Shown here in pieces: positions 1 through 64,000 of a stretch of 64,000 bases of DNA (the first letter of the stretch is position 1; each line of letters begins with the position of its first letter). This DNA is from Gemmatimonadota bacterium (GTDB lineage: Bacteria > Gemmatimonadota > Gemmatimonadetes > Palauibacterales > Palauibacteraceae). The notes beneath the pieces are model-generated. The model was not told where the DNA came from. It did no database searches and saw only the letters and a list, made by a program, of their open reading frames with translations. The position numbers were made by a program, and so were the translations under genes. The stretch spans positions 10,364 through 74,363 of the forward strand of contig JAWWCR010000001.1 in the NCBI GenBank assembly GCA_033720355.1. The letters run 5' to 3'.

Positions 1-624
1 CAGCACGACGGGCATCGCCGCGGCGACGCGTTCCGGCGGCACTCCGACCGCCCCGGCGATGCGGAGTGCCAGGGGAATGACGCCCTGCACGATGAGCGGG
101 ACGGTACACGCGAGCACCCATGGCAGGTAGCGGTGCCGCAGCCAGCGTCGGAGCCGGCCGGTTGCGGCGTTCGCCGGGTCGAGCGCCCGCTCGAAGTCGT
201 ACGGGAACCGGACCGACAGCCGAACCAGCGATGCGGCGGCGAGCGCCAGCGCGAATGCGGCGACAACCACGACCCACCCCTCGGCGCTGATGCTGATCCC
301 GTCGATCTCGCCCCCGGCCGTGTAGTCGAGCGACGCGAACCGGAGGATCGACCCCCAGCAGATCGCGATCAACACGAGGAAGAGCGAGAGGCTCCTCGCT
401 TCGTAGCGCTGGCCGGCTCGCACGATCAGGAAGCCCGCGAGCCCGCAAGCCAGGATCGCGACGACGAGACTCAGCGAGATGGCGAGCACGGTGAGGCGTC
501 CGCCCGGAGGCACTGCCCGATACAGCTCCACCGCCGTGGGCAGCAGGATGGCCACGTGAGCGGTCGCCGCGATCGCGACGACGCCGACGAAGAGCCGGGT
601 GGGCAGGGAGTCGGAGGTGCTCAT
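1..624 (-). CDS. Integral membrane protein, truncated by the window edge
   Basis: Not in the ORF track because it runs off the window. Hand translation of the reverse complement of 361-624 gives MSTSDSLPTRLFVGVVAIAATAHVAILLPTAVELYRAVPPGGRLTVLAISLSLVVAILACGLAGFLIVRAGQRYEARSLSLFLVLIAI, with several hydrophobic helices and no stop. The + ORF 133..630 is an Arg/Pro/Asp-rich shadow. Confidence 0.5.
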   Translation of the reverse strand, partial: MSTSDSLPTRLFVGVVAIAATAHVAILLPTAVELYRAVPPGGRLTVLAISLSLVVAILACGLAGFLIVRAGQRYEARSLSLFLVLIAICWGSILRFASLDYTAGGEIDGISISAEGWVVVVAAFALALAAASLVRLSVRFPYDFERALDPANAATGRLRRWLRHRYLPWVLACTVPLIVQGVIPLALRIAGAVGVPPERVAAAMPVVL

Positions 625-721
625 CGATGATTAGGACACACGAACGGGCGTCCCCGTCACCTCGCTGCGCCGGAAGGCCGACGAGACCGCACCGTCCGCC
701 CCGCCCCCCCGCCGCGGCGCT

Positions 722-2143
722 TTAGCGGTCGTCGCCCTCCTCGTTGGACTCCTCTTCCGCAATGCGCCGCCGCTCGGCCACCAGCCGGTCGTACTCTTCC
801 TGATCGAGATACGTGACGTCGGCCCACAGGTGCGCCATCTCGTCGACGGTCCGATCTCCCCAGTCCACCCATTGCTCGTGGTCGGGGTTGTTCGGGTTGT
901 CGGGTGTGTTGTCGTGCCACGCCGTGACGACGAGCGTCGTTCCGGCGGGGAGGAGCGGCGCCACGTCTTCATCGTAGATGTAGTTGATGTGCCAGTTCCA
1001 CTGGAAGTTGTTGACCTGGCTGATCAGGGTGCGCTCGCCGTCGGGTGTAATGGCCTCGAGCGAGAACGCCTTCCCTCGCATGTGCATGTGCGGCTGGAAG
1101 TTCTCGATCCGGGCCGGCCAGCGAAGCGTGTGGAAGTTCTGGGTGACCGCGATCTCGCCCGGCGGGATGTCGAGACCGCCCGGCTTCGTGGCGTTGTAGA
1201 AGGCGAGCCGTGTGCGGTGTGTCGGCTCCTGCCCCTTCGGATAGAACCACACCCCGAGCTCGACGTAGCTGTCGGGCACCTGTTTGCCGATCGCGTGGAG
1301 GTGCACCTCCCAGCGGATCTGCGAGTTCGGCAGCATCAGCTTGCCCGCGCCATCCGGGAACACCTCGCCCTCCTTCCCGACGGCCCACTCCATGAAGAGA
1401 CCTGGTCCGCCCATGGCGCCCCCGCGAGTGCTCGCCTGCACCGCCCCGGGGCTCATCGCGTCGTCAGACTCGTCCTGCTCGAGAAAAGCGAGGACATGGT
1501 GGGTGATGCGACGCGAATCCAGCCCCGCCGGCTTGATCTCGATCGCCTTCACCCAACGCGGCTCGTCGAGATCGACCGGCGTCACCGGGCGCCACCATTT
1601 GTCCTGGGTCACGGCGTCGAGCGTGAAAGGCTCGGAGCCGACGATCAGGTCGGGCTGGCCGAACTCGTCCGCCAGACGCCACTCGTTAGGATCGGGAAAC
1701 TCCGCGGGCGGCGGAAGATCGGCGGGATCGCCCTCGACACGGCCTCCATCGATCCACGCGACGATCGTCTCGATCTCCTCGTCGGTCAGGCTGCGGTCGT
1801 TCTTGAACTCGCGGATACCGACCGTCCGGTCGATGTGCCACGGTGGCATGACGCGGTTCGAGACCTTCTCGCGGATGCCCGAAGCCCAGCGGTACGCGTC
1901 GCGGTACGTCATGAGCGCCATCGGGGCGATCGAGTTCTCCTGGTGGCACTCCTGGCAGTTCGCCTGGAGGATGGGCATCACGTCGCGGTTGAAAGTGACT
2001 TCGGCGTGGCCGCCCTCCTGCGCGCTCGCCGGCCCGGGCGGCCCCACGACCGCCAGAGCGGCCGCAGCGGTAATGGCGGCGATCGCTCGCCCGGTCCTCG
2101 CCCGTCCGTCTCTCGCGATGCGGTCTACCGAGGTCGTCTTCAT
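722..2143 (-). CDS. Exported cytochrome c (CXXCH) fused to a PHM/DBH-like copper monooxygenase-type domain
   Basis: 473-aa ORF with a signal-like N-terminus (AAALAVVGPPGPASAQE). It has CQECH (C63/C66/H67) plus a downstream RVMPPW. Then come THHV (H215/216), WEVHLH (H281/283), PHMHMRGK (H352/354) and DEMAHLW (M436). SD GGAAGGAG lies just upstream of the ATG. Paralog of 51655..53454. Confidence 0.8.
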   Translation of the reverse strand: MKTTSVDRIARDGRARTGRAIAAITAAAALAVVGPPGPASAQEGGHAEVTFNRDVMPILQANCQECHQENSIAPMALMTYRDAYRWASGIREKVSNRVMPPWHIDRTVGIREFKNDRSLTDEEIETIVAWIDGGRVEGDPADLPPPAEFPDPNEWRLADEFGQPDLIVGSEPFTLDAVTQDKWWRPVTPVDLDEPRWVKAIEIKPAGLDSRRITHHVLAFLEQDESDDAMSPGAVQASTRGGAMGGPGLFMEWAVGKEGEVFPDGAGKLMLPNSQIRWEVHLHAIGKQVPDSYVELGVWFYPKGQEPTHRTRLAFYNATKPGGLDIPPGEIAVTQNFHTLRWPARIENFQPHMHMRGKAFSLEAITPDGERTLISQVNNFQWNWHINYIYDEDVAPLLPAGTTLVVTAWHDNTPDNPNNPDHEQWVDWGDRTVDEMAHLWADVTYLDQEEYDRLVAERRRIAEEESNEEGDDR

Positions 2144-2227
2144 CTGCCCGCTCCTTCCGATTGGCTCGCGATCCGTCCGGTCGGGGTCGTCCGGAGGGTC
2201 CGGATCCCCCCGACTCGCCGCGTGTGT

Positions 2228-3076
2228 CTACGGCGTGACCGTCACCTTCACGAACCCGTTCGTCCAACAACATTGCGCGTGACCCGCGGTCGAGACGCCG
2301 GAGGCGTCGTTCGCCCGAACGCGAAGCACGTACTCGCCGGGAGCGCCGAACATCACCGTCGTGGTGGCGCTCCCGCCCGCCGCCGGGATCTCGGCGGTCG
2401 GTTCACCGAACCACACGTCGCCGGGCCCGCGGTGCTTGAACCAGGTGACCGTCACGGGAACCGCCGTGTCGCCCGAGCCGCGCACGCTCGTGCGGCTCCG
2501 GCCGTCATCGCGCGCGTGAACGGTCAGCTCGAGCGGCTCGTCCGCCGACGCGGTGCGCGTCTTCCCGACGACGCCGGCCGGTCCCATCGCCTCGGGTCCC
2601 CCCTCATCGAACCACACCGTCGGGGGCTTGTTTCCCGACCCTGCTTCGCCGACGATCGCGTCGATCTTCCAGTCGGGGTGCAGGTGTCCCGGCACCCGCT
2701 GCGTCTCGCCCCTCACCGTGAGCGTCCAGTAGACGCGCTGTTCGGGGTCGAAGTCGCTGGGGACGCGGATCGCGAACACTCCGAAGTGGCGCCCCGGCGC
2801 GAAGTGCTCGGGCTGATCGCCGTCCAGGCCGGGCTCGGAGATCGCGTTGGCGTCGCCGAGCGGGACCTCGATCACTTCCTCCATGTTCCGGTTGAAGTAG
2901 CCGAACGACATCGCGATGGTCCCGTCGGGGAGCTCGTACCACCCTTCGTAGGCCGGCGTGACCGTCAGCCCGCTCCCGCTGCGTGGCGGGAGAGGCATCT
3001 CCTGGGCGATCACCGGGCCCGCGGCGCACGCGCCCGTGAGCGCGATCACCGCGGCTCCCCTAGTGATCGGTCGCAT
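2228..3076 (-). CDS. Secreted hypothetical protein, co-oriented upstream partner of the cytochrome c/PHM-like gene
   Basis: 282-aa ORF with a signal peptide (AAVIALTGACAAGPVIAQE). The composition is non-shadow and beta-rich, with a C-terminal HAQCCWTNGF motif. It lies 85 nt upstream of 722..2143 on the same strand. Confidence 0.65.
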   Translation of the reverse strand: MRPITRGAAVIALTGACAAGPVIAQEMPLPPRSGSGLTVTPAYEGWYELPDGTIAMSFGYFNRNMEEVIEVPLGDANAISEPGLDGDQPEHFAPGRHFGVFAIRVPSDFDPEQRVYWTLTVRGETQRVPGHLHPDWKIDAIVGEAGSGNKPPTVWFDEGGPEAMGPAGVVGKTRTASADEPLELTVHARDDGRSRTSVRGSGDTAVPVTVTWFKHRGPGDVWFGEPTAEIPAAGGSATTTVMFGAPGEYVLRVRANDASGVSTAGHAQCCWTNGFVKVTVTP

Positions 3077-3088
3077 CGTCTCTCCGCG

Positions 3089-3991
3089 CTACTGCGTCGA
3101 CGCCGCGATCGACGCCCTGATGGCGGTGACCGTCTGGTCGATCCGGAAGTCGAGGAGCTTCCGACCGATCTCGACCACCTCATCCTTCGGCGCGATCGAG
3201 ACGCCGTTGATGCTGGCCTTCCCGGCCTTCACCCGCTGGTCGTAGCGCACCGTCGTCGGGTCGGTGACCATCATGATCGAGGTGATCACGAAGTCGTCGT
3301 GGATCCCCTCGGGGTCGGTCTCGTAGATCCCGAGCTCGGAGTTCATCCACTCGTGCACCTCGCGGTACTCGTAGAACTCGGGGATGAAGTGCGCGGTCGC
3401 GTCGGTCCACTTCGCGTTCAGACGATCCGCGACGGCCTCCATGCCCTGCTGGTTGCCGCCGCTGTCGCCGAAGAGGATGATGTGCTCGAAGCCGTGCGCC
3501 TCGAGGCTCTCCGCCACGTCGGTGAGGACGGCCTCGAAGGTCTCCTCGCGCAGGCTGATCGTACCGGGATACACCATGTGACCGCTCGGTTCGTCGATCC
3601 CGCCCTCGGGGACGAGCTTGATGATCGGGGCGCAAAGCGCGTTTCCGAGCTCGCGCGCGACGCCCTCGCAGGCGCCCTGTAGCACGTAGTTGTGCTTGCC
3701 CGTCGCGAGGTACGGACCGTTCTGCTCGATGCCGCCCGTCGTGATGATCGCGGTCGTCTTGCCGGCGGCCATAGCGTCGCGGACTTCCATCCACGTGAGT
3801 TCCTCGATCCACACCGAGTCGAAGGCGTCGATCGGACGCGGCGCCCTGAGCTCCTCCTGGATCCGCGCTTCCTGTGCGGCTCGCCGCTGCGCGCGCTCCT
3901 CGGGGGTCAGCTGCTGTTGTTGGGCCGTAAGGGGCGTGGTCGCGATCAGGGCGAGGGCGATGGTGGGCAGGAGGGTCGTTGCTCGCTTCAT
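3089..3991 (-). CDS. Creatininase-family amidohydrolase, exported
   Basis: The track ORF 3089..4282 is trimmed to the internal ATG at 3989-3991 (MKRATTLLPTIALALIATTPLTAQQQQ, a signal peptide). Creatininase-like motifs are present: TTGGIEQNGPYLATGKH and FGDSGGN. Confidence 0.75.
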   Translation of the reverse strand: MKRATTLLPTIALALIATTPLTAQQQQLTPEERAQRRAAQEARIQEELRAPRPIDAFDSVWIEELTWMEVRDAMAAGKTTAIITTGGIEQNGPYLATGKHNYVLQGACEGVARELGNALCAPIIKLVPEGGIDEPSGHMVYPGTISLREETFEAVLTDVAESLEAHGFEHIILFGDSGGNQQGMEAVADRLNAKWTDATAHFIPEFYEYREVHEWMNSELGIYETDPEGIHDDFVITSIMMVTDPTTVRYDQRVKAGKASINGVSIAPKDEVVEIGRKLLDFRIDQTVTAIRASIAASTQ

Positions 3992-4208
3992 GGTGGCGCC
4001 TTTCTGTCGATCCGGGTCGCACGTCCGCACACACCCCGCACCAGGTGGAGAACACCCGTGGCAGAAAGATGGCTCAACCGACGGACGGCGGCCAGCCGCC
4101 GCGACCGGGCCGGAACCGACCGGGCGGCGCCCGCCCCGGTACCTGGCCGCCGTCCCAATCCTTAGAATCAACGTGCGCGAGGCAGGCCTCGCGGAAGACC
4201 AGCCGATC

Positions 4209-5246
4209 ATGGAGGAACCGATGTCGAAACGCTCTCTCGCGGCATGGACGCTCGCCCTGTCTGTGCCCGCGCTGGCCCTCACCGCCTGTGCGACGTCGGA
4301 AGAGACGCCGGCCCCCGACGACGCCGCGGGAGGATCGGGTGAGGAGGCGGCCGTTGGCGCGGCGCCCGTGCGAACGGGGAACCCCTACGAGCGCGGGCTC
4401 ACGGACGCCGACTTCCCTCGCGTCCAGGAGCTCGCCGACGGCGTCTACTCGTACGAGCAGATCCACGTGGCCGGCGGCGAGACGATCACCACGGTGAGCC
4501 TGTTCGTCGTGACACCCGCCGGTGTGCTGGTCGCGGATGGGCAGGAGAGCGTCGAGGAGACCCGACGGCTGATCGACACGATCGCCGGCATAACCGACCA
4601 GCCGATCACGCACATGGTGATCTCCTCCGACCACGGCGATCACTCGGCCGGCAACTCGGTGTTCCCGGCGGATGCCGAGTTCTACGCACACCCGACCTCG
4701 GCGGCCACGCTCGAGCGTCAGGCCTCGTCGCCGAACCGCTCGGCGGACGACCCGCCCGTTGTCCTCCCCACCCGTCTCGTGGAGGAACGCGAGATCCTCG
4801 ACGTCGGGGGCCGCGAGATCCACCTCGTACACCTCGGCCGCGCGCATACCGGGGGCGATCTCCTCGTCTACGTGCCCGACGGAAAGGTCCTCTTCATGAG
4901 CGAGACCTTCCTCAACCGCATCTTCCCCGCGATGCGTTCGGCCTACCCCTCCGAGTGGGTGGCCATGGTCGAGACGGCACAGGCGATGGATGTCGACGTG
5001 TACGTCCCGGGCCACGGGCTCGTCGAGGACCCGGAGCTCCTCGAGGAGGAGCTCGAGCGATACCGCCAGGCGATGGTGTCGGTCATCGCCGAAGCTACGC
5101 GCCTGCACGAGGCGGGGCTCGACGCCGACGAGGCGGTCGAAGAGGCGGACTTCGGCGACGTCGGCGGGTGGACGCTCAACGAGAGCCAGGGGCCGATCGC
5201 CGTGCGCCGCGTGTACCTCGAGCTGAACGGCGAGCTCCCCGGGTGA
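4209..5246 (+). CDS. MBL-fold metallo-hydrolase, lipoprotein-type signal
   Basis: C-terminal part of track ORF 3690..5246. Start is ATG 4209 or 4221 (MSKRSLAAWTLALSVPALALTAC, lipobox-like). It has the HxHxDH-type motif ISSDHGDHSAG and a later GHG. Confidence 0.75.
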   Translation: MEEPMSKRSLAAWTLALSVPALALTACATSEETPAPDDAAGGSGEEAAVGAAPVRTGNPYERGLTDADFPRVQELADGVYSYEQIHVAGGETITTVSLFVVTPAGVLVADGQESVEETRRLIDTIAGITDQPITHMVISSDHGDHSAGNSVFPADAEFYAHPTSAATLERQASSPNRSADDPPVVLPTRLVEEREILDVGGREIHLVHLGRAHTGGDLLVYVPDGKVLFMSETFLNRIFPAMRSAYPSEWVAMVETAQAMDVDVYVPGHGLVEDPELLEEELERYRQAMVSVIAEATRLHEAGLDADEAVEEADFGDVGGWTLNESQGPIAVRRVYLELNGELPG

Positions 5247-5932
5247 AGGAGCCGCGTTCCGCCACGGCCAACCTGCGCCGGTACCTCCTCCAGGGACTCG
5301 CCGTCACGGGGCCCCTGGGGATCACGGCCTTCATCCTCTGGTGGCTGTTCGTCCAGCTCGACGGGGTGCTCGGACGGTGGCTGGACCCGCTTCTCGGGTG
5401 GTCGGCGCCCGGTATCGGGCTGCTCCTCCTCATCCTCCTCCTGTTGCTGGTCGGGTGGCTCGTCGAGCGCGCCCTCGGCGGACGGCTGCTCCGGCTGGGC
5501 GAGCGGCTCCTCAACCGGGTGCCGCTCGTCCGGCGTCTCTACGGCGGGTCGAGCCGAATCGTGAAGGCCGTGATCGGCGAGGAGAAGATGGCGTTCCGCG
5601 AGGTGGTCCTCTTCGAGTACCCCATGGAAGGAACCTGGGCGTACGGGCTCGTGACGGGACCCGCGCCGACGTCGGCCGCCGAGGCGCTCGGCGGGGAGGG
5701 AGTCACGGTCTACCTGCCCACCGCGCCGAACCCGATGTCGGGCTTCCTCATCGTCGTCCCTCGAGAAAAGGCCCTGAAGACGGCGCTCACGCCGGAGGAG
5801 GTCTTCACGTACATCCTGTCGGCGGGGTCGGTGTCGCCCGGACGCGCCGCCCAGCTCCTGGATTCGCGGGACGTGGTCGCGGTAGGCGAAACCGGGGCGG
5901 CGGATGTGGCCCCGCCGTCGCATGCCGGGTAG
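5243..5932 (+). CDS. DUF502-family membrane protein
   Basis: In-frame GTG at 5243 overlaps the upstream stop (GTGA). Sequence LRRYLLQGLAVTGPLGITAFILWW, then a second TM, then PNPMSGFLIVVPRE, a typical DUF502 signature as I recall it. Confidence 0.65.
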   Translation: MKEPRSATANLRRYLLQGLAVTGPLGITAFILWWLFVQLDGVLGRWLDPLLGWSAPGIGLLLLILLLLLVGWLVERALGGRLLRLGERLLNRVPLVRRLYGGSSRIVKAVIGEEKMAFREVVLFEYPMEGTWAYGLVTGPAPTSAAEALGGEGVTVYLPTAPNPMSGFLIVVPREKALKTALTPEEVFTYILSAGSVSPGRAAQLLDSRDVVAVGETGAADVAPPSHAG

Positions 5933-5941
5933 AGATCGGCG

Positions 5942-6742
5942 ATGCCCATCTCCGCGCTCATGGATCTGACCGGCCTCATGGGGCTGACCGCGCTCGCAGA
6001 CCTGGTCGCCTCCGCGTCGACCCTGGTCACGCAGGTCGAGCCGTCCGGAGGGCTCGCCGCGGCTCTGTCGGAGAGCCCGATCGTCGCGCTCGGCGCCCTG
6101 TTCGCGGCAGGGGTGCTGACGAGCTTCACGCCGTGCGTGTACCCGATGATCCCGATCACGGTCTCGGTGATCGGCGGAACCGCGACCGAGGACCAGAGCC
6201 GGTGGCGCACGCTCGGGCTCACCCTCACCTACGCTACCGGTCTGGCGCTCCTGTACGCGTTCCTCGGGATGCTCGCCGGGCTGAGCGGCACGCTCTTCGG
6301 CGCCGTTAGCGCGAGCCCCTGGGCCCTCCTCGCGATCGGGAACCTGCTGTTGCTGTTCGCCCTGTTCATGCTGGACGTGTTCCCCGTACCCGTCCCGCGC
6401 CGTCTGCTCGACTGGGCCGCGAGGAAGGAGGGCGGATCGTACGGTGCGGTCTTCGTCCTCGGTGCGACCTCCGGGGTCGTGACGGCGCCGTGTGGCGCAC
6501 CGGCCTTCGCCGTCGTCCTTACATGGGTCGCGGCGACGCAGGCGGGGCTGATGGGGTTCGTCTACCTCTTCGTCTTCTCGATGGGGATGACGGCGCTGCT
6601 GGTGGTGATCGGCCTGTTCTCGGGAACCCTGGCCGTTCTGCCGCGTTCAGGTTCGTGGATGGTGTGGGTGAAGCGCATCGCCGCCATCATCATGATCGCG
6701 ATGGCGCAGTACTACTTCGTGAGGGCGGGATACAACCTGTGA
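5942..6742 (+). CDS. ccdA: Cytochrome c biogenesis / thiol-disulfide transporter CcdA (DsbD transmembrane-domain family)
   Basis: 266-aa polytopic membrane ORF. It has FTPCVYPMIP and a second-half TAPCGAP motif, the two conserved Cys-containing helices of CcdA/DsbD-beta. Confidence 0.8.
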   Translation: MPISALMDLTGLMGLTALADLVASASTLVTQVEPSGGLAAALSESPIVALGALFAAGVLTSFTPCVYPMIPITVSVIGGTATEDQSRWRTLGLTLTYATGLALLYAFLGMLAGLSGTLFGAVSASPWALLAIGNLLLLFALFMLDVFPVPVPRRLLDWAARKEGGSYGAVFVLGATSGVVTAPCGAPAFAVVLTWVAATQAGLMGFVYLFVFSMGMTALLVVIGLFSGTLAVLPRSGSWMVWVKRIAAIIMIAMAQYYFVRAGYNL

Positions 6743-7296
6743 GCACGACAACACGCGCCCGGTCGGCACGTCCGGGGCGCTCCATTACAGCCGCCCTCAC
6801 GCTGGCGATGGTCGGCCTGTGCGGTGCGGTCGGCGGCGCGGCCGCGCAGACCGGCGAGGGTCAGGTGAGCCTTCCGATCGGCACGCCGGGCCCCGACGCC
6901 GGGCTCCAGGATCTCGACGAGACCGACGTCACGCTGCTCTCGTTCGCCGACGGCAAGCCCACGCTGATCGAGTTCTGGGCGTCGTGGTGCGAGCAGTGCG
7001 AGGCGCTCCAGCCGCAGATCGACGAGATCGTCGCGTCGTACGGCGAGTCGGTGAATGTCGTCGCGGTGGCCGTCGCGGTGTCGCAGTCGTTGCGTCGGGT
7101 GCGCCGGCACGTGGAGGAAGCGGGCCACGACTACCCCTTCCTGTGGGATGCGCGGGGGGAGGCAGTCCGCGCCTACGAGGCGGCGACCACGTCCGTCGTG
7201 GTCATCCTCGACGCCGACGGGCGGGTGGCCTACACCGGCGTGGGGCCCGATCAGAACCTGGTCGCCACCGTCGCGTCGATGGTCGGAGGTCGCTGA
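6739..7296 (+). CDS. TlpA/ResA-like periplasmic thioredoxin (WCEQC)
   Basis: GTG 6739 overlaps the ccdA stop (GTGA). It has a signal/anchor sequence and then LIEFWASWCEQCEALQP (CxxC). The rest matches a redoxin-fold pattern (VNVVAVAV...YPFLWDARGE...VVILDADGRV). Confidence 0.8.
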   Translation: MSTTTRARSARPGRSITAALTLAMVGLCGAVGGAAAQTGEGQVSLPIGTPGPDAGLQDLDETDVTLLSFADGKPTLIEFWASWCEQCEALQPQIDEIVASYGESVNVVAVAVAVSQSLRRVRRHVEEAGHDYPFLWDARGEAVRAYEAATTSVVVILDADGRVAYTGVGPDQNLVATVASMVGGR

Positions 7297-7306
7297 CCCT
7301 GGCCGA

Positions 7307-7786
7307 TCAGGGGGCCCCGTCCCCGTAGGCCTCCTCGAGCGCCGCGATGTCGAACTTGCTCATCCCGAGGGCTGCCTCCATCACCCGCCCGGCGCGTGCC
7401 GGATCGGGGTCGGCGAGCATGTCGGCGAGGGCGCGTGGGTTCACCTGCCAGGACATCCCGAATCGATCCACGAGCCACCCGCACGGGCCCGCCTCGCCAC
7501 CTTCCGACAGTCGTTCCCAGTAGTGGTCGATCTCTTCCTGCGTGTCGCACTCCACCGACAACGAGAACGCGTCGGTGAAGGAGAAGTGCGGCCCGCCGTT
7601 GAGCGCGACGTAGGGCCGTCCCTCGAGCTCGAAGGCGACGGTCATCACGCTTCCGGCCGGGAGCGGCGAGCCCGGAGGGAACGGCGTGGTCCCCGTGATA
7701 CGGGAGCCGGGGAAGAGGGACACGTAGAAGGCCGCCGCGTCCTCGGCGCCCTCGGCGTAGGCGAGGAAGGGCGTGATGTGGGGCAT
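7307..7786 (-). CDS. VOC/glyoxalase-fold protein (PhnB / 3-demethylubiquinone methyltransferase-like domain)
   Basis: Track ORF trimmed to ATG 7784-7786 (MPHITPFLAYAEGAEDAAAFYVSLFPGS...). It carries C-terminal EEIDHYWERLSEGGEAGPCGWLVDRFGMSWQV, the typical PhnB-like signature. Confidence 0.7.
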   Translation of the reverse strand: MPHITPFLAYAEGAEDAAAFYVSLFPGSRITGTTPFPPGSPLPAGSVMTVAFELEGRPYVALNGGPHFSFTDAFSLSVECDTQEEIDHYWERLSEGGEAGPCGWLVDRFGMSWQVNPRALADMLADPDPARAGRVMEAALGMSKFDIAALEEAYGDGAP

Positions 7787-7936
7787 TCGGGATCCTCTCG
7801 GTGGGCGTCGGAGCTCGGTGGGCGTCAGAGCTCGGTGGGCATCGGAGACCGTACGGCCCGGAATCCGGTGGGATCCCGGGCCGCCAGCCGGTCGCTTCGT
7901 CGCCGGCGGGACCATCGGTCCCGCGATAGCAGCCTC

Positions 7937-14636: not shown

Positions 14637-17318
14637 ATGACGCCGCACGTTCCGCCGGGGCCGTGGGAGAGACTTCTCGAGGTCCTCCTCCCGGTGTGGG
14701 ATCGGAGGGAGCTGCTCCTCGATCTGCGCGAGCGGTTCGCCGGACGGGCGGAGGTAGACCCGGGGCGAGCCCGCATGTGGTATCGCTGGCAGGTGGTCCG
14801 CGCGATCGGACCCGCGCTTGCCCTGCGGGCCCGCTCTCGTAGAGGCCACCGGCGCGGCGCCGGGGCGGGCTCGGGTCCGTGGCTCCGCGGGTTGACGAGA
14901 GACATCCGATTGGGCGCTCGAGGGCTGCTGGCGCGCCCCTCGTTCGCCGTCGTCTCGATTCTGACGCTGGCCGTCGGTATAGGCGCTTCGACCGCACTGT
15001 TCTCCGTCGTCGACCCGCTTCTCCTCAAGCCGCTCCCGTATCCCGATTCGGATCGGCTATTCGTCCTCTGGAACCGTAGCCCCGCGACGGATGTCGCCAA
15101 GGACTGGCACGCGCCGGCCCATTACCGCGCGTTCCGCGACCGGCTCGGCTCGCTCGAGCACCTGACGCTCTATGGCGGCGGTCGCGTGACGGCGCGGGGC
15201 GAGGACGGTCCGCCGCAGTTCTGGGAAATGGTACAGACCACCTCGGGGCTGATGCGGCTGCTCGGAACCCGCGCGGCCCGTGGCCGGGTGCTCCAGCCCG
15301 AGGACGATGCGGCGGGCGCGGGGCTCGTCGCCGTGCTGTCGCACGATATCTGGGTGGACGAGTTCGGACGCGACGAGAACATCGTGGGACGGACGATCGC
15401 CGTGGGGTCGGCGACCGCACGCGTGATCGGCGTGATCGACCCCGGGTCCCGCATCATCCCCGAGGCGCTCGCCACCGTCGGAGCCGTCTCGGGCGTCGAT
15501 GTCCTGCTCAATCTCGAGCTGGATCCGGACTTCCTGTCCAACACGGGCAGCTGGAACTGGAACGTGGTGGGTCGGCTGCGGGGGGATCGTACGCGGGCGC
15601 AGCTCGACGCGGAGCTCGAGGGCCTCATGACGTCGGGGTTCATCGATGAGTTCGACATCGACGATGACCGGTTCGCGGTGTACGCGGTCCGCGTCTTCGA
15701 CGAGATCGTCGGACCTCTGCGCCCCATGGCGCTTGCGCTGCTGGCGGGGGTCGGGCTCGTCCTCCTCATCTCGTGCGGGAACGTGGCGATGCTGCTGCTC
15801 GCCAGAGGCTCGGCGAGGGCCGGCGAGGTCGCGGTCCGACGTGCCCTCGGGGCCTCGCGCGCGCGTGTGGTTCGACAGTTGCTCGCGGAGGGCCTCGTGA
15901 TCTCCGCCGTCGCCGGCGCCCTCGGGGTCGCGCTCGCCCGGGGGCTCGTCAGGGGCCTGCACATGCTCGACCCGACAGAGCTGCCGCGTCTCGGGGAGGT
16001 CGCGCTGGATCTTCGCGCCGTCACCTTCGCGGTGGCGGCGTCCCTCGCGACCACGATCGTGTTCGCGCTGCTTCCGGCCCTCCGGGCGACCGCACCCGAT
16101 GGCGTCGCGGGGCTCCGGGCGGGTACGCGGGGCGGCAGCACCAGGGGGAGCGGTCTCCGGGCCGTCCTCTCCCCCGGGAGCGTGATCGCGCAGGCGCAGA
16201 TCGCGTTCTCGCTCACCCTGATCGTCGCCGCGAGCCTCCTCGCGAGGAGCTACGCGGCGGTGTGGCGCCAGGATCCCGGATTCGATCGAGAGAGCGTCGT
16301 CACCGTGAGGATGGATCTCGGCCCCTCGGGCCCGGAGAGGGACGACCGGTGGTCGCACGTCTCGGAGTTGCTCGCGGCACTGGAGCGGATACCGGGGGTG
16401 TCCACCGCAGGTGTGTCGAACCAGATTCCGCTGGGCGCCTCGATCGCCTGGGGAGGAGCCGCGCTCGCCGGCGTGACCGAGCCGGTGACCGCCGAGTTTC
16501 GCGCCGTGACGCCGGGGTACTTCGAGGCGATGGGGATCGAGGTCCTCGAGGGGCGATCCTTCGAGGACGCCGATATGCTGCCCGGCGTCGAGGTGGCCAT
16601 CGTCGATCAGGCGCTCGTCGATCGCTATTGGCGCGGTTGGAACCCCATCGGTCTCACCGCCGGTCTGGGGACGGACTCGATGACGGTGGTCGGGGTCGTC
16701 CGGACCATCCGGCAGTATCGGCTCGATGAGGAATCCCCGAGGGTCTTCATCTACTACCCGTACGTGGAGGCTCCGACGCGGAGCTTCTACGTCGCGGCGA
16801 GGACGACGCTCCCCCCGCAGGACGTCGTCTCGGCCGTTCGGTCGACGATTCGGGATGTCTCCGCGAGCGCGGTACTCGAGGACATCCGCCCGATCGGGTC
16901 GCTCGTCTCCGACGCGCTCGCCACGAGACGCGCCGGCGCCGTGCTCATGGTGGCGTTCGGGAGCATCGCGACCTTCCTCGCCGTGATGGGGACCTACGGG
17001 CTGGTGTCGTTTCGCGTGGCCTCCGCCCGACGCGAGCTCGGTCTCCGGATGGCTCTCGGGGCCGCGCCGGGACGGCTGGTGCGGGCCGTCGCCCGATTCG
17101 CCGTGAGCCTCGTCGTCGTCGGTGCCGTCATGGGGGTGCCACTCGCCCTGGGCGGCGCGAGGCTCCTGGCGGGACAGCTGTTCGAGGTCGGTTCCGCGGA
17201 CCCCGCCTCCTTCGCCCTGGCGGCGCTCCTGACAGGAGGCGTGGCCGTCCTCGCAGCGGTGATTCCCGCTCGCCGGGCGGCTCGTGTGGACCCTGCCCGG
17301 GTGTTCAGATCGGAGTGA
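14637..17318 (+). CDS. Duplicated FtsX/MacB-like ABC permease ('ADOP' type), module 1
   Basis: 893-aa ORF. After the N-terminal cytoplasmic extension there is a TM (FAVVSILTLAVGIGASTALF), a large periplasmic domain, and a 3-TM FtsX block. The whole unit is then repeated and ends PARRAARVDPARVFRSE. No ATPase gene is adjacent. Confidence 0.85.
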   Translation: MTPHVPPGPWERLLEVLLPVWDRRELLLDLRERFAGRAEVDPGRARMWYRWQVVRAIGPALALRARSRRGHRRGAGAGSGPWLRGLTRDIRLGARGLLARPSFAVVSILTLAVGIGASTALFSVVDPLLLKPLPYPDSDRLFVLWNRSPATDVAKDWHAPAHYRAFRDRLGSLEHLTLYGGGRVTARGEDGPPQFWEMVQTTSGLMRLLGTRAARGRVLQPEDDAAGAGLVAVLSHDIWVDEFGRDENIVGRTIAVGSATARVIGVIDPGSRIIPEALATVGAVSGVDVLLNLELDPDFLSNTGSWNWNVVGRLRGDRTRAQLDAELEGLMTSGFIDEFDIDDDRFAVYAVRVFDEIVGPLRPMALALLAGVGLVLLISCGNVAMLLLARGSARAGEVAVRRALGASRARVVRQLLAEGLVISAVAGALGVALARGLVRGLHMLDPTELPRLGEVALDLRAVTFAVAASLATTIVFALLPALRATAPDGVAGLRAGTRGGSTRGSGLRAVLSPGSVIAQAQIAFSLTLIVAASLLARSYAAVWRQDPGFDRESVVTVRMDLGPSGPERDDRWSHVSELLAALERIPGVSTAGVSNQIPLGASIAWGGAALAGVTEPVTAEFRAVTPGYFEAMGIEVLEGRSFEDADMLPGVEVAIVDQALVDRYWRGWNPIGLTAGLGTDSMTVVGVVRTIRQYRLDEESPRVFIYYPYVEAPTRSFYVAARTTLPPQDVVSAVRSTIRDVSASAVLEDIRPIGSLVSDALATRRAGAVLMVAFGSIATFLAVMGTYGLVSFRVASARRELGLRMALGAAPGRLVRAVARFAVSLVVVGAVMGVPLALGGARLLAGQLFEVGSADPASFALAALLTGGVAVLAAVIPARRAARVDPARVFRSE

Positions 17319-17392
17319 CCGCCACGGCGTGAGGTCGCCGCCCGATGTCGAGAACGCATTCTCCTCTCGTCCCCCGTCAGCGCCACGCGGCG

Positions 17393-17421
17393 TTGACATG
17401 ACATGTGTGTATGTGTATAAT
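17393..17421 (+). promoter_or_regulatory. Consensus sigma70-type promoter for vapBC
   Basis: TTGACA (17393-17398), a 17-nt spacer, then TATAAT (17416-17421). It is embedded in a TG/AT-rich patch (catgtgtgtatgtgtataatacatgcaca). GGAGG at 17435-17439 lies 5 nt before ATG 17445. Confidence 0.7.
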
Positions 17422-17444
17422 ACATGCACACGATGGAGGGGCTC

Positions 17445-17729
17445 ATGTCGACCCGGATACACATCGTCCTCGATCCCGAGGAGAAGGAGCGCTACCGCGC
17501 GCTCGCGAGCCGAGAAGGGAAGAACCTGAGCGAGTGGGTTCGCGAGGCGGTGCGCGAGCGGGCGGCCGACTACCCCGCCGAGCTGCCGCTGGACACGCCC
17601 GATTCGCTGGACGCGTTCTTCGCCGAGTGTGACCGCGTTCATGGACCCGACGCTCCGCCCGAGTCCGATTGGGAGGAGCTCAAGCGCCTGATCGCGGAGT
17701 CGAAGATCGAGGGGCTCCCGCGCCCGTGA
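17445..17729 (+). CDS. vapB: Antitoxin, ribbon-helix-helix (VapB/CopG-like)
   Basis: MSTRIHIVLDPEEKERYRALASREGKNLSEWVREAVRE has the RHH pattern. The stop overlaps the start of the downstream PIN gene. Confidence 0.75.
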   Translation: MSTRIHIVLDPEEKERYRALASREGKNLSEWVREAVRERAADYPAELPLDTPDSLDAFFAECDRVHGPDAPPESDWEELKRLIAESKIEGLPRP

Positions 17730-18118
17730 TCTTCATCGATGCGAACATCCCCGTGTATGCGGTCGGGCGCCCCCACCCCCTGCGTGAGCAGGCGAGAGCA
17801 GCTCTCAAGGACGCGAAGCGCGATGGCGAAACGCTCGTCACCTCCGCGGAGGTCTTCCAGGAGATCCTGCACGTCTACGTCGCCGTCGATCGCGATCGGG
17901 AGCTCGAGAACGCGTGGGCGCTCCTGGGTGCGGTGAGCGGAGACGTGTGGCCGGTCGAGCGTGCAGATGCCGATCTCGCGAGGTCCCTGCGAGCGCGCCA
18001 CCCCGAGCTCACCGCGCGCGACCTGGTGCATCTGGCATGCTGCCGTCGACGCGATGTCGAGGAGATCCTCACGTTCGACCGGGGGTTGAAGGCCGCGGTC
18101 TCCAGGCGGTCGGGCTGA
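17726..18118 (+). CDS. vapC: PIN-domain toxin (VapC-like ribonuclease)
   Basis: GTG 17726 (GTGA overlap). VIFIDANIPVYAV carries the first acidic residue, followed by SAEVFQEILH and TARDLVHLA. Length is about 130 aa. Confidence 0.75.
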   Translation: MIFIDANIPVYAVGRPHPLREQARAALKDAKRDGETLVTSAEVFQEILHVYVAVDRDRELENAWALLGAVSGDVWPVERADADLARSLRARHPELTARDLVHLACCRRRDVEEILTFDRGLKAAVSRRSG

Positions 18119-18149
18119 GAGGCGACCCTCGTCGGTGGCAAGACCGCGC

Positions 18150-18719
18150 TCAGCCAGCCGGCGATACGACGACCGTCACCGCATACGGGGTACCCGCCGG
18201 GTCCTCGCCCTCGCGCAGGAACCGCTCGAGCTCGGTCAGCCGTGCGTTGAGCTCGGTCACCGCCTCGTCGCTCAGCCGCGGGTGGAACTGGACGAGGGTG
18301 CGCTGCCGGTCCGGTCCACCCTGGCGGACCTCCCGGTCCGCGAGCGCGTCGGCATGCGCGCGCTCGGCCCACCGCAGGAGGCTGCCGGCCATCTCGGCGT
18401 ACGCTTCGCGCAGCTCGGGACTCGCTTCGTCCATACGTACCTCGATGTCGCGCGCGACGAGCTCGTAGAGCCCCGCGAGCCGGCGGCCTGTGGGCCGTGT
18501 TCCCGCGGGCACGATGAGTCCGGCCTCCTCGAGCTGCCCGACGTGGTAGTAGAGCGATTCGGGGGCGACATCCATGTGCTCCGCGAGGTCCCGCACGGAG
18601 CACCGGCCGAGCGCCTCGAAGGCGGCGATGATCCGGTGACGCGCCGGGGACGCGAGCGCTCTGAGCTGCCCGGGCCGCTCGACGCGGTACGTCCGCTCTC
18701 GCGTCGGGTTCTCGGACAA
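18150..18719 (-). CDS. ArsR-family winged-helix transcriptional regulator
   Basis: 189-aa ORF reading LRALASPARHRIIAAFEALGRCSVRDLAEHMDVAPESLYYHVGQLEEAGLI, an ArsR-type HTH. It has a long C-terminal helical extension. Confidence 0.75.
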   Translation of the reverse strand: MSENPTRERTYRVERPGQLRALASPARHRIIAAFEALGRCSVRDLAEHMDVAPESLYYHVGQLEEAGLIVPAGTRPTGRRLAGLYELVARDIEVRMDEASPELREAYAEMAGSLLRWAERAHADALADREVRQGGPDRQRTLVQFHPRLSDEAVTELNARLTELERFLREGEDPAGTPYAVTVVVSPAG

Positions 18720-18748
18720 CTTGAAACCTCCCGGGGCTCGACTCCGTC

Positions 18749-18800
18749 CTGATCAATAACTGAAATAATCAGATAAGTTTTAGTTAACTGTCAGACAAGG
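18749..18800. promoter_or_regulatory. AT-rich divergent promoter/operator region (ArsR regulator vs alpha/beta hydrolase)
   Basis: CTGAT-N14-ATCAG (18749-18772), palindrome AGTTAACT (18782-18789) and a repeated TAACTG. The AT richness is striking for this window. Confidence 0.45.
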
Positions 18801-18815
18801 GATCGACGGCACGAC

Positions 18816-19862
18816 ATGACCGGAGGCTCGATCGGAGCGCGGATTCGCCGGTTCGCCCGCGTGCTCGGCATCGTGCTCGCCGCGATAGCGGCAGCGACGG
18901 CGTTGAGCGGCGCGATCTATCAGGAGGTCGGTGTGCGTCGCGACCGGGCTCGCTATCCTGCGCCCGGCGAGCTCGTCTCGATCGGGACCCACTCGCTACA
19001 CCTCCACTGCGCGGGTGACGGCGCGCCCACTGTGCTGCTGGACGCGGGTGCAGGCGGATGGTCCCTCCACTGGTGGGGCTTCCGAGAGGGGCTGGCTCGG
19101 GAGGGACGCGTCTGCGCGTTCGACCGTTCGGGGCTCGGCTGGAGCGACGACGGCGTCGGCGTGTACGACGGCGAAGGGCTGGCTAGAGAGCTCCACGCGG
19201 TGCTCGGCTCCGCCGACACGGGACCGGTCGTCTACGTCGGCCATTCGCTCGGGGCAAACCTGGCTCAGATACATGCGCGGCTCTTTCCGGACGACGTCGC
19301 CGGAATGGTGCTCATCGACCCGGGTCGGCCGGTCGACATGCTCGAGGACTTCGAGGGAACGCGCGACGACGCCGCGGCGATCGAGGGCTGTGGCTGGAAA
19401 TGCGTCGCCGCCTCCGTCGCGACGCGTCTGGGCCTCGTCCGCTTCGCCACGCGAAACGCGGGGCGCAACACCCTGAGCGCCGAGCGCCAGGCGCTCTACC
19501 ACGCGGGCCTGTCGCGGCAGACGACCACCCGTACCGTGATCGGCTACCTCGACCTGCTGCCGAAGACGGCGTGGCAGAACATCGACTCGGATGACTTCCA
19601 GGACATCCCGCTCACCGTCGTGTATTCGTCCGACACGCGAAGGCCCGAGGGCGACGAGACCGAGGACGACGTGGCCCGCTGGCACCGTGAGGTCCTCGCG
19701 GACATGGAGACGCTCGCGGCGCGGTCGACGCGCGGTCGCGGGCCGGTCGTGATCGAGGGCGCGACGCACACGTCGATCGTCACCGACACCCGCTTCATCG
19801 GGCCGGTCATCGAGGAGATCCGGTACGTGGCGCGTCTCACGCGATCGCCGGGCGATCCTTGA
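18816..19862 (+). CDS. Alpha/beta-fold hydrolase
   Basis: 348-aa ORF with an N-terminal TM/signal, an HG-type oxyanion region (LLDAGAGGWS) and a nucleophile elbow (VGHSLGANLA). Confidence 0.75.
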   Translation: MTGGSIGARIRRFARVLGIVLAAIAAATALSGAIYQEVGVRRDRARYPAPGELVSIGTHSLHLHCAGDGAPTVLLDAGAGGWSLHWWGFREGLAREGRVCAFDRSGLGWSDDGVGVYDGEGLARELHAVLGSADTGPVVYVGHSLGANLAQIHARLFPDDVAGMVLIDPGRPVDMLEDFEGTRDDAAAIEGCGWKCVAASVATRLGLVRFATRNAGRNTLSAERQALYHAGLSRQTTTRTVIGYLDLLPKTAWQNIDSDDFQDIPLTVVYSSDTRRPEGDETEDDVARWHREVLADMETLAARSTRGRGPVVIEGATHTSIVTDTRFIGPVIEEIRYVARLTRSPGDP

Positions 19863-19893
19863 GCCGGCCCCCGCCGGGCCGACGGAGCCGTCC

Positions 19894-21417
19894 CTACGGC
19901 GTGAGCTCGCCCCCCGAGGTCCTCCGGATGAACGCGACCAGCGTATCGCGCCACTGATCGAGCAGCGACTCCTCCACGTACATCATGTGGCCGGCCGCGA
20001 AGTCGGCCCGCGCGATGTTGTCGCGCAGATCCGGCGGCAGCCCGAGCTGGTCCATCGTCCACACGGCCGCGAAGTACGGGGTCGCGAGGTCGTAGATCCC
20101 GTTCACGAGCAGCACCTCGAGCCGCGGATTCCGCTCGATCGCTCGCGCCAGATCGGGACCGACATTCGGGACGGCGCCGCCGAAGAAGCCGCCGCCCCCG
20201 CCGAACTGGCGCTCCCAGTTCCATCCGCGTGCCATCCCGCTGGGGACATACTCGCGATCGCCGTCGTAGCCGAGCTCCTCGCGGACGTAAGTGTTGAAGA
20301 TCGATGTGTACGCGGAGCTGATCGCCGAGGATTGCGGATCGTGCCCCGGAGTCGTCGCGAGCTGATCGCCGGTCGGGCCGGTGAAGCGCGCATCCAGCCG
20401 CCCGACGACGAGACGCCGGTCCCGCAGCAGCTCCTTCTCGAACTCGGGCGCCGAGACGCGCAGATCCGCCTTGTCGAGATAGTCGACCGAGAGCCCGGTG
20501 TACTCGTGCATCTGCTGGAGTACCCGCTGGCGGTAGGCGGGGTCGACGGAGTTGCCGGCCAGCAGCACCTGCGCGTAGTCGGTGAGCGCCCACTCCTCGA
20601 CCTCGGCCATGAACGCCTCGAGGTCATCGGGCCGGCCACCCGGCAGGGCATCGTGGTACGCCGCCGTGATCGCGTACGAGGGGACGTTCGTGATGTACCC
20701 GGTGTGCGAGCCCGGCGGAAACTGGATCGTGTTGAAGTCGAGCACCGAGGAGACGAGCACGATGCCGTTCAGGTCTATGTTCGCCCGCTGGAGGTGCCCG
20801 GCGAGCACCGCCGAACGGGTCGTGCCGTAGCTCTCGCCGAGGAGATAGCGGGGAGAGTTCCACCGGTTGTTCTCGCTCAGAAAGCGCCGGATGAACTGCG
20901 TGAGCGACGCCGCGTCCTCGTCGAGGCCCCAGAAGTCGCTGCCTTCCGCCTCGCCGGCGGGTCGGCTGAACCCGGTGCCGATCGGGTCGACCATCACGAT
21001 GTCCGCGATGTCGAGCAGCGTGTGCTGGTTGTCGACGAGCGGGTACGGCGGGGGCGCCTGCTGGCCGACGTTCGGCGTGACGACCCGCCGCGGCCCCATG
21101 ATGCCCATGTGGAGCCAGAACGACGCCGACCCGGGCCCGCCGTTGTACGAGAAGATCAGCGGCCGGCTCGACGCGCCGCCCCCGTTGGTCCGGAAATACG
21201 CGGTGTAGAAGAGCTCTCCGGTGGGGCTTTCTTCGTTGTCACGGAGGATGACGCTGCCCACGACCGCGTCGTAGGCGACGGTCGCGCCGCCGATGACGGT
21301 CGAGTGGCTGGTCTCCCAGCGGGACGGCTCGGGGTCCGCGATCCCGTTCGGCGCATCCTGTCCGACGAGACCGAGAGGTACGAGCAAAAGCGATGCGGCG
21401 ATGACGGAGCGCTTCAT
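19894..21417 (-). CDS. Serine carboxypeptidase (peptidase S10 family), secreted
   Basis: Trimmed to ATG 21415-21417, preceded by AGGAGGGACC. Signal peptide MKRSVIAASLLLVPLGLVGQ. Motifs: YNGGPGSASFW and LLGESYGTT (Ser nucleophile). Confidence 0.75.
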   Translation of the reverse strand: MKRSVIAASLLLVPLGLVGQDAPNGIADPEPSRWETSHSTVIGGATVAYDAVVGSVILRDNEESPTGELFYTAYFRTNGGGASSRPLIFSYNGGPGSASFWLHMGIMGPRRVVTPNVGQQAPPPYPLVDNQHTLLDIADIVMVDPIGTGFSRPAGEAEGSDFWGLDEDAASLTQFIRRFLSENNRWNSPRYLLGESYGTTRSAVLAGHLQRANIDLNGIVLVSSVLDFNTIQFPPGSHTGYITNVPSYAITAAYHDALPGGRPDDLEAFMAEVEEWALTDYAQVLLAGNSVDPAYRQRVLQQMHEYTGLSVDYLDKADLRVSAPEFEKELLRDRRLVVGRLDARFTGPTGDQLATTPGHDPQSSAISSAYTSIFNTYVREELGYDGDREYVPSGMARGWNWERQFGGGGGFFGGAVPNVGPDLARAIERNPRLEVLLVNGIYDLATPYFAAVWTMDQLGLPPDLRDNIARADFAAGHMMYVEESLLDQWRDTLVAFIRRTSGGELTP

Positions 21418-21534
21418 GGTCCCTCCTGATACGTTCGATCCCCAAACCGGCAGGCTCCTCAACTTCTTGCCGCTCTGCCGCGGTTTCAACCACTTTGAGC
21501 GTCGTCAGCCCCCCGACCCCCATGAGGTGGTGGC

Positions 21535-23718
21535 GTGAGCGGCTTCAAACGGCTCGTCGGCGAGATCCACCGCAGGTCCCTGTGGCAGGTGCTCGGGATC
21601 TACCTCGCCGGCTCGTGGGTCGCGCTCCAGGTCGTGGAGCAGCTCGCCGAGGCCGCGGCCATGCCGGCGTGGATCCGTCCCCTCGCCCTCATGCTCCTGA
21701 TCGTAGGGTTGCCGATCGTTCTCGCCACGGCCTTCGTCCAGGAAGGGGTCGGATCGGGCACGGTCGCTCCGCGGCCGAGTTCGGCCGACGGCCCCGGGCG
21801 TGGCCCGGACGGGGGGATTCACGTATCCGAAGGGGCCCGTCGCCTGTTCACCTGGCGCAACGCCGTGACGGGCGGGATCATCGCCTTCGCGGCCCTGGGC
21901 GTCACCGCCGTCGGCTGGGTGATCTTCGGTCCCGGGCCGGGCACCCTCGTCGGTGGCAGCGCCTCGGGTCCCGGCTCGGCCCCCTCTGTTGCCGTCCTCC
22001 CGTTCGAGAACCTGAACGCGGACGAGGAGAATCGGCTCTTCACCGACGGAATCCACCAGGACGTCATCGCGCAGCTCCAGACCGTCGGCGACCTGACGGT
22101 CATCAGCCGTCAGTCGGTGCTCGAGTACCGTGACCGTGCCGTGGACCCGCGGACCGTCGGCGAGGAGCTGTCCGTCCGCACGATCGTCACCGCGAGCGTC
22201 CAGCGAGCCGGCGACAGAGTTCGCGTCAGCGCCTCCCTGATCGACGCGGAGACCCAACGGCAGCTCTGGGCGGAGCAGTACAACGCCACGCTGACGGATG
22301 TGTTCGAGATCCAGTCGGACATCGCGGGCCAGATCGTGGCGGCGCTCGCCTCGAACCTGGTGCTGCCCGTGCGCGACGGGGCGGAGAGACCGACCGGGAG
22401 CTTCGAGGCGTACGAGCATTACCTGCGGGGATCGCAGCTCATGGACCTCGCGGACGAGCGGCTGGAGAACGCGGCGATCGACGTGGCTCGCGAAGAGCTG
22501 GAACGTGCGATCGCCCTGGACGGGGAGTTCGCCGAGGCCCATGCGCTCCTGGCGCTCGCGTATCATCGACTGTCGACCGGAGCGCAGCGGGACGTCGTGA
22601 CCGGGCCGGCGCTGGGCGGATTGGGCCGCGTGGGCGCGGAGGAGCCCGCTCGGCCTGGTGTGCTTCGAGAGCTGGCGCGTCGCGAGACGGAGCGGGCGCT
22701 TCGGCTGGCTCCGGACCTCGCCGCCGCGCACTTCGCGATGTGGGGGGTCGAGGAGGAGGTGGGTCGTGATGGACTGCCCCACCTCGCGCGCGCCCTCGAC
22801 CGTGAGCCGGGCAACGCGCTCTACGTGGCCGAGATGGCACGCGCGCTCCGGGCGCGCGGACGCTGGGACGAGGCCCGTGACATGGCGCGCCGTGCGACCG
22901 AGCTCAACCCCCGTTCCGCCTATGCTCAGCTGCTTCTCGGCGAGATCAGCCGCTTCATGCGGGAGTTCGACGAGTCGGAGACCGCGCTCCTGGGCGCGGT
23001 CCGCCTGGCCGCGAACGACCCGGAGGGTCTCCCCGACATCATGCGCGAGCTCCTGTGGCTCGAGATCGCCCGCGGAGGTGGGGCGGAGGGGGTCAAGGAG
23101 CTCTTCGCGGAGGAACAGACGCGCGGCGTCTTGAGTCCGGACTGGTTTCGCCTCCGGTTCGCGGACACCCCGGAGGTGCTGACCGGCGGCGAGTACGACG
23201 AACTGGTCCTGAGCTTCCGTCCGGATGCGACCGATGTGGTCCTCCGCTGCACGTGCTACTACCAGAAGGCCATGATGTACCGGGCGTCGGGACAGACCGA
23301 ACGCGCACGCGTCTACTTCGACTCACTCACGACGGAGGTGGAACGATCGCGACCGACCTTCTCCAATCGCGCGAGGCAAGCGACCTGGGGGACGGTTCAC
23401 GCGCGGAACCTCGCGCGCGCGGGCCGCATCGATGAAGCGCGGGTCGAGCTCATGGAAACCATCGCGTTGACCGCCGATACGACGCTTCTCGATCGATCCA
23501 TGCTGACCACCATCCGCCGCTACCGGGCGATGGCCTACGCCGAGCTCGGCGATGTCGAGCGCGCGATCGCGGAGCTGGAATACCTGCTCTCCGTGCCGTC
23601 GCCCCTCTCGCCCTACTCGCTCCGGGACAGACAGGCCTGGCTTCCCCTTCGCGGGAACCCCCTGTTCGAGGCGTTCGTCGAGGAGAAGCTGGCCGAGGTC
23701 GAGCGCGGTCGAGACTAG
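21535..23718 (+). CDS. Membrane-anchored TolB-N-like + TPR repeat protein
   Basis: 727-aa ORF with two N-terminal TM helices. SVAVLPFENLNADEENRLFTDGIHQDVIAQLQ is a TolB-amino-terminal-like module. The rest is a long TPR-like helical repeat region. Confidence 0.7.
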   Translation: MSGFKRLVGEIHRRSLWQVLGIYLAGSWVALQVVEQLAEAAAMPAWIRPLALMLLIVGLPIVLATAFVQEGVGSGTVAPRPSSADGPGRGPDGGIHVSEGARRLFTWRNAVTGGIIAFAALGVTAVGWVIFGPGPGTLVGGSASGPGSAPSVAVLPFENLNADEENRLFTDGIHQDVIAQLQTVGDLTVISRQSVLEYRDRAVDPRTVGEELSVRTIVTASVQRAGDRVRVSASLIDAETQRQLWAEQYNATLTDVFEIQSDIAGQIVAALASNLVLPVRDGAERPTGSFEAYEHYLRGSQLMDLADERLENAAIDVAREELERAIALDGEFAEAHALLALAYHRLSTGAQRDVVTGPALGGLGRVGAEEPARPGVLRELARRETERALRLAPDLAAAHFAMWGVEEEVGRDGLPHLARALDREPGNALYVAEMARALRARGRWDEARDMARRATELNPRSAYAQLLLGEISRFMREFDESETALLGAVRLAANDPEGLPDIMRELLWLEIARGGGAEGVKELFAEEQTRGVLSPDWFRLRFADTPEVLTGGEYDELVLSFRPDATDVVLRCTCYYQKAMMYRASGQTERARVYFDSLTTEVERSRPTFSNRARQATWGTVHARNLARAGRIDEARVELMETIALTADTTLLDRSMLTTIRRYRAMAYAELGDVERAIAELEYLLSVPSPLSPYSLRDRQAWLPLRGNPLFEAFVEEKLAEVERGRD

Positions 23719-23736
23719 GCGGGCGTCCGGCCCGCC

Positions 23737-24156
23737 TCAACTCAGCGCCGCGGCCACCCTCTCGATGCGCGCCCGCGCATCCGCCGCGACGCCTTCGAGC
23801 CGCCTGTCACCCTCGGACAGCGCGCTCGCCAGCATGGCCTCGGGGTCCGTCAAACGAATCGTCGACCCTCCACCCTCGCGCTGCTCGACCGTGACGTTGC
23901 ACGGCAGGAAGAGCCCGATCTCGGGCGCCCGCTGCACCGCCTCGTAAGCGAGCTTCGGGTTGCACGCCCCCAGAATCGCGTAGGGTCGGAACTCGACACC
24001 CAGCTTCTCGTCGAACGCCTCGTCGAGATCGATCCGGGTGAGGATCCCGAACCCCTCTTCCTTTAGTGCGGCGGTCACCGTCTCGATCGCCTCGTCGACC
24101 GGCTCATCGGTCTCGGCGGAGAACCAGCCCACGTCCCTCATCGTATCGTCAACCAT
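23737..24156 (-). CDS. DUF302-domain protein
   Basis: EGFGILTRIDLDEAFDEKLGVEFRPYAILGACNPKLAYEAV...GLFLPCNVTV is the DUF302 pattern as I recall it. The start is ambiguous: ATG 24156, or upstream up to 24222. Confidence 0.6.
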   Translation of the reverse strand: MVDDTMRDVGWFSAETDEPVDEAIETVTAALKEEGFGILTRIDLDEAFDEKLGVEFRPYAILGACNPKLAYEAVQRAPEIGLFLPCNVTVEQREGGGSTIRLTDPEAMLASALSEGDRRLEGVAADARARIERVAAALS

Positions 24157-24262
24157 CGTCCTTACCCCTCGTGTCTCGAGTCCCGTCGCGTCCGCACGGG
24201 TCATTACCCGTCTGTCGCGCAACTGTTGGTGTCACGGGTCCGCGAGGAGGTTCCCGGGCGCA

Positions 24263-24904
24263 TCAGCCCGCGTCGTCGTCCAGGATCCAGAGGACCCCGG
24301 CGGGCCCCGCGTTCACGATCTGGGTGTCGCCGACCGAGGAGCGCTCGCCCCAGCAGGCGTGGATGTGACCGCACACGACGAGCTTCGGGGCCGTCCGCTC
24401 GATGGTCTCGAGGACGGACCAGCTGCCCCGGTGACCGCCCGAGCCATCCGTATCCACATGGCCCTGCGGCGGCGAGTGCGACACGAGCACGGCGCCGGGC
24501 GGACAGTCGGCGAGCAGGGCGGCGGCCTCTTCCTCGGTGAGGTCGTAGCTCCAGTCGCCGAACGGGGTGACCGGGACCGCCGCGCCGAGACCGAAGAACG
24601 TCACGCCATCGATCTCCACCGACTCTCCGTGCAGTACGTGTGCGGTGCGCCAGCGGGTGCCCGCACCGGGGCTCGCGGCCCGCGCGCATGCCTCGCGGAG
24701 CTCCTCGGGCGACTCGCCGTTGCCACACACGAGGACCGTCGGTGTCTCGATCGCCGCGAGGACGTCCACGATCTCCTGGAGCCCGCCGCGCTTGATCGCC
24801 AGGTCACCGGCGATCACGACGACGTCGGCCTCCGCCGAGCGCGCGACGACCGACCGCGCAGCCTCGTGGTCGCGGTGGAGGTCCGAGACGAGGAGGAGAC
24901 GCAC
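24263..24904 (-). CDS. Metallophosphoesterase (calcineurin-like)
   Basis: C-terminal part of track ORF 24263..25642. GTG at 24902-24904 overlaps the upstream TAG by 1 nt. Motifs: VRLLLVSDLH, VVIAGDL, CGNGE, SHSPP and CGHIH. Confidence 0.7.
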   Translation of the reverse strand: MRLLLVSDLHRDHEAARSVVARSAEADVVVIAGDLAIKRGGLQEIVDVLAAIETPTVLVCGNGESPEELREACARAASPGAGTRWRTAHVLHGESVEIDGVTFFGLGAAVPVTPFGDWSYDLTEEEAAALLADCPPGAVLVSHSPPQGHVDTDGSGGHRGSWSVLETIERTAPKLVVCGHIHACWGERSSVGDTQIVNAGPAGVLWILDDDAG

Positions 24905-25692
24905 TACCGGCCGGCGGCCTCGCGACCGACCGCGATCGCGGCCGGATCGGTGACGATGAACACCCGGAAGCCCTGGGCGATCCGCTCGCCGATATCGTCG
25001 ACGCCGGCCGTGATCCCGCAGGGCACATCGTGCTCCCTGCACGCCGCGAGCACCGTCTGGATCGCGTTCTCGACGGCCTCCATGTCGCGCTCGTAGGCGC
25101 GGCTCAGGTCGCCGGGGCCCGCGAACACCACGCTGACGCCGTCGGTGGCCACGATCTCCGAGACGTTCGCGATGCCCTCGCGGTCCTCGACGATGAGGAA
25201 GTTCAGGTGCGCCCCATCCGCGCGGGCGGGCCAGGCGTCCGGCCCGCTCGCCCGGACGGACGCCGCGGCGTGGGCCGCGGTTTGCACGTGGGGGACGACG
25301 AGCACGTCGATCCCCGCCTCGAGCGCCTGGCCGGCGCGCTCGATCGCGCCCTGCGGGTCGTCGCCCACCGGCGGGATCCTGAGCGCCATCGGCCGCCGTG
25401 GCGCGTCCGCGCCCAGCCCCGCCTGCATGGCGTCGACGTAGGCCGCGTAGGTCTCGAGATCGAAGGGCCCGTTCTCGAGCGAGTAGAACACGAAGTCCAT
25501 CCCCGACAGCTTCGCCATCTCGGCGCCGCCCGCGGCGGACTGCTCGCCGGGGAAGATCCCGAAGATGACCTGGCCGTCGGCGAGGAGCTCGGCGAGCGAG
25601 GGAGAGGGTTCGGTCATCTGGGCCTCCGCGGCCGTTGTACACAGCGCCGCCGTGAGCGCGATGAACGCGGCGTGTCTTCCGATGCGAATCAT
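24904..25692 (-). CDS. HpcH/HpaI aldolase / citrate-lyase-beta family protein with signal peptide
   Basis: 262-aa ORF. N-terminus MIRIGRHAAFIALTAALCTTAAEAQ. TIM-barrel aldolase-like blocks: MDFVFYSLENGP, IVEDREGIANVSEIVATDGVSVVFAGPGDLS and VPCGI. Confidence 0.6.
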   Translation of the reverse strand: MIRIGRHAAFIALTAALCTTAAEAQMTEPSPSLAELLADGQVIFGIFPGEQSAAGGAEMAKLSGMDFVFYSLENGPFDLETYAAYVDAMQAGLGADAPRRPMALRIPPVGDDPQGAIERAGQALEAGIDVLVVPHVQTAAHAAASVRASGPDAWPARADGAHLNFLIVEDREGIANVSEIVATDGVSVVFAGPGDLSRAYERDMEAVENAIQTVLAACREHDVPCGITAGVDDIGERIAQGFRVFIVTDPAAIAVGREAAGR

Positions 25693-25765
25693 GTCGAGGC
25701 GTCTCCGGTCTCTACTTCCGTGGAACGAGGGCGGCTACGTTAACCCTCGTCGAAGGAGGTCCGCC

Positions 25766-26782
25766 ATGAAGACACGCAGGGAGTTTCTCGAGGAGGCGGC
25801 GCTCGGGGCGGCCGGGCTGGGAGTCGCCGGATTCGGTGTGACGGGCGTCGCCACGGCCCGCCCGGCATCCGCCGAGGGCACGGGCTTCTTCTACGACCCG
25901 CGGTGTCTCGCGCACGTCGTCCCCTCGAGAAACGGCGTCGCTCGTCCGGAGGTGAAGGAGCGCCTCATCCGCATCATGGAGGTGCTCGAGGAACGCGGGC
26001 TGATCGACGAGATGATCGCCTTCGACGCGCTGGCCGACCCGATGCCGTACATCGCCGCGCACCACACCCCCGAGCACGTCGCCTCGATTCGGGAGATCGA
26101 CGTGTCTGGCCCGCTCGCCGAGCTCGCGGTCGCCGGCGCGCTGGGCGCCGTCGCCGCCGTCGCGCACGGCGACGTCCGCAACGCCTTCTGTGCGATCCGG
26201 CCCCCCGGGCACCACGCCAACAACACCGGGGCCGAAGAGGGATTCTGCTACTACAGCAACGCGGCGATCGCGGCCCGGTACGCGCAACGCGCGCACGGGT
26301 TCGAGCGGGTCGCGATCATCGACTGGGACTACCACCACGGCAACGCCACCCAGAACGCGTTCTACGACGATCCGACCGTCCTCGTCTACTCGACGCACGA
26401 CTGGGCGGCCTACCCCGAGACCGGCGACCCGTCGCTCGCGGGCGAGGGCGACGGCATGGGGACGAACATCAACGTCCACCTCGATTGCGGCTCGCGCGAC
26501 CTCGACATGTTGAGGGCATGGGATGAGAAGCTCGAACCCGCGATCGCGGCGTTCGACCCCGACTTCATCATCGTATCGGCGGGGTTCGACAGCCGGAAGG
26601 ACGATCTGCTCGGGTGCTTCGACGTCGAGGACGACGCGTTCCGCCGCATGACGCGGGCGGCGATGGGCTTCGCCGACTCGTGCTGCGAGGGGCGGCTCGT
26701 CTCGCTTCTCGAGGGGGGCTACAACATCGACGGGCTGGCGCTCGCCACCGCCGCCCACGTGGAGACGCTGCTGGGGGGCTGA
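25766..26782 (+). CDS. Histone deacetylase-family (arginase-fold) amidohydrolase with Tat signal
   Basis: ATG 25766 is preceded by GAAGGAGG. MKTRREFLEEAALGAAGLGVAG contains T-R-R-x-F-L. Motifs: IRPPGHHA, IDWDYHHGNATQ, SAGFDS and LLEGGYN. Confidence 0.8.
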   Translation: MKTRREFLEEAALGAAGLGVAGFGVTGVATARPASAEGTGFFYDPRCLAHVVPSRNGVARPEVKERLIRIMEVLEERGLIDEMIAFDALADPMPYIAAHHTPEHVASIREIDVSGPLAELAVAGALGAVAAVAHGDVRNAFCAIRPPGHHANNTGAEEGFCYYSNAAIAARYAQRAHGFERVAIIDWDYHHGNATQNAFYDDPTVLVYSTHDWAAYPETGDPSLAGEGDGMGTNINVHLDCGSRDLDMLRAWDEKLEPAIAAFDPDFIIVSAGFDSRKDDLLGCFDVEDDAFRRMTRAAMGFADSCCEGRLVSLLEGGYNIDGLALATAAHVETLLGG

Positions 26783-26813
26783 GTCGCCGCCGCGCGGCGA
26801 CGGGACGGCCGGT

Positions 26814-27854
26814 TCAGACGTTGAAGCGGATGTGCATGATGTCGCCGTCCGAGACGACGTAGTCCTTCCCCTCGACCTGGAGCTTCCCGGCATCCTTCAC
26901 GGCCTGCTCGGAGCCGTGCGCCATGAAGACGTCGTACGGGGTGACCTCGGCGCGGATAAAGCCGCGCTCGAGGTCGGTGTGGATGCGGCCGGCGGCCTGT
27001 CTGGCCGGGGTCCCCCGGCGGATCGTCCACGCACGGACTTCGTCCGGCCCCACCGTGAAGAAGGAGATCAGATCGAGGAGCCCGTACGCCGTCCTGATGA
27101 AGCGACCGAGCGCCGACTCCTTCACGCCGAGATCCTCGAGGAAGGCCGCCTGGTCCGATGGGTCGAGACCCGCGATCTCGGCCTCGAGCGCGGCCGACAG
27201 GGCCAGACCGGCGCCGCCGATCTCCTCGATCCGGGCCGCCAGGTCGTCCGGCAGCGGGTCGCCGGCGCGCTCCTCGGCGACATTGAGCGCTACGAGCAGC
27301 GGTCTGTCGGTGAGGAGACCGTACCCCTTGAGAAAGCCGCGGTTGAGCGCCGTGCGAGGAATCGACCGGATCGGACGCTCGCCCTCCAGCGCCTCGAGCA
27401 TCTTCTCGAACGCGATCAGCTCGACCGGGTTGACCTGCTCCTTCCGTCCGCGGTCGAGCCGCTTCTCCACGATCTCGTGATCCGCGAAGACGCACTCGGC
27501 GTGGAAACCCTCGAGGTCGCCGAGCGGGTCGGGGTCCCCCGCGAGTGCGGGGTTGTCGAAGTCGCGCAGCACGAGACAGAGCGCCTCCTGCTCGCGGATC
27601 TGCTGGAGCGACCTGCCGGTGAGCCCCTTCTTCTCGGCGCCGTGCTCGCCGGGGATGTCGCAGAACGTCATCTCGGCGTACGTCGTCTTCTTCGGCGAGA
27701 AGATCTCGCTCAGCCGATCGATCCGTTCGTCGGGGACGCGCGTCGTGCCGAGCTTGACCTCGCCGCCGAAGCCGACGGGCACGTCGAGCCCCGTCATGGC
27801 GTTGAACACGGTCGTCTTGCCCGATCCGGCGAAGCCCACGAGTCCGATCTTCAT
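26814..27854 (-). CDS. ychF: YchF-family ribosome-binding ATPase/GTPase
   Basis: Trimmed to MKIGLVGFAGSGKTTVFNAMTG (P-loop). It has DIPG, FFTVGPDEVRAWTIRRGT..AGRIHTDLERGFIRAEV, and a C-terminal GKDYVVSDGDIMHIRFNV (TGS-like end typical of YchF). Confidence 0.8.
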   Translation of the reverse strand: MKIGLVGFAGSGKTTVFNAMTGLDVPVGFGGEVKLGTTRVPDERIDRLSEIFSPKKTTYAEMTFCDIPGEHGAEKKGLTGRSLQQIREQEALCLVLRDFDNPALAGDPDPLGDLEGFHAECVFADHEIVEKRLDRGRKEQVNPVELIAFEKMLEALEGERPIRSIPRTALNRGFLKGYGLLTDRPLLVALNVAEERAGDPLPDDLAARIEEIGGAGLALSAALEAEIAGLDPSDQAAFLEDLGVKESALGRFIRTAYGLLDLISFFTVGPDEVRAWTIRRGTPARQAAGRIHTDLERGFIRAEVTPYDVFMAHGSEQAVKDAGKLQVEGKDYVVSDGDIMHIRFNV

Positions 27855-27983
27855 CGCGGGAAGGTCCGTGCATCGAGCCCCGCCCGCAACCAACTTGTGC
27901 CCGTACGCCTCCAACCTGCGGAGACCCGCGTGAGGAGGCCGATCGCGCGGACGATCGCGCAACTACCCGAGACGAGTCGAGCC

Positions 27984-30893
27984 ATGCCCCAGCACCTGCT
28001 TCGTCGACCCGAGTCCCCGCTTCGACATCGTATCCCGAGTCGCCGGCGCTTCGGGTGTCGGTCGCTCGCGGCGGTCGCGCTGCTCGTCGCGACCGCCCCG
28101 GTCCGCTCGTCGATCGGGCAGGAGCTCCCCACGATCGACCCGGCCGACTACGGTCGCTGGGAGAACTTCGGGTTTCCGACGGCGCTGTCTCCGTTCGGAG
28201 ACTGGCTCGCGTACCCGGTCACACGGGTGAACGAGGAGAACGAGCTGCGGATCCGGCAGATCGACGGCGACTCGACGCACGTCGTGCCGTGGGGGTCGAG
28301 CCCCGGCTTCTCGGCGAACGGCCGGTGGCTCGTCTGGACCGTGGGTGTCTCACCCGACGAGCGCGAGCGCGCGCAGGAGGCGAACGAGCCCGTCCGCAAC
28401 TCGCTCACCCTGCTGGATCTCGAGACGTGGGCCGAGCGGTCGTTCGACGAGGTGGTGGCGAGCGCCTTCGACGCGACCGGGCGATTCCTGGCCCTCCACT
28501 CCTACGCCCCGGACGAGCCCGAGGGGAAGGGCGCCGACCTCCGGATCCTCGATCTCGAGGGTGGCGGAGAGACGACGTTCGGCAACGTCGGCGAGTTCGC
28601 GTGGAGCGACTCGCTGTCGCTCGTCGCGTGGACGGTCGCGACGGGCGAGGATGCGGCGAACGGCGTGCAGCTGTACGACCCGACCGACGGACGAATCCGA
28701 TCGCTCCACAGCTCGGGTTCGGCGTATCGGGGTCTCGCGTGGCGCGAGGGCGCCGCGGACCTCGCCGTCCTGCGCACCGAGGACGAGGCGAGCGAGGACG
28801 ACGATGAGCACGAGGTCCTGGCGTGGCGCGGGCTCGAGCGTCCCGGGGCGACGGCGCTCGTCCTCACGGATGAGACCACCGGGATCGCCGATGAGATGGA
28901 CATCGTCCGCCACGCGACGCCGCGGTGGGCGGATGACGGCTCGATGATCGCGATCGGGTTGCGGCCCGAGCCGGACGATGACGAGGACGAGGACGCCGAG
29001 GAGGAGTCACCGGAGGACGACGGCGCCACGCCCGAAGAGGACGACCCCGGCACGGGAGACGAGGGGGAGGAGACGGGTGCCGACGGGAAGGCCGAGGACG
29101 AGGAGCCCGAGCTCCCCGGCGTACAGATCTGGCACACGCGCGACGTCCGTCCCTATCCGCAGCAGAAGGTGGCGGAGACGAGCGATCAGCGTCGGACGCT
29201 GACCGCCGTGTGGAGCCTCGACGAGATGCGCGTCGTGCAGCTCGGGGAGGATCTCCTCGAGGCGGCGCGTCTGCTCGAGGGGTGGCGGTGGGCCGTCGAG
29301 AACGACGCCGACCCATACCCCTTCGGCAACATGTTCGGGAAGCCGTACCGCGACGTGTGGCGCATCGACGTGGCGACGGGTGAGCGCGAGCGGATCGCCG
29401 AGCGCGAGCGGTATCTGTGGACGAGCCCCGGCGGGACGCGGTACGTCGCGTTCGACGGCGAGCACTACCGGTCGGCGGACATCGGTGCGGCCGAAGGGAC
29501 CGGCTACATCCTCACCGAGTCGATTCCCGCAGTCTTCGCCGACACGGCGTACGACACGCCCACCGACATGCTGCCGCCGTTCGGGTTCGGTCCGGGCGGC
29601 TGGTACGAGGGCGACGAGACCGTGCTGCTGTACGACGAGCACGACATCTGGCGCGTGTCGCTCACCGGGGATGCGCCTGTCCGTCTCACTGAAGGTGCGG
29701 AGAACGGCGTCACCTACCGCGTCGCGTTCCAACGCGACGACGACGTGCCCGGGCTGTCGGCCGACGAGCCGATCTACCTCTCGATGCACGACGATGCGAC
29801 CGAGCAGCGCGGCTACGCTCGGCTGATGCCCGATGGGTCGGTCGAGTCGCTCGTGTTCGACGACCTGTACTTCCTCGGTCTCACGCAGGCCGACAGCGCC
29901 GACGTCTTCATGTACCGGTCGATGGCGTTCGATCGCTCACCGAACGTCTACGTCGGGGGGCCGCGGCTCGTCGACGCGCGGCAGGTCACCGATCTCAACC
30001 CGTTCATGTCGGAGTACGCGTGGGGCACCGCCGAGCTGTTCGATTTCACGAGCGAGCAGGGGAGGGAGCTCCAGGCCGGTATCCTCCTCCCGGCGAACCA
30101 CGAGGGCGGACCGGTTCCCACGATCGTCTACACGTACGAGATCCTCACGCCGCAGATCCACCTGTTCCGCCGGCCGAGCGAGCACGACTACTACAACTTC
30201 ACGGCGTGGACACAGGCGGGATACGCCGTCCTCCTCCCCGATATCGTGTATACATGGCGCGAGCCCGGTCCGAGCGCGCTCGCGGCGGTTCGCGCGGCCG
30301 TCGCCGAGGCCGTGGAGCTCGGGTATACGGACCCCGACGCCGTCGGGCTGATCGGGCACTCGTGGGGCGGCTACCAGGCCACCTTCCTTCCCACGCGCAC
30401 CGACATATTCGCGGCCTCGGTCGCGGGGGCGCCGCTCACCGATTTCGTGAGCTTCATGGGCCAGTTCCACTGGGGCCCGGGGATCCCCGAGCTGACCCAC
30501 TGGGAGACCGGGCAGGGCCGCATGGAGGTCCCGTTCTGGGAGGATCCCGAGGCGCACCGGCGAAGCTCGCCGATCCACCGCGTGCACGAGATGGAGACGC
30601 CGCTCCTAATGGCGCACGGGGACGAGGACGGGGTCGTCGACTGGGATCAGGCGACCGAGTTCTACAACTTCGCGCGCCGCGCCGGGAAGGAGATGGTCCT
30701 GCTGGTGTACGAGGGGGAGGACCACGGATTCCGCGAGGAGGCGAACCAGGTGGACTACCACCGCCGGATCCTCGAGTGGTTCGGTCACTACCTGCGGGGC
30801 GACCCGGCGCCCGCCTGGATTACCGACGGCGTCGCGCTCGAGGACCTCGAGGATGAGAAGGAGCGGGTGGCCAAGAAGGGGACGAAGCCGTGA
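27984..30893 (+). CDS. Peptidase S9 (prolyl oligopeptidase / DPP family), secreted, with beta-propeller N-domain and acidic insert
   Basis: C-terminal 969 codons of track ORF 26832..30893, starting at ATG 27984. It has a signal-like region (LAAVALLVATAPVRS). The catalytic domain carries GLIGHSWGGY (Ser), GDEDGVVD (Asp) and EDHGF (His). Confidence 0.8.
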   Translation: MPQHLLRRPESPLRHRIPSRRRFGCRSLAAVALLVATAPVRSSIGQELPTIDPADYGRWENFGFPTALSPFGDWLAYPVTRVNEENELRIRQIDGDSTHVVPWGSSPGFSANGRWLVWTVGVSPDERERAQEANEPVRNSLTLLDLETWAERSFDEVVASAFDATGRFLALHSYAPDEPEGKGADLRILDLEGGGETTFGNVGEFAWSDSLSLVAWTVATGEDAANGVQLYDPTDGRIRSLHSSGSAYRGLAWREGAADLAVLRTEDEASEDDDEHEVLAWRGLERPGATALVLTDETTGIADEMDIVRHATPRWADDGSMIAIGLRPEPDDDEDEDAEEESPEDDGATPEEDDPGTGDEGEETGADGKAEDEEPELPGVQIWHTRDVRPYPQQKVAETSDQRRTLTAVWSLDEMRVVQLGEDLLEAARLLEGWRWAVENDADPYPFGNMFGKPYRDVWRIDVATGERERIAERERYLWTSPGGTRYVAFDGEHYRSADIGAAEGTGYILTESIPAVFADTAYDTPTDMLPPFGFGPGGWYEGDETVLLYDEHDIWRVSLTGDAPVRLTEGAENGVTYRVAFQRDDDVPGLSADEPIYLSMHDDATEQRGYARLMPDGSVESLVFDDLYFLGLTQADSADVFMYRSMAFDRSPNVYVGGPRLVDARQVTDLNPFMSEYAWGTAELFDFTSEQGRELQAGILLPANHEGGPVPTIVYTYEILTPQIHLFRRPSEHDYYNFTAWTQAGYAVLLPDIVYTWREPGPSALAAVRAAVAEAVELGYTDPDAVGLIGHSWGGYQATFLPTRTDIFAASVAGAPLTDFVSFMGQFHWGPGIPELTHWETGQGRMEVPFWEDPEAHRRSSPIHRVHEMETPLLMAHGDEDGVVDWDQATEFYNFARRAGKEMVLLVYEGEDHGFREEANQVDYHRRILEWFGHYLRGDPAPAWITDGVALEDLEDEKERVAKKGTKP

Positions 30894-30924
30894 GCCGCCG
30901 GACCGACGAGACGGCGACCGCGCC

Positions 30925-31863
30925 GTGACGCCGATCTTTCGTGTCGGGGCCGTGCTGACGGCGCTCGTGGTCGGCGGCGTGGTCCTCCTGCGCGGGTCGA
31001 ACCCGGAACCGGACGCCCCGCGACTGCCCGATCGCACGGTCGATTCGCAGGCGACCTGGACCCACGAGGATTGGGATGTCTTCGCTTCGAAGGTGCGGTG
31101 GGCCCGCGCAGAGGGGCTCGACCGCGCCGAGGCGGGAGAGGCGGTGGGCCGGCTGGCCCGCTCGTTCGTGGACACGCCCTACACGCCCGGCACGCTCGAG
31201 GCGGAGGGTCCCGAAGGTCTCGTGATCAACTTTCGCGAGTTCGACTGCGTCACCTTCGTCGAGAACATGCTCGCGATGACGAGGTTCATCAGGGGCGGCG
31301 GGGCGGAGCTCCTGGCCGACCCGGATCGGGCCCGCGCGACCTACGAGGAGTACCTGACCGATCTGCGGTACCGCGGCGGCCGTCTCGATGGATACGCGAG
31401 CCGTCTGCACTACTTCTCCGAGTGGCTGTCCGACAACGCAGGGCGGGGGCTCGTCGTGCCCGTCACACCCGAGCTCGACCCGGCGCTCGACGACGAACCG
31501 ATCGATTTCATGTCCTCGCACCCCGACGCGTACCGGCAGCTCGCCGACCCCGGCGTGCTCGCGGCGATCGCCCGGATGGAAGAGCGTCTGAACGCGGCCG
31601 GCCCGCGCGTCTACGTGCCGGAATCGCGCATCGCGGACATCGCAGACCGGATCCGAACGGGTGATGTGATCGCGGCCACCTCGACGGTGTCGGGGCTCGA
31701 CATCGCCCACACCGGGCTCGCCCTGTGGATCGACGGTCGGCTCCACATGGTACACGCCCCGCTGGTCGGCCGGTCGGTCGAGATCTCCGAGGCGCCCCTC
31801 GCCGAGCGCATCGCGAGGATCTCGGGACAGGACGGCATCATGGTCGCGCGGCCGATCTTCTGA
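30925..31863 (+). CDS. DUF1460-like exported protein (possible amidase / cysteine-peptidase-like fold)
   Basis: GTG 30925, N-terminal TM (IFRVGAVLTALVVGGVVLL). FVDTPYTPGTLE...INFREFDCVTFVENMLAM and ...DIAHTGLALWIDGRLHMVHA resemble DUF1460 as I remember it. Confidence 0.5.
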   Translation: MTPIFRVGAVLTALVVGGVVLLRGSNPEPDAPRLPDRTVDSQATWTHEDWDVFASKVRWARAEGLDRAEAGEAVGRLARSFVDTPYTPGTLEAEGPEGLVINFREFDCVTFVENMLAMTRFIRGGGAELLADPDRARATYEEYLTDLRYRGGRLDGYASRLHYFSEWLSDNAGRGLVVPVTPELDPALDDEPIDFMSSHPDAYRQLADPGVLAAIARMEERLNAAGPRVYVPESRIADIADRIRTGDVIAATSTVSGLDIAHTGLALWIDGRLHMVHAPLVGRSVEISEAPLAERIARISGQDGIMVARPIF

Positions 31864-31875
31864 GTCGCCGCGCCC

Positions 31876-33498
31876 TCACTGCCGGGGGAGCGGCGGAAAC
31901 CCGTCCGGCGGGCGGCGGTGCCGCGTCGCCTGCTCGTAGGCGTGGGCGTAGCTGAACAGGAGGCCCTCGGCCCACGGACGGGCGAGGATCTGGAGACCCG
32001 CCGGCCACTCTCCGTTCGTAAACCCCATCGGAACGGTGATCGCCGGCATCCCCGTCGCCGGGGCGACGAGCTGACTGTTGTCGCCGCAGTATTCTTCGTC
32101 TCCCCGGTCGATCGGAGCCGGTACGCACAACCATGACGGGTAGACGAGCGCGTCCACCCGCGCTTCGTCCATGGCCGCCACGAGCTCGGACAGATACGCC
32201 TGCCGCCCCGGGTTGGTCGCGTAGTCCGGGCACGGATCGTCCCACTCGGATGGGTGAACATCGAACGGCGTTTCGACGGCCCGCCGGATGCGTGCCTCCC
32301 CGAACTCGGTGTAGTCCCCCGTGTCCAGCACCTCGACGACGTCGCGGATCGGCGCATCGTCGCCCAACGACGCCAGGTACTGTCCGACATCGTACCGGAA
32401 CCGGTTGCAGTACATCCCCTCGCGGTCGTTCTGCGCGTCGACGTCGAACACGAAGGGGTCGACGAGATCGGCGCCGAGCGCCGCCAGATCGCGGAGAGCG
32501 ATCTCGAATAGCGACACGATCGCGGGGTCGGCCCCTCCGCGGTCGACGAGCGAGCGGAGCACGCCGATACGGGCCCCCTCGAGAGCCGTGGGATCGAGAA
32601 ACGCCGTGTAGTCGTCCTCGCGACGCTCGAACGCGGCGAGCGTGTACGGGTCGGCCGGGTCGGTCCCCGCGACGACGTCGAATACGCGCGCCACGTCCTC
32701 GACGGTTCGCCCCATCGGTCCGGCGATGTCCCGATCGAAGGAGAGCGGGATGACGCCGTCGCGGCTCGTCAGACCGATCGTCGAACGAATCCCCACGAGC
32801 GCGAGGTGCGAAGATGGGCCGCGGATCGAGTTCCCCGTGTCGGAGCCCAGTCCGATGAGGCCGAGACTGGCGGCCACCCCCGAAGCGGTGCCGCCGCTCG
32901 AGCCGGCCGGCACGCGCCCGAGGTCGTACGCGTTGCGCGTCGTCCCGAACGACGAGCTCACCGTCTGACGCGGGCTGAACGCCCACTCGGCCATGTTGGT
33001 CTTCGCGATCACGATGGCGTCGGCACGACGGATCGCCCCGACCATGAACGCGTCGTCCGGGGGAACGCTCCGTGCGAGCGCGCTCGACCCGCCCGTCGTC
33101 ACCATGTCGCGCGTGTCGAAGTTGTCCTTCACGAGCATCGGCACGCAGAAGAGCGGCCCCAGCTCGGCGCCGATGGAGATCGCGGCGTCTATCTCATCGG
33201 CTCGTCGCAGGGCGGTGGGGTTCACGACGGTGATCGCGTCGAGGTCGGCATCGTACGCCTCGATGCGGGCGAGGTGGCCCTCGACGACCTCTCGGCACGT
33301 TGTCCGGCCGCTCCGGATGGCCAGCTGGACACCCTCGATCGTCGCCTCGGCAACCTCGAACGAGGGAGGTTCGTCGTCGCAGCCCATCGCGGTGAGACCG
33401 CAGAAGATCGCGGCGGCCCATGGCGTCGGAATCGATGCGAGCGCCGTCCGGCGGCGTCTCGGGGCGGGGGCGGGTCGGGTCTGGTGTGGGAAGCGCAT
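31876..33498 (-). CDS. Amidase-signature family amidase, lipoprotein-type signal
   Basis: Trimmed to ATG 33496-33498 (MRFPHQTRPAPAPRRRRTALAS...FCGLTAMGC). Motifs: KDNFDT and GGSSGGTASGVAASLG, the amidase signature. Confidence 0.8.
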   Translation of the reverse strand: MRFPHQTRPAPAPRRRRTALASIPTPWAAAIFCGLTAMGCDDEPPSFEVAEATIEGVQLAIRSGRTTCREVVEGHLARIEAYDADLDAITVVNPTALRRADEIDAAISIGAELGPLFCVPMLVKDNFDTRDMVTTGGSSALARSVPPDDAFMVGAIRRADAIVIAKTNMAEWAFSPRQTVSSSFGTTRNAYDLGRVPAGSSGGTASGVAASLGLIGLGSDTGNSIRGPSSHLALVGIRSTIGLTSRDGVIPLSFDRDIAGPMGRTVEDVARVFDVVAGTDPADPYTLAAFERREDDYTAFLDPTALEGARIGVLRSLVDRGGADPAIVSLFEIALRDLAALGADLVDPFVFDVDAQNDREGMYCNRFRYDVGQYLASLGDDAPIRDVVEVLDTGDYTEFGEARIRRAVETPFDVHPSEWDDPCPDYATNPGRQAYLSELVAAMDEARVDALVYPSWLCVPAPIDRGDEEYCGDNSQLVAPATGMPAITVPMGFTNGEWPAGLQILARPWAEGLLFSYAHAYEQATRHRRPPDGFPPLPRQ

Positions 33499-33563
33499 GG
33501 GAACGAGCATATCAGCGCGACCCCGATCATGAACCCCGTGAACCGCACCCGGAGCCCCGACGG

Positions 33564-35066
33564 ATGCCTCGATACCGACACCCGACCCCGAGTTCGACCC
33601 CACGGCCATCTCTGCCGGCCTCTCCCCGGCGAACCCCGAGCGGTCTGCCCGGCGTGGCCGTTCCGCTGCTCCTCGCCGCCTCGGTCGCCGCGGCCGGGGG
33701 CTCGTCGTCGGCTGCACAGATGCCGGCCGGACAGACGACCCCTCCCGGGGCCGGACCGATCACGGAAGCGTACCGCGAGCCGGCGGGGCGGATGATCGGG
33801 GCCGCGCTCACGGACGAGGAGGGATGGGAGAAGCTCACCCATCTCACGACCCGGATCGGGCATCGATTGAGCGGCTCGTCGGGGCTCGAGCGCGCGATCG
33901 CATGGGCGGATGAGGCGATGCGGGCCGAGGGTCTGGATGTGACGCTCCAGCCCGTTATGGTGCCTCACTGGGTGCGCGGGGAGGAGTACGCCCGCGTCGT
34001 GGCACCCGTGACGCGGCGGCTATCGATTCTGGGGCTGGGGAACAGCGTCGGTACGGGCGGCGAGCCCATCGAGGCCCCGGTCGTGGTCGTGGGGTCGTTC
34101 GAGGAGCTCGAGCGGCTCGGGCGGAGTGCGGTCGAGGGCCGAATCGTCCTCTTCGCGGTCGAGTGGGAGGGTTACGGGCGCACGGTGCAGTACCGCAGCG
34201 GCGGTGCGTCGGCCGCCGCTCGGCTGGGCGCGGTCGCTGCGCTCGTGCGCTCGGCGACGGGGAACTCCCTCTACACGCCGCACACCGGAGCGATGAACTA
34301 TGCGGAGGATGCGCCCCGTATCCCCGCGGCGGCGGTCACCGTCGAGGACGCGGCATGGATGAGACGGATGGCCGAGGCCGGCGAGACCGTGACGGTGCGT
34401 CTCTACATGGAGGCGGAAATGCTCCCGGACGCGCAGTCGTACAACGTCATTGCCGAGATCCCCGGCTCCGAAGCCCCCGACGAGGTCGTCGTCATGGGCG
34501 GTCACTACGACTCGTGGGATGTCGGCCAGGGCGCGCACGACGACGGAGCGGCCTGCATCGCCGCCTGGCACGCGCTCACGATCATCAAGCGGCTGGGCCT
34601 CGTCCCGCGCCGCACCCTGCGCGTCGTGCTGTGGACGAACGAGGAGAACGGACTGCGCGGAGGGAACGCCTACCGCGACTGGGTCGGCGACGACGTCGCG
34701 AAGCACGTGGCGGCGATCGAGATGGACGGCGGAAACGAGCGTCCGGTCGGTTACGGGGTGACGGTCGAGGGAGACGGGCAGGAGCGGGCCCTCGGTCTCG
34801 CGCGACAGATCGGCGCCCTCCTCGATGGGGTCGACGGCGGCCTGATCGAGGGTGGTGGAGGCGGTGCCGACATCGGGCCGCTCATGCGGGCGGGCGTGCC
34901 GGGTCTGGGTTTCCGGACGGTCGGCGAGCACTACTTCGACTGGCACCACACCGACGCGGACACGATCGACAAGATCGAGAAGACCGATTTCAGAAAAGCC
35001 GTCGCCATGCTCGCCGTAATGGGGTTCGTTCTGGCCGACATGCCGGAGACCCTGTCCGGCGGGTGA
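33564..35066 (+). CDS. Peptidase M28 family aminopeptidase, secreted
   Basis: ATG 33564, signal-like VAVPLLLAASVAAAG. Motifs: VMGGHYDSWDVGQGAHDDGAAC, WTNEENGLRG and HHTDADT. Confidence 0.8.
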   Translation: MPRYRHPTPSSTPRPSLPASPRRTPSGLPGVAVPLLLAASVAAAGGSSSAAQMPAGQTTPPGAGPITEAYREPAGRMIGAALTDEEGWEKLTHLTTRIGHRLSGSSGLERAIAWADEAMRAEGLDVTLQPVMVPHWVRGEEYARVVAPVTRRLSILGLGNSVGTGGEPIEAPVVVVGSFEELERLGRSAVEGRIVLFAVEWEGYGRTVQYRSGGASAAARLGAVAALVRSATGNSLYTPHTGAMNYAEDAPRIPAAAVTVEDAAWMRRMAEAGETVTVRLYMEAEMLPDAQSYNVIAEIPGSEAPDEVVVMGGHYDSWDVGQGAHDDGAACIAAWHALTIIKRLGLVPRRTLRVVLWTNEENGLRGGNAYRDWVGDDVAKHVAAIEMDGGNERPVGYGVTVEGDGQERALGLARQIGALLDGVDGGLIEGGGGGADIGPLMRAGVPGLGFRTVGEHYFDWHHTDADTIDKIEKTDFRKAVAMLAVMGFVLADMPETLSGG

Positions 35067-35084
35067 CGACGGACCCCCTGGCCT

Positions 35085-35113
35085 GACCCGGGATCTCGAT
35101 TGCCCCCCGGGTC
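35085..35113. terminator. Hairpin between convergent genes (possible bidirectional terminator)
   Basis: GACCCGGG-atctcgattgcc-CCCGGGTC is a perfect 8-bp GC stem with a 12-nt loop. It sits in the 61-bp gap between convergent stops. There is no clear U-tract. Confidence 0.4.
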
Positions 35114-35127
35114 GTCTTGCGGTGCGC

Positions 35128-36309
35128 TCAGCGTATGATCGAGGCGTAGCGCAGCACCGGGCCCGGAGGACAGTCGCTTCCGACACATCTCGTGCCGTCC
35201 GTGTAGACCGAGACGAGAGCCGAGCCGTCCCCGAAGACCTCGAGCTTCATGAAGCCCCGCTCGCCGTGCCCCGAGCCCGAGACGAAGGCGGCGCGCGGGA
35301 CGTCCTCCACATGCTGGAGGTCGCTCCCCGCGCCGCTAACGAGGTGGGTGCCCACGCCGAGACCAAAGCCATCGAGAACCTGCAGCGTGTGTTCGTGCCC
35401 CGACGCGTACACGAGCGGCTCGCCACGGTGCTGCTCGAATATCTCCTGGAGCCGGCGACGCATGTGGCTGTTCCGCGCGTTGGGCAGATCCTGCGCGGTT
35501 ATCCCCGCGTTGCGGACGCCCGTGTAGATGAAGGGGATGGGTACGTAGAGCCAGGGAACCACGTCGGTGAGCGGGAAGAACACGGACCGGCCCGAGAAAT
35601 ACCCGCCGTGCCTCCCGAAGGACTCGAGAGGGTGGTGGGCCACGACGACCGCCCGTCGCCCGTCCGGTAACTCAGAGAGCGCCGCGTCGAGATCGGCGAG
35701 GATCTCGACCTCCGTCCTGTTGCCGCAGACAGGATTCACCCGCTCGTCGCGATCGTGGAGCCACCAGTGCGTATCGAGCGCAATCAGCCTGACTGCGCCC
35801 TCGAGATCGATCACGTCGGGGCCCGGGCAGCCGTCGGCGGGCGACATCTCGACCAGGACTCCGGCATCGGCCCTTCGCCGGAGAAACGCCGTCTGGTTCT
35901 GCATCCGCCGCAACCCCTCGGCGCCGGAGTTGGCCCAGTCGTGGTTGCCCGGAATGAAGATCCCGCGCGCACGGGCTCCGCGAAGGACGTCGACCTGCGA
36001 CTCGAGGTGGGTGCTGTCCTGTTCGAACCCGGGGTGATCGGCGTCCCGAACGCCTGCCGGGTAGACGTTGTCGCCGAGGAACACCACCACGGGGGTGGCG
36101 CCGCGGGCTCGATCGATATCCGCTCGAAGCTGCGTCATGACAGGCGGACGACCCACCCCGTATCCGGCGTCGCCGATGAGGTACACGACGGCGACAGGCG
36201 CCTCGGGCGTATGCGGACGCGTGGCAACCGGAAGCGGTGACGCCGCACAGGCGGACAGCACCGCCGCCGGCGCGAGCGCGGCGAATCCGCGGATCGCGTT
36301 AACTGACAA
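35128..36309 (-). CDS. Calcineurin-like metallophosphoesterase, lipoprotein-type signal
   Basis: 393-aa ORF with a TTG start at 36307-36309. AAVLSAC lipobox. Motifs: LIGDAGYG, FLGDNVYP, IPGNHDW, VVAHHP and SGHEH. Confidence 0.75.
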   Translation of the reverse strand: MSVNAIRGFAALAPAAVLSACAASPLPVATRPHTPEAPVAVVYLIGDAGYGVGRPPVMTQLRADIDRARGATPVVVFLGDNVYPAGVRDADHPGFEQDSTHLESQVDVLRGARARGIFIPGNHDWANSGAEGLRRMQNQTAFLRRRADAGVLVEMSPADGCPGPDVIDLEGAVRLIALDTHWWLHDRDERVNPVCGNRTEVEILADLDAALSELPDGRRAVVVAHHPLESFGRHGGYFSGRSVFFPLTDVVPWLYVPIPFIYTGVRNAGITAQDLPNARNSHMRRRLQEIFEQHRGEPLVYASGHEHTLQVLDGFGLGVGTHLVSGAGSDLQHVEDVPRAAFVSGSGHGERGFMKLEVFGDGSALVSVYTDGTRCVGSDCPPGPVLRYASIIR

Positions 36310-36538
36310 TGATTTACCGTCGCCGTCGGGAGTTACCGGAACCCTGCTGTCGAGGGGTCGTGCCCAGAACGCACGGACGGTACGTCATCCTCCCGACGCG
36401 GCGCTACCGAAGCCGAAGACTCAACTCATCGGGTACCCTCCAGTAAGGTTCCGGGGTCCACGTGCATCGAATGTTTGTACGCGGGAAGCATCAACGAACC
36501 GACAGGGGGAGAGGTCGCCCGGCGGGAACAGCACGAAG

Positions 36539-36733
36539 TTATCCGTCGAAACCGACGACCATTTTGTAATCGTGAAGGATTCTGCCACCGCTGATGCACT
36601 TCTTGCCCATCTCCGGGACGCACCGATTGGTGCTGCAACGCATCTCGGGCATGATCGCCAGGGACATGAATCCGGCGACGGTTGCGGCAAGCAGGCTGGC
36701 GACCACCTTCTGAGAGTGTCGTTTCGTTCGCAT
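36539..36733 (-). CDS. Small (64-aa) exported or membrane-anchored Cys-containing protein
   Basis: The ATG at 36731-36733 is preceded by AAAAGGAGGACACC, a strong SD with a 4-nt spacer. MRTKRHSQKVVASLLAATVAGFMSLAIMP is signal/TM-like, followed by EMRCSTNRCVPEMGKKCISGGRILHDYKMVVGFDG. GC is locally lower. It is divergent to the ECF sigma gene. Confidence 0.55.
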   Translation of the reverse strand: MRTKRHSQKVVASLLAATVAGFMSLAIMPEMRCSTNRCVPEMGKKCISGGRILHDYKMVVGFDG

Positions 36734-36810
36734 GGTGTCCTCCTTTTGGGAACGCATGTCATGCGAGCGCCTCTCTTCCCTGTCGGTTCATCTAGGAGGA
36801 GCCAATCCGA

Positions 36811-37341
36811 CTGGAGCGGAGTGACTCCGAAGCGCGAGCTATCGCGCGGATTGTCGCCGGTGATCCGGATGCCCTGGCGGACGCGTTCAAGAAGCACAGC
36901 GAGCGTGTCTACCGGCTCGCTTTCGGGATCACGCGGTCGCTGAGCGATGCGGAAGACATAGTGCAGGACGTCTTCGCGGCTCTGCCGGAGAGCCTCGCGT
37001 CGTTCAGGGGTCGGGCGTCGCTGGGCACCTGGCTTCATCGGGTCGCCGTACGGTCGGCGATGATGCGACTGAGACACGAGCGTCTCATCGACAAGGTCCC
37101 GCTAGAGCTGGCGGCCCGGCGGGCACGGGGAGACGTCTCGCAGCCCGTGGACCGGGTCGCGTTGGAAAGAGCTCTGTACCAGATACCGGACGAGTACCGG
37201 ATCGTAATATGGCTGAAGATCGTCGAGGGCTGGTCGCACGCGGAGATCGCGGAGACCCTCGGCATCACGGAGAACGCATCGTACCAGCGATTGCACCGGG
37301 CGAGACGGCTGTTGCGGGCCGCGCTCGGCGAGAGGAGGTGA
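36811..37341 (+). CDS. ECF-type RNA polymerase sigma factor (sigma-1); probable CTG start
   Basis: Track ORF 36961..37341 lacks region 2.1/2.2. The in-frame sequence upstream reads LERSDSEARAIARIVAGDPDALADAFKKHSERVYRLAFGITRSLSDAEDIVQDVF, parallel to sigma-2 in this window. There is no ATG/GTG/TTG between the TAG at 36793 and 36961. AGGAGGA at 36794-36800 precedes CTG 36811. Confidence 0.7.
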   Translation: MERSDSEARAIARIVAGDPDALADAFKKHSERVYRLAFGITRSLSDAEDIVQDVFAALPESLASFRGRASLGTWLHRVAVRSAMMRLRHERLIDKVPLELAARRARGDVSQPVDRVALERALYQIPDEYRIVIWLKIVEGWSHAEIAETLGITENASYQRLHRARRLLRAALGERR

Positions 37342-37346
37342 GGCGG

Positions 37347-39437
37347 ATGCGGACGTTCTCGAGGCACCCGCGCTTCGAGCGGCTCAGTGAGCTCGCGGAG
37401 GGATCCCTGTCCGCCGACGAGCAGCGTCGGATACGGCGCCATCTCGAGCGTTGCAACCGTTGTCGGCGCGAAGTCGGCCTGATCCGCGATATCGATGACG
37501 CGCTGCTGAGAGTGCCGATTCCGTCCATGCCGGATGGGATCCTCGAGGGGATTCTGAGCCGTCGGGCGGACGGCGTTCGGACGATTCTGCCCGATGGCCC
37601 GGTTCACGCCCCGGCCAGTCCGGCGTGGAGGCCCGCCGCGGTGGCCGCCGGAGCCGTTCTCGCCCTCTCGGCCCTCGTCACGGTGTTCATCCCCGGGGGA
37701 GAGGTTCGCGCGGGAGCGAGCACGCTCAGCCTCGCGACGCCGCCCGTGAGTGGGGCGAGCGTCGCTGCGGTCTACGAGCCCGGCACTCTTCTCCGAGGCC
37801 GCTCGCAGGTCCGTGCCCGCGCCCGCGTCTGGCTCTCCGCGGATCCCGCCAACCCGCTCACGATCGAAGCCGGCGTGCTCGACGCGATAGACGATCGTTA
37901 CGCGGGGGCCATCGACCTCCCTGACGGGACGGGATACGCGGTGATCGTCCTCGAGGATGGTTCGGGGACCGAGATCGACGCGAACGGGGGTGCGTTCTGG
38001 CGATTCGACGCCACGTCGGAGACGGGGGCCACGCCCGGCGTGTTTCGTGCGAAGGTCGAGGCACTCGAGGAGCTCGCCGGGCTGGGGCTGGTGCCGGCGT
38101 CGCAGCCGCTGCTCGCCTCCATCGAGGCGACCCGCCGCTACCCCGACGACGCCGCGCTGTGGCGTCTGCGGGCCTTCCACGAGAAGCTGGCGACCACCGC
38201 CGAGGTGGAGCGCGCTTCGATGCTTGCAGTTCACAGGTCGAGGCTCACCGGTTTCGTCCGTGCTCTCGGACCCGCGCCCGACGCGTCCACCCTGGTGATG
38301 CTCGCCGACTACGCGGAGGCGATCGACGCGAACGAGCTGCAGTCCGAGTTGTTCGAGCGACTCGAGTCTATGGACCCCGATCATCCACTCCTCATCGAGG
38401 CGATGGCCGAGAGTCTGTACGACCCGGAATCGTGGGGTCCCCAGACCCTCGAACCCGCCGACGATCTCTTCCGTCGGACCGGCGGGAGCAGCCAGTGGAT
38501 CGCCCAGATCGGGTACGAGCTCGCGAAGGTGCTGGGCGACACGGACGCCCTGGTCACATGGGGCACCCGGATGTGGGAGCTCCAGCCCGAACTCCGCGAT
38601 CAGGTGGCGATCGACTTCGCGCAGCACCCGGAGCTTCGGTCGGAAGCGATCGAGCTTCTCCGCGGGCGACTGCACCTGTACGAAACGGCTCCACCGTTCG
38701 TGCGAGCGCTCCATCAGACGACGAGCGACTTCGAGAGCGAACTTCGTTCGAGGACGGCGCGGCTCTACGCGGAGCTCGGGAAGGCCCTGGTGGCCGGTGG
38801 GCGGAGAGCGTCGGGCGTAGAGGCTCTGGACAGGTCCATCGAGGAGCGCTGGGACTCCGAGGTTGCGGCGCTTCTCGTCGAGCACGGGGGGGCGTCGAGC
38901 CGATCGCTGGCAGCCCTGGTCGCGGCGGACCCCCTCTACCAGGGCGCTCTGCCCGACGATTTCGGCTTCACGACCGCAGAGCTGGACGCGGCCCATCTGG
39001 AGCTCGAGTCGCGGCTCCTCGCCAGCCTGTCTCAGGGCCGTCTGCCCGAGGACATCCGCCTCCGGTCGAGGGTGGGAGATCCCGTCGAGGTCGACGACGG
39101 AGGGGTGAGCCTGATCGCGTTGTGGCGCGTACCGCCGCACGAGGGGTCCGACGCGTCGATCGAGTTCGCGGAGTACGTCGGGCGTCTCACGGCAGCGGGC
39201 GTACGGGTGGTCGTCGCGTCGCCCGAGATCTGGCTGGACGAAACGATCGTGGTCGCCAATATGGCGGGCGCCCGCCCCGTGCTCGATCAGGACGGCCGCG
39301 CGGCACGCAGCTTCGGGACCGCGGACGTTCGAGATTATGTCGTCGTTCATGACGGCTTCTATTCCGTCCAGTACGATCTGGCGGAGGCGACGCGACTCGC
39401 GCTGTTGCAATCGGAAATCGAGAGCCGGGGGCGCTAA
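37347..39437 (+). CDS. Anti-sigma factor (zf-HC2) with single TM and a roughly 590-aa extracytoplasmic domain
   Basis: ATG 37347 comes after GAGAGGAGG. HLERCNRCRREV is a zf-HC2 motif. TM is AAVAAGAVLALSALVTVFI. A large helical domain follows. The C-terminal ~110 aa follow a TlpA-like pattern without Cys (VSLIALWRVPPHEG...VVVAS...PVLDQDGRAARSFG...YVVVHDG). Confidence 0.7.
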   Translation: MRTFSRHPRFERLSELAEGSLSADEQRRIRRHLERCNRCRREVGLIRDIDDALLRVPIPSMPDGILEGILSRRADGVRTILPDGPVHAPASPAWRPAAVAAGAVLALSALVTVFIPGGEVRAGASTLSLATPPVSGASVAAVYEPGTLLRGRSQVRARARVWLSADPANPLTIEAGVLDAIDDRYAGAIDLPDGTGYAVIVLEDGSGTEIDANGGAFWRFDATSETGATPGVFRAKVEALEELAGLGLVPASQPLLASIEATRRYPDDAALWRLRAFHEKLATTAEVERASMLAVHRSRLTGFVRALGPAPDASTLVMLADYAEAIDANELQSELFERLESMDPDHPLLIEAMAESLYDPESWGPQTLEPADDLFRRTGGSSQWIAQIGYELAKVLGDTDALVTWGTRMWELQPELRDQVAIDFAQHPELRSEAIELLRGRLHLYETAPPFVRALHQTTSDFESELRSRTARLYAELGKALVAGGRRASGVEALDRSIEERWDSEVAALLVEHGGASSRSLAALVAADPLYQGALPDDFGFTTAELDAAHLELESRLLASLSQGRLPEDIRLRSRVGDPVEVDDGGVSLIALWRVPPHEGSDASIEFAEYVGRLTAAGVRVVVASPEIWLDETIVVANMAGARPVLDQDGRAARSFGTADVRDYVVVHDGFYSVQYDLAEATRLALLQSEIESRGR

Positions 39438-39584
39438 CCCCGGCGCGGCGGCGAGGAGCCGCATGAGAAGTGAGATGCACGAGGGACGCGAAACCTTACC
39501 GCGCCCCTCGCACCGGTGTGGGTCGCCGGCGCGCCGGGGGGACGACGCCGCCGCCCGGATTGGGGGCGAAGGCCCCCGGGGTGG

Positions 39585-41426
39585 CTACCTCAGCGGGATC
39601 ACGGCCTCGGCGGTTCCGCCCTTCAGGGCCTCGTAGCGGATCGTCACCGATCCCGACCCACGCAGCAGATACTCGATCGTCCGGGTCTCGTGTCCACCGA
39701 GCCCGCTGCGGACGAGGATGCGCTCGAGCTGCTCCTGATCGATGCGCTCGGTCGGGCCGGGTGCGAACCGGTCGGTCACCCAGCCGGCCGCGATCACCTC
39801 TGCCCCGTCCACCGTGATCAGGTCGGGTCGCACGACGTTGTTTTGCTGTGCCTTCACCGTGATGGTCGGGATCGCCCGATCGTTCGCGAAGTCGACTCTT
39901 ACCCGGTAGACGCCCCCGCCGATGGCCTCCACCGAGGTCTCACCGATTCGGGTCATCGGCATCTGATCGGCATGGTAGAGCGTGAAGGCCATGTTCCGGT
40001 GAAAGAGCTCCATGCTCATGAACCGCGGGTTCACGCGGCCGGAGAGCTTCTTGAAACCGCCCATCTCGACCTCTCCGTAGACCGGGTGGTCGAAGGGAGC
40101 CCACTCAACGTATTGATCGCCGAACTCGAGGAAGTCGTCGAAGAAGTAGCGCGAGCGCTGACCCGAGATCGGCGAGTCGGGATCCCGTCCCTGCTCCTGG
40201 AGAAGCGGGCTGTTGAAGTACTGGCCGCCGTTCCACAGCTCGTTCGAGAAAGAGATGATCCCCAGACCGTCGTTGGTCCAGTCGATGGACCCACCGTGGA
40301 CCGTGTAGAGCCCCTGCCAGATGATCAGGTAGTCGTAGTAGGGGAGCATCCGCTCGCCGGTCTCGCCGAGTTCGTTGTACACCTGGATGTCGCGCTGCGG
40401 GTAGTCGCCGTACCACGCCATCCCCGGTCCGCGCAGGATCATCCCGCCCGAGTTGTGGAAGGACTGGAACCCGGCGATGTTCGGCCGCGTCATCAGGAAG
40501 TCGTTGATCGCGCGCGCCTCGGGGAGCTGGAACGGGTAGTCCATCGACCCGCCCTGGATGTAGTCCGGCTGCCAGTCGGACGCGTAGTTGCGGTTCGGGT
40601 CGTAGCCGCCGATCGGATCCTCGTTCACCCGACCGTCGCCGTCGTTGTCGATCCCCTCCGACCCGAGAAGCTCCCAGTCGCCGGTCTCCCCGATGGGCGC
40701 GGGCTCCATGATACGCGGGTCGTCCGGGCTGATTCGCCAGCGGCCCTGCCCGGGGACGTGCTTGCGGATCTGCTCGATCACCCCGTTGCCGTTCAGGTCG
40801 TCGGGCCCGTCCTCGTCGAACAGGCCGTCACCGTCGCTGTCGACCGGGATGTGCCCCGTCCTCGCGCCCGACCCCGCGCCGTGGAGGAAGTAGTCTCGAC
40901 CGTCCGGGTTGACGCTCGGAAGGATGTAGAACACGCGTTCGTCGACGAGGCGCGTGATCTCGTCGATGCGGCCGTAGTTCTCCATCAGGTACCAGATCGT
41001 GTACAGGGAGACCTCGGCGCCCTGAATCTCGTTCCCGTGCACGTTGGCCTCGATGAACATCCCCGTCTTGGAGAGCTCGGGCCCCGTCGCGGGGTTGTTG
41101 ATCGTCATGAGCCACATCTCCCTCCCCCCATAGCTCTCGCCGAGCGACTGGAGGGACAGGAACTCGGGCCACGTCCGCTCCATCAGCTGGAGGCGCTCGC
41201 CGATCTCTGCGTGGTCGAGCCAGCGATCCCAGGTGAGCGGGAGGGTGTGCTCGGGATCGGAACCCATGCCCGTATCCTGCTGACCCCCGAGCGGAGCGCC
41301 GCCGGGGAGCATCGCGAGGAGCAGGGCGGCCGTCGCGGCGCCGCGCCTCGCACGACGCGAGGGGGCCGTCGGGTCGTCGGTCTTCGTCATCGAGTATTCC
41401 GGAGTCTCCGTGTGTCGTCGGCTCAT
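39585..41426 (-). CDS. Peptidase M14 (zinc carboxypeptidase) family, secreted, catalytic motifs intact
   Basis: C-terminal part of track ORF 39585..41909. Start is ATG 41426 or 41390. Motifs: ANVHGNEIQG (HxxE), NPDGRDY, DPNRNY, SFHNSGG and FSNELW (catalytic Glu). It also has Ca-loop-like DSDGDGLFDEDGPDDLNGNG and DNDGDGRVNED. Confidence 0.8.
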   Translation of the reverse strand: MSRRHTETPEYSMTKTDDPTAPSRRARRGAATAALLLAMLPGGAPLGGQQDTGMGSDPEHTLPLTWDRWLDHAEIGERLQLMERTWPEFLSLQSLGESYGGREMWLMTINNPATGPELSKTGMFIEANVHGNEIQGAEVSLYTIWYLMENYGRIDEITRLVDERVFYILPSVNPDGRDYFLHGAGSGARTGHIPVDSDGDGLFDEDGPDDLNGNGVIEQIRKHVPGQGRWRISPDDPRIMEPAPIGETGDWELLGSEGIDNDGDGRVNEDPIGGYDPNRNYASDWQPDYIQGGSMDYPFQLPEARAINDFLMTRPNIAGFQSFHNSGGMILRGPGMAWYGDYPQRDIQVYNELGETGERMLPYYDYLIIWQGLYTVHGGSIDWTNDGLGIISFSNELWNGGQYFNSPLLQEQGRDPDSPISGQRSRYFFDDFLEFGDQYVEWAPFDHPVYGEVEMGGFKKLSGRVNPRFMSMELFHRNMAFTLYHADQMPMTRIGETSVEAIGGGVYRVRVDFANDRAIPTITVKAQQNNVVRPDLITVDGAEVIAAGWVTDRFAPGPTERIDQEQLERILVRSGLGGHETRTIEYLLRGSGSVTIRYEALKGGTAEAVIPLR

Positions 41427-41431
41427 GTCCG

Positions 41432-43276
41432 TCACCCCAGCGTGACCGTGGCGGAATCCGAACCGCCCTTCTGCGAGCGAACCCGAATCTCGATCCGAGA
41501 GCCGGGCTGTCCGCGGATCACCCATGTGACGGTCCTGCGCGTTCCCGAGCCGGAGAGTTGCTGGACGGTCACGGTCTTCTGCGCGCCGCTCAGGATCTGC
41601 TCGGGGGGGACCTGGATCTGGATGGTCGTCGGCTGTACCGAGCCCGAGACCACGCCATGTCGAAGCGACGTGGGAAAGAAGCCGCCGTTGACGATCGTCG
41701 CCTCCACGGTGAAGACACCGCCCCCGTGAGACGTCACCTCCGTGTCGACGAGCGAGACCCGCGGGAGCATCCCGGCGAGACGGACGACGAACTGGCCGTG
41801 CCGGCGGCCCAGGTCTTCCAGATCGGCCTCGGGCGGGTTCGACGTGACATAGGGCAGGAAGCCGCCGATCTCGACCTCGCCGAGCTGCGGGTGGGTGTAT
41901 GCCGACCACGCGGCGAATGCGTCGACTCCGGCCCCCTCCAGGCCTCCCAGCACCTCGGCGTCGACACCGCCGCCGTCTCCCCGACCGCTCCCGGCCGGTT
42001 CATCGCCTTCGCCCGCCGCCTCGGGAAGGGCCCATCCCTGAGTGCTGAACGACGGGATGCCGAACTGGTAATAGCCCCACTCGAAGAAAGCCCCGGCCGG
42101 CTCGCGGTGCAGGCCGACCCGCTCGATCCCGGTCAGCTCGCGATAGACGTCCGAGACCTTCGTGAAGTACACCTGGTCGTCTCCGTGCACGGTCGTCGAG
42201 GGTCGCCGGCCCGAGCTCGGGTCGTTGTCCCGCCCGACCTGGGCTCCGCGGAACCCGCCGCCACCGCCGCCGAACCCGAACCCGAATCCGCCTCCTCCGC
42301 CGGTCGGTCTGAAGACGCCGACGTCGTACATGCCATCGAACGACGCGTCGGCGAACTCCACGAGGTCGAGCGCGCGCGGATCGGCGAGGCCGCCCCCGGA
42401 GTTGGGGGGGGTCACGAGATTGTCGGTGTGGCCGAAGGTAAGGATCGCGCCGATGTTGCGGTGGGAGATCATGAAGTCCATGAGGCCGCGAGTCTCGGCC
42501 TCACTCACCATGTGCACCCCGGCGTCGGCCTGCCAGTAGGGGTATTCGTGCTGGAAATTCCTGTCGAGGTCCGTCCCCCCGGGGCCGTCTTCGTTGAAGA
42601 ACCCGTCTCCGTCGTCGTCGGCTCCCTCGTAGTACATCGCGTGGGTGCCGGTCTCCCCTTTCGTAGCGTCGGCGCGCTTCATGAGCCGAGGGTCGTCGGG
42701 GTCGATCATGAGGGCGCCGCCCGGGTCGGGCACGCGCATGAGGGTGATCGCGCCGTCGCCGTTCAGATCGTCGAAGCCGTCCTCATCGGTACGCCCGTCG
42801 TTGTCATCGTCGTACGCGGATGCGTTGCCGGTCCGGTCCCACCTCGCGGCACCGAACATCGCCTCGGCGCCGTCGGGGTTGAGCCTCGGAATCACGTAGA
42901 CGACCTGCTCGTCGAGCACCGTCCGGACGTCGACGGAACCGGCCTGCTCGATCAGGTATCGCACGATTTCGAGGGCGTGCGAGCTCCCGACGACATGGTC
43001 GCCCGACAGATTGCCGACAACCAGCACCGCGGGCCGATCGGCGAGGGGGGCGCCTGAACGGTTCGCGATCTCGACGACCCATACCTCGCGCCCTTCGCTG
43101 GTCGTGGCGATCGAGCTCAGGCTGGCAACGGAGGATCCGCCCGTCAGCGTCTGTAGCTCGGAGGTGAGAGCCGCGTGGTTCCGATACGAGGCCTGGGCCG
43201 CGAGCGAGCCGGGCAGCAGGGCGGCGAGGACGGCCACCGCGACCGGTCCGCCGCGGCGAAGGGATGACGTGATCAC
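41432..43276 (-). CDS. M14 carboxypeptidase-like protein with degenerate active site (putative pseudo-peptidase)
   Basis: GTG 43274-43276 comes after AGGAGA. Signal is VITSSLRRGGPVAVAVLAALLPGSLAAQA. It aligns with its neighbour, but HGNE becomes SGDH (GNLSGDHVVG) and NELW becomes TQGW. It retains NPDGAEA, DLDRNF and FGHT. It carries a GGGGGFGFGFGGGGGGF insert. Confidence 0.7.
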   Translation of the reverse strand: MITSSLRRGGPVAVAVLAALLPGSLAAQASYRNHAALTSELQTLTGGSSVASLSSIATTSEGREVWVVEIANRSGAPLADRPAVLVVGNLSGDHVVGSSHALEIVRYLIEQAGSVDVRTVLDEQVVYVIPRLNPDGAEAMFGAARWDRTGNASAYDDDNDGRTDEDGFDDLNGDGAITLMRVPDPGGALMIDPDDPRLMKRADATKGETGTHAMYYEGADDDGDGFFNEDGPGGTDLDRNFQHEYPYWQADAGVHMVSEAETRGLMDFMISHRNIGAILTFGHTDNLVTPPNSGGGLADPRALDLVEFADASFDGMYDVGVFRPTGGGGGFGFGFGGGGGGFRGAQVGRDNDPSSGRRPSTTVHGDDQVYFTKVSDVYRELTGIERVGLHREPAGAFFEWGYYQFGIPSFSTQGWALPEAAGEGDEPAGSGRGDGGGVDAEVLGGLEGAGVDAFAAWSAYTHPQLGEVEIGGFLPYVTSNPPEADLEDLGRRHGQFVVRLAGMLPRVSLVDTEVTSHGGGVFTVEATIVNGGFFPTSLRHGVVSGSVQPTTIQIQVPPEQILSGAQKTVTVQQLSGSGTRRTVTWVIRGQPGSRIEIRVRSQKGGSDSATVTLG

Positions 43277-43376
43277 CGTGCTGACTTCTCCTGGTTCGGG
43301 AAGGGACACAGGATAGAGGCGGGGGAGCACCGCAACCAGATGCGGGGTCGCGCCGGGACGAGGAGGGCGCAGCGAC

Positions 43377-43760
43377 ATGGGGTATCGACTGCTGGCCGAC
43401 ACCGTGCTGGTCGTGCATTTCCTCTTCATCGCGTTCGTCGTGGGCGGGGGATTCCTCGCGATCCGCTGGCGCCGCGTCACGTGGCTGCACCTTCCGGCCG
43501 CGGTCTGGGGCGCGGCGATCGAGTTCTTCGGCTGGGTCTGTCCGCTGACGCCGCTCGAGAACCACCTCCGACGACTGGGAGGCCAGGCCGGGTACACGGA
43601 CGGATTCATCGAGCACTACCTCATGCCGCTCGTGTACCCGCCCGGCCTCACGCGTGGCACGCAGCTCGTGCTCGCCGGGGTCGTCGTCGTGCTCAACGTG
43701 GCGGCGTATGCTCTCGTCGTGCGGCGGTGGCGCGCCGGGCGCCCCCGCCACCAGTGCTAG
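43377..43760 (+). CDS. DUF2784-family small membrane protein
   Basis: 127-aa ORF with 3-4 TM helices. HLPAAVWGAAIEFFGWVCPLTPLENHLR is the DUF2784 signature as I recall it. Confidence 0.6.
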   Translation: MGYRLLADTVLVVHFLFIAFVVGGGFLAIRWRRVTWLHLPAAVWGAAIEFFGWVCPLTPLENHLRRLGGQAGYTDGFIEHYLMPLVYPPGLTRGTQLVLAGVVVVLNVAAYALVVRRWRAGRPRHQC

Positions 43761-46444
43761 TCGGCGCGTAGCGCCTCGACGGGGTCGATGCGAGCGGCCC
43801 GCCGGGCCGGCAGCCAGCTGCACAGGACGCCGAGGGTAAAGACGAGGAGGCACCCTGCGGCGAGGACCCGCGGCTCGAGCGGGCTGACGCCGAACACGAA
43901 GCTCTCGAGCAACCGCGTCAGGGCCGCCGCGGCGAGAAGTCCCACGGCGAGACCGACGCTCGTCAGACGCACGCCGTCGCGGAGCACGAGCGAGATGGCG
44001 CCGCCCGGCGCGGCTCCCAGGGCGATGCGGACGCCGATCTCACGTCGTCGCCGTGACACCGCCTGAGCCATGACCCCCGCGATCCCGACGAGGGCCAGCA
44101 CGAGCGCCAGAGCCGCGAAGATCGCGAGCAGGGTGGCGCGCAGACGCGGGCCGCCCACCGTGCCGGCGAGCAGGTCGCCCATCGGGCTGATCGAGGAGAT
44201 GGCGATCCGCGGCTCGATCGAGTTGATGACCGCGCGGATCTCGTCCCCCATCGACTCGACGACCGCGTCGCCGCGGACGACGACCGAGAGCCCACGGGCG
44301 ATGCCGTTCCAGGGCTCCTGCGAGGCGGGCAGAAACGCCATCGGGCCCGGCGGCGTCTCGGGTCCGAAGTGGCGGATGTCCGCTACGACGCCGAGCACCG
44401 CGAACGTGTCGGAGTGGATGAGGGCCGACTTCCCGATGGCGCTTTCGCCGGGCCAGAACATCTCGGCCATCGCGGCGCTGATTACCATGCCCCCGGCGGC
44501 GTCGGCTCCGTCCCGCCACTCGATCCCCCGTCCCGTCACGAGTCGCGCGTCGAGCGCGTCGAGCGCCCCCGGCGTCACCGAGCGGACCTCCGCGCACCGG
44601 CCTTCCCCAGGCCCGGGCGGTGGCCGGTCGAGCGGGGTGACCCCGTCGCACGAGTAGTTGTCGGAGAGAGGTACGACGTCCATCGCGCCGGCCACCATCA
44701 CCCCCGGCAGAGCCTCGATTCGCTCGAGTACCTCGCGGTAGCGGTCCTCTGCCGCTTCGGGCTCCAGGTCCCACCAGGCGGCGCCGTGCATCTCGAGCGT
44801 CAGGACTCCGCGGCGCTGCACCCCAAGATCGACCCCGTGGAGATTCGCGAAGCTCTGAAGAAGCAGCCCGGCCCCGACCACGAGCACCAGCGTCGTCGCG
44901 ACCTGCGCCAGCACGAGGCCCCGTCGAAGTCGCTCTGCCCGTCCGGCGATCTCACCCCCCCGCGACCCGCCGACGGGCGAGAGCGGAGTCGAGCCCGCGA
45001 TACGAAGGGCGGGCAGCAGGCCGAAGAGTATTGCGGTCCCGCCGGCGAGCGCCGCCGAGAACGCGAGAACCGCGGCGTCGACCTCGATGGCGTCGGCTCG
45101 TGGCAGCCACTGTCCGGCGAGACCGACGATCGCGCCTACCGTCCCGTAGGCAAGGGCGACCCCGAGGACGCCTCCGACCAGCGCGATCGCGAGGCTCTCG
45201 GCGAACAGATGTGTGACCAGTCGCCCCCGCGACGCGCCCATCGATGATCGAACGAGGAGTTCCTCGCGGCGTTCGAGCATCCGTCCGGTCAGCAGGTTCG
45301 CCACGTTCACGCAGGCCACCAGCAGGACGAGACCGACTGCGCCCATCAGGACGTAGAGCGCCGTCCGTGTGTCGCCGACGACGCTGTCCCGAAGCGGTGC
45401 GAGCGTCATCGTTCGATCCGCGTTCTCTTCGGGGTAGGCATCCGCGAGGCGCGCCATCGCCGCCCTGACCTCCGGCTGCGCGCCGTCGACGTCGACCCCG
45501 TCCGCCAGACGCGCGACCCCCCTCCACGACCGGCCCGACCGAAACCAGTCGACGGCGTCGAAGTACGGCGTACGCCAGACCTCCGGCTGACGCCCGTTGT
45601 ACGTGACGAGGTTCGGCCCCTCGAAATCGGCGGGGGTGACGCCGGCCACGACGTAGGCCTCGTTGTTGAGTAGCACGCTCGACCCCGGAAGATCCGGATC
45701 GGCCCCGAAGCGTCTCGTCCACAGGCCGTGCGAGATCACCACCGTCGGGGTGCGCCCCTCCCCCTCCTCGTCAGGGACGAAGAAGCGTCCGGCCGCGGGC
45801 CGGACCCCCAGGACGTCGAAGTAGTCCCACGACACCGTCGCGCCCGGCAGCACTTCCGGGGCGCCCTCGGTGAAGGCGGGCTGCCATGCGGAGATCCCGG
45901 CGACACCGCTGAAGGCCGAGACCTCCGACTCGATATCGGCGAGGTTCGGGTACGACACGTTTGTCGATCGACCGGGCTCCCCGATCCGGTGGCCGATGAG
46001 TTGAACGAGCCGGTCGGGCTCGTCGTACGGGAAGGGCCGGAGGAGGACGCCCCGCACGATCCCGAGCAGGGCGGTGTTCGCGCCGATCCCCAGCATGAGC
46101 GTCACGACGGCGGTCGCGGTGAATCCGGGCCGGCTCCGGAGCGATCGGCCGGCGCGGCCGAGATCCTGGAACAGGTTGCGGAGCCCGAACCCGTGTGTCG
46201 TGAGATACCACGCGTCGCGCAGCGACCCGACGGCGTGGACGACCAGCCGAAGGCGATCGAGCGTCCCGACCCCCCTTCCCCGGGCGAGACGGTCGTGGGC
46301 GGCGAGGATCTCGGCGTTCCACTCGGCGCGCCAGGCCCTGCGGTCGGCGCTCGGCAACAGCCGGCTTGCCGCGCCGACGAACCGGATCGAGAAACGCACG
46401 AAGCGGTCGGGGGTTTCGGGGGTCGGAGGGGTCGGAGACAGCAT
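43757..46444 (-). CDS. Duplicated FtsX/MacB-like ABC permease ('ADOP' type), module 2
   Basis: 895-aa ORF with the same two-fold TM1 / periplasmic domain / 3-TM architecture. It ends PARRAARIDPVEALRAD. It starts 4 nt after the padR stop. Confidence 0.85.
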   Translation of the reverse strand: MLSPTPPTPETPDRFVRFSIRFVGAASRLLPSADRRAWRAEWNAEILAAHDRLARGRGVGTLDRLRLVVHAVGSLRDAWYLTTHGFGLRNLFQDLGRAGRSLRSRPGFTATAVVTLMLGIGANTALLGIVRGVLLRPFPYDEPDRLVQLIGHRIGEPGRSTNVSYPNLADIESEVSAFSGVAGISAWQPAFTEGAPEVLPGATVSWDYFDVLGVRPAAGRFFVPDEEGEGRTPTVVISHGLWTRRFGADPDLPGSSVLLNNEAYVVAGVTPADFEGPNLVTYNGRQPEVWRTPYFDAVDWFRSGRSWRGVARLADGVDVDGAQPEVRAAMARLADAYPEENADRTMTLAPLRDSVVGDTRTALYVLMGAVGLVLLVACVNVANLLTGRMLERREELLVRSSMGASRGRLVTHLFAESLAIALVGGVLGVALAYGTVGAIVGLAGQWLPRADAIEVDAAVLAFSAALAGGTAILFGLLPALRIAGSTPLSPVGGSRGGEIAGRAERLRRGLVLAQVATTLVLVVGAGLLLQSFANLHGVDLGVQRRGVLTLEMHGAAWWDLEPEAAEDRYREVLERIEALPGVMVAGAMDVVPLSDNYSCDGVTPLDRPPPGPGEGRCAEVRSVTPGALDALDARLVTGRGIEWRDGADAAGGMVISAAMAEMFWPGESAIGKSALIHSDTFAVLGVVADIRHFGPETPPGPMAFLPASQEPWNGIARGLSVVVRGDAVVESMGDEIRAVINSIEPRIAISSISPMGDLLAGTVGGPRLRATLLAIFAALALVLALVGIAGVMAQAVSRRRREIGVRIALGAAPGGAISLVLRDGVRLTSVGLAVGLLAAAALTRLLESFVFGVSPLEPRVLAAGCLLVFTLGVLCSWLPARRAARIDPVEALRAD

Positions 46445-46448
46445 CGGC

Positions 46449-46769
46449 TCAGCCCTCCCGCGGATGGAGGATGCGCGCGCCCACGAGCCGCGGCAGCGAA
46501 GCGAGCTTCTCGCGCGCCGCGGGCAGAAGGGCGGCTCCCTCGGGCGTTACCTCGTACACCCGCCGCCGCGGCCGACCGGCCTCGAGGGCGTCGGCGGCCG
46601 GCTCCCACGTCGATCTCAGACACCCGTTGGCCTCGAGACGCCGCAGCGCCGGATAGACCGTGCCGCTCGGCAATCCCGTCACGTCCATGATATCGAAGCC
46701 GTATCGCGCCCCGTCCCTCATCGCTCCGAGGATCAGAGCGGTTGCGACGGTCATCCGGGTCCCGGCCAT
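46449..46769 (-). CDS. PadR-family transcriptional regulator (module 2)
   Basis: TALILGAMRDGARYGFDIMDVTGLPSGTVYPALRRLEANGCLRS...RRVYEVTPEG. I prefer ATG 46767-46769 (MAGTRMTV...) over the track's GTG 46817. This is based on the lengths of the other two PadRs and on the operator-like motif at 46811-46819. Confidence 0.75.
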   Translation of the reverse strand: MAGTRMTVATALILGAMRDGARYGFDIMDVTGLPSGTVYPALRRLEANGCLRSTWEPAADALEAGRPRRRVYEVTPEGAALLPAAREKLASLPRLVGARILHPREG

Positions 46770-46810
46770 GTCAAGCCTCGCAGCGGTGATGATCTCTGCT
46801 CGATACAGGT

Positions 46811-46833
46811 TGTACACTACCTATGTAGACTAC
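46811..46833. promoter_or_regulatory. Candidate PadR-2 operator / promoter patch
   Basis: tGTACACTAC-ctat-GTAGACTAC is a 9-bp direct repeat with 1 mismatch. It contains TGTACACTA, which matches TGTATACTA upstream of padR-1 in the same orientation. It is locally AT-richer. Confidence 0.4.
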
Positions 46834-46922
46834 GACGGGCGACGGATGGTTGCAATCGGCTCGAGCTCCGCGGGGTGCGATCCCGAGATGCCGCGCCCGT
46901 CAGGCCGACCCCGGGCGGAGTT

Positions 46923-49586
46923 CTACTCGGAGCGCAGAACCTCCACGGGATCGACGCGCAGGATCCGCCGCGCCGCGAGAGCCGCGGCTCCGAGGCCGAC
47001 CGCCACCAGCCCCACGACCGCCGCCGCATAGGCGACAGGGTCGATGGGCGTGATGCCGAAGAGGAACTCGCCGAGCAGCCGCGACCCCGCGAGCGCGGCC
47101 ACAAGCCCGACGGCCACGCCAGCACCCAGCGGCAGTGCCTCCCGGCCGAGCTCGCGAACGAGCAGCCGTCCGGGGTCGGCGCCGAGGGCCACGCGGACTC
47201 CGAGCTCCCTCATGCGCGCAACGAGGCTGCGGCCCGTCACGCCGAAGACGCCGATCCCGGCGAGGAGCGTGGCGGTCAGCGCGAAGTCGGCGAGAAGGAG
47301 CGTTCTGTAACGCTGGCCCGCCAGCGACCCCGCGACCACCGACGAGAACGGTCGGACATCCTCGAGAGGAAGCGCCGGGTCCAGCGACCAGATCGCCTCA
47401 CGCGCCGGGGCCGCCAGCCCGCCCGGGTCACCGGAACCCCCCAGCACCAGGGAGACACGCTGTCGGACATCGTCCTCCTCCTGGTGGATCGGCGTGTAGA
47501 AGGTGGCGTCGGGGGCGCTCCTCAGGTCGGACATGATGACGTCGCCCACCACCCCGACGATCTCCCACCGCCGGTTGTCGCGCAGGATCGCCTGGCCGAT
47601 CGCCGTGTCTCCGGGCCAGAACCTGGACTCCATCGCCTCGCTCACCACCACGACGGGCTGGCCGCCGTCCCGATCGGCCGCCTCGAAGCCGCGTCCCTCG
47701 CGGATCGGGATGCCGAGCGTCTCGAAGTAGCCCGGTAGCACCGACCGGCGCGTGGCTTCGGGGCCCTGCTCGGAGTCGGGGGTCACCCGACCGGGGATCT
47801 CGAAGCTCGAGCTGCCGCCACGCCCCGAGAACGGGAGCGCGCTCGACCCGGTGACCGACGTGACGCCGGGCAGCGCGCCGAGTCGCTCGGTGACGCGGAA
47901 GAGCAGGGCCGAGCGGGACGCACCATCGGGATATCGGTCCACGGGGAGCCCCAGCTCGACGACCAGGCTCCCCTCCGCCTCGAACCCGGGGTCCACCGAC
48001 AGCTCGGCGACCAGGCTGCGCGTGAGCAGGCCCGTACCGACGAGGAGTACGAGGGAGATGGCGAACTGGGCCGCGACGAGACCGTTCTGCGTACGGCGGC
48101 CGCCACCGCCCCGCCCGGGAAGCTTGCGGAGCGTCGCCTGGAGATCGGGCGATCCGGCGATGAAGGCCGGCACGAGACCGAACGCCAGGCTCGTGAGCGC
48201 TCCGAGACCCGCGGTGAAGGCCAGAATTCGCGGGTCGAGCGGGGCGACGGCGGACAGACCGAGCTCGGAGGGCGCCCACCTCAACAGGACTCCGCGCAGC
48301 GCGAACGCGAGTCCGTAGCCGCCCAGAACTCCGCCTCCGGCAAGGACGAGCGCCTCGACGAGGAGCTGTCGCGTGAGGCGCCCCGCCCCGGCACCGAGGG
48401 TCGCGCGCGTGGCGAGCTCGCCACGCCGCGCCGCGAGGCGGCCGAGCAGGAGGGTCGCGACGTTCACGCAGGCGAGTAGCATGAGGAGCGACACCGCCCC
48501 GAGCAGGAGCAGAAGCGGCCCCCGTGCGTTCTTCGTCTGCTCGGTGTGTCGAAGCGTGACCCGCACGCCGCGCGATTCGGGCGGGGCGCCGCCGGTGACG
48601 AGGCGCTGTGTCTCCGCCACGGCCGTCGGCGTGATGCCGCCAGCGAGTCTCCCCATGGCCTCGTACACGTGGTTGCCGTCGTCGCGGTCGACCGGCTCGC
48701 CTCCGGCCGGCACCCAGAGGGTGGCCTCGCCGATGCCCGGTACGACCGACCCGAAGCGGAAGTCGGGGGGCAGCACGCCAATCACTCGAAAGGTGCGTCC
48801 GTCGAGCCGGATCGACCGGCCGATGACCTGCGCGTCGCCCCCCCAAACGCGCTGCCATGCATCGTGGTGGAGTACGGCGACGTCGGCCGCCCCGGGGCCT
48901 CCCTCGTGGGGTCCGAAGAGACGGCCCAGCAGGGGAGAGACCCCGAGCAGCGGCCACAGCGATGGAGTCGCCCACCCCACCATGACGGATCGGGGGTCCC
49001 CCGAACCCACCAGGGCCATCTGCGTCGCGCGGTAGACCGCGATCTCTTCGTACGCCGTCTGGTCGCGGCGCCATGTCTCGTACTCGGGGTACGAGAGACC
49101 GATCCGGTCCCACAGTGCGTCGAGCACGTGGTGGCCCTGCCAGCCGGGGTAGGTGTTCCAGATGGTGACGAGCTCGTCGGGCCTGTCGAAGGGAAGGCTG
49201 CGGAAGAGCACCCGGTCGACGATCGAGAAGACGGCCGTCGTCGCGCCGATCCCCACCGTGAGGGTCGCCACGATCAGAGCCGCCTGCCCGGGTCGGCGAC
49301 GCATTGCGCGGAAGGCGAACCGCGCGTCGTGCGCCCCCGCAGAAAGCCAGCGTCCCGGCGCGGAAGCCGGCGGGCGCCTCAGCGCGTTGCCGAGCCGGGC
49401 GAGAAACGGCCCGATCGCACGTCGCGCCTCCGCGCGATAGTGGCGACGGGCGGCGCGGCGGCCGTCCGCCTCGAGCCGGGTCGCGAACTCCTCCTCGAGG
49501 TCTCCGAGCGCGAACTCACGCTGCGATGTGGGGAGGAGGATGCGAAGCAGCCAGGCCGAGAAGCGTGGGGGCCGAGCCGGCGTCAT
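46923..49586 (-). CDS. Duplicated FtsX/MacB-like ABC permease ('ADOP' type), module 3
   Basis: 887-aa ORF with the same architecture. It ends ARRILRVDPVEVLRSE. Its start overlaps the padR-3 stop (ATGA). Confidence 0.85.
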   Translation of the reverse strand: MTPARPPRFSAWLLRILLPTSQREFALGDLEEEFATRLEADGRRAARRHYRAEARRAIGPFLARLGNALRRPPASAPGRWLSAGAHDARFAFRAMRRRPGQAALIVATLTVGIGATTAVFSIVDRVLFRSLPFDRPDELVTIWNTYPGWQGHHVLDALWDRIGLSYPEYETWRRDQTAYEEIAVYRATQMALVGSGDPRSVMVGWATPSLWPLLGVSPLLGRLFGPHEGGPGAADVAVLHHDAWQRVWGGDAQVIGRSIRLDGRTFRVIGVLPPDFRFGSVVPGIGEATLWVPAGGEPVDRDDGNHVYEAMGRLAGGITPTAVAETQRLVTGGAPPESRGVRVTLRHTEQTKNARGPLLLLLGAVSLLMLLACVNVATLLLGRLAARRGELATRATLGAGAGRLTRQLLVEALVLAGGGVLGGYGLAFALRGVLLRWAPSELGLSAVAPLDPRILAFTAGLGALTSLAFGLVPAFIAGSPDLQATLRKLPGRGGGGRRTQNGLVAAQFAISLVLLVGTGLLTRSLVAELSVDPGFEAEGSLVVELGLPVDRYPDGASRSALLFRVTERLGALPGVTSVTGSSALPFSGRGGSSSFEIPGRVTPDSEQGPEATRRSVLPGYFETLGIPIREGRGFEAADRDGGQPVVVVSEAMESRFWPGDTAIGQAILRDNRRWEIVGVVGDVIMSDLRSAPDATFYTPIHQEEDDVRQRVSLVLGGSGDPGGLAAPAREAIWSLDPALPLEDVRPFSSVVAGSLAGQRYRTLLLADFALTATLLAGIGVFGVTGRSLVARMRELGVRVALGADPGRLLVRELGREALPLGAGVAVGLVAALAGSRLLGEFLFGITPIDPVAYAAAVVGLVAVGLGAAALAARRILRVDPVEVLRSE

Positions 49587-49918
49587 GCCGATCTCCGCGA
49601 CGAGAGGTCGACCCCTTCCCAGAGTCGGGCAAGGCCCTCCCGCGCGGCCACGGCTGCCTCGGCCCCCCGTGTCGTGACGCGGTAGAGCTTCTTCCTGCGC
49701 CCACCGCGACGCGGCGTCGGATCGGACAGCTCGTGGACGAGCAGGCCGCGCGATTCGAGACGGTCGAGGGCCGCGTAGGTCGTCGCGGTGGAGAGCCGTC
49801 GCCCCGCGGTCCTCTCGATCTCCGTCCGTATCGGGACCCCGTAGGCGCCGTCCCCGAGACGGGCGACCGCGACGAGGACGAGCTGTTCGACGTCGTTCAG
49901 GTGCTCCTGCTTCGCCAT
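49583..49918 (-). CDS. PadR-family transcriptional regulator (module 3)
   Basis: 111-aa ORF. VEQLVLVAVARLGDGAYGVPIRTEIERTAGRRLSTATTYAALDRLESRGLLVH...KKLYRVTTRG is close in pattern to PadR-1. Confidence 0.85.
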   Translation of the reverse strand: MAKQEHLNDVEQLVLVAVARLGDGAYGVPIRTEIERTAGRRLSTATTYAALDRLESRGLLVHELSDPTPRRGGRRKKLYRVTTRGAEAAVAAREGLARLWEGVDLSSRRSA

Positions 49919-49925
49919 TCGAACC

Positions 49926-49968
49926 CCCTCGGCAGGTTTATTCCGGGTTACGGAAGAAACGCCGAGGG
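49926..49968. promoter_or_regulatory. Nested inverted repeat between the NTF2-like gene and padR-3
   Basis: CCCTCGGC...GCCGAGGG is a perfect 8-bp repeat enclosing TTCCG-ggtta-CGGAA. It could be a terminator for the upstream minus-strand gene (no U-tract) or an operator for padR-3. Confidence 0.35.
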
Positions 49969-49978
49969 AGTTTCGCGA

Positions 49979-50548
49979 TCAGCGGCGGACGTCCTCGTCG
50001 CCGCCGCCGGGCAGGTACTTCGCGGGGATCGGGCCGGCCCCGATCTCCTCATCCCAGGCAATCGAAGTGATCCACCAGCGGCCGTCGTTGAAGATCATCT
50101 GGAACGTGTTGATGCCCCGGCCGAGGTTCTCGGTCTGGCCGTAAAGATGCTTCTCGTAGGTGCTGAAGACGTGAGCGATGTCGCCGTAGCGCTCGGTCAC
50201 GTTGTGGATTCCGTCCTCCGAGAACCCGTGGTCGCCGGCCCCGCCCACGGTCGTGCCCGCGTCGATCCAATCGATGAAGTCTCGCACGGACAGAACGCGA
50301 AGCGACCCGTTCGTCTGCTCGATCGACGGGATGAGCGAGGCTCCGGGGAGAAACAGGGACTCGAACCGCACCCAGTCGTACCGCTCGCCCGGCGCGCGCG
50401 CGATCGACTCGTACGTCGCGGACACGATGGCCTCGGGAGATGCGACATCGGCCGCGGCGGGGTGGGTCTGTGCGGCTACCGCGTCGGGGGCCGCGGCCGG
50501 AACCAGCAGGGTGAGGGCGAGCAGTCGTACGAGACGGCGGTTATCCAT
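49979..50548 (-). CDS. Exported NTF2-fold (SnoaL/DUF4440-like) protein
   Basis: C-terminal 189 codons of track ORF 49979..51661, starting at ATG 50546-50548. Signal is MDNRRLVRLLALTLLVPAAAPDAVAAQ. FQMIFNDGRWWITSIAWDEE is the typical C-terminal strand pattern of the NTF2-like fold. Confidence 0.55.
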   Translation of the reverse strand: MDNRRLVRLLALTLLVPAAAPDAVAAQTHPAAADVASPEAIVSATYESIARAPGERYDWVRFESLFLPGASLIPSIEQTNGSLRVLSVRDFIDWIDAGTTVGGAGDHGFSEDGIHNVTERYGDIAHVFSTYEKHLYGQTENLGRGINTFQMIFNDGRWWITSIAWDEEIGAGPIPAKYLPGGGDEDVRR

Positions 50549-50818
50549 CGGGACGCTCCTGGCACAGGTTGACGGGCGACGAGCGTCTGAGGCGCCGTCG
50601 CATCTGCAAAAAGGGATACTTTCGCAACAACCGACCGTACCCGCCGCCGTCCATCCGGTTCTCGCGCCTCGAGTCATCGGACGACCGATGTCGCGAAACG
50701 ACCGTTGACCCGCGGGTTCTCGCACCCGCGTCGCCGGGTGTAGCCCGGGGGTGGCCCCGGGTGGCACGGCGCGTGCCCGATCCGGACCCGGATGTCCACC
50801 AGACGGGGGGTTGTACAG

Positions 50819-51427
50819 ATGGGTAGGAGACTTACCGGTTTGAGCACGGCCGTGGCGCTGCTGCTCTTCACGGCCTGTTCGAGCGACGACGTCACCGCAC
50901 CGCTGCCGAGCGGCGGAGATGAGATCTCCGCCAGCGAGGCGGCCGCGATCTCGGAGTTCCTCACGTCGGCGGCGTTCCAGGCCTGGGACTTCGAGGACAT
51001 CGGCGGCGGCGGTGGCGCCGCTCTGCATTCGGGCGTGCCGATCGCGATCGACTACTCCGTCGACGCCAGCGTCGCGTGCCCGCTGGGAGGGCAGATCGGC
51101 GTTCAGGGCGCGATCTCCGGCTCGATCGATGACGCGACGTACTCCGGCAGCCTGGACCTCCAAGTCGCCACGACGGCGACGGCCTGCGGCTTCCTCGCCG
51201 AGGCGACACAGTTCACGCTGGACACGAGCCCGGCTCTCGTGTTGACGGGGGCCTTCTCGTTCGATCAGGGCCAGATGGTCGGCGATGCCGTGTTCGGATA
51301 CGCCGGCGGCGTGCTGTGGGCGGCGGACGATGGCCGCTCGGGTTCGTGCACCTACGACGTGTCGGTCACCGTAAGCCAGACGGGCTCGGTCGTCGAGAGC
51401 GGCACGGTGTGCGGTCAGGCGCTCTGA
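50819..51427 (+). CDS. Hypothetical lipoprotein
   Basis: MGRRLTGLSTAVALLLFTAC has a lipobox. The rest is Gly/Ser/Ala-rich with 4 further Cys. No recognisable family. Confidence 0.5.
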   Translation: MGRRLTGLSTAVALLLFTACSSDDVTAPLPSGGDEISASEAAAISEFLTSAAFQAWDFEDIGGGGGAALHSGVPIAIDYSVDASVACPLGGQIGVQGAISGSIDDATYSGSLDLQVATTATACGFLAEATQFTLDTSPALVLTGAFSFDQGQMVGDAVFGYAGGVLWAADDGRSGSCTYDVSVTVSQTGSVVESGTVCGQAL

Positions 51428-51654
51428 CGCGATCGGCTCGCTCCGTCCCCCCGGGCGGATGAGCCGCGAAACGGGCCGTCCCGCGTTGACGTAGGAGAAG
51501 ACGCGTCCGAGAAAGCCGACAGTCCATCGGACGGGGGCCCAGGAGAGGGTGTGGCAGCTCTCCGGGGCCCCTGTTCGCTTGCCCGCGGCCCTCGCGAGGG
51601 TGAGCTTTGCGGGGCCGGCACGGTCGGCATGAACACGAAGTCCAGGAGCCGAAC

Positions 51655-53454
51655 ATGGCACGAAAGACGGCCCTCGCGGCGTTCCCCGTCGCGATCGTCG
51701 CGATCGCGGCGGTTCTCCTTCTCTTCCCCGCCCTCAATCGTACCCCCGTGATCGCCGCGGGCGACATGGGTGCGTTCGGATTCGTCCCGGGCGAGCTGAT
51801 CGCCGATTTCGACTACAGGGACGTGTCGGGCGACAGGGGATCACTCGAGTCCCTGCTCGAGGGGAACGATGCTCTCGTCATCGTGATGCGTACCGCCGAA
51901 TGTCCGGTGTCCCGTCGCTACGGTACCCGGCTGGCGGAGATGGAGCGGGCGTACCGCGAGCGAGGTGTCCAGTTCGTGTATCTGAACATCAGCCAGCAGG
52001 ACTCGAAGGAGGACGTCGCCGAAGACATCGAGCGGTTCGGGTTTGCGGCGCCGTACATCCTCGACCCCGATCGTGAGATCGGCTCGAGGCTGCAGGCGAG
52101 CATCTCGTCCGAGGTCTTCGTGATCGACGCGGCGAAGACACTTCGCTACCGCGGCGCCGTCGACGACCAGCATGGCATCACCTTCTCGAACCCTCGGGTC
52201 GACGAGCAGTACCTGGCCGATGCGCTCGAGGCCGTGCTCGCCGGCTACGACGTCCGGACGCCCTACACCGAAGCCTCCGGCTGCTATCTCGAAGGCGAGA
52301 CGGCCCTCGTCCCGCAACGCGACGTCACCTACCACAGCAGGATCAGCCGGATCGTCAGTCAGAACTGCGTGACCTGTCACCGCGAGGGCGGCGTCGGGCC
52401 GTTCGCGCTCGACAGCTACGAGCAGCTCTACGGCTTCCGGCACATGGTCAGGTTCATGGTCGGCGAGGGGCTGATGCCCCCGTGGTATGCCTCGCCCGAG
52501 CACGGCGAGTGGTCGAACGATCGCAGCCTGTCGGAACGCGACAAGCGCGATCTGCTCGCGTGGATCGACGCCGGTGCCCCCGAGGGCGACCCCGCCACGG
52601 CGGCCCTCCCGCGTCAGCTCAAGCCGGGCTGGATGCTCGGCGTCGAGCCCGACACGGTGATCACGATCCCCGCGCCGCAGGAAGTGCCGGCGGACGGCGT
52701 ACTCGACTACCGACACGTCTACGTCGAGACGAACTGGCCCGAGGACAAGTGGGTCCGGGCCGCGGAGGTCGTGCCGACGGCCAGGCAGGTGACGCACCAC
52801 GTCATCGTCTACCTCGAGGACGAGGACGACGAGGAGCGCGGCGGGTGGCTCGTCGGGTACGCCCCGGGTGTCCCGGCGCGCGACTGGGGCGAGAATACCG
52901 GGAAGCGGATCCCGGCCGGCCAGACGCTCATGTTCGAGCTCCACTACACGACGAATGGAGAGCCGGCGGTCGACGAGACCCGCGTGGGACTCTACTTCCA
53001 CGACGAGCCGCCGCCCGAAGAGGTGTACATGGCCGCGGTCGCGACCGACGAGTTCGAGATCCCGCCGCACGCGGCGAACCACGAGGTCGTCGCCGAGCTC
53101 GAGTTCGAGAACCCCGGACGGATCATCTCGCTGTTGCCGCACATGCACCTGCGCGGGAAAGCGTTCCGCTACGATCTCGTGCGGGCCGACGGATCGAGCG
53201 AGACGCTGCTCGACGTGCCGCGGTACGACTTCAACTGGCAGATGACCTACAAGCCGGTCCACCCGTTCGAGATCCGGGCGGGCGACAGGCTCATCGGGAC
53301 CGCCTGGTACGACAACAGCGAGGGCAACCCGGCGAACCCGGATCCGAGCCAGCCGGTGCGCTACGGCGAGCAGAGCTTCGAGGAGATGATGTTCGGCTTC
53401 TTCGAGCTGCTGCCCGGCGAGGCGCCCGGCGAGGAGTCCTCCCGGGATCAGTGA
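51655..53454 (+). CDS. Three-module redox protein: thioredoxin-fold (CxxS) + cytochrome c (CXXCH) + PHM/DBH-like copper monooxygenase-type domain
   Basis: ATG 51655 gives 599 aa with an N-terminal TM/signal. The redoxin-like block is ALVIVMRTAECPVSRRY...VFVIDAAKTLRYRG. Then come CVTCH (C238/C241/H242) + GLMPPW, THHV (H381/382), ELH (H430), PHMHLRGK (H496/498) and FEEMMFGF (M578/579). Paralog of 722..2143. Confidence 0.8.
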   Translation: MARKTALAAFPVAIVAIAAVLLLFPALNRTPVIAAGDMGAFGFVPGELIADFDYRDVSGDRGSLESLLEGNDALVIVMRTAECPVSRRYGTRLAEMERAYRERGVQFVYLNISQQDSKEDVAEDIERFGFAAPYILDPDREIGSRLQASISSEVFVIDAAKTLRYRGAVDDQHGITFSNPRVDEQYLADALEAVLAGYDVRTPYTEASGCYLEGETALVPQRDVTYHSRISRIVSQNCVTCHREGGVGPFALDSYEQLYGFRHMVRFMVGEGLMPPWYASPEHGEWSNDRSLSERDKRDLLAWIDAGAPEGDPATAALPRQLKPGWMLGVEPDTVITIPAPQEVPADGVLDYRHVYVETNWPEDKWVRAAEVVPTARQVTHHVIVYLEDEDDEERGGWLVGYAPGVPARDWGENTGKRIPAGQTLMFELHYTTNGEPAVDETRVGLYFHDEPPPEEVYMAAVATDEFEIPPHAANHEVVAELEFENPGRIISLLPHMHLRGKAFRYDLVRADGSSETLLDVPRYDFNWQMTYKPVHPFEIRAGDRLIGTAWYDNSEGNPANPDPSQPVRYGEQSFEEMMFGFFELLPGEAPGEESSRDQ

Positions 53455-53552
53455 GGACCAGTCACGGCGATCGTGACGAACGGTATGGCGGCGTGGGCCC
53501 GGGGCGCTGAGCGCTCCGGGCTTTCGCGTATCGGGGTGGGGCGCATCCCCGA

Positions 53553-55130
53553 GTGGGCATGACCCACGACGACGGTTCGAGCCGGGGCGGCGCCCGGACG
53601 GACTCACTGAGCACGGCGGACCTGCTGGACGATCTCGGCCGTCGGTCGATCCGGTCGGGCGCCGTGCGGGTGGGAGCCCAGGCGGTACAGGTGGTCCTCG
53701 CCGTGGCCGGCGGCGCGATCCTCGCGCGGATCCTGACGCCCGGAGACTTCGGTGTCTTCGCGATGGCCCTCTCGGTCATCGGGTTCATCATGTGGGTGCG
53801 CGACTTCGGGCTCCCCCTGGCCGCGACCCAGCGCGAGTCGCTCGATCACGGCCAGGCGAGCGCACTGTTCCGCATCTCGCTCGCCCTGTCGGCGCTGATG
53901 GCGCTACTCGTGCTCGTGACCGCCCCCGCCGTGGCCGATTTCTATGACGAGCCGCGTCTCGTCGGAGTGCTCGCCGTAATGGCCGCCGCGACGCTGGTCG
54001 GCGGGATCTCGATCGTCCCCGAGGGCGTGCTGATACGCGGGATGCGCTTCGCCCCGCTCGCCACCGTCGAGGTCGCCGCGGCCGTCGCCAGCCTTGTCGC
54101 GGGTCTGTCGGTGGCGTTGCTCGGGGGCGGCTACTGGGCGCTCGTCGCCCAGCACGCGGCTCTCGTATCGATGAGAAGCATCGGCATCACCCTGTCGGCG
54201 CGGTGGAGGCCATCGCTGCGGGTCGACGGGGCGAGCGTCCGGGCCGCACGGGGAATGCTGCGTTACGGCGGACAGCTGACCCTGACGAGAGTCCTCCAGT
54301 ACTTCGCGCTGAACACGGACCGCATCGTCCTCGGCTACTACTACGGCAGCCAGACGCTCGGGCTCTACGACAACTCGTACCGCTGGTCCCGCTACCCCGT
54401 CCGGCAGGTATTCGGCCCCCTGCGCAACGTGATCGTATCGGCGCTCAGCCGGCTTCAGCGGCACGACCGCCGGTTTCGCGCCGCGTTTGCGCGTTCCGGG
54501 GTCCCGGTGTTCACGGTCTCCGTCCCCGCGCTCGCCTACATGGCCGTCGACACCCCGACGGTGATCCTCGCGGTGCTCGGCGAGCAGTGGACCGAGGCCG
54601 TACCGATGTTCCGCTTCCTGACACTGTCGGCGCTCGCGGCGGCGGTCCGCGGTTCGCTCAACTGGGCGTACCTGTCGGAGGGGCGCACGCGTCACCAGCT
54701 GGGGTGGGAGCTCGTGTCCGCTCCGATCATGATCGGGGCGATCTTCATCGGTCTGCGGGTCGGGCCTCTCGGTGTAGCGATTGCGCATGCCGCCGCGTCC
54801 TGGCTCCTGATCCCCCCGGGCGTCTGGTACTGTACCCGGGACTCGCGGTTGCGCGTCGGAGATCTCGTCTCCGCCTGGTGGCGCCCCTTCGTCGCCGCAT
54901 CTGCGGGAGTCGTCGTTCTCTACCTCTGGTCACCCGCGCTCACGCGCGCCGTAACGCCGGGGACGGGCGAGCTGGCGGCGCTGGGCCACGCGCTGGTTCG
55001 CGGGTCGGCATTCCTGGCCATCTACGCCATGGTGTGGCTGACGCTACCGGGCGCTCGCGAGCGGCTCGACGACCTGCACGCGATCGTCCGCCACCTGAAG
55101 CCGGGCGGGCCGAGCCACGACGAAGTCTGA
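53553..55130 (+). CDS. Polysaccharide/oligosaccharide flippase (Wzx-like, MOP superfamily)
   Basis: 525-aa polytopic ORF with about 12-14 TM. The N-terminal pattern (LGRRSIRSGAVRVGAQAVQVVLAVAGGAILARILTPGDFGVFAMA) is typical of Wzx/polysaccharide biosynthesis proteins. Confidence 0.65.
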   Translation: MGMTHDDGSSRGGARTDSLSTADLLDDLGRRSIRSGAVRVGAQAVQVVLAVAGGAILARILTPGDFGVFAMALSVIGFIMWVRDFGLPLAATQRESLDHGQASALFRISLALSALMALLVLVTAPAVADFYDEPRLVGVLAVMAAATLVGGISIVPEGVLIRGMRFAPLATVEVAAAVASLVAGLSVALLGGGYWALVAQHAALVSMRSIGITLSARWRPSLRVDGASVRAARGMLRYGGQLTLTRVLQYFALNTDRIVLGYYYGSQTLGLYDNSYRWSRYPVRQVFGPLRNVIVSALSRLQRHDRRFRAAFARSGVPVFTVSVPALAYMAVDTPTVILAVLGEQWTEAVPMFRFLTLSALAAAVRGSLNWAYLSEGRTRHQLGWELVSAPIMIGAIFIGLRVGPLGVAIAHAAASWLLIPPGVWYCTRDSRLRVGDLVSAWWRPFVAASAGVVVLYLWSPALTRAVTPGTGELAALGHALVRGSAFLAIYAMVWLTLPGARERLDDLHAIVRHLKPGGPSHDEV

Positions 55131-55164
55131 CGACACAGGCCGATCGTGGTTTCAGCGAGGCCGC

Positions 55165-57234
55165 TCAGGACGGAGAGGTGAGGCCGCTCGTCGAGTGCAG
55201 GAGCTCGTCGATCGCGTCCTCGAGACCCGACAGCGTGTAGGGCTTCGGCAGGAAGCGCGCCGGTCCGTACTCGGCGAGGACCTCGATCGGCGAAAGGACG
55301 TACCCGCTCGAGAGAAGCACCGGGATGTCGCGTCCGCTCTGACGGATCTCCCTCAGCACCTCCACCCCGCTCATCCCGGGCATCGTGATGTCGAGGAGGA
55401 TGCACGTGAGCACGTCGCCGTGCTCGGCGACGGCCTCCAGAGCGGCGTGCCCGTCGCTCGCCTCGACGACCTGGTACCCGAGTCGACGCACGAGGGCCAC
55501 GGCCGCGCGTCGCACCGATGGTTCGTCGTCCACGACCAGCACGGCCCCCGTCCGCCGCTCGAGATCGGGGATCGGGGGGGTCGGTACTGTGTCGATCGGC
55601 GCATCCTCGAGCGGGAAGATGAGGGTGAAGACTGTGCCTGCCCCCAGCTCGCTACGGACGTTCAGCGCGCCTCCGTGTCCGCGCACGATCCCGAGCACCG
55701 ATGCGAGGCCGAGACCGCGGCCGGCGCCCCGGGTCGTGAAGACGGGGTCGAAGATGCGTTCGAGGTTGTCGGCGGCGATCCCCTCGCCGGTGTCCTCCAC
55801 CTCGAGCACGGCGACGGGGCCCTCCGGTGGATCGAGGTAGAACACACCCCTCTCGCGATACCAGTTCGCGTCGAGCGCCGCGTACGTCCGGACGGTGATC
55901 TGACCCCTTCGCACCCCGAGGGCATCGCCCGCGTTCGCGAACAGGTTGAGGATGACCCGACGCAGCTGACCCGTGTCCGCCATCACCGGCAGATCCTCGG
56001 GCGCCAGATCGTAGTTCAGGACGGTGCCCTTCGGGACCGTGACCCTGAGGAGAGACGTGATCTCGCTGACCACGGACGAGAGATCGACGACGGAGCGTTC
56101 GTAGGGGCCCTGCCCGGCGTACGCAAGCAGCTGACGGCACAGCTCGGTAGCGCGTTCCGATGCCCTCACGGACTGGTCGAGCGCGTCGTACGTGGGATCG
56201 GAAGGATCCGTGTCCATGAGGATGAGGTCCACGTTGCCCATGATCGCGACGAGCAGGTTGTTGAAGTCGTGCGCGATCCCGCCGGCGAGCGCCCCGAGAC
56301 TCTCGAGCTTCTCGGAGCGCCGCACCCGCCGCTCGAGTCGCTCCTGCTCGACCTGCGCACCTGTCCGCTCGGCGACGAGACCCGCGACGAAGAGCGTCGA
56401 GAACTCGGCGGCGCACACGTAGACGAGCGTCAGCACGAGGCTCGTGTTCGGCGACACGTGGGTGAACGGGCCGATCCCGGCGAGGGTGCCGACGAGCGCG
56501 AACGCCGCGGCGGCGAAGCTGGCCGAGGAGGCCCCGAACTGACCGCACCTGTACGCGGACCAGATCAGGAAGGGGAACGAGAGGAAGGTGAGCGGGAGGC
56601 TCGAAACGCTCGCGGGCACGATCGGCGTGAAGCTGATCGACAGGGTGACCGCCAGACCGATGCAAATCGCCGCCGCCTCCCAGAACGGGATCCTCGGGGG
56701 CGCGGGCGAGATGCCGGGGAAGGACAGGATCAGCGGCGTGAGGACCACGCATCCCATCACGTGGGTGAGCCACCACATGAACCACAACTCGCCCGGGCTC
56801 CGGAGACCGGAGGTGAGCGCCAGCGTACCGACGCTGACGACGGACGACAGCGCGGTGGCGACCACGAGCGCGAGGGTGAACGTGATGAGATCGATCCGGC
56901 TCTGGAGCCGTCGACCGATCCCCGCCCGCTCGAAGATCCACACGAGGAGAAGGATCTCCCCCGTGTTCGCGACCGCCGTCGCGAGGACGAAGAGCGGTGT
57001 GCCGCCCGAGAGGGCCGTCGTGAGCGCCGCGCCGATCGCGACCCCCGGCCAGAGGCGGACGCCGCCCAGGATCAGCCAGGCCAGCGCGATGCCGCTCGGG
57101 AGCCAGATCATCCGGCGCAGCTCGAGGGTCGCCTCGGGCAACGACAGCACCCCGATGCCGGTTACCGCGTAGACGGCTGCGAGCGCGATGGTCCCGAGGA
57201 TCCGTCTGTTCGTCTGTCGGGTCGAGGTGGACAC
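55165..57234 (-). CDS. Hybrid sensor histidine kinase (MASE1-like membrane sensor + HisKA/HATPase + receiver)
   Basis: Trimmed to GTG 57232-57234. It has about 8 TM helices, then the H-box GGIAHDFNNLL, the N-box ILNLFANAGDA, the G-boxes DTGEGI / GRGLGLA, and the receiver VLVVDDEP...LLDITMPGMSG...PKP. Confidence 0.8.
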   Translation of the reverse strand: MSTSTRQTNRRILGTIALAAVYAVTGIGVLSLPEATLELRRMIWLPSGIALAWLILGGVRLWPGVAIGAALTTALSGGTPLFVLATAVANTGEILLLVWIFERAGIGRRLQSRIDLITFTLALVVATALSSVVSVGTLALTSGLRSPGELWFMWWLTHVMGCVVLTPLILSFPGISPAPPRIPFWEAAAICIGLAVTLSISFTPIVPASVSSLPLTFLSFPFLIWSAYRCGQFGASSASFAAAAFALVGTLAGIGPFTHVSPNTSLVLTLVYVCAAEFSTLFVAGLVAERTGAQVEQERLERRVRRSEKLESLGALAGGIAHDFNNLLVAIMGNVDLILMDTDPSDPTYDALDQSVRASERATELCRQLLAYAGQGPYERSVVDLSSVVSEITSLLRVTVPKGTVLNYDLAPEDLPVMADTGQLRRVILNLFANAGDALGVRRGQITVRTYAALDANWYRERGVFYLDPPEGPVAVLEVEDTGEGIAADNLERIFDPVFTTRGAGRGLGLASVLGIVRGHGGALNVRSELGAGTVFTLIFPLEDAPIDTVPTPPIPDLERRTGAVLVVDDEPSVRRAAVALVRRLGYQVVEASDGHAALEAVAEHGDVLTCILLDITMPGMSGVEVLREIRQSGRDIPVLLSSGYVLSPIEVLAEYGPARFLPKPYTLSGLEDAIDELLHSTSGLTSPS

Positions 57235-57602
57235 GGCGCCGGTTCCACTGAAGACAGGGCGGCCGCACGACGGATATGCCGTGGGCCGCGGTTCGTCGAT
57301 AGTGAGGGGCGCTACCCTCGAACGAAAGGGGTCGCGGGATCCGCCGCCCCGCCGCCGCTCCCGGATCGGGGACGATCGCGCACGGTGACTCGCCCTCGCG
57401 CTCCGGGCGATTCGCCACGCCGCGTGCGTAACGGCAAGTCGGACAGGCTCTACGTCGCGGCAACGCCGGTCGGGCGGTTCGCGAGACGCATGTCCCCGCA
57501 CGGACGCGAACCCGCGGGTCTCGCCACGGCGGGACCCGTTCCCCGCCGCCACGGCGGCCGATGCCCCGGCGCCGGAACACTCCGTGCAGGCACGCGGTGC
57601 GC

Positions 57603-58865
57603 ATGAGAATCGCGCGTAGTTACGGGCTGGTCGCCGCGGTGTTGACCGCGAGCTGCGGAGAGCGACCGCCTGAACCGGTAGAGCCTTCGGCACCCCCCGT
57701 GCGACGGGATTCGGCGGGCATCCGTATCGTGGAGAACTCCGCCCCTGCCCGCACCGGGGGATGGTCCTGGCGTCTCGCGGACCGCCCGTCCCTGACGATC
57801 CGATCGGTGCTCGCGAACGAGAGGAGTCCGCTCGTCGAGCCGGTGAGCGCGTACCGGAGGGCCGACGGCTCGTACGTAGTGGCGGACGGCGGCTTCTCGA
57901 CCTTCAACGAGGTGCTGGTGTTCAACGGCAGGGGCCGCCTGGTCTCGTCCTTCGGCGGCACGGGCGACGGGCCGGGAGAGTTCCTTCAGGTCTGGTGGGC
58001 TCTTTCGTACCGGGGTGACTCGATCGCCGTCTACGATATCCGAAATACCGTCTCGATCTTCGACGACGACGGAGCCTTCGGCCGCACCGTGCGTCTTCCG
58101 GACTTCTCCAGACCCCGATCGTCGGTCCCGACCGGAACCACCTCCTGGGCCCACGCGGTCTACGAGGACGGGTCCTTCCTGGCATCACCCTCCGGAACCA
58201 CCCTGGATGAGGGGCCGGGCGCCCTCACCTTCGAGGCGGAGCTGCTCCGCGTCGGTCCGGATGGGGCCTCGTGGGACACGCTCGGCGTCTTTCCGGTGTC
58301 GCAGGTTCACTGGGACGGCAGGACGCTGGGTGCCTATCCGTTCGAGCGTATCGGACACCGCGCGCTTCGGGGCGGGGAGCTCGTGTTCGGGAACGGCGAG
58401 ACGTGGGAGATCCGCGTGTACGCCCCGGACGGACATCTGAGTCAGGTCGTGCGCAGAAACGACGCACCCGAGCCGGTGACGGCCGCGGACATGGACAGGT
58501 GGACGGAGTGGAACGTGGGCCGGCACGCGAGCGGCCCCGAGGGCGGGTCCGCGGCCATGGAACGCGCGAGCGAACGCGCGGAACGGGTGGAGCCCCCCGA
58601 GACGAAGCCGGCCTTCTCCTACCTGCTCGTCGACGGGGCAGGCAACATCTGGGCGGAGAACTATCGCTGGGCCTGGGATGATGTCCCACCGGACCCCGGA
58701 CCGGCGACGTGGTCGGTCTTCGACCCCGATGGGGAGTGGATCACGGACGTCGAGGTTCCCGCCCGTCTGCTGCTGCGATGGGTCGGGACGGAGTACGCCA
58801 TCGGGTTCCACGTCGACGAGCTGGATGCGAAGCACGTGCAGGTGTTCGAGATCCGGAAGCCCTGA
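57603..58865 (+). CDS. Lipoprotein, probable 6-bladed beta-propeller
   Basis: MRIARSYGLVAAVLTASC has a lipobox. Repeated DG..YV.D / G.GPGEF strand-like units occur (GTGDGPGEFLQV). No catalytic motif recognised. Confidence 0.55.
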   Translation: MRIARSYGLVAAVLTASCGERPPEPVEPSAPPVRRDSAGIRIVENSAPARTGGWSWRLADRPSLTIRSVLANERSPLVEPVSAYRRADGSYVVADGGFSTFNEVLVFNGRGRLVSSFGGTGDGPGEFLQVWWALSYRGDSIAVYDIRNTVSIFDDDGAFGRTVRLPDFSRPRSSVPTGTTSWAHAVYEDGSFLASPSGTTLDEGPGALTFEAELLRVGPDGASWDTLGVFPVSQVHWDGRTLGAYPFERIGHRALRGGELVFGNGETWEIRVYAPDGHLSQVVRRNDAPEPVTAADMDRWTEWNVGRHASGPEGGSAAMERASERAERVEPPETKPAFSYLLVDGAGNIWAENYRWAWDDVPPDPGPATWSVFDPDGEWITDVEVPARLLLRWVGTEYAIGFHVDELDAKHVQVFEIRKP

Positions 58866-58892
58866 CCGAAGCGTACGTCGTGGAGACCGGCG

Positions 58893-60341
58893 TCAGCGCT
58901 CCGGTCTCCACGCGGTTTCGCCGGCTTCGTCGGCCGGACCGATGGACCCCTCGACGGACGCGAGCAACGCGTCGGCCTCGTGGAGGACGCCGCGGGACAC
59001 TACGTACTCGACGTCCCGCGCGGCGCGGATGTCGTCCAGCGGATTCCCTCTCACCACGAACAGGTCCGCCAGCTTGCCGACGGCGATGCTGCCGAGCTCA
59101 TCGTCCACCCCGAACGCCCGCGCGCCGTTGAGCGACGCGATCCGCAGCACGTCGGCCGGCGGGATCCCGGCCCGGGCCATTGCGAGCATCTCGCGGTGGG
59201 CCCCGAAGCCCGACCAGTAGCGTCCCCAGCTCGGGTGATCGGTGCCGAGCGTCATGAGATCGCGGCCGCCCCCTTCGTAGAAGGCGAGCGCGGTGCGGCG
59301 CTTGATCGGCGACATCAGGGCGAACGACTCGAGAACCGGGCGCTCGGGACGGGCCTCGATGATCTCTCGCATGTAGGGGGTGAGGAACCGGAGCTCGTCG
59401 GTCCAGTAGGCCGTCATCTCCGGGTCGTGCGGGCCCCAGTATCCGTAGATCGAGAGCGTCGCGTCGAAGTTGACGCCGTGCTCGACGTAGAGAGCGATGA
59501 TGTCGCGGAGCTCGGGCCCGTCGAAGTCGTCGAATACCTGCAGGGACGCATAGGCGGAGCGGTCGGCCGGCATCATGTCGCCACCGAGAAAGTGCTCCAC
59601 GCGGTCGATCCCCATGAGAATCGCGTCGCGCGGGTTCACCGACCCCCGGAACCCCGAGTCGAGGTGGCCGGTCACGGTGAGCCCGTGCGCGTGCGCCGCC
59701 TCGATGAGCGGAGCCAGGTGCTCCGGTCTGATGCCCTTCGCCTTGAAGCCCTGTACCCCCTGCTCGACCCGGAAGTCGACCTCGGCCCGGATCGAATCGG
59801 GGGTCATCGCGTCGTCGTCCCACCCGCGGCGCCACGACCCGAAGTAGGGGCCCGAGTTGAAGATCCGGGGGCCCGGCCGCTCGCCGGCGTCGATGGCCAT
59901 CCGCAGATCGCGCATCGCATCGGGGTCCATCTCGCCGGCCGGGAAGGTCGAGGTGACGCCGTTCGCCAGAAACAACGCGGGATAGGCGCTCGTCTCGTCG
60001 ACCCGTCCGTCACCGAACAGGTCGACGGCGTAGTGCGCGTGGACGTCGAACAGCCCGGGGAGGACGACCCGGTCGTCTTCGAGCTCGAGGCGGCGTGCGG
60101 CGTCACCGGCCCCCGACCCGTCGAGCGAGACGAGTCGGCCGGCCCGGATCACGATGCCGGTGTTCGCGACCAGCACGCCCGTCTCGACGTCGAGCCAGCG
60201 CCCGCCGATCACGACGAGGTCGCGTCCGGTCTCGGGCGCGTTGTCCGGGCTCGCGTCCGGCGTCGCCCCGCCACACCCCGCGGTGACGGCGACAAGCAGC
60301 GGGAGCGCCGCCCTGCGAGCTCGTCTGCTCATCTCGCCCAT
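58893..60341 (-). CDS. Amidohydrolase-superfamily metallo-hydrolase, lipoprotein-type signal
   Basis: C-terminal part of track ORF 58893..61265. ATG 60339-60341 overlaps the upstream stop (ATGA). LLVAVTAGC lipobox. Motifs: LPGLFDVHAHY (HxH), TGHL, VEH and GTDHP. Confidence 0.75.
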   Translation of the reverse strand: MGEMSRRARRAALPLLVAVTAGCGGATPDASPDNAPETGRDLVVIGGRWLDVETGVLVANTGIVIRAGRLVSLDGSGAGDAARRLELEDDRVVLPGLFDVHAHYAVDLFGDGRVDETSAYPALFLANGVTSTFPAGEMDPDAMRDLRMAIDAGERPGPRIFNSGPYFGSWRRGWDDDAMTPDSIRAEVDFRVEQGVQGFKAKGIRPEHLAPLIEAAHAHGLTVTGHLDSGFRGSVNPRDAILMGIDRVEHFLGGDMMPADRSAYASLQVFDDFDGPELRDIIALYVEHGVNFDATLSIYGYWGPHDPEMTAYWTDELRFLTPYMREIIEARPERPVLESFALMSPIKRRTALAFYEGGGRDLMTLGTDHPSWGRYWSGFGAHREMLAMARAGIPPADVLRIASLNGARAFGVDDELGSIAVGKLADLFVVRGNPLDDIRAARDVEYVVSRGVLHEADALLASVEGSIGPADEAGETAWRPER

Positions 60342-61018
60342 CACTCGCTCTCCATCCCTCCGGCATCGGTTGCCACCGCGGCGGCGAGGCGCTCGACCCG
60401 CTCGGCGCTGCGTCGCGAGAACACACGTGCCACCTCGCGGCCGGCGGCGAGCCCGGCGAGTCCGCCGGCGACGAGAATCCCGACCAGCCCCGGGCCCCCG
60501 ACCCCGAGCGAGCCGGCCGTGACCAGCGCCCCCATCGCCACGAGGTTCGTCGGAAGGATGTACATGAGACGCCGCGCGCGGTCGTTCACGCGCTCGTGGA
60601 CGCCGACACGGAGCCGCCCGTCCGCCTGCGAGACCGTGACCTGCGTCGTGGCGGCTGACGAGCGCGAGGTCCAGCGGACCGTATCGAGCGCCTCCGTGAC
60701 GGCTCCCGGCTCCCCGACACGGTCCTCGATCGCGCCGACCAGCCGGGAAAGCGCGACCCGGTCGAGAGCCGCGGCCGTCTCGTGGGTCGCGCGCCGGGAG
60801 GCGGGCGGAAAGAACGAGGATCCGGAGACGCTCGCACTCGCCTCGAGCTCGTCCAGCGCCCGTCTTACCGCGTCGGATCCGATCCCGGCCTCCCGCGCGA
60901 TCTCGACGATCTCCGACTCGGCGACCCCACCCGCGCCGCCGGCGGTCGTCTCGATCTCGACCGCGCGCCGCAGGACGAGCGCGACCTCTCGATCCGAGTA
61001 GGACCGCTCCGGAGTCAC
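60341..61018 (-). CDS. Hypothetical protein with C-terminal Gly-rich TM segment
   Basis: 225-aa ORF of non-shadow composition. The N-terminal part is helical (EIVEIAREAGIGSDAVRRALDELE, HTH-like). The C-terminal part is LVAMGALVTAGSLGVGGPGLVGILVAGGLAGLAAG. It is translationally coupled to the amidohydrolase. Confidence 0.5.
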   Translation of the reverse strand: MTPERSYSDREVALVLRRAVEIETTAGGAGGVAESEIVEIAREAGIGSDAVRRALDELEASASVSGSSFFPPASRRATHETAAALDRVALSRLVGAIEDRVGEPGAVTEALDTVRWTSRSSAATTQVTVSQADGRLRVGVHERVNDRARRLMYILPTNLVAMGALVTAGSLGVGGPGLVGILVAGGLAGLAAGREVARVFSRRSAERVERLAAAVATDAGGMESE

Positions 61019-61188
61019 GGCTCGGATCGATCCGGAGCTGTTCCGGTCCGGCCTGCGGGTCGACGTTCCACCGAACGGTGCGGGCGCATGGGCTGATGGT
61101 CAGGATGCACCGACGCGCCCGCAAGACGCGGTTTGCCTCGGGTCCCCTGTAAACCCTCGGGCGCTCTCGTGCCACTAACAGGGCGATC

Positions 61189-61743
61189 ATGGAGACTGCA
61201 ATCGAACACGCCGTCGGGGACGACGCCCCGGACCTTCTCGTCGAGCGAGCGCGACGCCGCGACACGCGGGCGTTCGAGTCGCTCTATCGAGAGCACCGCG
61301 GGCGCGTCTACGCGCTGGCGCTCCGGCTGACACGCGACGCGCAGGCCGCGGAGGATCTGACGCAGGACGCCTTCGTGCGCGCGTGGAAGGGTCTCCCGGG
61401 CTTCCGGGGCGACAGCCGGTTCACGACATGGCTCCACACGATCACGGTGCGCGCGCACCTCAAGAACCAGCGGACCAGGCAGAGACGCGCCGCGCGCGAG
61501 GTCACGGATGGCGAGATCGAGACGTACGCCTTCACCGCGCGACGGGCGCTCGAGGGGACGGACATCGACCTCGAGCGGGCGATCGCGAGCCTGCCGGATG
61601 GCGCTCGCGAGGTGCTCGTCCTCTACGACATCCACGGGTATCGACACCGCGAAATCGGATCGATGCTCGGGATCGCCGAGGGGACGGCGAAGGCTCAGCT
61701 CCACCGGGCGCGCAAGCTCGTGCGCCGGTACCTGGACGGATGA
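61189..61743 (+). CDS. ECF-type RNA polymerase sigma factor (sigma-2)
   Basis: 184-aa ORF. FESLYREHRGRVYALALRLTRDAQAAEDLTQDAFVRAW is region 2. LPDGAREVLVLYDIHGYRHREIGSMLGIAEGTAKAQLHRARKLV is region 4. Confidence 0.85.
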   Translation: METAIEHAVGDDAPDLLVERARRRDTRAFESLYREHRGRVYALALRLTRDAQAAEDLTQDAFVRAWKGLPGFRGDSRFTTWLHTITVRAHLKNQRTRQRRAAREVTDGEIETYAFTARRALEGTDIDLERAIASLPDGAREVLVLYDIHGYRHREIGSMLGIAEGTAKAQLHRARKLVRRYLDG

Positions 61744-61785
61744 AGAGAGACGGAAGACGCCGGCCTGTCCGGCAGGATAGCGACG

Positions 61786-62250
61786 ATGAGTGACACGAAG
61801 GGGATGGACGATCTGATCGAGCGCCTCGCCGCGCTTCCCAACGAGGCCGATCCCGGGACCGATGGCTGGCCCGGCATCGAGCGGCGGATCGGGCGCCGCG
61901 GGGTGCGGGCTCGCTGGATACGGGCCGCGGCCGCGGTCGTGATCTTCGGGGCCGGCGCGGCCGGCGGGTTCATGGCGCGCGGGGCGTCCGATACGCCCGA
62001 GCCCGGATCCATCGACGCGGCGCTCGTGCTCGCCGCCGAGGTCCAGCGGACCGGCAGCGAGTATGTGGCCGCCCTCGCGGCGTTCGCGGCGGTCGTCGAT
62101 ACGCTCTCGGCCGACGCGCGCATCCAGGGCCGCGATGCCGCGATCGCCACCCTGTTCGGCGCGGCGCAGGAGCTCGCGGCGCTCGACGGCGGACGGAGTT
62201 CGATAGTGGTGCCAGTCAGGCGCGAGGCCGCCCAACGAGTGCCGTTCTGA
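61786..62250 (+). CDS. Putative anti-sigma factor / single-pass membrane protein
   Basis: 154-aa ORF immediately downstream of sigma-2. It has a short cytoplasmic N-terminus, a TM (WIRAAAAVVIFGAGAAGGFMA) and an Ala-rich helical C-terminal domain. Confidence 0.55.
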   Translation: MSDTKGMDDLIERLAALPNEADPGTDGWPGIERRIGRRGVRARWIRAAAAVVIFGAGAAGGFMARGASDTPEPGSIDAALVLAAEVQRTGSEYVAALAAFAAVVDTLSADARIQGRDAAIATLFGAAQELAALDGGRSSIVVPVRREAAQRVPF

Positions 62251-62279
62251 CGGCTCAGTGCGGTTCGGGAATCGAGGAG

Positions 62280-63398
62280 ATGATGGACACGACGTACAGA
62301 TACCTGGATGGCCGGGGAGCATCGGAGAGTCTCGCCGGCGGGGGGCGGTGGACCAGGTCGGCGAGGATCGTCGCAGTGCTGTTGGCGGCCTCGGCGGCCG
62401 TCGCGGTCGCGCAGACGGGGCAGTGCGCGCGCGGAACGGCGCCGTACGGGAGCCTCGGCATCGGCGAGTTCCACTGCGTCGGGGGGTCGTGCGCGGTCAA
62501 CATGCGCTCGGGCGACCCCTACGCACACTCGTTCTCGACAGAGCCGCGGCTCAGACGGATCGATCCGCGCGGCCCCGGTCGGAATGTCCTTCGCGACGGG
62601 GACGTGCTCGTGGCCGTCGACGGGACCCTCATCACGACCGCGGAGGGCGGTCGGAAGCTCGGCAGCATCAAGGCCGGCGATGACGTGAAGCTCACGCTGC
62701 GGCGAAACGGGCGTGAGATCGACGCATGGCTGACGGCGGTGGCGAGCTGCGATCTGCCGAGGCTGGCGGTGACGAGCGGGACCGGGTTCGACTTCCTCGT
62801 GGGCCCGTCCGGCTACCGCACCCTGTACAGCGACTCGACCTTCGCCGACACGTGGGTCATGACCGATTCCGCGTTCAGCTCCGCCCTCGTCCTCGGACAG
62901 GACGGCGCGGGGTGGAACGTGATGCCGGACTCGGCGTGGTCGCGCTCGTTCTACACGCTGGCCGATTCGAGCGGGCTCGCCATGGGCATCGTCTCCGGAC
63001 TGCCGTTCGGTGTCTCGGACGACGCGTTCGCGGATGGGCAGGCGTTTCTGTACAGCGGCTCCCGGTCGGGGGGCAGACCCCCGGTCGAGTTCGGCGTGGA
63101 GCTGAGCTGTGGCGACTGCGGATGGAGGGGCTCGGGGCCGCTGGCGGTCTTCAGGACCTCGGAGTTCCCGGTCATCGAGTCGGTCGAGAAGGACGGTCCG
63201 GCCGATCGGGCGGGGCTGCTGCCGGGTGACATGCTCTACTCGGTCGAGGGGTCGCCGATCACGTCGAGGGACGCCGGTCAGACTCTCGGCGGCCTCACAC
63301 CGGGCGATGCGGTGACCCTCGAGATCCGCCGCGGCGACAGGATCCTCGAGGTGAGCATCACCCCGCGCGAGGCGTCCGGAAGGCGGCAGCGGATGTAA
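62280..63398 (+). CDS. Exported tandem-PDZ domain protein
   Basis: 372-aa ORF after GAGGAG. TM/signal is IVAVLLAASAAVAVAQ. Two PDZ-like blocks: GDVLVAVDGTLITT...GDDVKLTLRRNGRE, and VEKDGPADRAGLLPGDMLYSVEGSPITS...GDAVTLEIRRGDR. No protease domain seen. Confidence 0.65.
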   Translation: MMDTTYRYLDGRGASESLAGGGRWTRSARIVAVLLAASAAVAVAQTGQCARGTAPYGSLGIGEFHCVGGSCAVNMRSGDPYAHSFSTEPRLRRIDPRGPGRNVLRDGDVLVAVDGTLITTAEGGRKLGSIKAGDDVKLTLRRNGREIDAWLTAVASCDLPRLAVTSGTGFDFLVGPSGYRTLYSDSTFADTWVMTDSAFSSALVLGQDGAGWNVMPDSAWSRSFYTLADSSGLAMGIVSGLPFGVSDDAFADGQAFLYSGSRSGGRPPVEFGVELSCGDCGWRGSGPLAVFRTSEFPVIESVEKDGPADRAGLLPGDMLYSVEGSPITSRDAGQTLGGLTPGDAVTLEIRRGDRILEVSITPREASGRRQRM

Positions 63399-63473
63399 CC
63401 GGCGGGCATCGCCGCCGCCCGACTGGCGGGGGGCTCCGAAGCTGTTAACGTGCCGGGCCAGGCATGCCTATCA

Positions 63474-64000
63474 GTGGATCGGAGCCCCGCGCTGCACCAG
63501 CCAATCGTCGAGTCTGCCGCACCCCCTACCGCCGACGCCTCCGCCCCGCGTCTCGGCACCACGGGGGTCGTCGTCCTCATCGCCGTGTCGCACGGGACGA
63601 TCGATGCGTATTCGGCGTTCCTGCCGCCGCTGTTGCCGCGGATCATGGACAAGCTCGGGCTGTCGATCGCGCTCGCCGCGACGCTCGCGACCGTGCTGTC
63701 GCTGTCGACCTCGCTCATGCAGCCCGCGTTCGGTTATCTGGCGGACCGCTTCGGCCGCCGCCTCTTCCTGTCGACCGGGCCGCTCGTGACGGGCGTGTTT
63801 CTCTCGCTCATCGGGGTCGCGCCGACGTTCACGATCCTCCTCGCCTGTCTGATCCTGGGCGGCATCGGGTCCGCCGCGTTCCACCCGCCGGGGGCGGCGC
63901 TCATCGCACGAGCGTCCGACGGCGGCGGGGCGGGTATGCGGCTCTCGGTGTTCTCGTTCGGGGGGACGGCCGGGTTCGCGATCGGCCCCGTCGCGGCCGT
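63474..64000 (+). CDS. MFS-type transporter, truncated by window edge
   Basis: Not in the track because it runs off the window. Hand translation in the frame of 63561 gives TGVVVLIAVSHGTIDAYSAFLPPLLPRIMDKLGLSIALAATLATVLSLSTSLMQPAFGYLADRFGRRLFLSTGPLVTGVFLSLIGVAP...GGIGSAAFHPPGAA. The GYLADRFGRR motif is typical of MFS. Start is GTG 63474 or 63450. Confidence 0.65.
   Translation, partial: MDRSPALHQPIVESAAPPTADASAPRLGTTGVVVLIAVSHGTIDAYSAFLPPLLPRIMDKLGLSIALAATLATVLSLSTSLMQPAFGYLADRFGRRLFLSTGPLVTGVFLSLIGVAPTFTILLACLILGGIGSAAFHPPGAALIARASDGGGAGMRLSVFSFGGTAGFAIGPVAA

What the first reader, a model, noticed from the sequence alone, without database searches (positions are those of the whole stretch)
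722..2143. Haem-c module fused to a domain with the complete PHM/DBH copper-ligand pattern
**Ligand pattern**
- The 473-aa exported protein has one CXXCH (C63-Q-E-C66-H67) with a downstream MPPW, probably the Met axial ligand.
- It then has H215-H216, H281/H283, H352-x-H354 and M436.
- In peptidylglycine alpha-hydroxylating monooxygenase the ligands are H107/H108/H172 (CuH) and H242/H244/M314 (CuM).
- The order matches, and so do the spacings: about 65-67, 69-71 and 82 residues here versus 64, 70 and 70 in PHM.
- The PHMHMRGK block resembles the HxH strand of that family.

**Interpretation**
- A bacterial PHM-like domain hard-wired to a c-type haem would replace ascorbate with a protein-borne electron donor.
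- I am not aware of a characterised member with this architecture.
- Proteins like this tend to be annotated only as redoxin or cytochrome c.
Basis: partly seen in the sequence, partly recalled or inferred. Interest (0 to 1): 0.7.

Follow-up and report, generated by a model that had tools for sequence, protein, structure and literature searches.

The report
Bacterial haem-c-fused PHM-like copper monooxygenase
This gene, publicly labelled only "cytochrome c", encodes an exported bacterial relative of the animal peptide-amidating and dopamine-hydroxylating copper enzymes with a c-type haem fused on as a probable electron donor, and it always sits next to a small unknown partner protein; no member of this large family appears to have been studied.

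Summary

**The protein.** Window 722-2143 (minus strand) encodes a 473-aa exported protein, MDX1392742.1, annotated "cytochrome c". It has one CXXCH (C63/C66/H67) and an invariant M99-P-P-W.

**Conservation.** Across 150 diverse cluster representatives, H215, H216, H281, H352, H354 and M436 are the near-invariant ones among the candidate copper-ligand His/Met checked. H283, H385, H410 and H438 vary.

**Homology to PHM/DBH.**
- The sequence alone gives no Pfam or PDB copper-monooxygenase hit.
- The AlphaFold model's top 31 PDB matches are all PHM or DBH (E about 4e-11).
- A diverse family profile hits DBH (6.7e-11) and PHM (3.3e-10).
- hhalign (97%) aligns all six residues to H107/H108/H172 and H242/H244/M314.
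- PHM's peptide-binding R240, N316 and Y318, and its disulfides, are absent, so the substrate differs.

**New findings.**
- A 282-aa exported two-Ig-domain protein (2228-3076) lies directly upstream in 83 of 84 related loci. It is fused to the enzyme, in either order, in other lineages.
- A PQQ dehydrogenase, often with a small cytochrome c, neighbours 22 of 88 loci.
- PAL-like NHL propellers neighbour three loci.
- A redoxin-fused paralogue lies at 51607-53454.

Function and substrate remain inferred. I rate it a new variant of a known kind.

The parts
722..2143 (-). Whole gene: 473-aa exported haem-c / PHM-like two-copper protein (NCBI MDX1392742.1, annotated 'cytochrome c')
   Evidence: ORF. 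Exact database match. More than 7000 homologues. 17,262 cluster representatives at E<=1e-3.
2021..2143 (-). Signal peptide (aa 1-41: basic n-region, hydrophobic core, A-S-A then Q42)
   Evidence: Read from the sequence. The region has low pLDDT. Homologues share the A-x-A-Q end. No signal-peptide predictor was available.
1739..2005 (-). Mono-haem cytochrome c domain (aa about 47-135)
   Evidence: Weak Pfam hits to Cytochrome_CBB3, Cytochrom_C, Haem_bd and PccH, all below the gathering score. 53 of 76 relatives hit Cytochrome_CBB3. The profile matches the haem domain of hydrazine synthase alpha (E 1.5e-4) and PccH 4rlr.
1943..1957 (-). CXXCH haem-attachment motif C63-Q-E-C66-H67; these are the only two Cys in the protein
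   Evidence: Conserved in 120 of 120 representatives.
1838..1849 (-). M99-P-P-W, probable distal Met haem ligand
   Evidence: M99, P100 and P101 are conserved in 135 of 135 representatives. The assignment as axial ligand is inferred.
1229..1648 (-). PHM-like N-terminal beta-sandwich (CuH domain), aa about 166-305
   Evidence: Foldseek. hhalign. Beta-strand content.
1496..1501 (-). H215-H216, aligned to PHM CuH ligands H107/H108
   Evidence: Conserved in 128 of 132 and 126 of 131 representatives.
1301..1303 (-). H281, aligned to PHM CuH ligand H172
   Evidence: Conserved in 122 of 125 representatives. The neighbouring H283 is conserved in only 64 of 124.
806..1228 (-). PHM-like C-terminal beta-sandwich (CuM domain), aa about 306-446
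   Evidence: Foldseek. hhalign. 36 of 76 relatives hit Pfam Cu2_monoox_C.
1082..1090 (-). H352-M-H354 within PHMHMRGK, aligned to PHM CuM ligands H242/H244 within VHTHHLGK
   Evidence: Conserved in 117 of 118 and 115 of 116 representatives.
836..838 (-). M436 within TVDEM, aligned to PHM CuM ligand M314 within SSDEM
   Evidence: Conserved in 101 of 102 representatives. The preceding loop 427-434 has pLDDT below 50.
722..805 (-). C-terminal amphipathic helix and acidic tail (aa 447-473) plus stop codon
   Evidence: Helix 448-468 in the model. Poorly conserved.
2228..3076 (-). Obligate partner gene: 282-aa exported protein of two Ig-like/PKD beta-sandwich domains. It ends 84 nt upstream of the target gene, and a GGAAGGAG ribosome-binding site lies in that spacer.
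   Evidence: - Directly upstream on the same strand in 83 of 84 loci; the one miss is a contig end.
- Fused to the enzyme in P0123, P0133, P0134 and P0136.
- 100% identical to an NCBI 'hypothetical protein'.
- AF2 pLDDT 78.6, with only generic Ig-fold matches.
- Weak PKD hits in 35 of 38 members.
- Spacer sequence.
3089..3991 (-). Exported creatininase-family amidohydrolase. It ends 12 nt before the partner gene and is probably in the same operon in this clade. Its link to the system is uncertain.
   Evidence: Pfam Creatininase E 2.9e-34. Found upstream only in 16 loci that BLAST found, all from Palauibacter-like close relatives, plus the window itself.

Best explanation
The gene encodes a periplasmic (Sec-exported) enzyme of the PHM/DBH type, that is, a non-coupled two-copper monooxygenase, with a mono-haem cytochrome c domain fused to its N-terminus. 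It works in a complex with the two-Ig-domain protein encoded immediately upstream.

**Shown.**
- The CXXCH haem motif is present.
- The core has the PHM/DBH fold and is homologous to it.
- All three CuH ligands (H215, H216, H281) and all three CuM ligands (H352, H354, M436) are retained.
- The gene is strictly linked to the partner gene, and the two are fused in some lineages.

**Inferred mechanism.**
1. Electrons from the periplasmic cytochrome c pool enter the fused haem. In about a quarter of loci a PQQ dehydrogenase is encoded alongside, often with a small cytochrome c.
2. The electrons pass to CuH and then to CuM.
3. At CuM, O2 is activated to a Cu(II)-superoxo species that abstracts a hydrogen and hydroxylates a C-H bond of an organic substrate.
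4. Haem c therefore takes the place of ascorbate (PHM, DBH).

**Substrate.** It is not a peptidyl-glycine bound as in PHM, because R240, N316 and Y318 are replaced by Q350, H438 and W440. The partner most likely contributes to substrate binding or docking.
For: **Homology to PHM/DBH.**
- Foldseek top 31 PDB hits are all PHM or DBH, E 4e-11 to 6e-9, probability 1.00, about 300 aligned columns; the next hit is at 3.6e-5.
- Profile A2 against PDB sequences gives DBH 6.7e-11 and PHM 3.3e-10.
- hhalign of A2 against a rat PHM fragment gives 97% probability, E 1.2e-10 and 236 columns, with all six ligands aligned.
- Pfam Cu2_monoox_C is hit by 36 of 76 relatives and Cu2_monooxygen by 11 of 76.
- A paralogue in the same window passes the Cu2_monoox_C gathering score and is 31% identical, E 8e-47.

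**Conservation.** Only the six ligands and the haem residues are conserved among the His/Met checked.

**Partner.** It is adjacent in 83 of 84 loci. Rosetta-stone fusions occur in both orders.

**Neighbours.**
- A PQQ dehydrogenase is adjacent in 22 of 88 loci, with a small cytochrome c in 13 of them. The arrangements differ and the loci span Gemmatimonadota and Acidobacteriota.
- PAL-like NHL propellers lie next to three cassette versions, with the Zn ligand H585 and catalytic Y654 aligned.
Against: - The window protein itself has no Pfam or PDB-sequence hit to copper monooxygenases. A narrow profile gave only a spurious 11.7% hhalign match.
The loop before M436 has low confidence.
- There is no experimental metal content, no known substrate and no known activity for any family member.
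- PHM's five disulfides and its substrate-anchoring residues are absent.
- The PQQ dehydrogenase and PAL-like neighbours are absent from this 64-kb window.
- Haem-c fusions to periplasmic copper proteins are more typical of reductases than of monooxygenases (my own knowledge, not tested here).
Confidence: 0.6

Rival explanations
1. The protein is a haem-c/copper redox enzyme that reduces or oxidises a small inorganic molecule (nitrite, NO, superoxide or peroxide, or O2 as an oxidase) and does not hydroxylate a C-H bond. The PHM-like scaffold would simply supply two copper sites fed by the haem.
For: - The architecture, a c-type haem fused to a periplasmic copper protein, resembles cytochrome-c-fused NirK and cNosZ (my own knowledge).
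- PHM's CuM is crystallised with nitrite, azide and CO (entry titles 3mib, 3mlk, 3mlj).
- Many paralogues, including window 51607-53454, carry an AhpC/TSA-redoxin domain.
- No organic substrate pocket could be identified.
Against: - The His3 + His2Met ligand set is, among characterised enzymes, specific to O2-activating hydroxylases (PHM, DBH, TBM).
- Recurrent neighbours are organic-substrate enzymes: PQQ alcohol/sugar dehydrogenases in 22 of 88 loci and PAL-like lyases.
- No denitrification or ROS genes recur in the 84 loci.
Confidence: 0.2
2. The enzyme is a dedicated protein-modifying hydroxylase whose substrate is its partner protein. For example, it could hydroxylate or cross-link a residue near the invariant H266-A-Q-C-C-W motif to make a cofactor.
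For: - Gene pairing is strict, one to one.
- The partner has an invariant vicinal Cys-Cys-Trp next to a His in 38 of 38 close homologues.
- PHM itself acts on peptides.
Against: - The CCW motif is missing from the fused versions P0133, P0134 and P0136, while the partner's N-domain motifs (EGW, FGYxNRN, GQP) persist.
- Permanent fusion, and splitting of the partner around the enzyme (P0136), fit a subunit better than a substrate.
- Foldseek gives no link to any cofactor-bearing protein.
Confidence: 0.1
3. The His/Met pattern is a relic. The beta-sandwich core is a non-catalytic, copper-free binding or structural module attached to an ordinary electron-transfer cytochrome c.
For: There is no direct Pfam hit for this sequence, and no biochemical data exist.
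Against: The six ligand positions are 96-100% conserved across clusters that share only about 30-40% identity, while other His residues drift. A relic would not be held like this.
Confidence: 0.05

Closest known systems
Peptidylglycine alpha-hydroxylating monooxygenase (PHM, catalytic core of PAM; PDB 1phm, 1opm, 1sdw)
   Same: - Same two-beta-sandwich fold (Foldseek E 4e-11).
- Sequence-profile homology (E 3.3e-10; hhalign 97%).
- Identical ligand set and order: HH...H for CuH and HxH...M for CuM.
- Shared local motifs HxHxxGK and (S/T)xDEM.
   Different: - Bacterial and periplasmic.
- An N-terminal c-type haem domain is fused on.
- No disulfides; the only Cys are in the CXXCH.
- The peptide-anchoring residues R240, N316 and Y318 are replaced by Q350, H438 and W440.
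- It has an obligate Ig-domain partner.
- Identity is only about 15%, and the sequence is below the Pfam thresholds.
Dopamine beta-hydroxylase / tyramine beta-monooxygenase / MOXD1 (PDB 4zel)
   Same: - Best PDB sequence hit of the family profile (E 6.7e-11).
- Like DBH, it has Gln rather than Arg two residues before the HxH motif (alignment).
- An accessory beta-sandwich module accompanies the catalytic core: DOMON in DBH, the Ig-like partner here.
   Different: - The accessory module is a separate two-Ig-domain protein with no DOMON match.
- The presumed electron donor is a covalently bound haem c rather than ascorbate.
- No dimerisation domain.
AhpC/TSA-redoxin + cytochrome c + Cu2_monoox_C bacterial proteins (for example the paralogue at window 51607-53454)
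   Same: Same haem-c plus PHM-like core with the same ligands, 31% identity. This branch is recognised by Pfam. 13 of 76 sampled relatives have this architecture.
   Different: They carry an N-terminal redoxin domain. The sampled example had no adjacent partner gene (partner profile search). To my knowledge they are also uncharacterised.
Haem domain of hydrazine synthase alpha (5c2v) and PccH (4rlr) type cytochromes
   Same: The motif around the haem, (T/V)-F-x-R-D-(V/I)-x-P-I-L-x-x-x-C-x-x-C-H, matches HZS-alpha residues 637-666.
   Different: The match is local and covers the haem-binding helix only. The rest of those proteins is unrelated.
Cytochrome-c-fused periplasmic copper enzymes (NirK-cyt c, cNosZ) and the proposed PQQ methanol dehydrogenase to cytochrome cL to pMMO electron recycling
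   Same: The analogy is functional only. A c-haem is hard-wired to a copper active site, and a PQQ dehydrogenase with its cytochrome c is encoded beside a copper oxygenase. The comparison rests on my own knowledge.
   Different: No homology of the copper domains, and different chemistry.

Membership tests
Copper type II ascorbate-dependent monooxygenases (PHM/DBH/TBM; Pfam PF01082 + PF03712) | Two tandem beta-sandwich domains with the PHM fold | tested here: met
   - AF2 model has pLDDT 77.
- Foldseek top 31 PDB hits are all PHM or DBH, with about 300 aligned columns and TM 0.52-0.59 on the PHM entries when normalised to the target.
Copper type II ascorbate-dependent monooxygenases (PHM/DBH/TBM; Pfam PF01082 + PF03712) | CuH site: His-His pair plus a third His about 64 residues downstream | tested here: met
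   H215/H216/H281 align to H107/H108/H172 and are conserved in at least 96% of 150 representatives.
Copper type II ascorbate-dependent monooxygenases (PHM/DBH/TBM; Pfam PF01082 + PF03712) | CuM site: HxH plus a downstream Met in a DEM motif | tested here: met
   H352/H354/M436 align to H242/H244/M314 and are conserved in at least 99% of representatives.
Copper type II ascorbate-dependent monooxygenases (PHM/DBH/TBM; Pfam PF01082 + PF03712) | Sequence passes the Pfam gathering score for Cu2_monooxygen or Cu2_monoox_C | tested here: not met
   - The window protein has no hit even at E<=1.
- 36 of 76 relatives hit Cu2_monoox_C at E<=0.01.
- The paralogue in this window passes the gathering score, 24.2 against 23 bits.
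Copper type II ascorbate-dependent monooxygenases (PHM/DBH/TBM; Pfam PF01082 + PF03712) | Two copper ions about 11 A apart across a solvent cleft | not testable with these tools
   Model coordinates are not exposed, and no metal analysis is possible.
Copper type II ascorbate-dependent monooxygenases (PHM/DBH/TBM; Pfam PF01082 + PF03712) | Ascorbate as the physiological reductant | not testable with these tools
   The fused haem c and the periplasmic location argue for a cytochrome donor instead. This is inference.
PHM proper (peptidylglycine hydroxylase, EC 1.14.17.3) | Peptide C-terminal carboxylate and backbone anchors R240, N316 and Y318 | tested here: not met
   hhalign places Q350, H438 and W440 at these positions. 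Q350 is invariant in close homologues.
PHM proper (peptidylglycine hydroxylase, EC 1.14.17.3) | Conserved intradomain disulfides | tested here: not met
   The only Cys are C63 and C66 of the haem motif.
c-type cytochromes (class I-like mono-haem) | CXXCH motif with a distal Met, on an exported polypeptide | tested here: met
   - CQECH is at residues 63-67 and M99 is invariant.
- A signal peptide can be read from the sequence.
- Pfam cytochrome hits are below the gathering score for this sequence.
- 53 of 76 relatives hit Cytochrome_CBB3.

The most novel reading that the evidence does not exclude
The cassette is the hydroxylase of a respiratory-chain-driven bacterial counterpart of the animal PAM pathway. 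It would work as follows:
1. A periplasmic haem-c/PHM-like enzyme, with its Ig-domain subunit, hydroxylates the carbon next to an amide or amine nitrogen.
2. A PAL-like Zn lyase then cleaves the carbinolamide. In some clades another hydrolase may do this, such as the exported creatininase-family enzyme encoded upstream here.
3. A PQQ dehydrogenase with its cytochrome c oxidises a product and returns electrons to the fused haem.

The pathway would need no ascorbate or NAD(P)H. It would be a previously unknown route for oxidative N-dealkylation or amide cleavage in Gemmatimonadota and Acidobacteriota.
Probability: 0.15. Interest if true: 0.85.

Novelty: new variant of a known kind. Interest (0 to 1): 0.65.

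Why it matters
- All characterised non-coupled two-copper monooxygenases (PHM, DBH, TBM) are eukaryotic and depend on ascorbate. How electrons cross the roughly 11 A gap from CuH to CuM is still debated.
- A large bacterial clade exists here. At least 593 of the GTDB species genomes scanned hold a close relative, and there are thousands of protein clusters.
- In this clade a covalently bound haem c is wired to the same copper core. That gives a natural, spectroscopically visible and electrochemically addressable electron entry point for studying that step.
- It also points to unexplored periplasmic C-H hydroxylation chemistry in abundant soil, marine and sponge-associated phyla.
- It defines a new two-Ig-domain partner family with no annotation.
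- In practice, thousands of genes labelled "cytochrome c" or "hypothetical protein" could be re-annotated.

Tried and rejected
**Searches that missed the PHM link.**
- Pfam and NCBIfam scans of the single sequence gave only sub-threshold cytochrome hits.
- phmmer of the sequence against PDB gave no hits.
- A profile of 31 close homologues against PDB gave no PHM hit.
- hhalign of that narrow profile against PHM gave a spurious 11.7% match. It paired the N-domain EVHLHAIGK strand with PHM's H242/H244 strand. I rejected it in favour of the 97% full-length alignment from the diverse profile.

**Technical dead ends.**
- The search for related loci with the diverse alignment A2 failed because no block was conserved enough. 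A1 was used instead.

**Partner protein.**
- Pfam gave only weak PKD hits.
- The PDB profile search gave no hits.
- Foldseek gave only generic Ig-fold matches.
- I considered that the partner's CCW motif marks a quinone-type cofactor. I downgraded the idea because the fused versions lack the motif.

**Context.**
- I looked for universally conserved neighbours beyond the partner and found none.
- I searched this window for PQQ dehydrogenase and PAL-like genes and found none.

**Literature.** Seven searches for a characterised bacterial haem-c/PHM-like enzyme found nothing relevant. Subscription-only literature was not covered.
Full report
**1. Observation**

Window 722-2143 holds a 473-aa ORF on the minus strand.
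- C63-Q-E-C66-H67, which are the only two cysteines in the protein
- M99-P-P-W
- H215-H216
- H281 and H283
- H352-M-H354
- M436

The N-terminus (basic stretch, hydrophobic core, A-S-A before Q42) reads as a Sec signal peptide. A GGAAGGAG ribosome-binding site precedes the ATG. The exact protein is NCBI MDX1392742.1, "MAG: cytochrome c [Gemmatimonadota bacterium]". The closest named relatives are from Candidatus Palauibacter.

**2. Is the pattern more than chance?**

The protein has 15 His and 12 Met.
- In 31 close homologues (60-86% identity) many of these residues are invariant, so that set cannot discriminate.
- In the 150 best representatives of 50%-identity clusters, found with a family profile among 1.84 billion proteins, conservation separates two groups.

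| Group | Residues (conserved / scored) |
|---|---|
| Haem residues, held | C63, C66, H67 (120/120 each); M99 (135/135) |
| Candidate copper ligands, held | H215 (128/132), H216 (126/131), H281 (122/125), H352 (117/118), H354 (115/116), M436 (101/102) |
| Not held | H103 (70/134), H283 (64/124), H385 (26/114), H410 (30/106), H438 (20/95) |

An alignment of 76 full-length diverse members (29-49% identity to the query) leaves only 13 invariant columns. Seven of them are C63, C66, H67, M99, H215, H281 and H352/H354. Selection therefore holds exactly one haem site plus the PHM ligand set.

**3. Homology to PHM/DBH**

Single-sequence methods fail:
- Pfam and NCBIfam give only sub-threshold cytochrome hits.
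- phmmer against PDB gives nothing.
- A narrow family profile against PDB gives nothing relevant.

Three independent, more sensitive routes agree.

(a) Structure. The AF2 model has pLDDT 77.1 and pTM 0.76. Its top 31 Foldseek matches in the PDB are all PHM or DBH. They have E 4e-11 to 6e-9, probability 1.00 and about 300 aligned columns covering the whole PHM core. The next hit drops to E 3.6e-5.

(b) Sequence profile. The 76-member profile hits DBH 4zel at 6.7e-11 and PHM at 3.3e-10. hhalign of the same alignment against the rat PHM fragment printed gives 97% probability, E 1.2e-10 and 236 columns.

(c) Transitivity.
- 36 of 76 relatives match Pfam Cu2_monoox_C and 11 of 76 match Cu2_monooxygen.
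- A paralogue in this same window (51607-53454, +) is 31% identical to the target (E 8e-47).
- That paralogue passes the Cu2_monoox_C gathering score, 24.2 against 23 bits.

The hhalign alignment pairs these segments:

| This protein | PHM | Ligand correspondence |
|---|---|---|
| ITHHVLAF | TVHHMLLF | H215/H216 = H107/H108 |
| RWEVHLH | VLQVHYG | H281 = H172 |
| FQPHMHMRGK | YRVHTHHLGK | H352/H354 = H242/H244 |
| TVDEMAHLW | SSDEMCNLY | M436 = M314 |

I checked the offset of the PHM fragment against Y79, C81 and M314. The PHM residue numbers themselves come from my own knowledge of the literature.

**4. Differences from PHM**

- The residues that hold the peptidyl-glycine substrate in PHM (R240, N316, Y318; roles from the literature) align to Q350, H438 and W440. 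DBH also has Gln at the R240 position.
- None of PHM's disulfides can exist, because the only cysteines carry the haem.
- The protein should therefore not be filed as a peptidylglycine hydroxylase. It is a divergent bacterial branch of the superfamily.

**5. The haem module**

- There is one CXXCH.
- M-P-P-W is invariant, with M99 lying 32 residues after H67.
- The haem-binding helix motif TF-x-RDV-x-PIL-x-x-x-C-x-x-CH matches the C-terminal haem domain of hydrazine synthase alpha and PccH.
- Haem c attachment requires export, which places the copper core in the periplasm, where ascorbate is not an expected reductant.
- Haem to CuH to CuM electron flow is inferred from this architecture. I could not measure distances because model coordinates are not exposed.

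**6. An obligate partner, new relative to the finding**

The gene at 2228-3076 (-) ends 84 nt upstream of the target. It encodes a 282-aa exported protein with no annotation. It is 100% identical to NCBI 'hypothetical protein R3195_00060'.

Linkage to the target:
- A homologue lies directly upstream on the same strand in 83 of 84 related loci. These loci come from Gemmatimonadota, Acidobacteriota and some 'Proteobacteria' MAGs. The single miss is a contig that ends 57 nt upstream.
- No other neighbour is universal.

Fusions and rearrangements in more distant lineages:
- P0123 is partner then enzyme.
- P0133 and P0134 are enzyme then partner.
- P0136 has the partner split around the enzyme.
- In L085 partner copies lie downstream of the enzyme.
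- P0127 and P0139 are tandem duplications of the enzyme.

Fusions in several orders are strong evidence for a physical complex.

What the partner looks like:
- Its model (pLDDT 78.6) is two Ig-like beta-sandwiches with only generic structural matches. The C-terminal domain is weakly PKD-like.
- Its N-domain motifs (EGW, FGYxNRN, GQPxxF) persist across all versions.
- The striking invariant H-A-Q-C-C-W of the close family is absent from the fused forms. This argues against a cofactor role for that motif across the whole family.

**7. Context clues to function**

PQQ dehydrogenase:
- A soluble PQQ quinoprotein dehydrogenase of about 650 aa lies beside the cassette in 22 of 88 loci. A small cytochrome c accompanies it in 13 of these.
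- Its best matches are quinohaemoprotein alcohol dehydrogenases and the glucose/quinate/shikimate family.
- It occurs in three arrangements: upstream on the same strand, divergent, or immediately downstream.
- The loci span Gemmatimonadaceae, Bryobacterales, Thermoanaerobaculia and Terriglobia.
- This fits a periplasmic electron supply, and possibly oxidation of a hydroxylated product.

PAL-like NHL propellers:
- An NHL beta-propeller lies next to the cassette in three lineages: L045, L085 and L086/L087.
- The best PDB match of its N-terminal part is the PAL lyase domain of PAM, 3fvz, at E 8.5e-16.
- PAL's Zn ligand H585 and catalytic Y654 align to His and Tyr. H690, R706 and H786 look conserved by eye.
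- A PHM-like enzyme beside a PAL-like enzyme recalls the two-step PAM reaction.
- The association is sparse, however, and neither a PAL-like nor a PQQ dehydrogenase gene is present in this 64-kb window.

Genes near the cassette in this window:
- An exported creatininase-family amidohydrolase (3089-3991) ends 12 nt before the partner gene. It is conserved only among close relatives.
- A CcdA/DsbD_TM gene and a TlpA-like redoxin lie 3.8 kb away.

**8. Mechanism and rivals**

- Best supported (0.6): a periplasmic PHM/DBH-type monooxygenase. Its fused haem c takes electrons from the cytochrome c pool and delivers them to CuH and then CuM for O2 activation and C-H hydroxylation of an unknown, non-peptidylglycine organic substrate. 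The Ig-domain partner acts as a subunit.
- Rival (0.2): a small-molecule reductase or oxidase built on the same copper scaffold.
- Rival (0.1): an enzyme that modifies its own partner.
- Rival (0.05): a copper-free relic.
- The fold, the ligands, the haem motif and the partner linkage are shown. Electron flow, O2 chemistry and substrate class are inferred.

**9. Novelty**

- Seven full-text searches found no paper on a bacterial haem-c/PHM-like enzyme, or on bacterial Cu2_monoox proteins at all. Subscription-only literature was not covered.
- The domain-level link is already visible in Pfam for the redoxin-fused branch, so the superfamily membership is not categorically new.
- What is new is a haem-wired, partner-dependent bacterial variant that public annotation misses. 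The family is large:
  - 17,262 cluster representatives at E<=1e-3 (some may match only the haem domain) and 2,493 at E<=1e-30
  - close relatives in at least 593 species genomes
- Verdict: new variant of a known kind, interest 0.65.

Noticed in passing
window 51607-53454 (+): A second, divergent paralogue sits in the same window. Its 615-aa ORF has an AhpC/TSA-redoxin domain, a CXXCH haem and a PHM-like core (VTHHV, ELHY, PHMHLRGK, EEM). It passes the Pfam gathering score for Cu2_monoox_C and is 31% identical to the target. No partner homologue was found elsewhere in the window.
   Followed up: partly
window 2228-3076 (-): The partner family has no annotation anywhere (1911 homologues, all 'hypothetical'). 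Close members share an invariant H266-A-Q-C269-C270-W271, that is, vicinal cysteines next to Trp, plus invariant H97 and H215. The role of the CCW motif is unexplained, and the fused versions lack it.
   Followed up: partly
L086 4779-5921 (-), L085 1306-2421 (+), L045 1299-2348 (+): NHL beta-propellers lie adjacent to distant or related cassette versions. The best PDB match for the N-terminal part of the L086 protein is the PAL lyase domain of PAM (3fvz, E 8.5e-16). PAL's Zn ligand H585 and catalytic Y654 are conserved in the alignment; H690, R706 and H786 look conserved by eye. This may be a bacterial PHM-like plus PAL-like pairing.
   Followed up: partly
22 of 88 related loci, e.g. L001 4633-7028, L070 7354-9792, L045 2399-4806: A soluble PQQ quinoprotein dehydrogenase of about 650 aa neighbours the cassette, and 13 of these loci also have a small cytochrome c. 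Three different arrangements occur across Gemmatimonadota and Acidobacteriota. It is absent from this window.
   Followed up: partly
proteins P0123, P0133, P0134, P0136, P0127, P0139 (family representatives): Natural fusions of partner and enzyme occur in both orders, and in P0136 the partner is split around the enzyme. P0127 (1251 aa) and P0139 (1064 aa) are tandem duplications of the whole haem-PHM-like module.
   Followed up: yes
window 3089-3991 (-): An exported creatininase-family amidohydrolase with a signal peptide ends 12 nt before the partner gene and is probably co-transcribed. BLAST found this arrangement only in 16 loci of Palauibacter-like close relatives, plus the window itself.
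   Followed up: partly
window 5942-6742 (+) and 6730-7296 (+): A CcdA/DsbD_TM cytochrome c biogenesis membrane protein is followed by a TlpA-like redoxin with a WCEQC motif, 3.8 kb from the haem protein. This may be the stand-alone counterpart of the redoxin domain fused in paralogues. The pair was not among the recurrent neighbours in other loci.
   Followed up: no
window 1295-1321 (-), aa 275-283: In this subfamily the CuH-domain strand reads EVHLHAIGK, which mimics the CuM strand PHMHMRGK (HxHxxGK). A narrow profile cross-aligned it to PHM H242/H244. H283 is kept in only about half of the representatives. It could be a fourth CuH ligand in this clade, or a trace of domain duplication.
   Followed up: no
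family representatives in alignment A2: Five of 76 family members carry EF-hand domains. Single members carry other extra domains: lipocalin-like, alpha/beta-hydrolase or PETase-like, 5'-nucleotidase C-terminal, and TPR.
   Followed up: no
window 1-630 (-): A multi-pass membrane protein ORF starts at about 630 on the minus strand, downstream of the target, and runs off the window start. It was not identified.
   Followed up: no

What the first reader, a model, noticed from the sequence alone, without database searches (positions are those of the whole stretch)
39585..43276. Adjacent M14 carboxypeptidase pair: one catalytically intact, one with zinc and catalytic residues replaced
**Layout**
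- Two secreted M14-like genes lie 5 nt apart on the same strand.
- They align well: IEANVHGNEIQGAEVSLYTIWYLMENYG versus VVGNLSGDHVVGSSHALEIVRYLIEQAG.

**The downstream gene (39585..41426) is intact**
- It keeps HxxE (HGNE), NPDG, DPNRNY, the second His (SFHN) and the catalytic Glu (SNELW).

**The upstream gene (41432..43276) is degenerate**
- The zinc ligands are changed: H to S and E to H (SGDH).
- The catalytic Glu is changed to Gln (STQGW).
- It retains NPDG, DLDRNF (the substrate-carboxylate Arg) and the Ca-loop-like DDDNDGRTDEDGFDDLNGDG inserts.

**Interpretation**
- This is the signature of an enzyme/pseudoenzyme pair.
- The inactive copy could be a substrate-binding or regulatory subunit, or a lectin-like binder of C-termini.
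Basis: partly seen in the sequence, partly recalled or inferred. Interest (0 to 1): 0.65.

Follow-up and report, generated by a model that had tools for sequence, protein, structure and literature searches.

The report
Paired active and dead carboxypeptidase genes
Two neighbouring genes encode a working zinc carboxypeptidase and a catalytically dead copy of it, and this pair recurs across several bacterial phyla and is sometimes fused into one protein, so it is probably an undescribed two-part protease that databases label as two ordinary enzymes.

Summary
Both genes lie on the minus strand, 5 nt apart. I call the downstream gene A (39585..41426) and the upstream gene B (41432..43276).

- **A** is an intact M14 carboxypeptidase. 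It keeps H69, E72, R127, N144, R145, H196, Y248 and E270 (bovine CPA numbering).
- **B** is a full-length paralog (27% identity, E=1e-45). It has lost H69 (S), E72 (H), H196 (G), Y248 (R) and E270 (Q). It keeps R127, R145 and both Asp-rich loops.
- **B is not a local decay product.** In 121 close homologs and 137 diverse representatives, position 196 is never His and position 270 is never Glu. Yet 149 of 586 columns are at least 95% invariant.
- **The gene order B then A is conserved.** It holds in 76/76 informative genome loci, 69/70 informative metagenome loci (GC 34-75%) and 6/6 distant representatives checked. The stop and start codons often overlap by 4 nt.
- **A clade of Phycisphaerae carries the two as one B-A fusion** of about 1,230 aa, at the same syntenic site where a relative has the split pair.

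Best reading: a secreted two-subunit M14 carboxypeptidase, with A catalytic and B a non-catalytic partner. I found no description of this in the literature. The complex itself and what B does in it are inferred.

The parts
41432..43276 (-). Gene B: 614-aa secreted pseudo-carboxypeptidase. It has the M14 fold plus a C-terminal beta-sandwich.
   Evidence: - Pfam PF00246, 1.1e-22.
- AF2 model: pLDDT 67, pTM 0.72.
- Foldseek best matches are CPN 2nsm, CPT, CPM 1uwy and CPD-II 1qmu; for CPN, CPM and CPD the alignments span more than 600 columns, so they include the C-terminal domain.
- Identical to the NCBI protein P0001, named 'M14 family metallopeptidase'.
39585..41426 (-). Gene A: 613-aa secreted M14 carboxypeptidase with the complete catalytic set.
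   Evidence: - Pfam PF00246, 1.5e-40.
- PDB phmmer best hit is carboxypeptidase T, 1.5e-13.
- Foldseek best hit is CPT, 3.6e-15.
- All catalytic motifs are at least 90% conserved in 68 orthologs.
41427..41431 (-). The 5-nt B-stop/A-start junction, read as an operon with likely translational coupling.
   Evidence: - The sequence is GGGGTGAcggacATG.
- In 70 related loci the nearest A start overlaps B's stop by 4 nt in 42 cases. In 26 the gap is 13 nt or less, and in 2 no start was assigned.
43193..43276 (-). Predicted signal peptide of B: (M)ITSSLRRGGPVAVAVLAALLPGSLAAQ.
   Evidence: - Read directly from the sequence.
- The hydrophobic N-terminus ending in AQ is conserved across the family.
- No predictor was run.
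42995..43006 (-). B residues 91-94, SGDH, in place of the zinc motif HxxE (H69->S, E72->H).
   Evidence: - Alignment to 1h8l and alignment A2.
- Family counts: position 69 is E89/S19/A9/Q3/T1; position 72 is H117/Q3/D1.
- Coordinates.
42824..42835 (-). B residues 148-151, RTGN, matching A's RTGH. R148 is the probable equivalent of R127 and is retained.
   Evidence: - R148 is at least 90% conserved.
- It aligns with A's R189 after a one-residue shift in A2.
- Coordinates.
42554..42571 (-). B residues 236-241, DLDRNF. R145, which anchors the substrate C-terminal carboxylate, is kept. N144 is D here.
   Evidence: - R239 is present in 121/121 homologs.
- Position 238 is N94/D27.
42419..42439 (-). 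B residues 280-286, TFGHTDN. The H196 column is an invariant Gly. It is followed by the B-type signature D-N.
   Evidence: - G282 is present in 121/121 homologs.
- Position 283 is H56/L29/E12/R10.
- D285 is present in 121/121 and N286 in 120/121.
- Across 137 diverse representatives, position 196 is G92/S26 and never H; D199 and N200 are each present in 117.
42077..42106 (-). B residues 391-400, REPAGAFFEW. Y248 is replaced by the conserved R391.
   Evidence: - Alignment A2 places it against A's LYTVHGGSIDW.
- R391 is at least 90% conserved.
42032..42046 (-). B residues 411-415, STQGW. The catalytic E270 is replaced by Q.
   Evidence: - Family counts at this position: P58/Q52/L7/T2/A2, never E.
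- Across 137 representatives: P42/R41/S10/T10/D10, never E.
42188..42301 (-). Insert found in B but not in A: a Gly-rich loop (GGGGGFGFGFGGGGGGF) followed by the conserved segment RGAQxGRDNDPxSGRRPxTTV.
   Evidence: - Absent from A in alignment A2.
- The RGAQ...RRP segment is conserved in the close family.
- pLDDT is below 50 over residues 283-361.
- Most distant B-type representatives match the profile in two stretches that skip this region.
42587..42811 (-). B insert between NPDG and DxxRN, holding two Asp-rich DxDxDG-type loops (residues 156-175 and 220-230).
   Evidence: - The D/N/G/E positions are invariant across both A and B families.
- Calcium binding is inferred from the motif type and was not tested.
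41028..41039 (-). A residues 130-133, HGNE (zinc ligands H69 and E72).
40851..40862 (-). A residues 189-192, RTGH (R127 equivalent).
40584..40601 (-). A residues 276-281, DPNRNY (N144 and R145).
40443..40463 (-). A residues 322-328, SFHNSGG (zinc ligand H196).
40233..40310 (-). A residues 373-398, LYTVHGGSIDW...SNELW (Y248 and catalytic E270).

Best explanation
The two genes form one operon that encodes the two subunits of a secreted (periplasmic or extracellular) M14 metallocarboxypeptidase.

**A is the catalytic subunit.** It binds zinc through H130, E133 and H324. It removes C-terminal residues using E396 as the general base, with R189, N279, R280 and Y374 holding the substrate.

**B is an ancient paralog that can no longer bind the catalytic zinc or activate water.** It has lost H69, E72, H196, Y248 and E270. 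It has been kept as a non-catalytic partner that associates with A, probably as a pseudo-symmetric heterodimer made in equal amounts through coupled translation.

**B's former active-site cleft stays conserved** (R127, N/D144, R145, the D-N after position 196, and W272). B therefore most likely adds a binding surface, either for the peptide substrate or for A itself, rather than acting only as ballast.

**What is shown**
- A has the complete catalytic set.
- B lacks five of the eight canonical residues across the whole family.
- B is under purifying selection.
- The gene order and tight junction are conserved across phyla.
- Natural B-A fusions exist.

**What is inferred**
- Physical association in the unfused species.
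- Export of both proteins.
- What B contributes to the complex.
For: **1. A is intact.**
- The motifs align to carboxypeptidase T and carboxypeptidase A.
- They are at least 90% conserved in 68 orthologs.
- They are present in all six distant partners.

**2. B is catalytically dead by the canonical criteria, and this holds family-wide.**
- Close family, 121 sequences.
- 137 diverse representatives: position 196 is never His and position 270 is never Glu.

**3. B is nevertheless constrained.**
- 149 of 586 columns are at least 95% invariant across 66 sequences (65 loci plus the window).
- Mean p-distance is 0.39 for B against 0.25 for A.
- The A and B distances correlate at r=0.67.
- The B profile finds 1,118 cluster representatives at E<=1e-30; that count is not restricted to B-type proteins.

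**4. The pairing is conserved.**
- 76/76 informative loci from GTDB species genomes.
- 6/6 informative distant representatives, including Planctomycetota, Phycisphaerae and Ca. Saccharicenans.
- 69/70 informative metagenome loci spanning GC 34-75%.
- A-type and B-type ORFs separate cleanly by score with no intermediates.

**5. The junction is tight.**
- 5 nt in the window.
- A 4-nt stop/start overlap in 42 of 70 loci.

**6. Natural fusions exist.**
- Six diverged clusters of 1,220-1,265-aa proteins in Phycisphaerae have a B-type N-half and an A-type C-half, in the same order as the genes.
- They sit at the same syntenic site (ABC_tran, FtsX, hypothetical, [M14 unit], HI0933_like) where another Phycisphaerae MAG has the split pair.
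- In P0266, the fusion read in full, the linker that replaces A's signal peptide has no hydrophobic stretch.

**7. No other neighbouring gene is conserved.** The best candidate occurs in 19 or fewer of 80 loci, so the functional unit is the two genes.
Against: - No direct evidence of a complex exists.
- Both monomer models are only moderate (pLDDT 67 and 66), and I could not inspect coordinates. The geometry of B's cleft is therefore unknown, as is whether H94 with D285 could hold a metal.
- Gene fusion and operon linkage also fit two proteins acting in sequence on one substrate without stable binding.
- One metagenome locus (L103) has 630 nt after B with no A-type gene.
- I did not test whether A-type genes occur without B, so I cannot say that A depends on B.
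- Secretion is read from the sequence, not predicted by a tool.
Confidence: 0.62

Rival explanations
1. B is a free-standing binding protein: a lectin-like receptor for peptide C-termini or another carboxylate ligand. It works in the same pathway as A, for example by capturing substrates, but does not form a stable complex with it.
For: - B keeps the carboxylate-anchoring R145 (121/121), N/D144 and probably R127, while losing the catalytic residues.
- B has its own signal peptide.
- Known eukaryotic M14 pseudopeptidases act as binding proteins (PMC11266112).
Against: - Conserved fusions into one polypeptide are more typical of subunits than of a soluble receptor, as are the 4-nt overlapping junctions.
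- Across the wider superfamily R127 is kept in only 54/137 representatives and R145 in 106/137. Carboxylate binding is therefore not a universal constraint.
Confidence: 0.15
2. B regulates A in trans, either as a chaperone that helps A fold or as a removable inhibitor. It would play the part that the N-terminal pro-segment plays in the A/B subfamily of M14 enzymes. B's own loop (the Gly-rich stretch plus RGAQxGRDNDPxSGRRP) would occupy A's cleft until it is released.
For: - A has no pro-segment between its signal peptide and the catalytic domain.
- B in this clade carries a conserved, flexible, Arg-rich insert that the model predicts with low confidence, as an interface or substrate-mimic loop might be.
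- The tight co-expression fits this role.
Against: - The insert is restricted to a subset of B-type proteins. Most distant B-type proteins lack it but are still paired with A.
- A permanent covalent fusion is hard to reconcile with a partner that has to be released.
Confidence: 0.13
3. B is still an enzyme with a rebuilt active site. It could be a hydrolase that uses the conserved His at position 72 together with Asp199/Asn200, or a different metal site, and it would act on a different bond from A.
For: - In the close family H94 (117/121), D285 (121/121), N286 (120/121) and H243 (121/121) are conserved near the old active site.
- The common [DE]xxH arrangement looks like a swapped HxxE.
Against: - Across 137 representatives no candidate ligand set is conserved. 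Position 69 is D52/E51 with many others, and it is Ser in the window protein. Position 72 is His in only 66, otherwise D/R/Q/Y/L/V.
- Position 270 is P/R/S/T/D/K, so no general base is conserved.
Confidence: 0.07
4. The pair is an ordinary tandem duplication in which the upstream copy is decaying and has no function.
For: - The upstream copy has lost its catalytic residues.
- It evolves 1.56 times faster than A.
Against: - B is a full-length ORF without frameshifts in more than 150 loci.
- It has 149 near-invariant columns and family-specific invariant motifs.
- It is conserved across at least three phyla and has been fixed as fusions.
Confidence: 0.02

Closest known systems
Bacterial M16B peptidases encoded by two-gene operons and mitochondrial processing peptidase alpha/beta: an active subunit paired with a paralogous inactive subunit
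   Same: - An active metallopeptidase sits next to a catalytically dead paralog of the same length in a two-gene operon.
- In related lineages the two are joined in one polypeptide (M16A/C).
- The inactive M16 subunit carries a Gly-rich loop used in substrate binding (PMC11266112). B in this clade also has a Gly-rich loop.
   Different: - The fold and clan are different: M16 uses an inverted HxxEH zinc motif, whereas this pair belongs to the M14 funnelin fold.
- M16 enzymes are endo- or oligopeptidases that form a closed chamber. No chamber or heterodimer has been shown here.
- The similarity is one of organisation, not of ancestry.
Eukaryotic M14 pseudopeptidases: AEBP1/ACLP, CPXM1, CPXM2, carboxypeptidase D domain III and yeast Ecm14
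   Same: - They belong to the same family (PF00246).
- They have the same overall design as the N/E subfamily: a catalytic-like domain plus a C-terminal beta-sandwich.
- They have lost catalytic residues while the protein is conserved.
- CPD places two active domains and one inactive domain in a single chain, much like the Phycisphaerae B-A fusion.
   Different: - Those proteins mostly keep H69 and often E72, and lose R127, R145 or E270 (table in PMC11266112). B does the opposite: it loses all three zinc ligands and keeps R145 and probably R127.
- They are eukaryotic, carry discoidin or other added domains, and are not encoded next to an obligatory active partner.
- B is bacterial and has the Asp-rich insert.
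Carboxypeptidase T (Thermoactinomyces vulgaris) and the N/E-subfamily enzymes CPD-II, CPM and CPN: the nearest solved structures
   Same: - A shares all the catalytic and substrate-anchoring residues.
- Both A and B models match these folds with Foldseek probability 1.00.
- As in the N/E enzymes, there is no pro-segment and there is a C-terminal beta-sandwich.
   Different: - Sequence identity is only about 13-19%.
- A and B have an insert of roughly 100 residues with two DxDxDG-type loops between NPDG and DxNRN, which these structures lack.
- CPN's non-catalytic subunit is a leucine-rich-repeat protein, not an M14 paralog (from my own knowledge, not checked here).

Membership tests
MEROPS family M14 / Pfam PF00246 (zinc carboxypeptidase fold): protein A | Significant match to the family profile and the funnelin alpha/beta fold | tested here: met
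   - PF00246: 140 bits against a cut-off of 21.6.
- Foldseek best hit is CPT, 3.6e-15, TM-score 0.70 normalised to the target.
MEROPS family M14 / Pfam PF00246 (zinc carboxypeptidase fold): protein A | Zinc ligands H69, E72 and H196 | tested here: met
   HGNE (residues 130-133) and SFHN (H324) align to CPT and CPA and are conserved in orthologs and distant partners.
MEROPS family M14 / Pfam PF00246 (zinc carboxypeptidase fold): protein A | Catalytic E270 and substrate residues R127, N144, R145 and Y248 | tested here: met
   SNELW, RTGH, DPNRNY and LYTVHGG are all conserved.
MEROPS family M14 / Pfam PF00246 (zinc carboxypeptidase fold): protein A | Carboxypeptidase activity | not testable with these tools
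   This needs an enzyme assay.
M14 fold (homolog, not peptidase): protein B | Significant match to the family profile and fold | tested here: met
   - PF00246: 81.5 bits.
- PDB phmmer: CPD-II at 2.6e-9.
- Foldseek: CPN at 3.4e-11.
Active M14 peptidase: protein B | Zinc ligands H69, E72 and H196 | tested here: not met
   The residues are S91, H94 and G282. Across the family, position 69 is almost never His and position 196 is never His.
Active M14 peptidase: protein B | General base E270 and Y248 | tested here: not met
   The residues are Q413 and R391. Across the family, position 270 is never Glu.
Active M14 peptidase: protein B | C-terminal carboxylate anchor N144/R145 and R127 | tested here: met
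   - D238 (N in 94/121 homologs).
- R239 (121/121).
- R148 is at least 90% conserved, and aligns after a one-residue shift.
Enzyme plus paralogous pseudoenzyme heteromer (M16B alpha/beta type organisation) | Active and inactive paralogs encoded side by side in one operon, conserved across taxa | tested here: met
   - 76/76 informative genome loci, 69/70 informative metagenome loci and 6/6 distant representatives.
- The junction is 13 nt or less, or overlapping, in 68 of 70 loci.
Enzyme plus paralogous pseudoenzyme heteromer (M16B alpha/beta type organisation) | Fusion of the two into one chain in some lineages | tested here: met
   Six fusion clusters in Phycisphaerae, at the same syntenic locus as a split pair.
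Enzyme plus paralogous pseudoenzyme heteromer (M16B alpha/beta type organisation) | Physical heterodimer in which activity depends on the inactive subunit | not testable with these tools
This needs co-purification and assays.

The most novel reading that the evidence does not exclude
The B-A unit is an obligate heteromeric M14 carboxypeptidase, a quaternary design not known for this family. The dead paralog's conserved cleft (R127, R145, D199/N200, W272) acts as a second, non-hydrolytic docking site for peptide C-termini or acidic groups. That site sets substrate choice or gates access to A's zinc site. B-type proteins would then be the first prokaryotic M14 pseudopeptidases: an ancient family spread across several phyla that current databases annotate as active enzymes.
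Probability: 0.35. Interest if true: 0.75.

Novelty: new variant of a known kind. Interest (0 to 1): 0.62.

Why it matters
**A gap in what is known about M14.** M14 carboxypeptidases are among the best-studied proteases, yet a 2024 review lists only eukaryotic pseudopeptidases in the family (PMC11266112). My searches of the held literature found no heteromeric or bacterial case.

**A large unrecognised family.** These data define a conserved bacterial family of dead M14 paralogs. The B profile finds more than 1,000 clusters at 50% identity with E<=1e-30. That count may include some A-type proteins, but the best 137 full-length representatives are all B-type. Members occur in Gemmatimonadota, Acidobacteriota, Planctomycetota and unclassified metagenome lineages. 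Each is almost always encoded directly upstream of an intact partner, and in one clade the two are fused.

**Consequences if the two form a complex**
- It would be a new way of building an M14 enzyme, parallel to the alpha/beta arrangement of M16 peptidases.
- It would offer a tractable bacterial system for asking what a pseudopeptidase subunit does.

**Practical points**
- Every B-type protein I saw named by a source is called 'M14 family metallopeptidase', 'zinc carboxypeptidase', 'murein tripeptide amidase MpaA' or 'hypothetical protein'. Counts of peptidases in these abundant soil and sediment phyla are therefore inflated.
- Expressing A alone may fail to give the native enzyme.

Tried and rejected
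- **NCBIfam scan of A and B:** no family matched.
- **Promoter and terminator scan of 39300..43800:** no sigma-70-type promoter, and only chance-level terminator-like sites.
- **Search for a third conserved gene:** clustering all ORFs of 80 loci found none. TPR proteins (16 loci), MacB/FtsX permeases (10), an amidohydrolase (9), sortilin/BNR proteins (9) and gamma-glutamyltranspeptidase (6) are sporadic neighbours. I rejected a larger operon or pathway.
- **Structure prediction:**
  - It gave only moderate models: B at pLDDT 67 and A at 66, with all inserts below 50.
  - Fold searches returned only generic M14 structures.
  - Coordinates cannot be read, so the geometry of B's cleft could not be examined.
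- **'Swapped zinc motif' idea:** I considered ExxH in place of HxxE after seeing GNLEGDH in most close homologs. I rejected it as a conserved metal site. The window protein has Ser at position 69. Position 72 is His in only 66/137 diverse representatives. Positions 196 and 270 never carry a ligand or a base.
- **Literature:** searches for bacterial M14 pseudoenzymes, heterodimeric carboxypeptidases, M14 in Gemmatimonadetes and M14 non-peptidase homologues found nothing on this pair.
- **dN/dS:** not attempted, because the available orthologs are too diverged (72% protein identity or less for those with DNA) for unsaturated dS. I used column invariance and relative p-distance instead.

Full report
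**1. What is in the window**

The region holds two ORFs on the minus strand. I call the downstream gene A (39585..41426, 613 aa) and the upstream gene B (41432..43276, 614 aa).

- B's TGA stop ends at 41432 and A's ATG is at 41426, which leaves 5 nt between them.
- B starts at a GTG with AGGAGA 11 nt upstream. It is identical to an NCBI protein from a Gemmatimonadota MAG named 'M14 family metallopeptidase' (P0001).
- The window has about 69% GC throughout.
- Both proteins begin with a basic and then hydrophobic segment ending in AQ or AQQ, and this feature is conserved across homologs. I read these as signal peptides. No predictor was available.

**2. Checking the observation**

- Both proteins match Pfam PF00246 Peptidase_M14: A at 1.5e-40, B at 1.1e-22. 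NCBIfam has no model for either.
- They are full-length paralogs: 27% identity over 628 columns, E=1e-45.
- For A, phmmer against PDB aligns HGNE, NPDG, D-x-NRN, FH and NELW to carboxypeptidase T.
- For B, the same search aligns 'VGNLSGDHVVG' to 'IGNMHGNEVVG' of duck carboxypeptidase D domain II. This confirms H69->S and E72->H.
- A 34-sequence alignment of both families (A2) fixes the other columns:

| Position | A | B |
|---|---|---|
| N144/R145 | DPNRNY | DLDRNF |
| H196 | SFHNSGG | TFGHTDN |
| Y248 | LYTVHGGSIDW | REPAGAFFEW |
| E270 | SNELW | STQGW |

B has also lost H196, where the aligned residue is Gly, and Y248, which is Arg. B keeps R145, N/D144 and, after a one-residue shift, R127 (RTGN against A's RTGH). 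Both proteins carry the same insert between NPDG and DxNRN, and its two DxDxDG-type loops are invariant across both families.

**3. B is a conserved family, not a decaying copy**

The first search found 1,301 homologs of B. The best 120 are 55-86% identical. Column counts over 121 sequences are:

| Position | Residues found |
|---|---|
| 69 | E89/S19/A9/Q3/T1 |
| 72 | H117/Q3/D1 |
| 145 | R in 121/121 |
| 196 | G in 121/121 |
| 197 | H56/L29/E12/R10 |
| 270 | P58/Q52/L7/T2/A2 |

- Many B-specific motifs are invariant, for example FQH, DNLVT, RGAQxGRDNDPxSGRRP and PSFST-GW.
- Across 66 paired sequences (65 loci plus the window), B has 149/586 columns at least 95% invariant and A has 235/563.
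- B's mean p-distance is 0.39 against 0.25 for A, and the two sets of distances correlate at r=0.67.
- B therefore evolves about 1.6 times faster than A but is clearly under purifying selection.

A's orthologs keep every catalytic motif at 90% or more and are 75-89% identical to the window protein.

**4. The pairing is conserved**

A scan of one genome per GTDB species found 323 stretches encoding B relatives, and 80 loci were fetched.

- In 76 of them an A ortholog follows B directly on the same strand.
- The other four loci end at a contig edge just after B.
- The nearest A start overlaps B's stop by 4 nt in 42 of 70 loci. In 26 the gap is 13 nt or less, and in 2 no start was assigned.
- No other gene is conserved around the pair.

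**5. The family is much wider than Gemmatimonadota**

A profile search of 1.84 billion cluster representatives gave 1,118 hits at E<=1e-30. This total is not restricted to B-type proteins. Among 137 full-length representatives from the best 150:

- None has the canonical set.
- Position 69 is D52/E51, and His in only 6.
- Position 72 is H66/D16/R14/Q12.
- Position 196 is G92/S26 and never His.
- Position 270 is P42/R41 and others, never Glu.
- R145 (106), D199 (117), N200 (117) and W272 (125) are largely kept.

Where a source gives a name, it places members in Planctomycetota, Phycisphaerae, Acidobacteriota (including Ca. Saccharicenans) and Gemmatimonadota. The names are always 'M14 family metallopeptidase', 'zinc carboxypeptidase', 'murein tripeptide amidase MpaA' or 'hypothetical protein'.

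I looked up eight distant representatives.

- All six with enough downstream DNA are followed, at distances from a 4-nt overlap to a 58-nt gap, by a protein of about 575-603 aa (cut by the contig end in L081) that is 41-51% identical to A.
- All six partners keep H69, E72, R127, N144, R145, H196, Y248 and E270.

A metagenome scan seeded with 40 diverse B-type sequences returned 80 loci with GC from 34% to 75%.

- 67 have an HxxE-bearing A-type ORF directly downstream.
- Two more show the A N-terminus before the contig ends.
- Ten end at or inside B.
- One (L103) has 630 nt downstream with no A-type gene.
- A-type and B-type ORFs separate cleanly by score with no intermediates. This points to one old duplication.

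**6. Natural fusions**

One representative, P0266 (1,235 aa, from a Phycisphaeraceae MAG), has two halves:

- The N-half (about residues 30-625) is B-type: GLDGTR, LGRHDTV and FATTMW.
- The C-half (about residues 659-1227) is A-type: SIHANE, FHNMGG and FTNELW.

A search with P0266 found five more full-length fusions of 1,220-1,265 aa at 59-72% identity, plus a partial one. All have the same split of dead and live motifs.

The fused gene lies between an ABC_tran/FtsX/hypothetical trio and an HI0933_like gene in two independent assemblies (L169 and L170). Another Phycisphaerae MAG has the separate 721-aa B and 603-aa A, overlapping by 4 nt, in exactly that context (L082). The fusion therefore arose from the pair and has been kept. 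In P0266, the fusion whose sequence was read in full, the linker that replaces A's signal peptide has no hydrophobic stretch. That is expected if one export signal now serves both halves.

**7. Structure**

- AF2 models are moderate: B has pLDDT 67 and pTM 0.72, and A has pLDDT 66.
- The M14 core and the C-terminal beta-sandwich are confident, while all inserts fall below 50.
- For B, Foldseek returns CPN, CPT, CPM and CPD-II; the CPN, CPM and CPD alignments run into the C-terminal domain. For A it returns CPT and CPA.
- The architecture therefore resembles the N/E subfamily, with a catalytic domain plus a beta-sandwich and no pro-segment, and with an added Asp-rich insert.
- I could not inspect coordinates or model the complex.

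**8. Interpretation**

Shown:
- A has an intact catalytic set.
- B is a conserved homolog that is catalytically dead by the canonical criteria.
- B then A is a two-gene unit conserved across phyla, with overlapping junctions.
- The unit is fused in one clade.

Inferred:
- The two proteins associate after export.
- A does the chemistry.
- B supplies a non-catalytic function.

I favour a stable heteromer (confidence about 0.6). Fusion, coupled translation and strict co-occurrence are the classic signature of subunits. What B contributes is open. Its old cleft remains conserved (R127, N/D144, R145, D199/N200, W272), which fits a docking site for a peptide C-terminus or for A.

Rivals are a free binding protein (0.15), a regulator or chaperone acting in trans (0.13), a rebuilt enzyme (0.07) and a decaying duplicate (0.02, effectively excluded).

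**9. Comparison with what is known**

- The closest analogue in organisation is the M16B alpha/beta peptidase: a two-gene operon with active and inactive paralogs that are fused in M16A/C. It has an unrelated fold.
- Within M14, known pseudopeptidases are eukaryotic (AEBP1, CPXM1, CPXM2, CPD-III, Ecm14). They mostly keep the zinc ligands and lose the substrate-binding Arg residues (PMC11266112). B shows the reverse pattern.
- Seven searches of the held literature found no description of a bacterial M14 pseudoenzyme or a heteromeric M14 enzyme. Absence from this library does not prove absence from all literature.

**10. Verdict**

The finding generalises to a widespread and currently mis-annotated bacterial module. 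I rate it a new variant of a known kind, with interest 0.62.

Noticed in passing
window 42188..42301 (B residues 326-363): B carries a Gly-rich loop (GGGGGFGFGFGGGGGGF) followed by a conserved Arg/Asp-rich segment (RGAQxGRDNDPxSGRRPxTTV). A lacks this insert, and so do most distant B-type proteins. AF2 predicts it with pLDDT below 50. The Gly-rich loop of the inactive M16 subunit is a loose parallel.
   Followed up: partly
L169 4001..7708 and L170 4001..7798, compared with L082 4001..7974: In Phycisphaerae the M14 unit, whether split or fused, always sits after an ABC ATPase, an FtsX-type permease and a 259-278-aa protein with no Pfam hit, and before an HI0933_like flavoprotein. In the window a MacB/FtsX permease (43757..46444, minus strand) also lies just upstream of B, separated from it by a DUF2784 gene on the other strand. 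Ten of the 80 Gemmatimonadota-type loci have a MacB/FtsX neighbour. This could be chance, because these permeases are very numerous in these phyla.
   Followed up: partly
P0450 (1,272 aa; found): A different fusion. An M28 peptidase with PA and transferrin-receptor-like dimerisation domains (residues about 150-690) is joined to a C-terminal half (residues 719-1266) that matches A better than B (243 against 147 bits) and has GIHAAE at the zinc motif. My motif scans did not find its H196 and E270 motifs. It suggests that A-type carboxypeptidases combine with other exopeptidase modules.
   Followed up: partly
L053 3851..5707 (minus strand): One Gemmatimonadota locus has a third, more distant M14 paralog (PF00246, 4.9e-27). 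It is encoded divergently just upstream of the B-A pair. Its score against A (212 bits) is close to its score against B (172 bits).
   Followed up: no
L103 5789..6420: This is the only informative locus in which a B-type gene is not followed by an A-type gene. The 630 nt before the contig end hold no M14 similarity and only short antisense ORFs. It may be an assembly break or a real exception.
   Followed up: partly
window 36961..39437 (+): An ECF sigma factor fragment or gene (Sigma70_r2/r4, ECF) overlaps the start of a 742-aa protein with an N-terminal zf-HC2 anti-sigma motif. The pair converges on the 3' end of gene A. The long C-terminal part of the anti-sigma protein has no Pfam match.
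   Followed up: partly
window 43757..49586 (-): There are two large MacB_PCD/FtsX permeases of 895 and 887 aa. The first was confirmed by Pfam; the second is judged from its similar length and sequence only. A small PadR-family regulator (46449..46817) lies between them. This permease-plus-PadR arrangement repeats in the window.
   Followed up: partly
window 39585..43276 and loci L001-L168: Every source name seen for B-type proteins ('M14 family metallopeptidase', 'M14 family zinc carboxypeptidase', 'murein tripeptide amidase MpaA', 'hypothetical protein') treats them as ordinary or active enzymes. The family lacks a model of its own in Pfam and NCBIfam.
   Followed up: yes

What the first reader, a model, noticed from the sequence alone, without database searches (positions are those of the whole stretch)
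51655..53454. Second paralog adds an N-terminal CxxS thioredoxin-fold module (Trx + haem c + PHM-like)
- The same haem-c + HH/H/HxH/M arrangement is present: C238-V-T-C241-H242, GLMPPW, H381/382, H430, H496/498, M578/579.
- It is preceded by a membrane anchor and a redoxin-like domain whose active site is C83-P-V-S, a single Cys.
- Having two paralogs 50 kb apart with different N-terminal modules indicates a modular family under diversification.
- A CxxS thioredoxin fold next to a copper monooxygenase-like domain could act in several ways. It could be a substrate-thiol or peroxide-sensing module, or it could deliver a Cys-linked substrate.
- The gene appears monocistronic, with 227 bp upstream and 98 bp downstream.
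Basis: partly seen in the sequence, partly recalled or inferred. Interest (0 to 1): 0.65.

Follow-up and report, generated by a model that had tools for sequence, protein, structure and literature searches.

The report
Bacterial thioredoxin–haem c–copper monooxygenase fusion
This gene encodes an exported, membrane-anchored bacterial protein that joins a thioredoxin-like domain, a c-type cytochrome and a copper monooxygenase of the type that makes animal neuropeptides and noradrenaline; it belongs to a large, conserved family that I found no study of.

Summary

- **Conservation:** in 117 full-length homologues C83, CxxCH, M-P-P, H381/H382, H430 and H496/H498 never change, and M578 is kept in 116.
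- **Structure:** an AlphaFold model (pLDDT 92) matches rat PHM and human DBH over both copper domains. It matches the PRX_like1-type thioredoxin folds 2cvb, 2ywi and 3u5r over the N-terminal module. All six copper ligands align with those of DBH.
- **First correction:** the thioredoxin module does not have a single Cys. C210 is also invariant, sits where 2ywi has a proposed resolving Cys, and is lost together with C83. The usual cis-proline is Ser here.
- **Second correction:** "monocistronic" is unproven.
- **Third correction:** paralog 1 has no alternative N-terminal module. It has a conserved separate partner gene of about 280 aa instead.

The three-module cassette occurs in at least 596 species genomes across six phyla and has no conserved neighbouring gene.

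Most likely mechanism: the haem c replaces ascorbate and passes electrons to CuH and then CuM for O2-dependent hydroxylation in the periplasm. The C83/C210 pair is probably a thiol-redox accessory.

The substrate is unknown, and nine full-text searches found no paper on such a bacterial fusion. I rate it a new variant of a known kind, of moderate interest.

The parts
51644..51648 (+). Shine-Dalgarno-like AGGAG, 6 nt before the ATG
   Evidence: Read directly from the sequence. It supports 51655 as the start rather than the TTG at 51607.
51655..53454 (+). Whole gene, 599 aa plus stop: Trx-like, haem c and PHM-like fusion
   Evidence: It is identical to P0001, which NCBI names 'redoxin family protein [Gemmatimonadota bacterium]'.
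51655..51735 (+). N-terminal hydrophobic helix (residues 1-27): signal anchor or signal peptide
   Evidence: The model shows a helix at residues 2-27. Kyte-Doolittle peak is 2.6 and there is no other TM-like segment. 106 of 113 complete homologues have an N-terminal hydrophobic segment.
51772..52320 (+). Thioredoxin-fold module of PRX_like1 type (about residues 40-222)
   Evidence: Pfam AhpC-TSA 41.6 bits and Redoxin 40.6 bits, both above their cutoffs. PDB sequence hits 2cvb, 2ywi and 3u5r at E about 1e-9. Foldseek TM-score 0.80-0.84 normalised to those targets.
51901..51912 (+). C83-P84-V85-S86, at the CxxC position of TlpA/ResA-type thioredoxins
   Evidence: C83 and P84 are 117/117 and 116/117. 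Position 86 is S 80, A 13, C 13, T 7, G 3. The register against 3kcm (CPPC) and the ResA variant 3c71 (CPHC) comes.
52108..52110 (+). S152, at the position of the Trx-fold cis-proline
   Evidence: It aligns with the Pro of 'TPE/TPD' in 2cvb, 2ywi and 3u5r and of ResA. In the family the position is T 66, S 31, A 14, P 2.
52282..52284 (+). C210, within the invariant G209-C210: the second conserved Cys of the Trx module
   Evidence: 117/117. It aligns with 'GC.IK' of 2cvb, 2ywi and 3u5r. It is lost together with C83 in divergent members. PMC3091736 treats the C-terminal Cys of 2ywi as a candidate resolving Cys.
52321..52605 (+). Mono-haem c module (about residues 223-317)
   Evidence: CxxCH at 238-242 and M274-P-P are invariant. 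The Pfam Cytochrome_CBB3 hit is weak: 19.5 bits, below the 27-bit cutoff.
52366..52380 (+). C238-V-T-C241-H242 haem c attachment motif
   Evidence: 117/117 for C, C and H.
52474..52485 (+). M274-P-P-W, the candidate distal Met ligand of the haem
   Evidence: M, P and P are 117/117. The role as axial ligand is inferred.
52606..53010 (+). PHM/DBH-like N-terminal copper domain (about residues 318-452), with CuH ligands H381, H382 and H430
   Evidence: Foldseek hits 3mll (E 8e-15) and 4zel. The profile alignment to DBH puts HH on HH and H430-Y on the DBH 'VHYH' His. All three are invariant.
53011..53424 (+). PHM/DBH-like C-terminal copper domain (about residues 453-590), with CuM ligands H496, H498 and M578
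   Evidence: Pfam Cu2_monoox_C 24.3 bits against a 23-bit cutoff. 'PHMHLRG' aligns with DBH 'LHTHLTG' and 'EEMM' with DBH 'EEMC'.
722..2143 (-). Paralog 1: signal peptide, haem c and PHM-like domain, with no Trx module (473 aa)
   Evidence: Identity by module is haem 38%, PHM-N 27% and PHM-C 35%. All haem and Cu ligands are shared.
2228..3076 (-). Conserved secreted partner of paralog 1, about 280 aa, with an invariant H-x-Q-C-C-W motif. It is context only, not part of the finding's gene.
   Evidence: The same gene sits directly upstream of paralog-1 homologues in L085, L086 and L087. It has at least 2027 homologues. It is absent near the Trx-fused genes.

Best explanation
The gene encodes a self-contained periplasmic redox enzyme held at the outer face of the cytoplasmic membrane by its N-terminal helix. 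It has three modules.

1. A PRX_like1-type thioredoxin fold. Its reactive Cys (C83) sits at the N-terminal CxxC position. The classical resolving Cys is replaced by Ser and the cis-proline is lost, but a second invariant Cys (C210) lies in the C-terminal tail.
2. A low-spin mono-haem c, with His242 and probably Met274 as axial ligands.
3. A two-domain PHM/DBH-type dicopper monooxygenase.

**Proposed mechanism.** Bacteria lack the ascorbate / cytochrome b561 supply that animal PHM and DBH use. The fused haem c therefore takes single electrons from a periplasmic respiratory donor and passes them to CuH (H381, H382, H430) and then to CuM (H496, H498, M578). There O2 is activated and a C-H bond of an extracytoplasmic substrate is hydroxylated.

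The Trx-like module is an accessory, because the paralog and thousands of relatives work without it. It most likely acts through a C83/C210 thiol-disulfide or sulfenate couple. That couple would handle a thiol or a peroxide next to the copper site, rather than act as a classical CxxC oxidoreductase.

**Shown here:** the architecture, folds, ligand conservation, export signal and accessory status. **Inferred:** the direction of electron flow, the monooxygenase chemistry and the role of the Cys pair. **Unknown:** the substrate.
For: - **Domains:** Pfam AhpC-TSA and Redoxin score above their cutoffs, and Cu2_monoox_C scores 24.3 bits against a 23-bit cutoff.
- **Model:** the AlphaFold model has pLDDT 92.2 and pTM 0.84, so the inter-domain arrangement is confidently predicted.
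- **Fold matches:** Foldseek finds PHM 3mll (E 8e-15, 271 columns, TM-score 0.66 normalised to the target), DBH 4zel, and the Trx-like 2cvb, 2ywo, 3u5r and 2ywi (TM-score about 0.8).
- **Copper ligands:** the family profile hits DBH 4zel_A (E 3.3e-5) with all six ligand positions in register.
- **Invariance:** the haem motif, M-P-P, all six Cu ligands, C83 and C210 are invariant in 117 homologues spanning several phyla.
- **Trx register:** C83 aligns with the first Cys of CPxC, and 13 of 117 homologues keep C-P-x-C.
- **Cys pair:** C210 aligns with the conserved C-terminal Cys of 2cvb, 2ywi and 3u5r, which PMC3091736 reads as a resolving Cys. In 88 diverse Trx modules, 70 have both Cys. All 7 that replaced C83 also lack C210 (Fisher p = 1.3e-6, uncorrected for phylogeny).
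- **Export:** there is an N-terminal hydrophobic helix here and in 106 of 113 complete homologues. A CcdA/DsbD_TM gene for the periplasmic thiol-reducing pathway used in cytochrome c maturation lies in the window.
- **Self-sufficiency:** no gene neighbour is conserved across 80 genome loci; the best neighbour cluster occurs in 8 of 80.
- **Accessory status of Trx:** paralog 1 and at least 7029 relatives have haem c plus the PHM-like domain only.
Against: - There is no experimental data for any member, and nine full-text searches found no paper on a bacterial fusion of this type.
- Haem-to-CuH and C83-to-C210 distances could not be measured, because model coordinates are not exposed. Electron flow and the Cys pairing are therefore inferences.
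- The Pfam cytochrome hit is below its cutoff, and the N-terminal PHM domain (PF01082) is not detected by sequence.
- In the DBH alignment the segment after the CuM Met reads M-M-F-G-F here against M-C-V-N-Y in DBH. From my memory of PHM, this segment holds peptide-substrate contacts, so a glycine-extended peptide is probably not the substrate.
- The co-loss of C83 and C210 occurs in modules that are degenerate overall. It may reflect general decay rather than specific coupling.
- A Cys pair next to a one-electron haem has no obvious role in a PHM-type catalytic cycle.
Confidence: 0.6

Rival explanations
1. The Trx-like module captures a thiol-bearing substrate, such as a Cys-containing peptide, protein or small thiol, as a mixed disulfide on C83. 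It then presents that substrate to the CuM site for hydroxylation.
For: C83 sits at the nucleophilic CxxC position and the resolving Cys is replaced by Ser, Ala or Thr in about 85% of homologues. CxxS variants of thioredoxins are known to trap mixed disulfides (my own knowledge). The Trx module is confidently docked to the rest of the model (pTM 0.84). Residues near the copper sites differ between the Trx-fused and Trx-less paralogs: Y431 vs L, F526 vs W and Q529 vs H.
Against: The cis-proline loop, which in Trx-fold enzymes holds the substrate backbone in mixed disulfides (my own knowledge), is Ser, Thr or Ala in 98% of close homologues. The invariant C210 offers an internal resolving partner, which argues against a long-lived mixed disulfide. 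No substrate-like small gene is conserved nearby.
Confidence: 0.15
2. The Trx-like module is a peroxide-handling domain that works like a 1-Cys or atypical 2-Cys peroxiredoxin, with C83 as the peroxidatic Cys and C210 as the resolving Cys. It would either remove H2O2 leaking from the copper site or sense and gate peroxide supply to it.
For: The best Pfam hit is AhpC/TSA. The nearest structures are PRX_like1 proteins. 2ywi was used as a peroxiredoxin-like template because of its C-terminal "resolving" Cys (PMC3091736). C83 and C210 are conserved together.
Against: C83 aligns with the first Cys of CxxC, whereas the peroxidatic Cys of true peroxiredoxins aligns with the second (CDD cd02969 description, from memory). 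There is no Pro at position -7, and Thr/Ser at position -3 is present in only 50 of 117 homologues. The residue at the cis-Pro / peroxiredoxin-Arg position is Ser or Thr. PMC3514251 notes that PRX_like proteins lack the other residues of the catalytic triad.
Confidence: 0.15
3. The Trx-like module is the electron entry point. A C83/C210 dithiol, recharged through the CcdA/DsbD pathway, delivers the two electrons needed per turnover to the haem and then to the two coppers. Run in reverse, the protein would be a thiol oxidase that passes thiol-derived electrons to O2.
For: The module order Trx, haem, CuH domain, CuM domain mirrors such a chain. A dithiol holds exactly the two electrons a PHM cycle needs. 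A CcdA gene is present in the window. The Trx-less paralog instead has a separate partner with an invariant vicinal C-C motif.
Against: Direct dithiol-to-haem transfer without a flavin or metal converter between two-electron and one-electron steps is chemically awkward (my own knowledge). The Trx-less family functions with the haem alone. The cis-Pro needed for docking with thiol-disulfide partners is lost. Some members have lost both Cys yet keep the domain.
Confidence: 0.1
4. The Trx-like module is mainly structural or acts in maturation. It would be a docking scaffold, or an in-cis helper for reducing the apocytochrome CxxCH or for copper loading, with no part in steady-state catalysis.
For: Weak NCBIfam similarity to ResA and DsbE/CcmG. 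The module lies about 150 residues upstream of the CxxCH. About 8% of divergent members (7 of 88) keep the fold but have lost C83, and all of these also lack C210. The canonical oxidoreductase features, the resolving Cys and the cis-Pro, are degraded.
Against: C83, P84, G209 and C210 are 116-117 of 117 across phyla, together with Y165-R166-G167 and D170. That is stronger constraint than a scaffold needs. The copper sites have no Cys ligands that would need reducing. The Trx-less paralog matures without the module.
Confidence: 0.1

Closest known systems
Peptidylglycine alpha-hydroxylating monooxygenase (PHM) and dopamine beta-hydroxylase (DBH): copper type II ascorbate-dependent monooxygenases (Pfam PF01082 / PF03712)
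   Same: Both have a two-beta-sandwich catalytic core (Foldseek E 8e-15 to PHM 3mll, also DBH 4zel). The CuH ligands H-H...H and the CuM ligands H-x-H...M are in register with DBH and invariant in the family.
   Different: This protein is bacterial and periplasmic. It has no Cys, and so no disulfides, in the copper domains. It is fused to a haem c and a Trx-like domain, so ascorbate is presumably not the reductant. PF01082 is not detected and PF03712 is only just above its cutoff. The segment after the CuM Met differs from DBH. The substrate is unknown.
PRX_like1 (CDD cd02969) thioredoxin-fold proteins: PDB 2cvb/2ywo (Thermus), 2ywi (Geobacillus), 3u5r (Sinorhizobium SMc02350)
   Same: These are the best sequence and fold matches for residues about 46-214. 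They share the C-P-hydrophobic motif, Y-[RH]-G-x-x-D-D and the C-terminal G-C.
   Different: Those proteins are stand-alone, about 190 aa and uncharacterised. They keep the T-P cis-proline, and two of them have an extra Cys at position -3 (CNHC). Here the cis-Pro is Ser, and the module is fused to haem c and a copper enzyme.
TlpA / ResA / CcmG (DsbE) periplasmic thiol-disulfide oxidoreductases
   Same: The fold is the same and the active-site register matches: C83 aligns with the first Cys of CxxC. Both are membrane-anchored and periplasmic. Thirteen of 117 homologues retain C-P-x-C.
   Different: The resolving Cys is Ser in this protein, the cis-Pro is lost, and E-values to ResA are only 0.003-0.1. 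The NCBIfam ResA and DsbE scores are far below their cutoffs.
Cytochrome-domain-fed copper oxygenases: the cellobiose dehydrogenase cytochrome domain feeding LPMO, and eukaryotic cytochrome b561 / DOMON partners of DBH-type enzymes (functional analogy, from my own knowledge)
   Same: The logic is the same: a one-electron haem carrier placed next to a mononuclear-copper O2-activating site in an extracytoplasmic compartment.
   Different: Here the haem is c-type and covalently fused in one polypeptide. The copper domain has the PHM fold, not the LPMO fold. No homology is implied.
Trx-less haem c plus PHM-like family, represented by paralog 1 at window 722..2143 (-)
   Same: The haem motif, M-P-P-W, all six Cu ligands, R-G after H-x-H and the D-N...N-P-x-N-P-D motifs are shared. 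Identity is 27-38% per module.
   Different: It has no Trx module. It has a conserved secreted partner gene of about 280 aa with an invariant Q-C-C-W motif. That partner is absent near the Trx-fused genes.

Membership tests
Copper type II monooxygenase (PHM/DBH) | Two-domain beta-sandwich catalytic core | tested here: met
   Foldseek: 3mll E 8e-15, 271 aligned columns, TM-score 0.66 normalised to the target; 4zel E 2e-14, on a model with pLDDT 92.
Copper type II monooxygenase (PHM/DBH) | CuH ligands H-H...H | tested here: met
   H381, H382 and H430 are in register with DBH 'VHHMEVF' and 'EVHYH'. All are 117/117.
Copper type II monooxygenase (PHM/DBH) | CuM ligands H-x-H...M | tested here: met
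   H496, H498 and M578 are in register with DBH 'HTHLTG' and 'EEMC'. Conservation is 117, 117 and 116 of 117.
Copper type II monooxygenase (PHM/DBH) | Curated Pfam models PF01082 (N domain) and PF03712 (C domain) | tested here: inconclusive
   PF03712 scores 24.3 bits against a 23-bit cutoff. PF01082 gave no hit at E <= 1.
Copper type II monooxygenase (PHM/DBH) | Ascorbate-dependent, O2-dependent C-H hydroxylation | not testable with these tools
   This needs biochemistry. The fused haem c suggests a different reductant.
Class I c-type cytochrome | CxxCH haem attachment motif on an exported polypeptide | tested here: met
   C238-x-x-C241-H242 is invariant. An N-terminal hydrophobic export segment is present.
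Class I c-type cytochrome | Curated family model above its cutoff; Met sixth ligand | tested here: inconclusive
   Cytochrome_CBB3 scores 19.5 bits against a 27-bit cutoff. M274 in the invariant M-P-P is a candidate ligand by inference only.
PRX_like1 / AhpC-TSA-type thioredoxin fold | Trx fold, with the family model above its cutoff | tested here: met
   AhpC-TSA 41.6 bits against 26, and Redoxin 40.6 against 26.6. Foldseek TM-score 0.80-0.84 normalised to 2cvb, 3u5r and 2ywi.
PRX_like1 / AhpC-TSA-type thioredoxin fold | Conserved Cys at the first-Cys position of CxxC, plus a conserved C-terminal G-C | tested here: met
   Register. C210 aligns with 'GC.IK'. Both are 117/117.
Canonical thiol-disulfide oxidoreductase (TlpA/ResA/DsbE) | CxxC dithiol | tested here: not met
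   This protein has C-P-V-S. Only 13 of 117 close homologues and 4 of 88 diverse ones have Cys at position 86.
Canonical thiol-disulfide oxidoreductase (TlpA/ResA/DsbE) | cis-Proline loop opposite the active site | tested here: not met
   S152 aligns with the Pro of 2cvb, 2ywi, 3u5r and ResA. Pro occurs in 2 of 117 close homologues and 24 of 88 diverse ones.
True peroxiredoxin | P-x-x-x-T/S-x-x-C motif with the catalytic Arg | tested here: not met
   Position -7 is Ile. Thr/Ser at position -3 occurs in only 50 of 117. C83 aligns with the first, not the second, CxxC position.

The most novel reading that the evidence does not exclude
The Trx, haem c and PHM-like cassette is an ascorbate-independent copper monooxygenase wired directly to the bacterial respiratory or thiol-redox chains. 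It would hydroxylate a cell-envelope or extracellular polymer, most likely a glycan, rather than a peptide. The C83/C210 pair would gate or support the copper chemistry. The hint towards glycans comes from the modules found fused to the cassette: MBOAT O-acyltransferase, CBM48, 3-keto-disaccharide hydrolase and an esterase. One member is also translationally coupled to a sulfatase gene, and this window's copy sits beside a Wzx-type flippase. If correct, this would be a new class of bacterial oxidative polymer-modifying enzyme built on the PHM fold.
Probability: 0.2. Interest if true: 0.8.

Novelty: new variant of a known kind. Interest (0 to 1): 0.55.

Why it matters
PHM and DBH are textbook animal enzymes, and how electrons reach and cross their two well-separated copper sites is still debated.

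- **A new experimental system.** A large bacterial family carries the same copper core. My exhaustive search found about 4,700 to 8,700 clusters at 50% identity. Here the reductant is built in as a covalently fused haem c. That would allow electron transfer to be triggered and followed spectroscopically in a soluble, disulfide-free protein that bacteria can express.
- **A new enzyme class in bacteria.** The family is found in Planctomycetota, Verrucomicrobiota, Gemmatimonadota, Acidobacteriota, Armatimonadota and some Burkholderiales. Databases label it only as "redoxin family protein", so periplasmic copper monooxygenase chemistry would be new for these groups.
- **An unusual thioredoxin module.** It has a reactive Cys, no resolving Cys in the motif, no cis-proline and a distal invariant Cys. 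This combination is a poorly understood branch of the thioredoxin superfamily.

Tried and rejected
- **Conserved operon partner.** I made ORF sets from 80 genome loci (±6 kb) and clustered them all-against-all. The best true neighbour cluster occurs in 8 of 80 loci (a PQQ-type propeller). Next came DUF1501, PSCyt/DUF1553, sulfatase, beta-lactamase and Gfo/Idh/MocA, at 4-6 loci each. All are families that are expanded in Planctomycetes anyway. Four look-ups of longer contigs gave the same answer.
- **Close-relative synteny.** Only the closest relative, L005 (68% identity), keeps the upstream lipoprotein and the downstream histidine kinase.
- **A spurious large fusion.** The 1723-aa ORF in L014 that looked like a giant fusion is a high-GC artefact with low-complexity Arg/Gly/Pro sequence.
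- **True peroxiredoxin or canonical CxxC oxidoreductase.** Both are rejected on motif and register.
- **Partner of paralog 1 near the Trx-fused genes.** It is absent from all 80 loci, and the window has only one copy.
- **Fold of that partner.** It gives only generic two-domain Ig-like matches, which are not informative. It has no hit in Pfam, NCBIfam or PDB sequences.
- **Promoter and terminator scan.** It found no sigma-70-like promoter and no terminator in either flanking gap, so it is uninformative about the transcription unit.
- **Literature.** Nine full-text searches found no paper on bacterial PHM-like or cytochrome c fusions. Two papers were useful only for the PRX_like1 fold.
- **Not possible here.** C83-C210, C83-haem and haem-CuH distances could not be measured, because model coordinates are not exposed.
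Full report

The ORF list shows a + strand frame from 51607 to 53454. It gives a 599-aa product identical to a database protein of that length, P0001, which NCBI names "redoxin family protein [Gemmatimonadota bacterium]".

- C83-P-V-S86
- C238-V-T-C241-H242
- G-L-M-P-P-W
- H381/H382, H430, H496/H498
- M578/M579

The protein has only four cysteines, at 83, 210, 238 and 241. The flanking gaps of 227 bp and 98 bp are correct. The paralog is at 722..2143 on the minus strand (473 aa) and shares 29% identity over residues 223-578 (E 5e-43).

**2. Is it more than chance?**

I aligned 117 full-length homologues of 42-100% identity from several phyla. The following are present in all 117: C83, C210, C238, C241, H242, M274-P275-P276, H381, H382, H430, H496 and H498. 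P84 and M578 are each present in 116. The N-terminal block models as a thioredoxin fold, C83 is conserved, and the copper ligands do not vary.

**3. What are the three modules?**

*Sequence models.* Pfam finds AhpC-TSA (residues 46-165, 41.6 bits) and Redoxin, both above their cutoffs. It finds Cu2_monoox_C (489-556, 24.3 bits against a 23-bit cutoff). It also finds a sub-threshold cytochrome c match around the CxxCH.

*Structure.* An AlphaFold model built on a 71-sequence alignment is confident throughout, with pLDDT 92.2 and pTM 0.84. Foldseek against the PDB gives these matches:
- Rat PHM as the best hit: 3mll, E 8e-15, 271 aligned columns, TM-score 0.66 normalised to the target.
- Human DBH (4zel).
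- For the N-terminal part, the uncharacterised thioredoxin-like proteins 2cvb/2ywo, 3u5r and 2ywi, with TM-scores of 0.80-0.84.
- ResA after those.

*Copper ligands.* A profile of the C-terminal 273 residues hits DBH by sequence (E 3.3e-5). The alignment puts all six ligands in register:
- H381/H382 on the DBH "VHHMEVF" pair
- H430 on "EVHYH"
- H496-x-H498 on "HTHLTG"
- M578 on "EEMC"

The copper domain is therefore a real, ligand-complete member of the PHM/DBH fold. The N-terminal Pfam model PF01082 does not detect it, however, and the stretch after the CuM methionine differs from DBH. This argues against a glycine-extended peptide as substrate. That last step rests on my memory of the PHM substrate contacts.

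**4. The thioredoxin module in detail**

*Register.* Sequence alignment to 3kcm (atwCPPC) and to the ResA variant 3c71 (gtwCPHC) places C83 on the first, nucleophilic Cys of CxxC and S86 on the resolving-Cys position. Position 86 is Ser in 80 homologues, Ala in 13, Cys in 13, Thr in 7 and Gly in 3. The Cys cases are EF-hand-bearing Planctomycetota-type variants reading G-C-P-L-C.

- C210, in an invariant G-C, is a second fully conserved Cys of this module. It aligns with the "GC.IK" motif shared by 2cvb, 2ywi and 3u5r. A published analysis chose 2ywi as a template precisely because of this C-terminal Cys, which it read as a "resolving cysteine" (PMC3091736).
- The cis-proline that nearly all thiol-disulfide oxidoreductases carry, seen as T-P in 2cvb, 2ywi and 3u5r, is S152 here. 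Pro occurs at this position in only 2 of 117 close homologues.

*A wider sample.* I examined 88 thioredoxin modules taken from 50%-identity cluster representatives. C83 and C210 occur together in 70. All 7 modules that replaced C83 also lack C210 (Fisher p = 1.3e-6, not corrected for phylogeny). No full-length module keeps C210 without C83.

*Classification.* The module is best described as PRX_like1 (cd02969; motif listed in PMC3514251) with a C83/C210 pair. It is not a single-Cys thioredoxin, a true peroxiredoxin or a classical CxxC reductase. It lacks the P-x-x-x-T-x-x-C motif, and its Cys is in the wrong register for a peroxiredoxin.

**5. Localisation**

Residues 2-27 form the only strongly hydrophobic segment in the protein. 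Of 113 complete homologues, 106 have such a segment. Covalent haem c attachment also requires export. The window contains a CcdA/DsbD_TM gene at 5942..6742. All three modules should therefore face the periplasm.

**6. How widespread and how modular is it?**

*Size of the family.*
- The word-indexed search returned 1,474 hits at E <= 1e-5, among the 8,000 candidates that were scored.
They are mostly Planctomycetota, with Gemmatimonadota, Verrucomicrobiota, Acidobacteriota, Armatimonadota and Burkholderiales as well.
- Cultured carriers include Zavarzinella formosa, Singulisphaera sp. Ch08, Lacipirellula limnantheis and Undibacterium sp. TJN19.
- An exhaustive HMMER search with the copper domain alone, against 1.84 billion cluster representatives, gave 8,730 hits at E <= 1e-3 and 4,679 at E <= 1e-10.

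*Architectures of the best 150 representatives.*

| Architecture | Count |
|---|---|
| Trx, haem, PHM-like | 86 |
| Tandem double cassette | 1 |
| Haem, PHM-like | 41 |
| PHM-like only | 21 |
| Haem only | 1 |

Many of the PHM-only entries are short proteins, probably fragments.

*Further modules fused to the cassette.*
- An N-terminal MBOAT acyltransferase, with its W-H-I-S histidine motif intact
- BlaR1-type M56 at the N terminus together with a C-terminal CBM48
- A C-terminal alpha/beta-hydrolase
- An N-terminal 3-keto-disaccharide hydrolase
- TPR repeats
- EF-hands

"A modular family under diversification" is therefore correct. The accessory modules lean towards carbohydrate or envelope chemistry, but this is only a lead.

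**7. Genomic context**

No neighbouring gene is conserved across 80 loci; the best cluster occurs in 8 of 80. Longer contigs show unrelated neighbours. One EF-hand variant overlaps the start of a sulfatase gene.

In this window the neighbours are as follows:
- An unannotated lipoprotein upstream
- A Wzx-type flippase downstream, on the same strand
- A MASE1 hybrid histidine kinase beyond that

Only the nearest relative keeps the lipoprotein and the kinase. All three genes around the finding are on the + strand and no terminator was detected in the gaps. "Monocistronic" therefore remains unproven. The lack of conserved synteny does fit a self-sufficient enzyme.

**8. The paralog**

Paralog 1 has a signal peptide, CQECH, M-P-P-W and all six copper ligands, but no thioredoxin module. 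Its family is larger still, with at least 7,029 hits of about 455 aa and no Pfam annotation.

It has a conserved partner of about 280 aa immediately upstream:
- In this window the partner is at 2228..3076 (-).
- The same arrangement is seen in L085, L086 and L087.
- The partner family has at least 2,027 members with an invariant H-x-Q-C-C-W motif.
- It folds as two Ig-like sandwiches with no informative match.
- It is absent near the Trx-fused genes.

The true contrast between the paralogs is therefore a fused thioredoxin-like module versus a separate Cys-bearing partner protein. It is possible, but untested, that these two accessories play equivalent roles.

**9. Mechanism**

*Directly shown.*
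- The architecture and folds
- The complete ligand sets
- The export signal
- That the thioredoxin module is dispensable for the core family

*Inferred.*
- The His/Met haem c is an electron-transfer centre that stands in for ascorbate.
- It feeds CuH and then CuM.
- The enzyme hydroxylates an extracytoplasmic substrate using O2.

For the thioredoxin module I favour a C83/C210 thiol-redox couple acting beside the copper site, but my confidence in that part is only about 0.3. The rivals are substrate capture as a mixed disulfide, peroxide handling, thiol-based electron entry, and a structural or maturation role. None is excluded, because I could not read inter-residue distances from the model and no biochemistry exists.

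**10. Novelty and verdict**

Nine full-text searches found no paper on a bacterial cytochrome c plus PHM-like fusion. Databases call these proteins "redoxin family protein", "cytochrome c" or "hypothetical".

The gene is one ordinary member of a large, conserved family that I found no study of. Relative to PHM and DBH the family is a new variant of a known kind, because it has a built-in haem reductant and a thiol module. The finding is real and was largely read correctly. It is of moderate interest, mainly as an entry point to an unexplored class of bacterial copper monooxygenases.

Noticed in passing
window 2228..3076 (-), with 722..2143 (-): The Trx-less paralog forms a conserved two-gene unit with a secreted protein of about 280 aa. 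That protein has no Pfam, NCBIfam or PDB sequence match. Its invariant residues include H96, D189-D190, H265, Q267, C268-C269 and W270, and it has at least 2,027 homologues. The AlphaFold model (pLDDT 82) is two Ig-like beta-sandwiches with only generic fold matches. The same gene pair is found in L085, L086 and L087.
   Followed up: partly
L004 7001..9352 and 9349..11169: In a Planctomycetota-type contig, the EF-hand-bearing cassette P0107 overlaps by 4 nt the start of a sulfatase gene that also carries EF-hands. This suggests translational coupling.
   Followed up: no
P0079, P0095, P0245 (MBOAT fusions); P0295; P0311; P0343; P0241: The Trx, haem c and PHM-like cassette is found fused to several other modules. 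These are an MBOAT O-acyltransferase, BlaR1-M56 with CBM48, an alpha/beta-hydrolase and a 3-keto-disaccharide hydrolase. It also occurs once as a tandem double cassette of 1251 aa. Several of these partners point towards glycan or envelope substrates.
   Followed up: partly
window 43757..46444 (-) and 46923..49586 (-): Two tandem MacB_PCD/FtsX-type permease genes of about 890 aa lie upstream. A gene of the same type also sits next to the homologue P0081 in L001 (5352..7784). These genes are highly multiplied in such genomes, so this is probably coincidence.
   Followed up: no
window 5942..6742 (+); L085 1..889: A CcdA/DsbD_TM gene lies a few kb from paralog 1. In L085 the same region also has an adjacent thioredoxin/AhpC-TSA gene and a creatininase gene. 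This indicates a partly syntenic block within Gemmatimonadota.
   Followed up: no
window 50792..51427 (+): There is a 211-aa predicted lipoprotein (signal ending ...LLLFTAC) with no Pfam match and only a weak NCBIfam SrpBC similarity (E 0.005). It is conserved upstream of the closest homologue only (L005 4801..5529, 42% identity).
   Followed up: partly
window 55165..57693 (-): A hybrid histidine kinase with MASE1, HisKA, HATPase and receiver domains lies convergent to the flippase. It is also conserved next to the homologue in L005 (59% identity).
   Followed up: no
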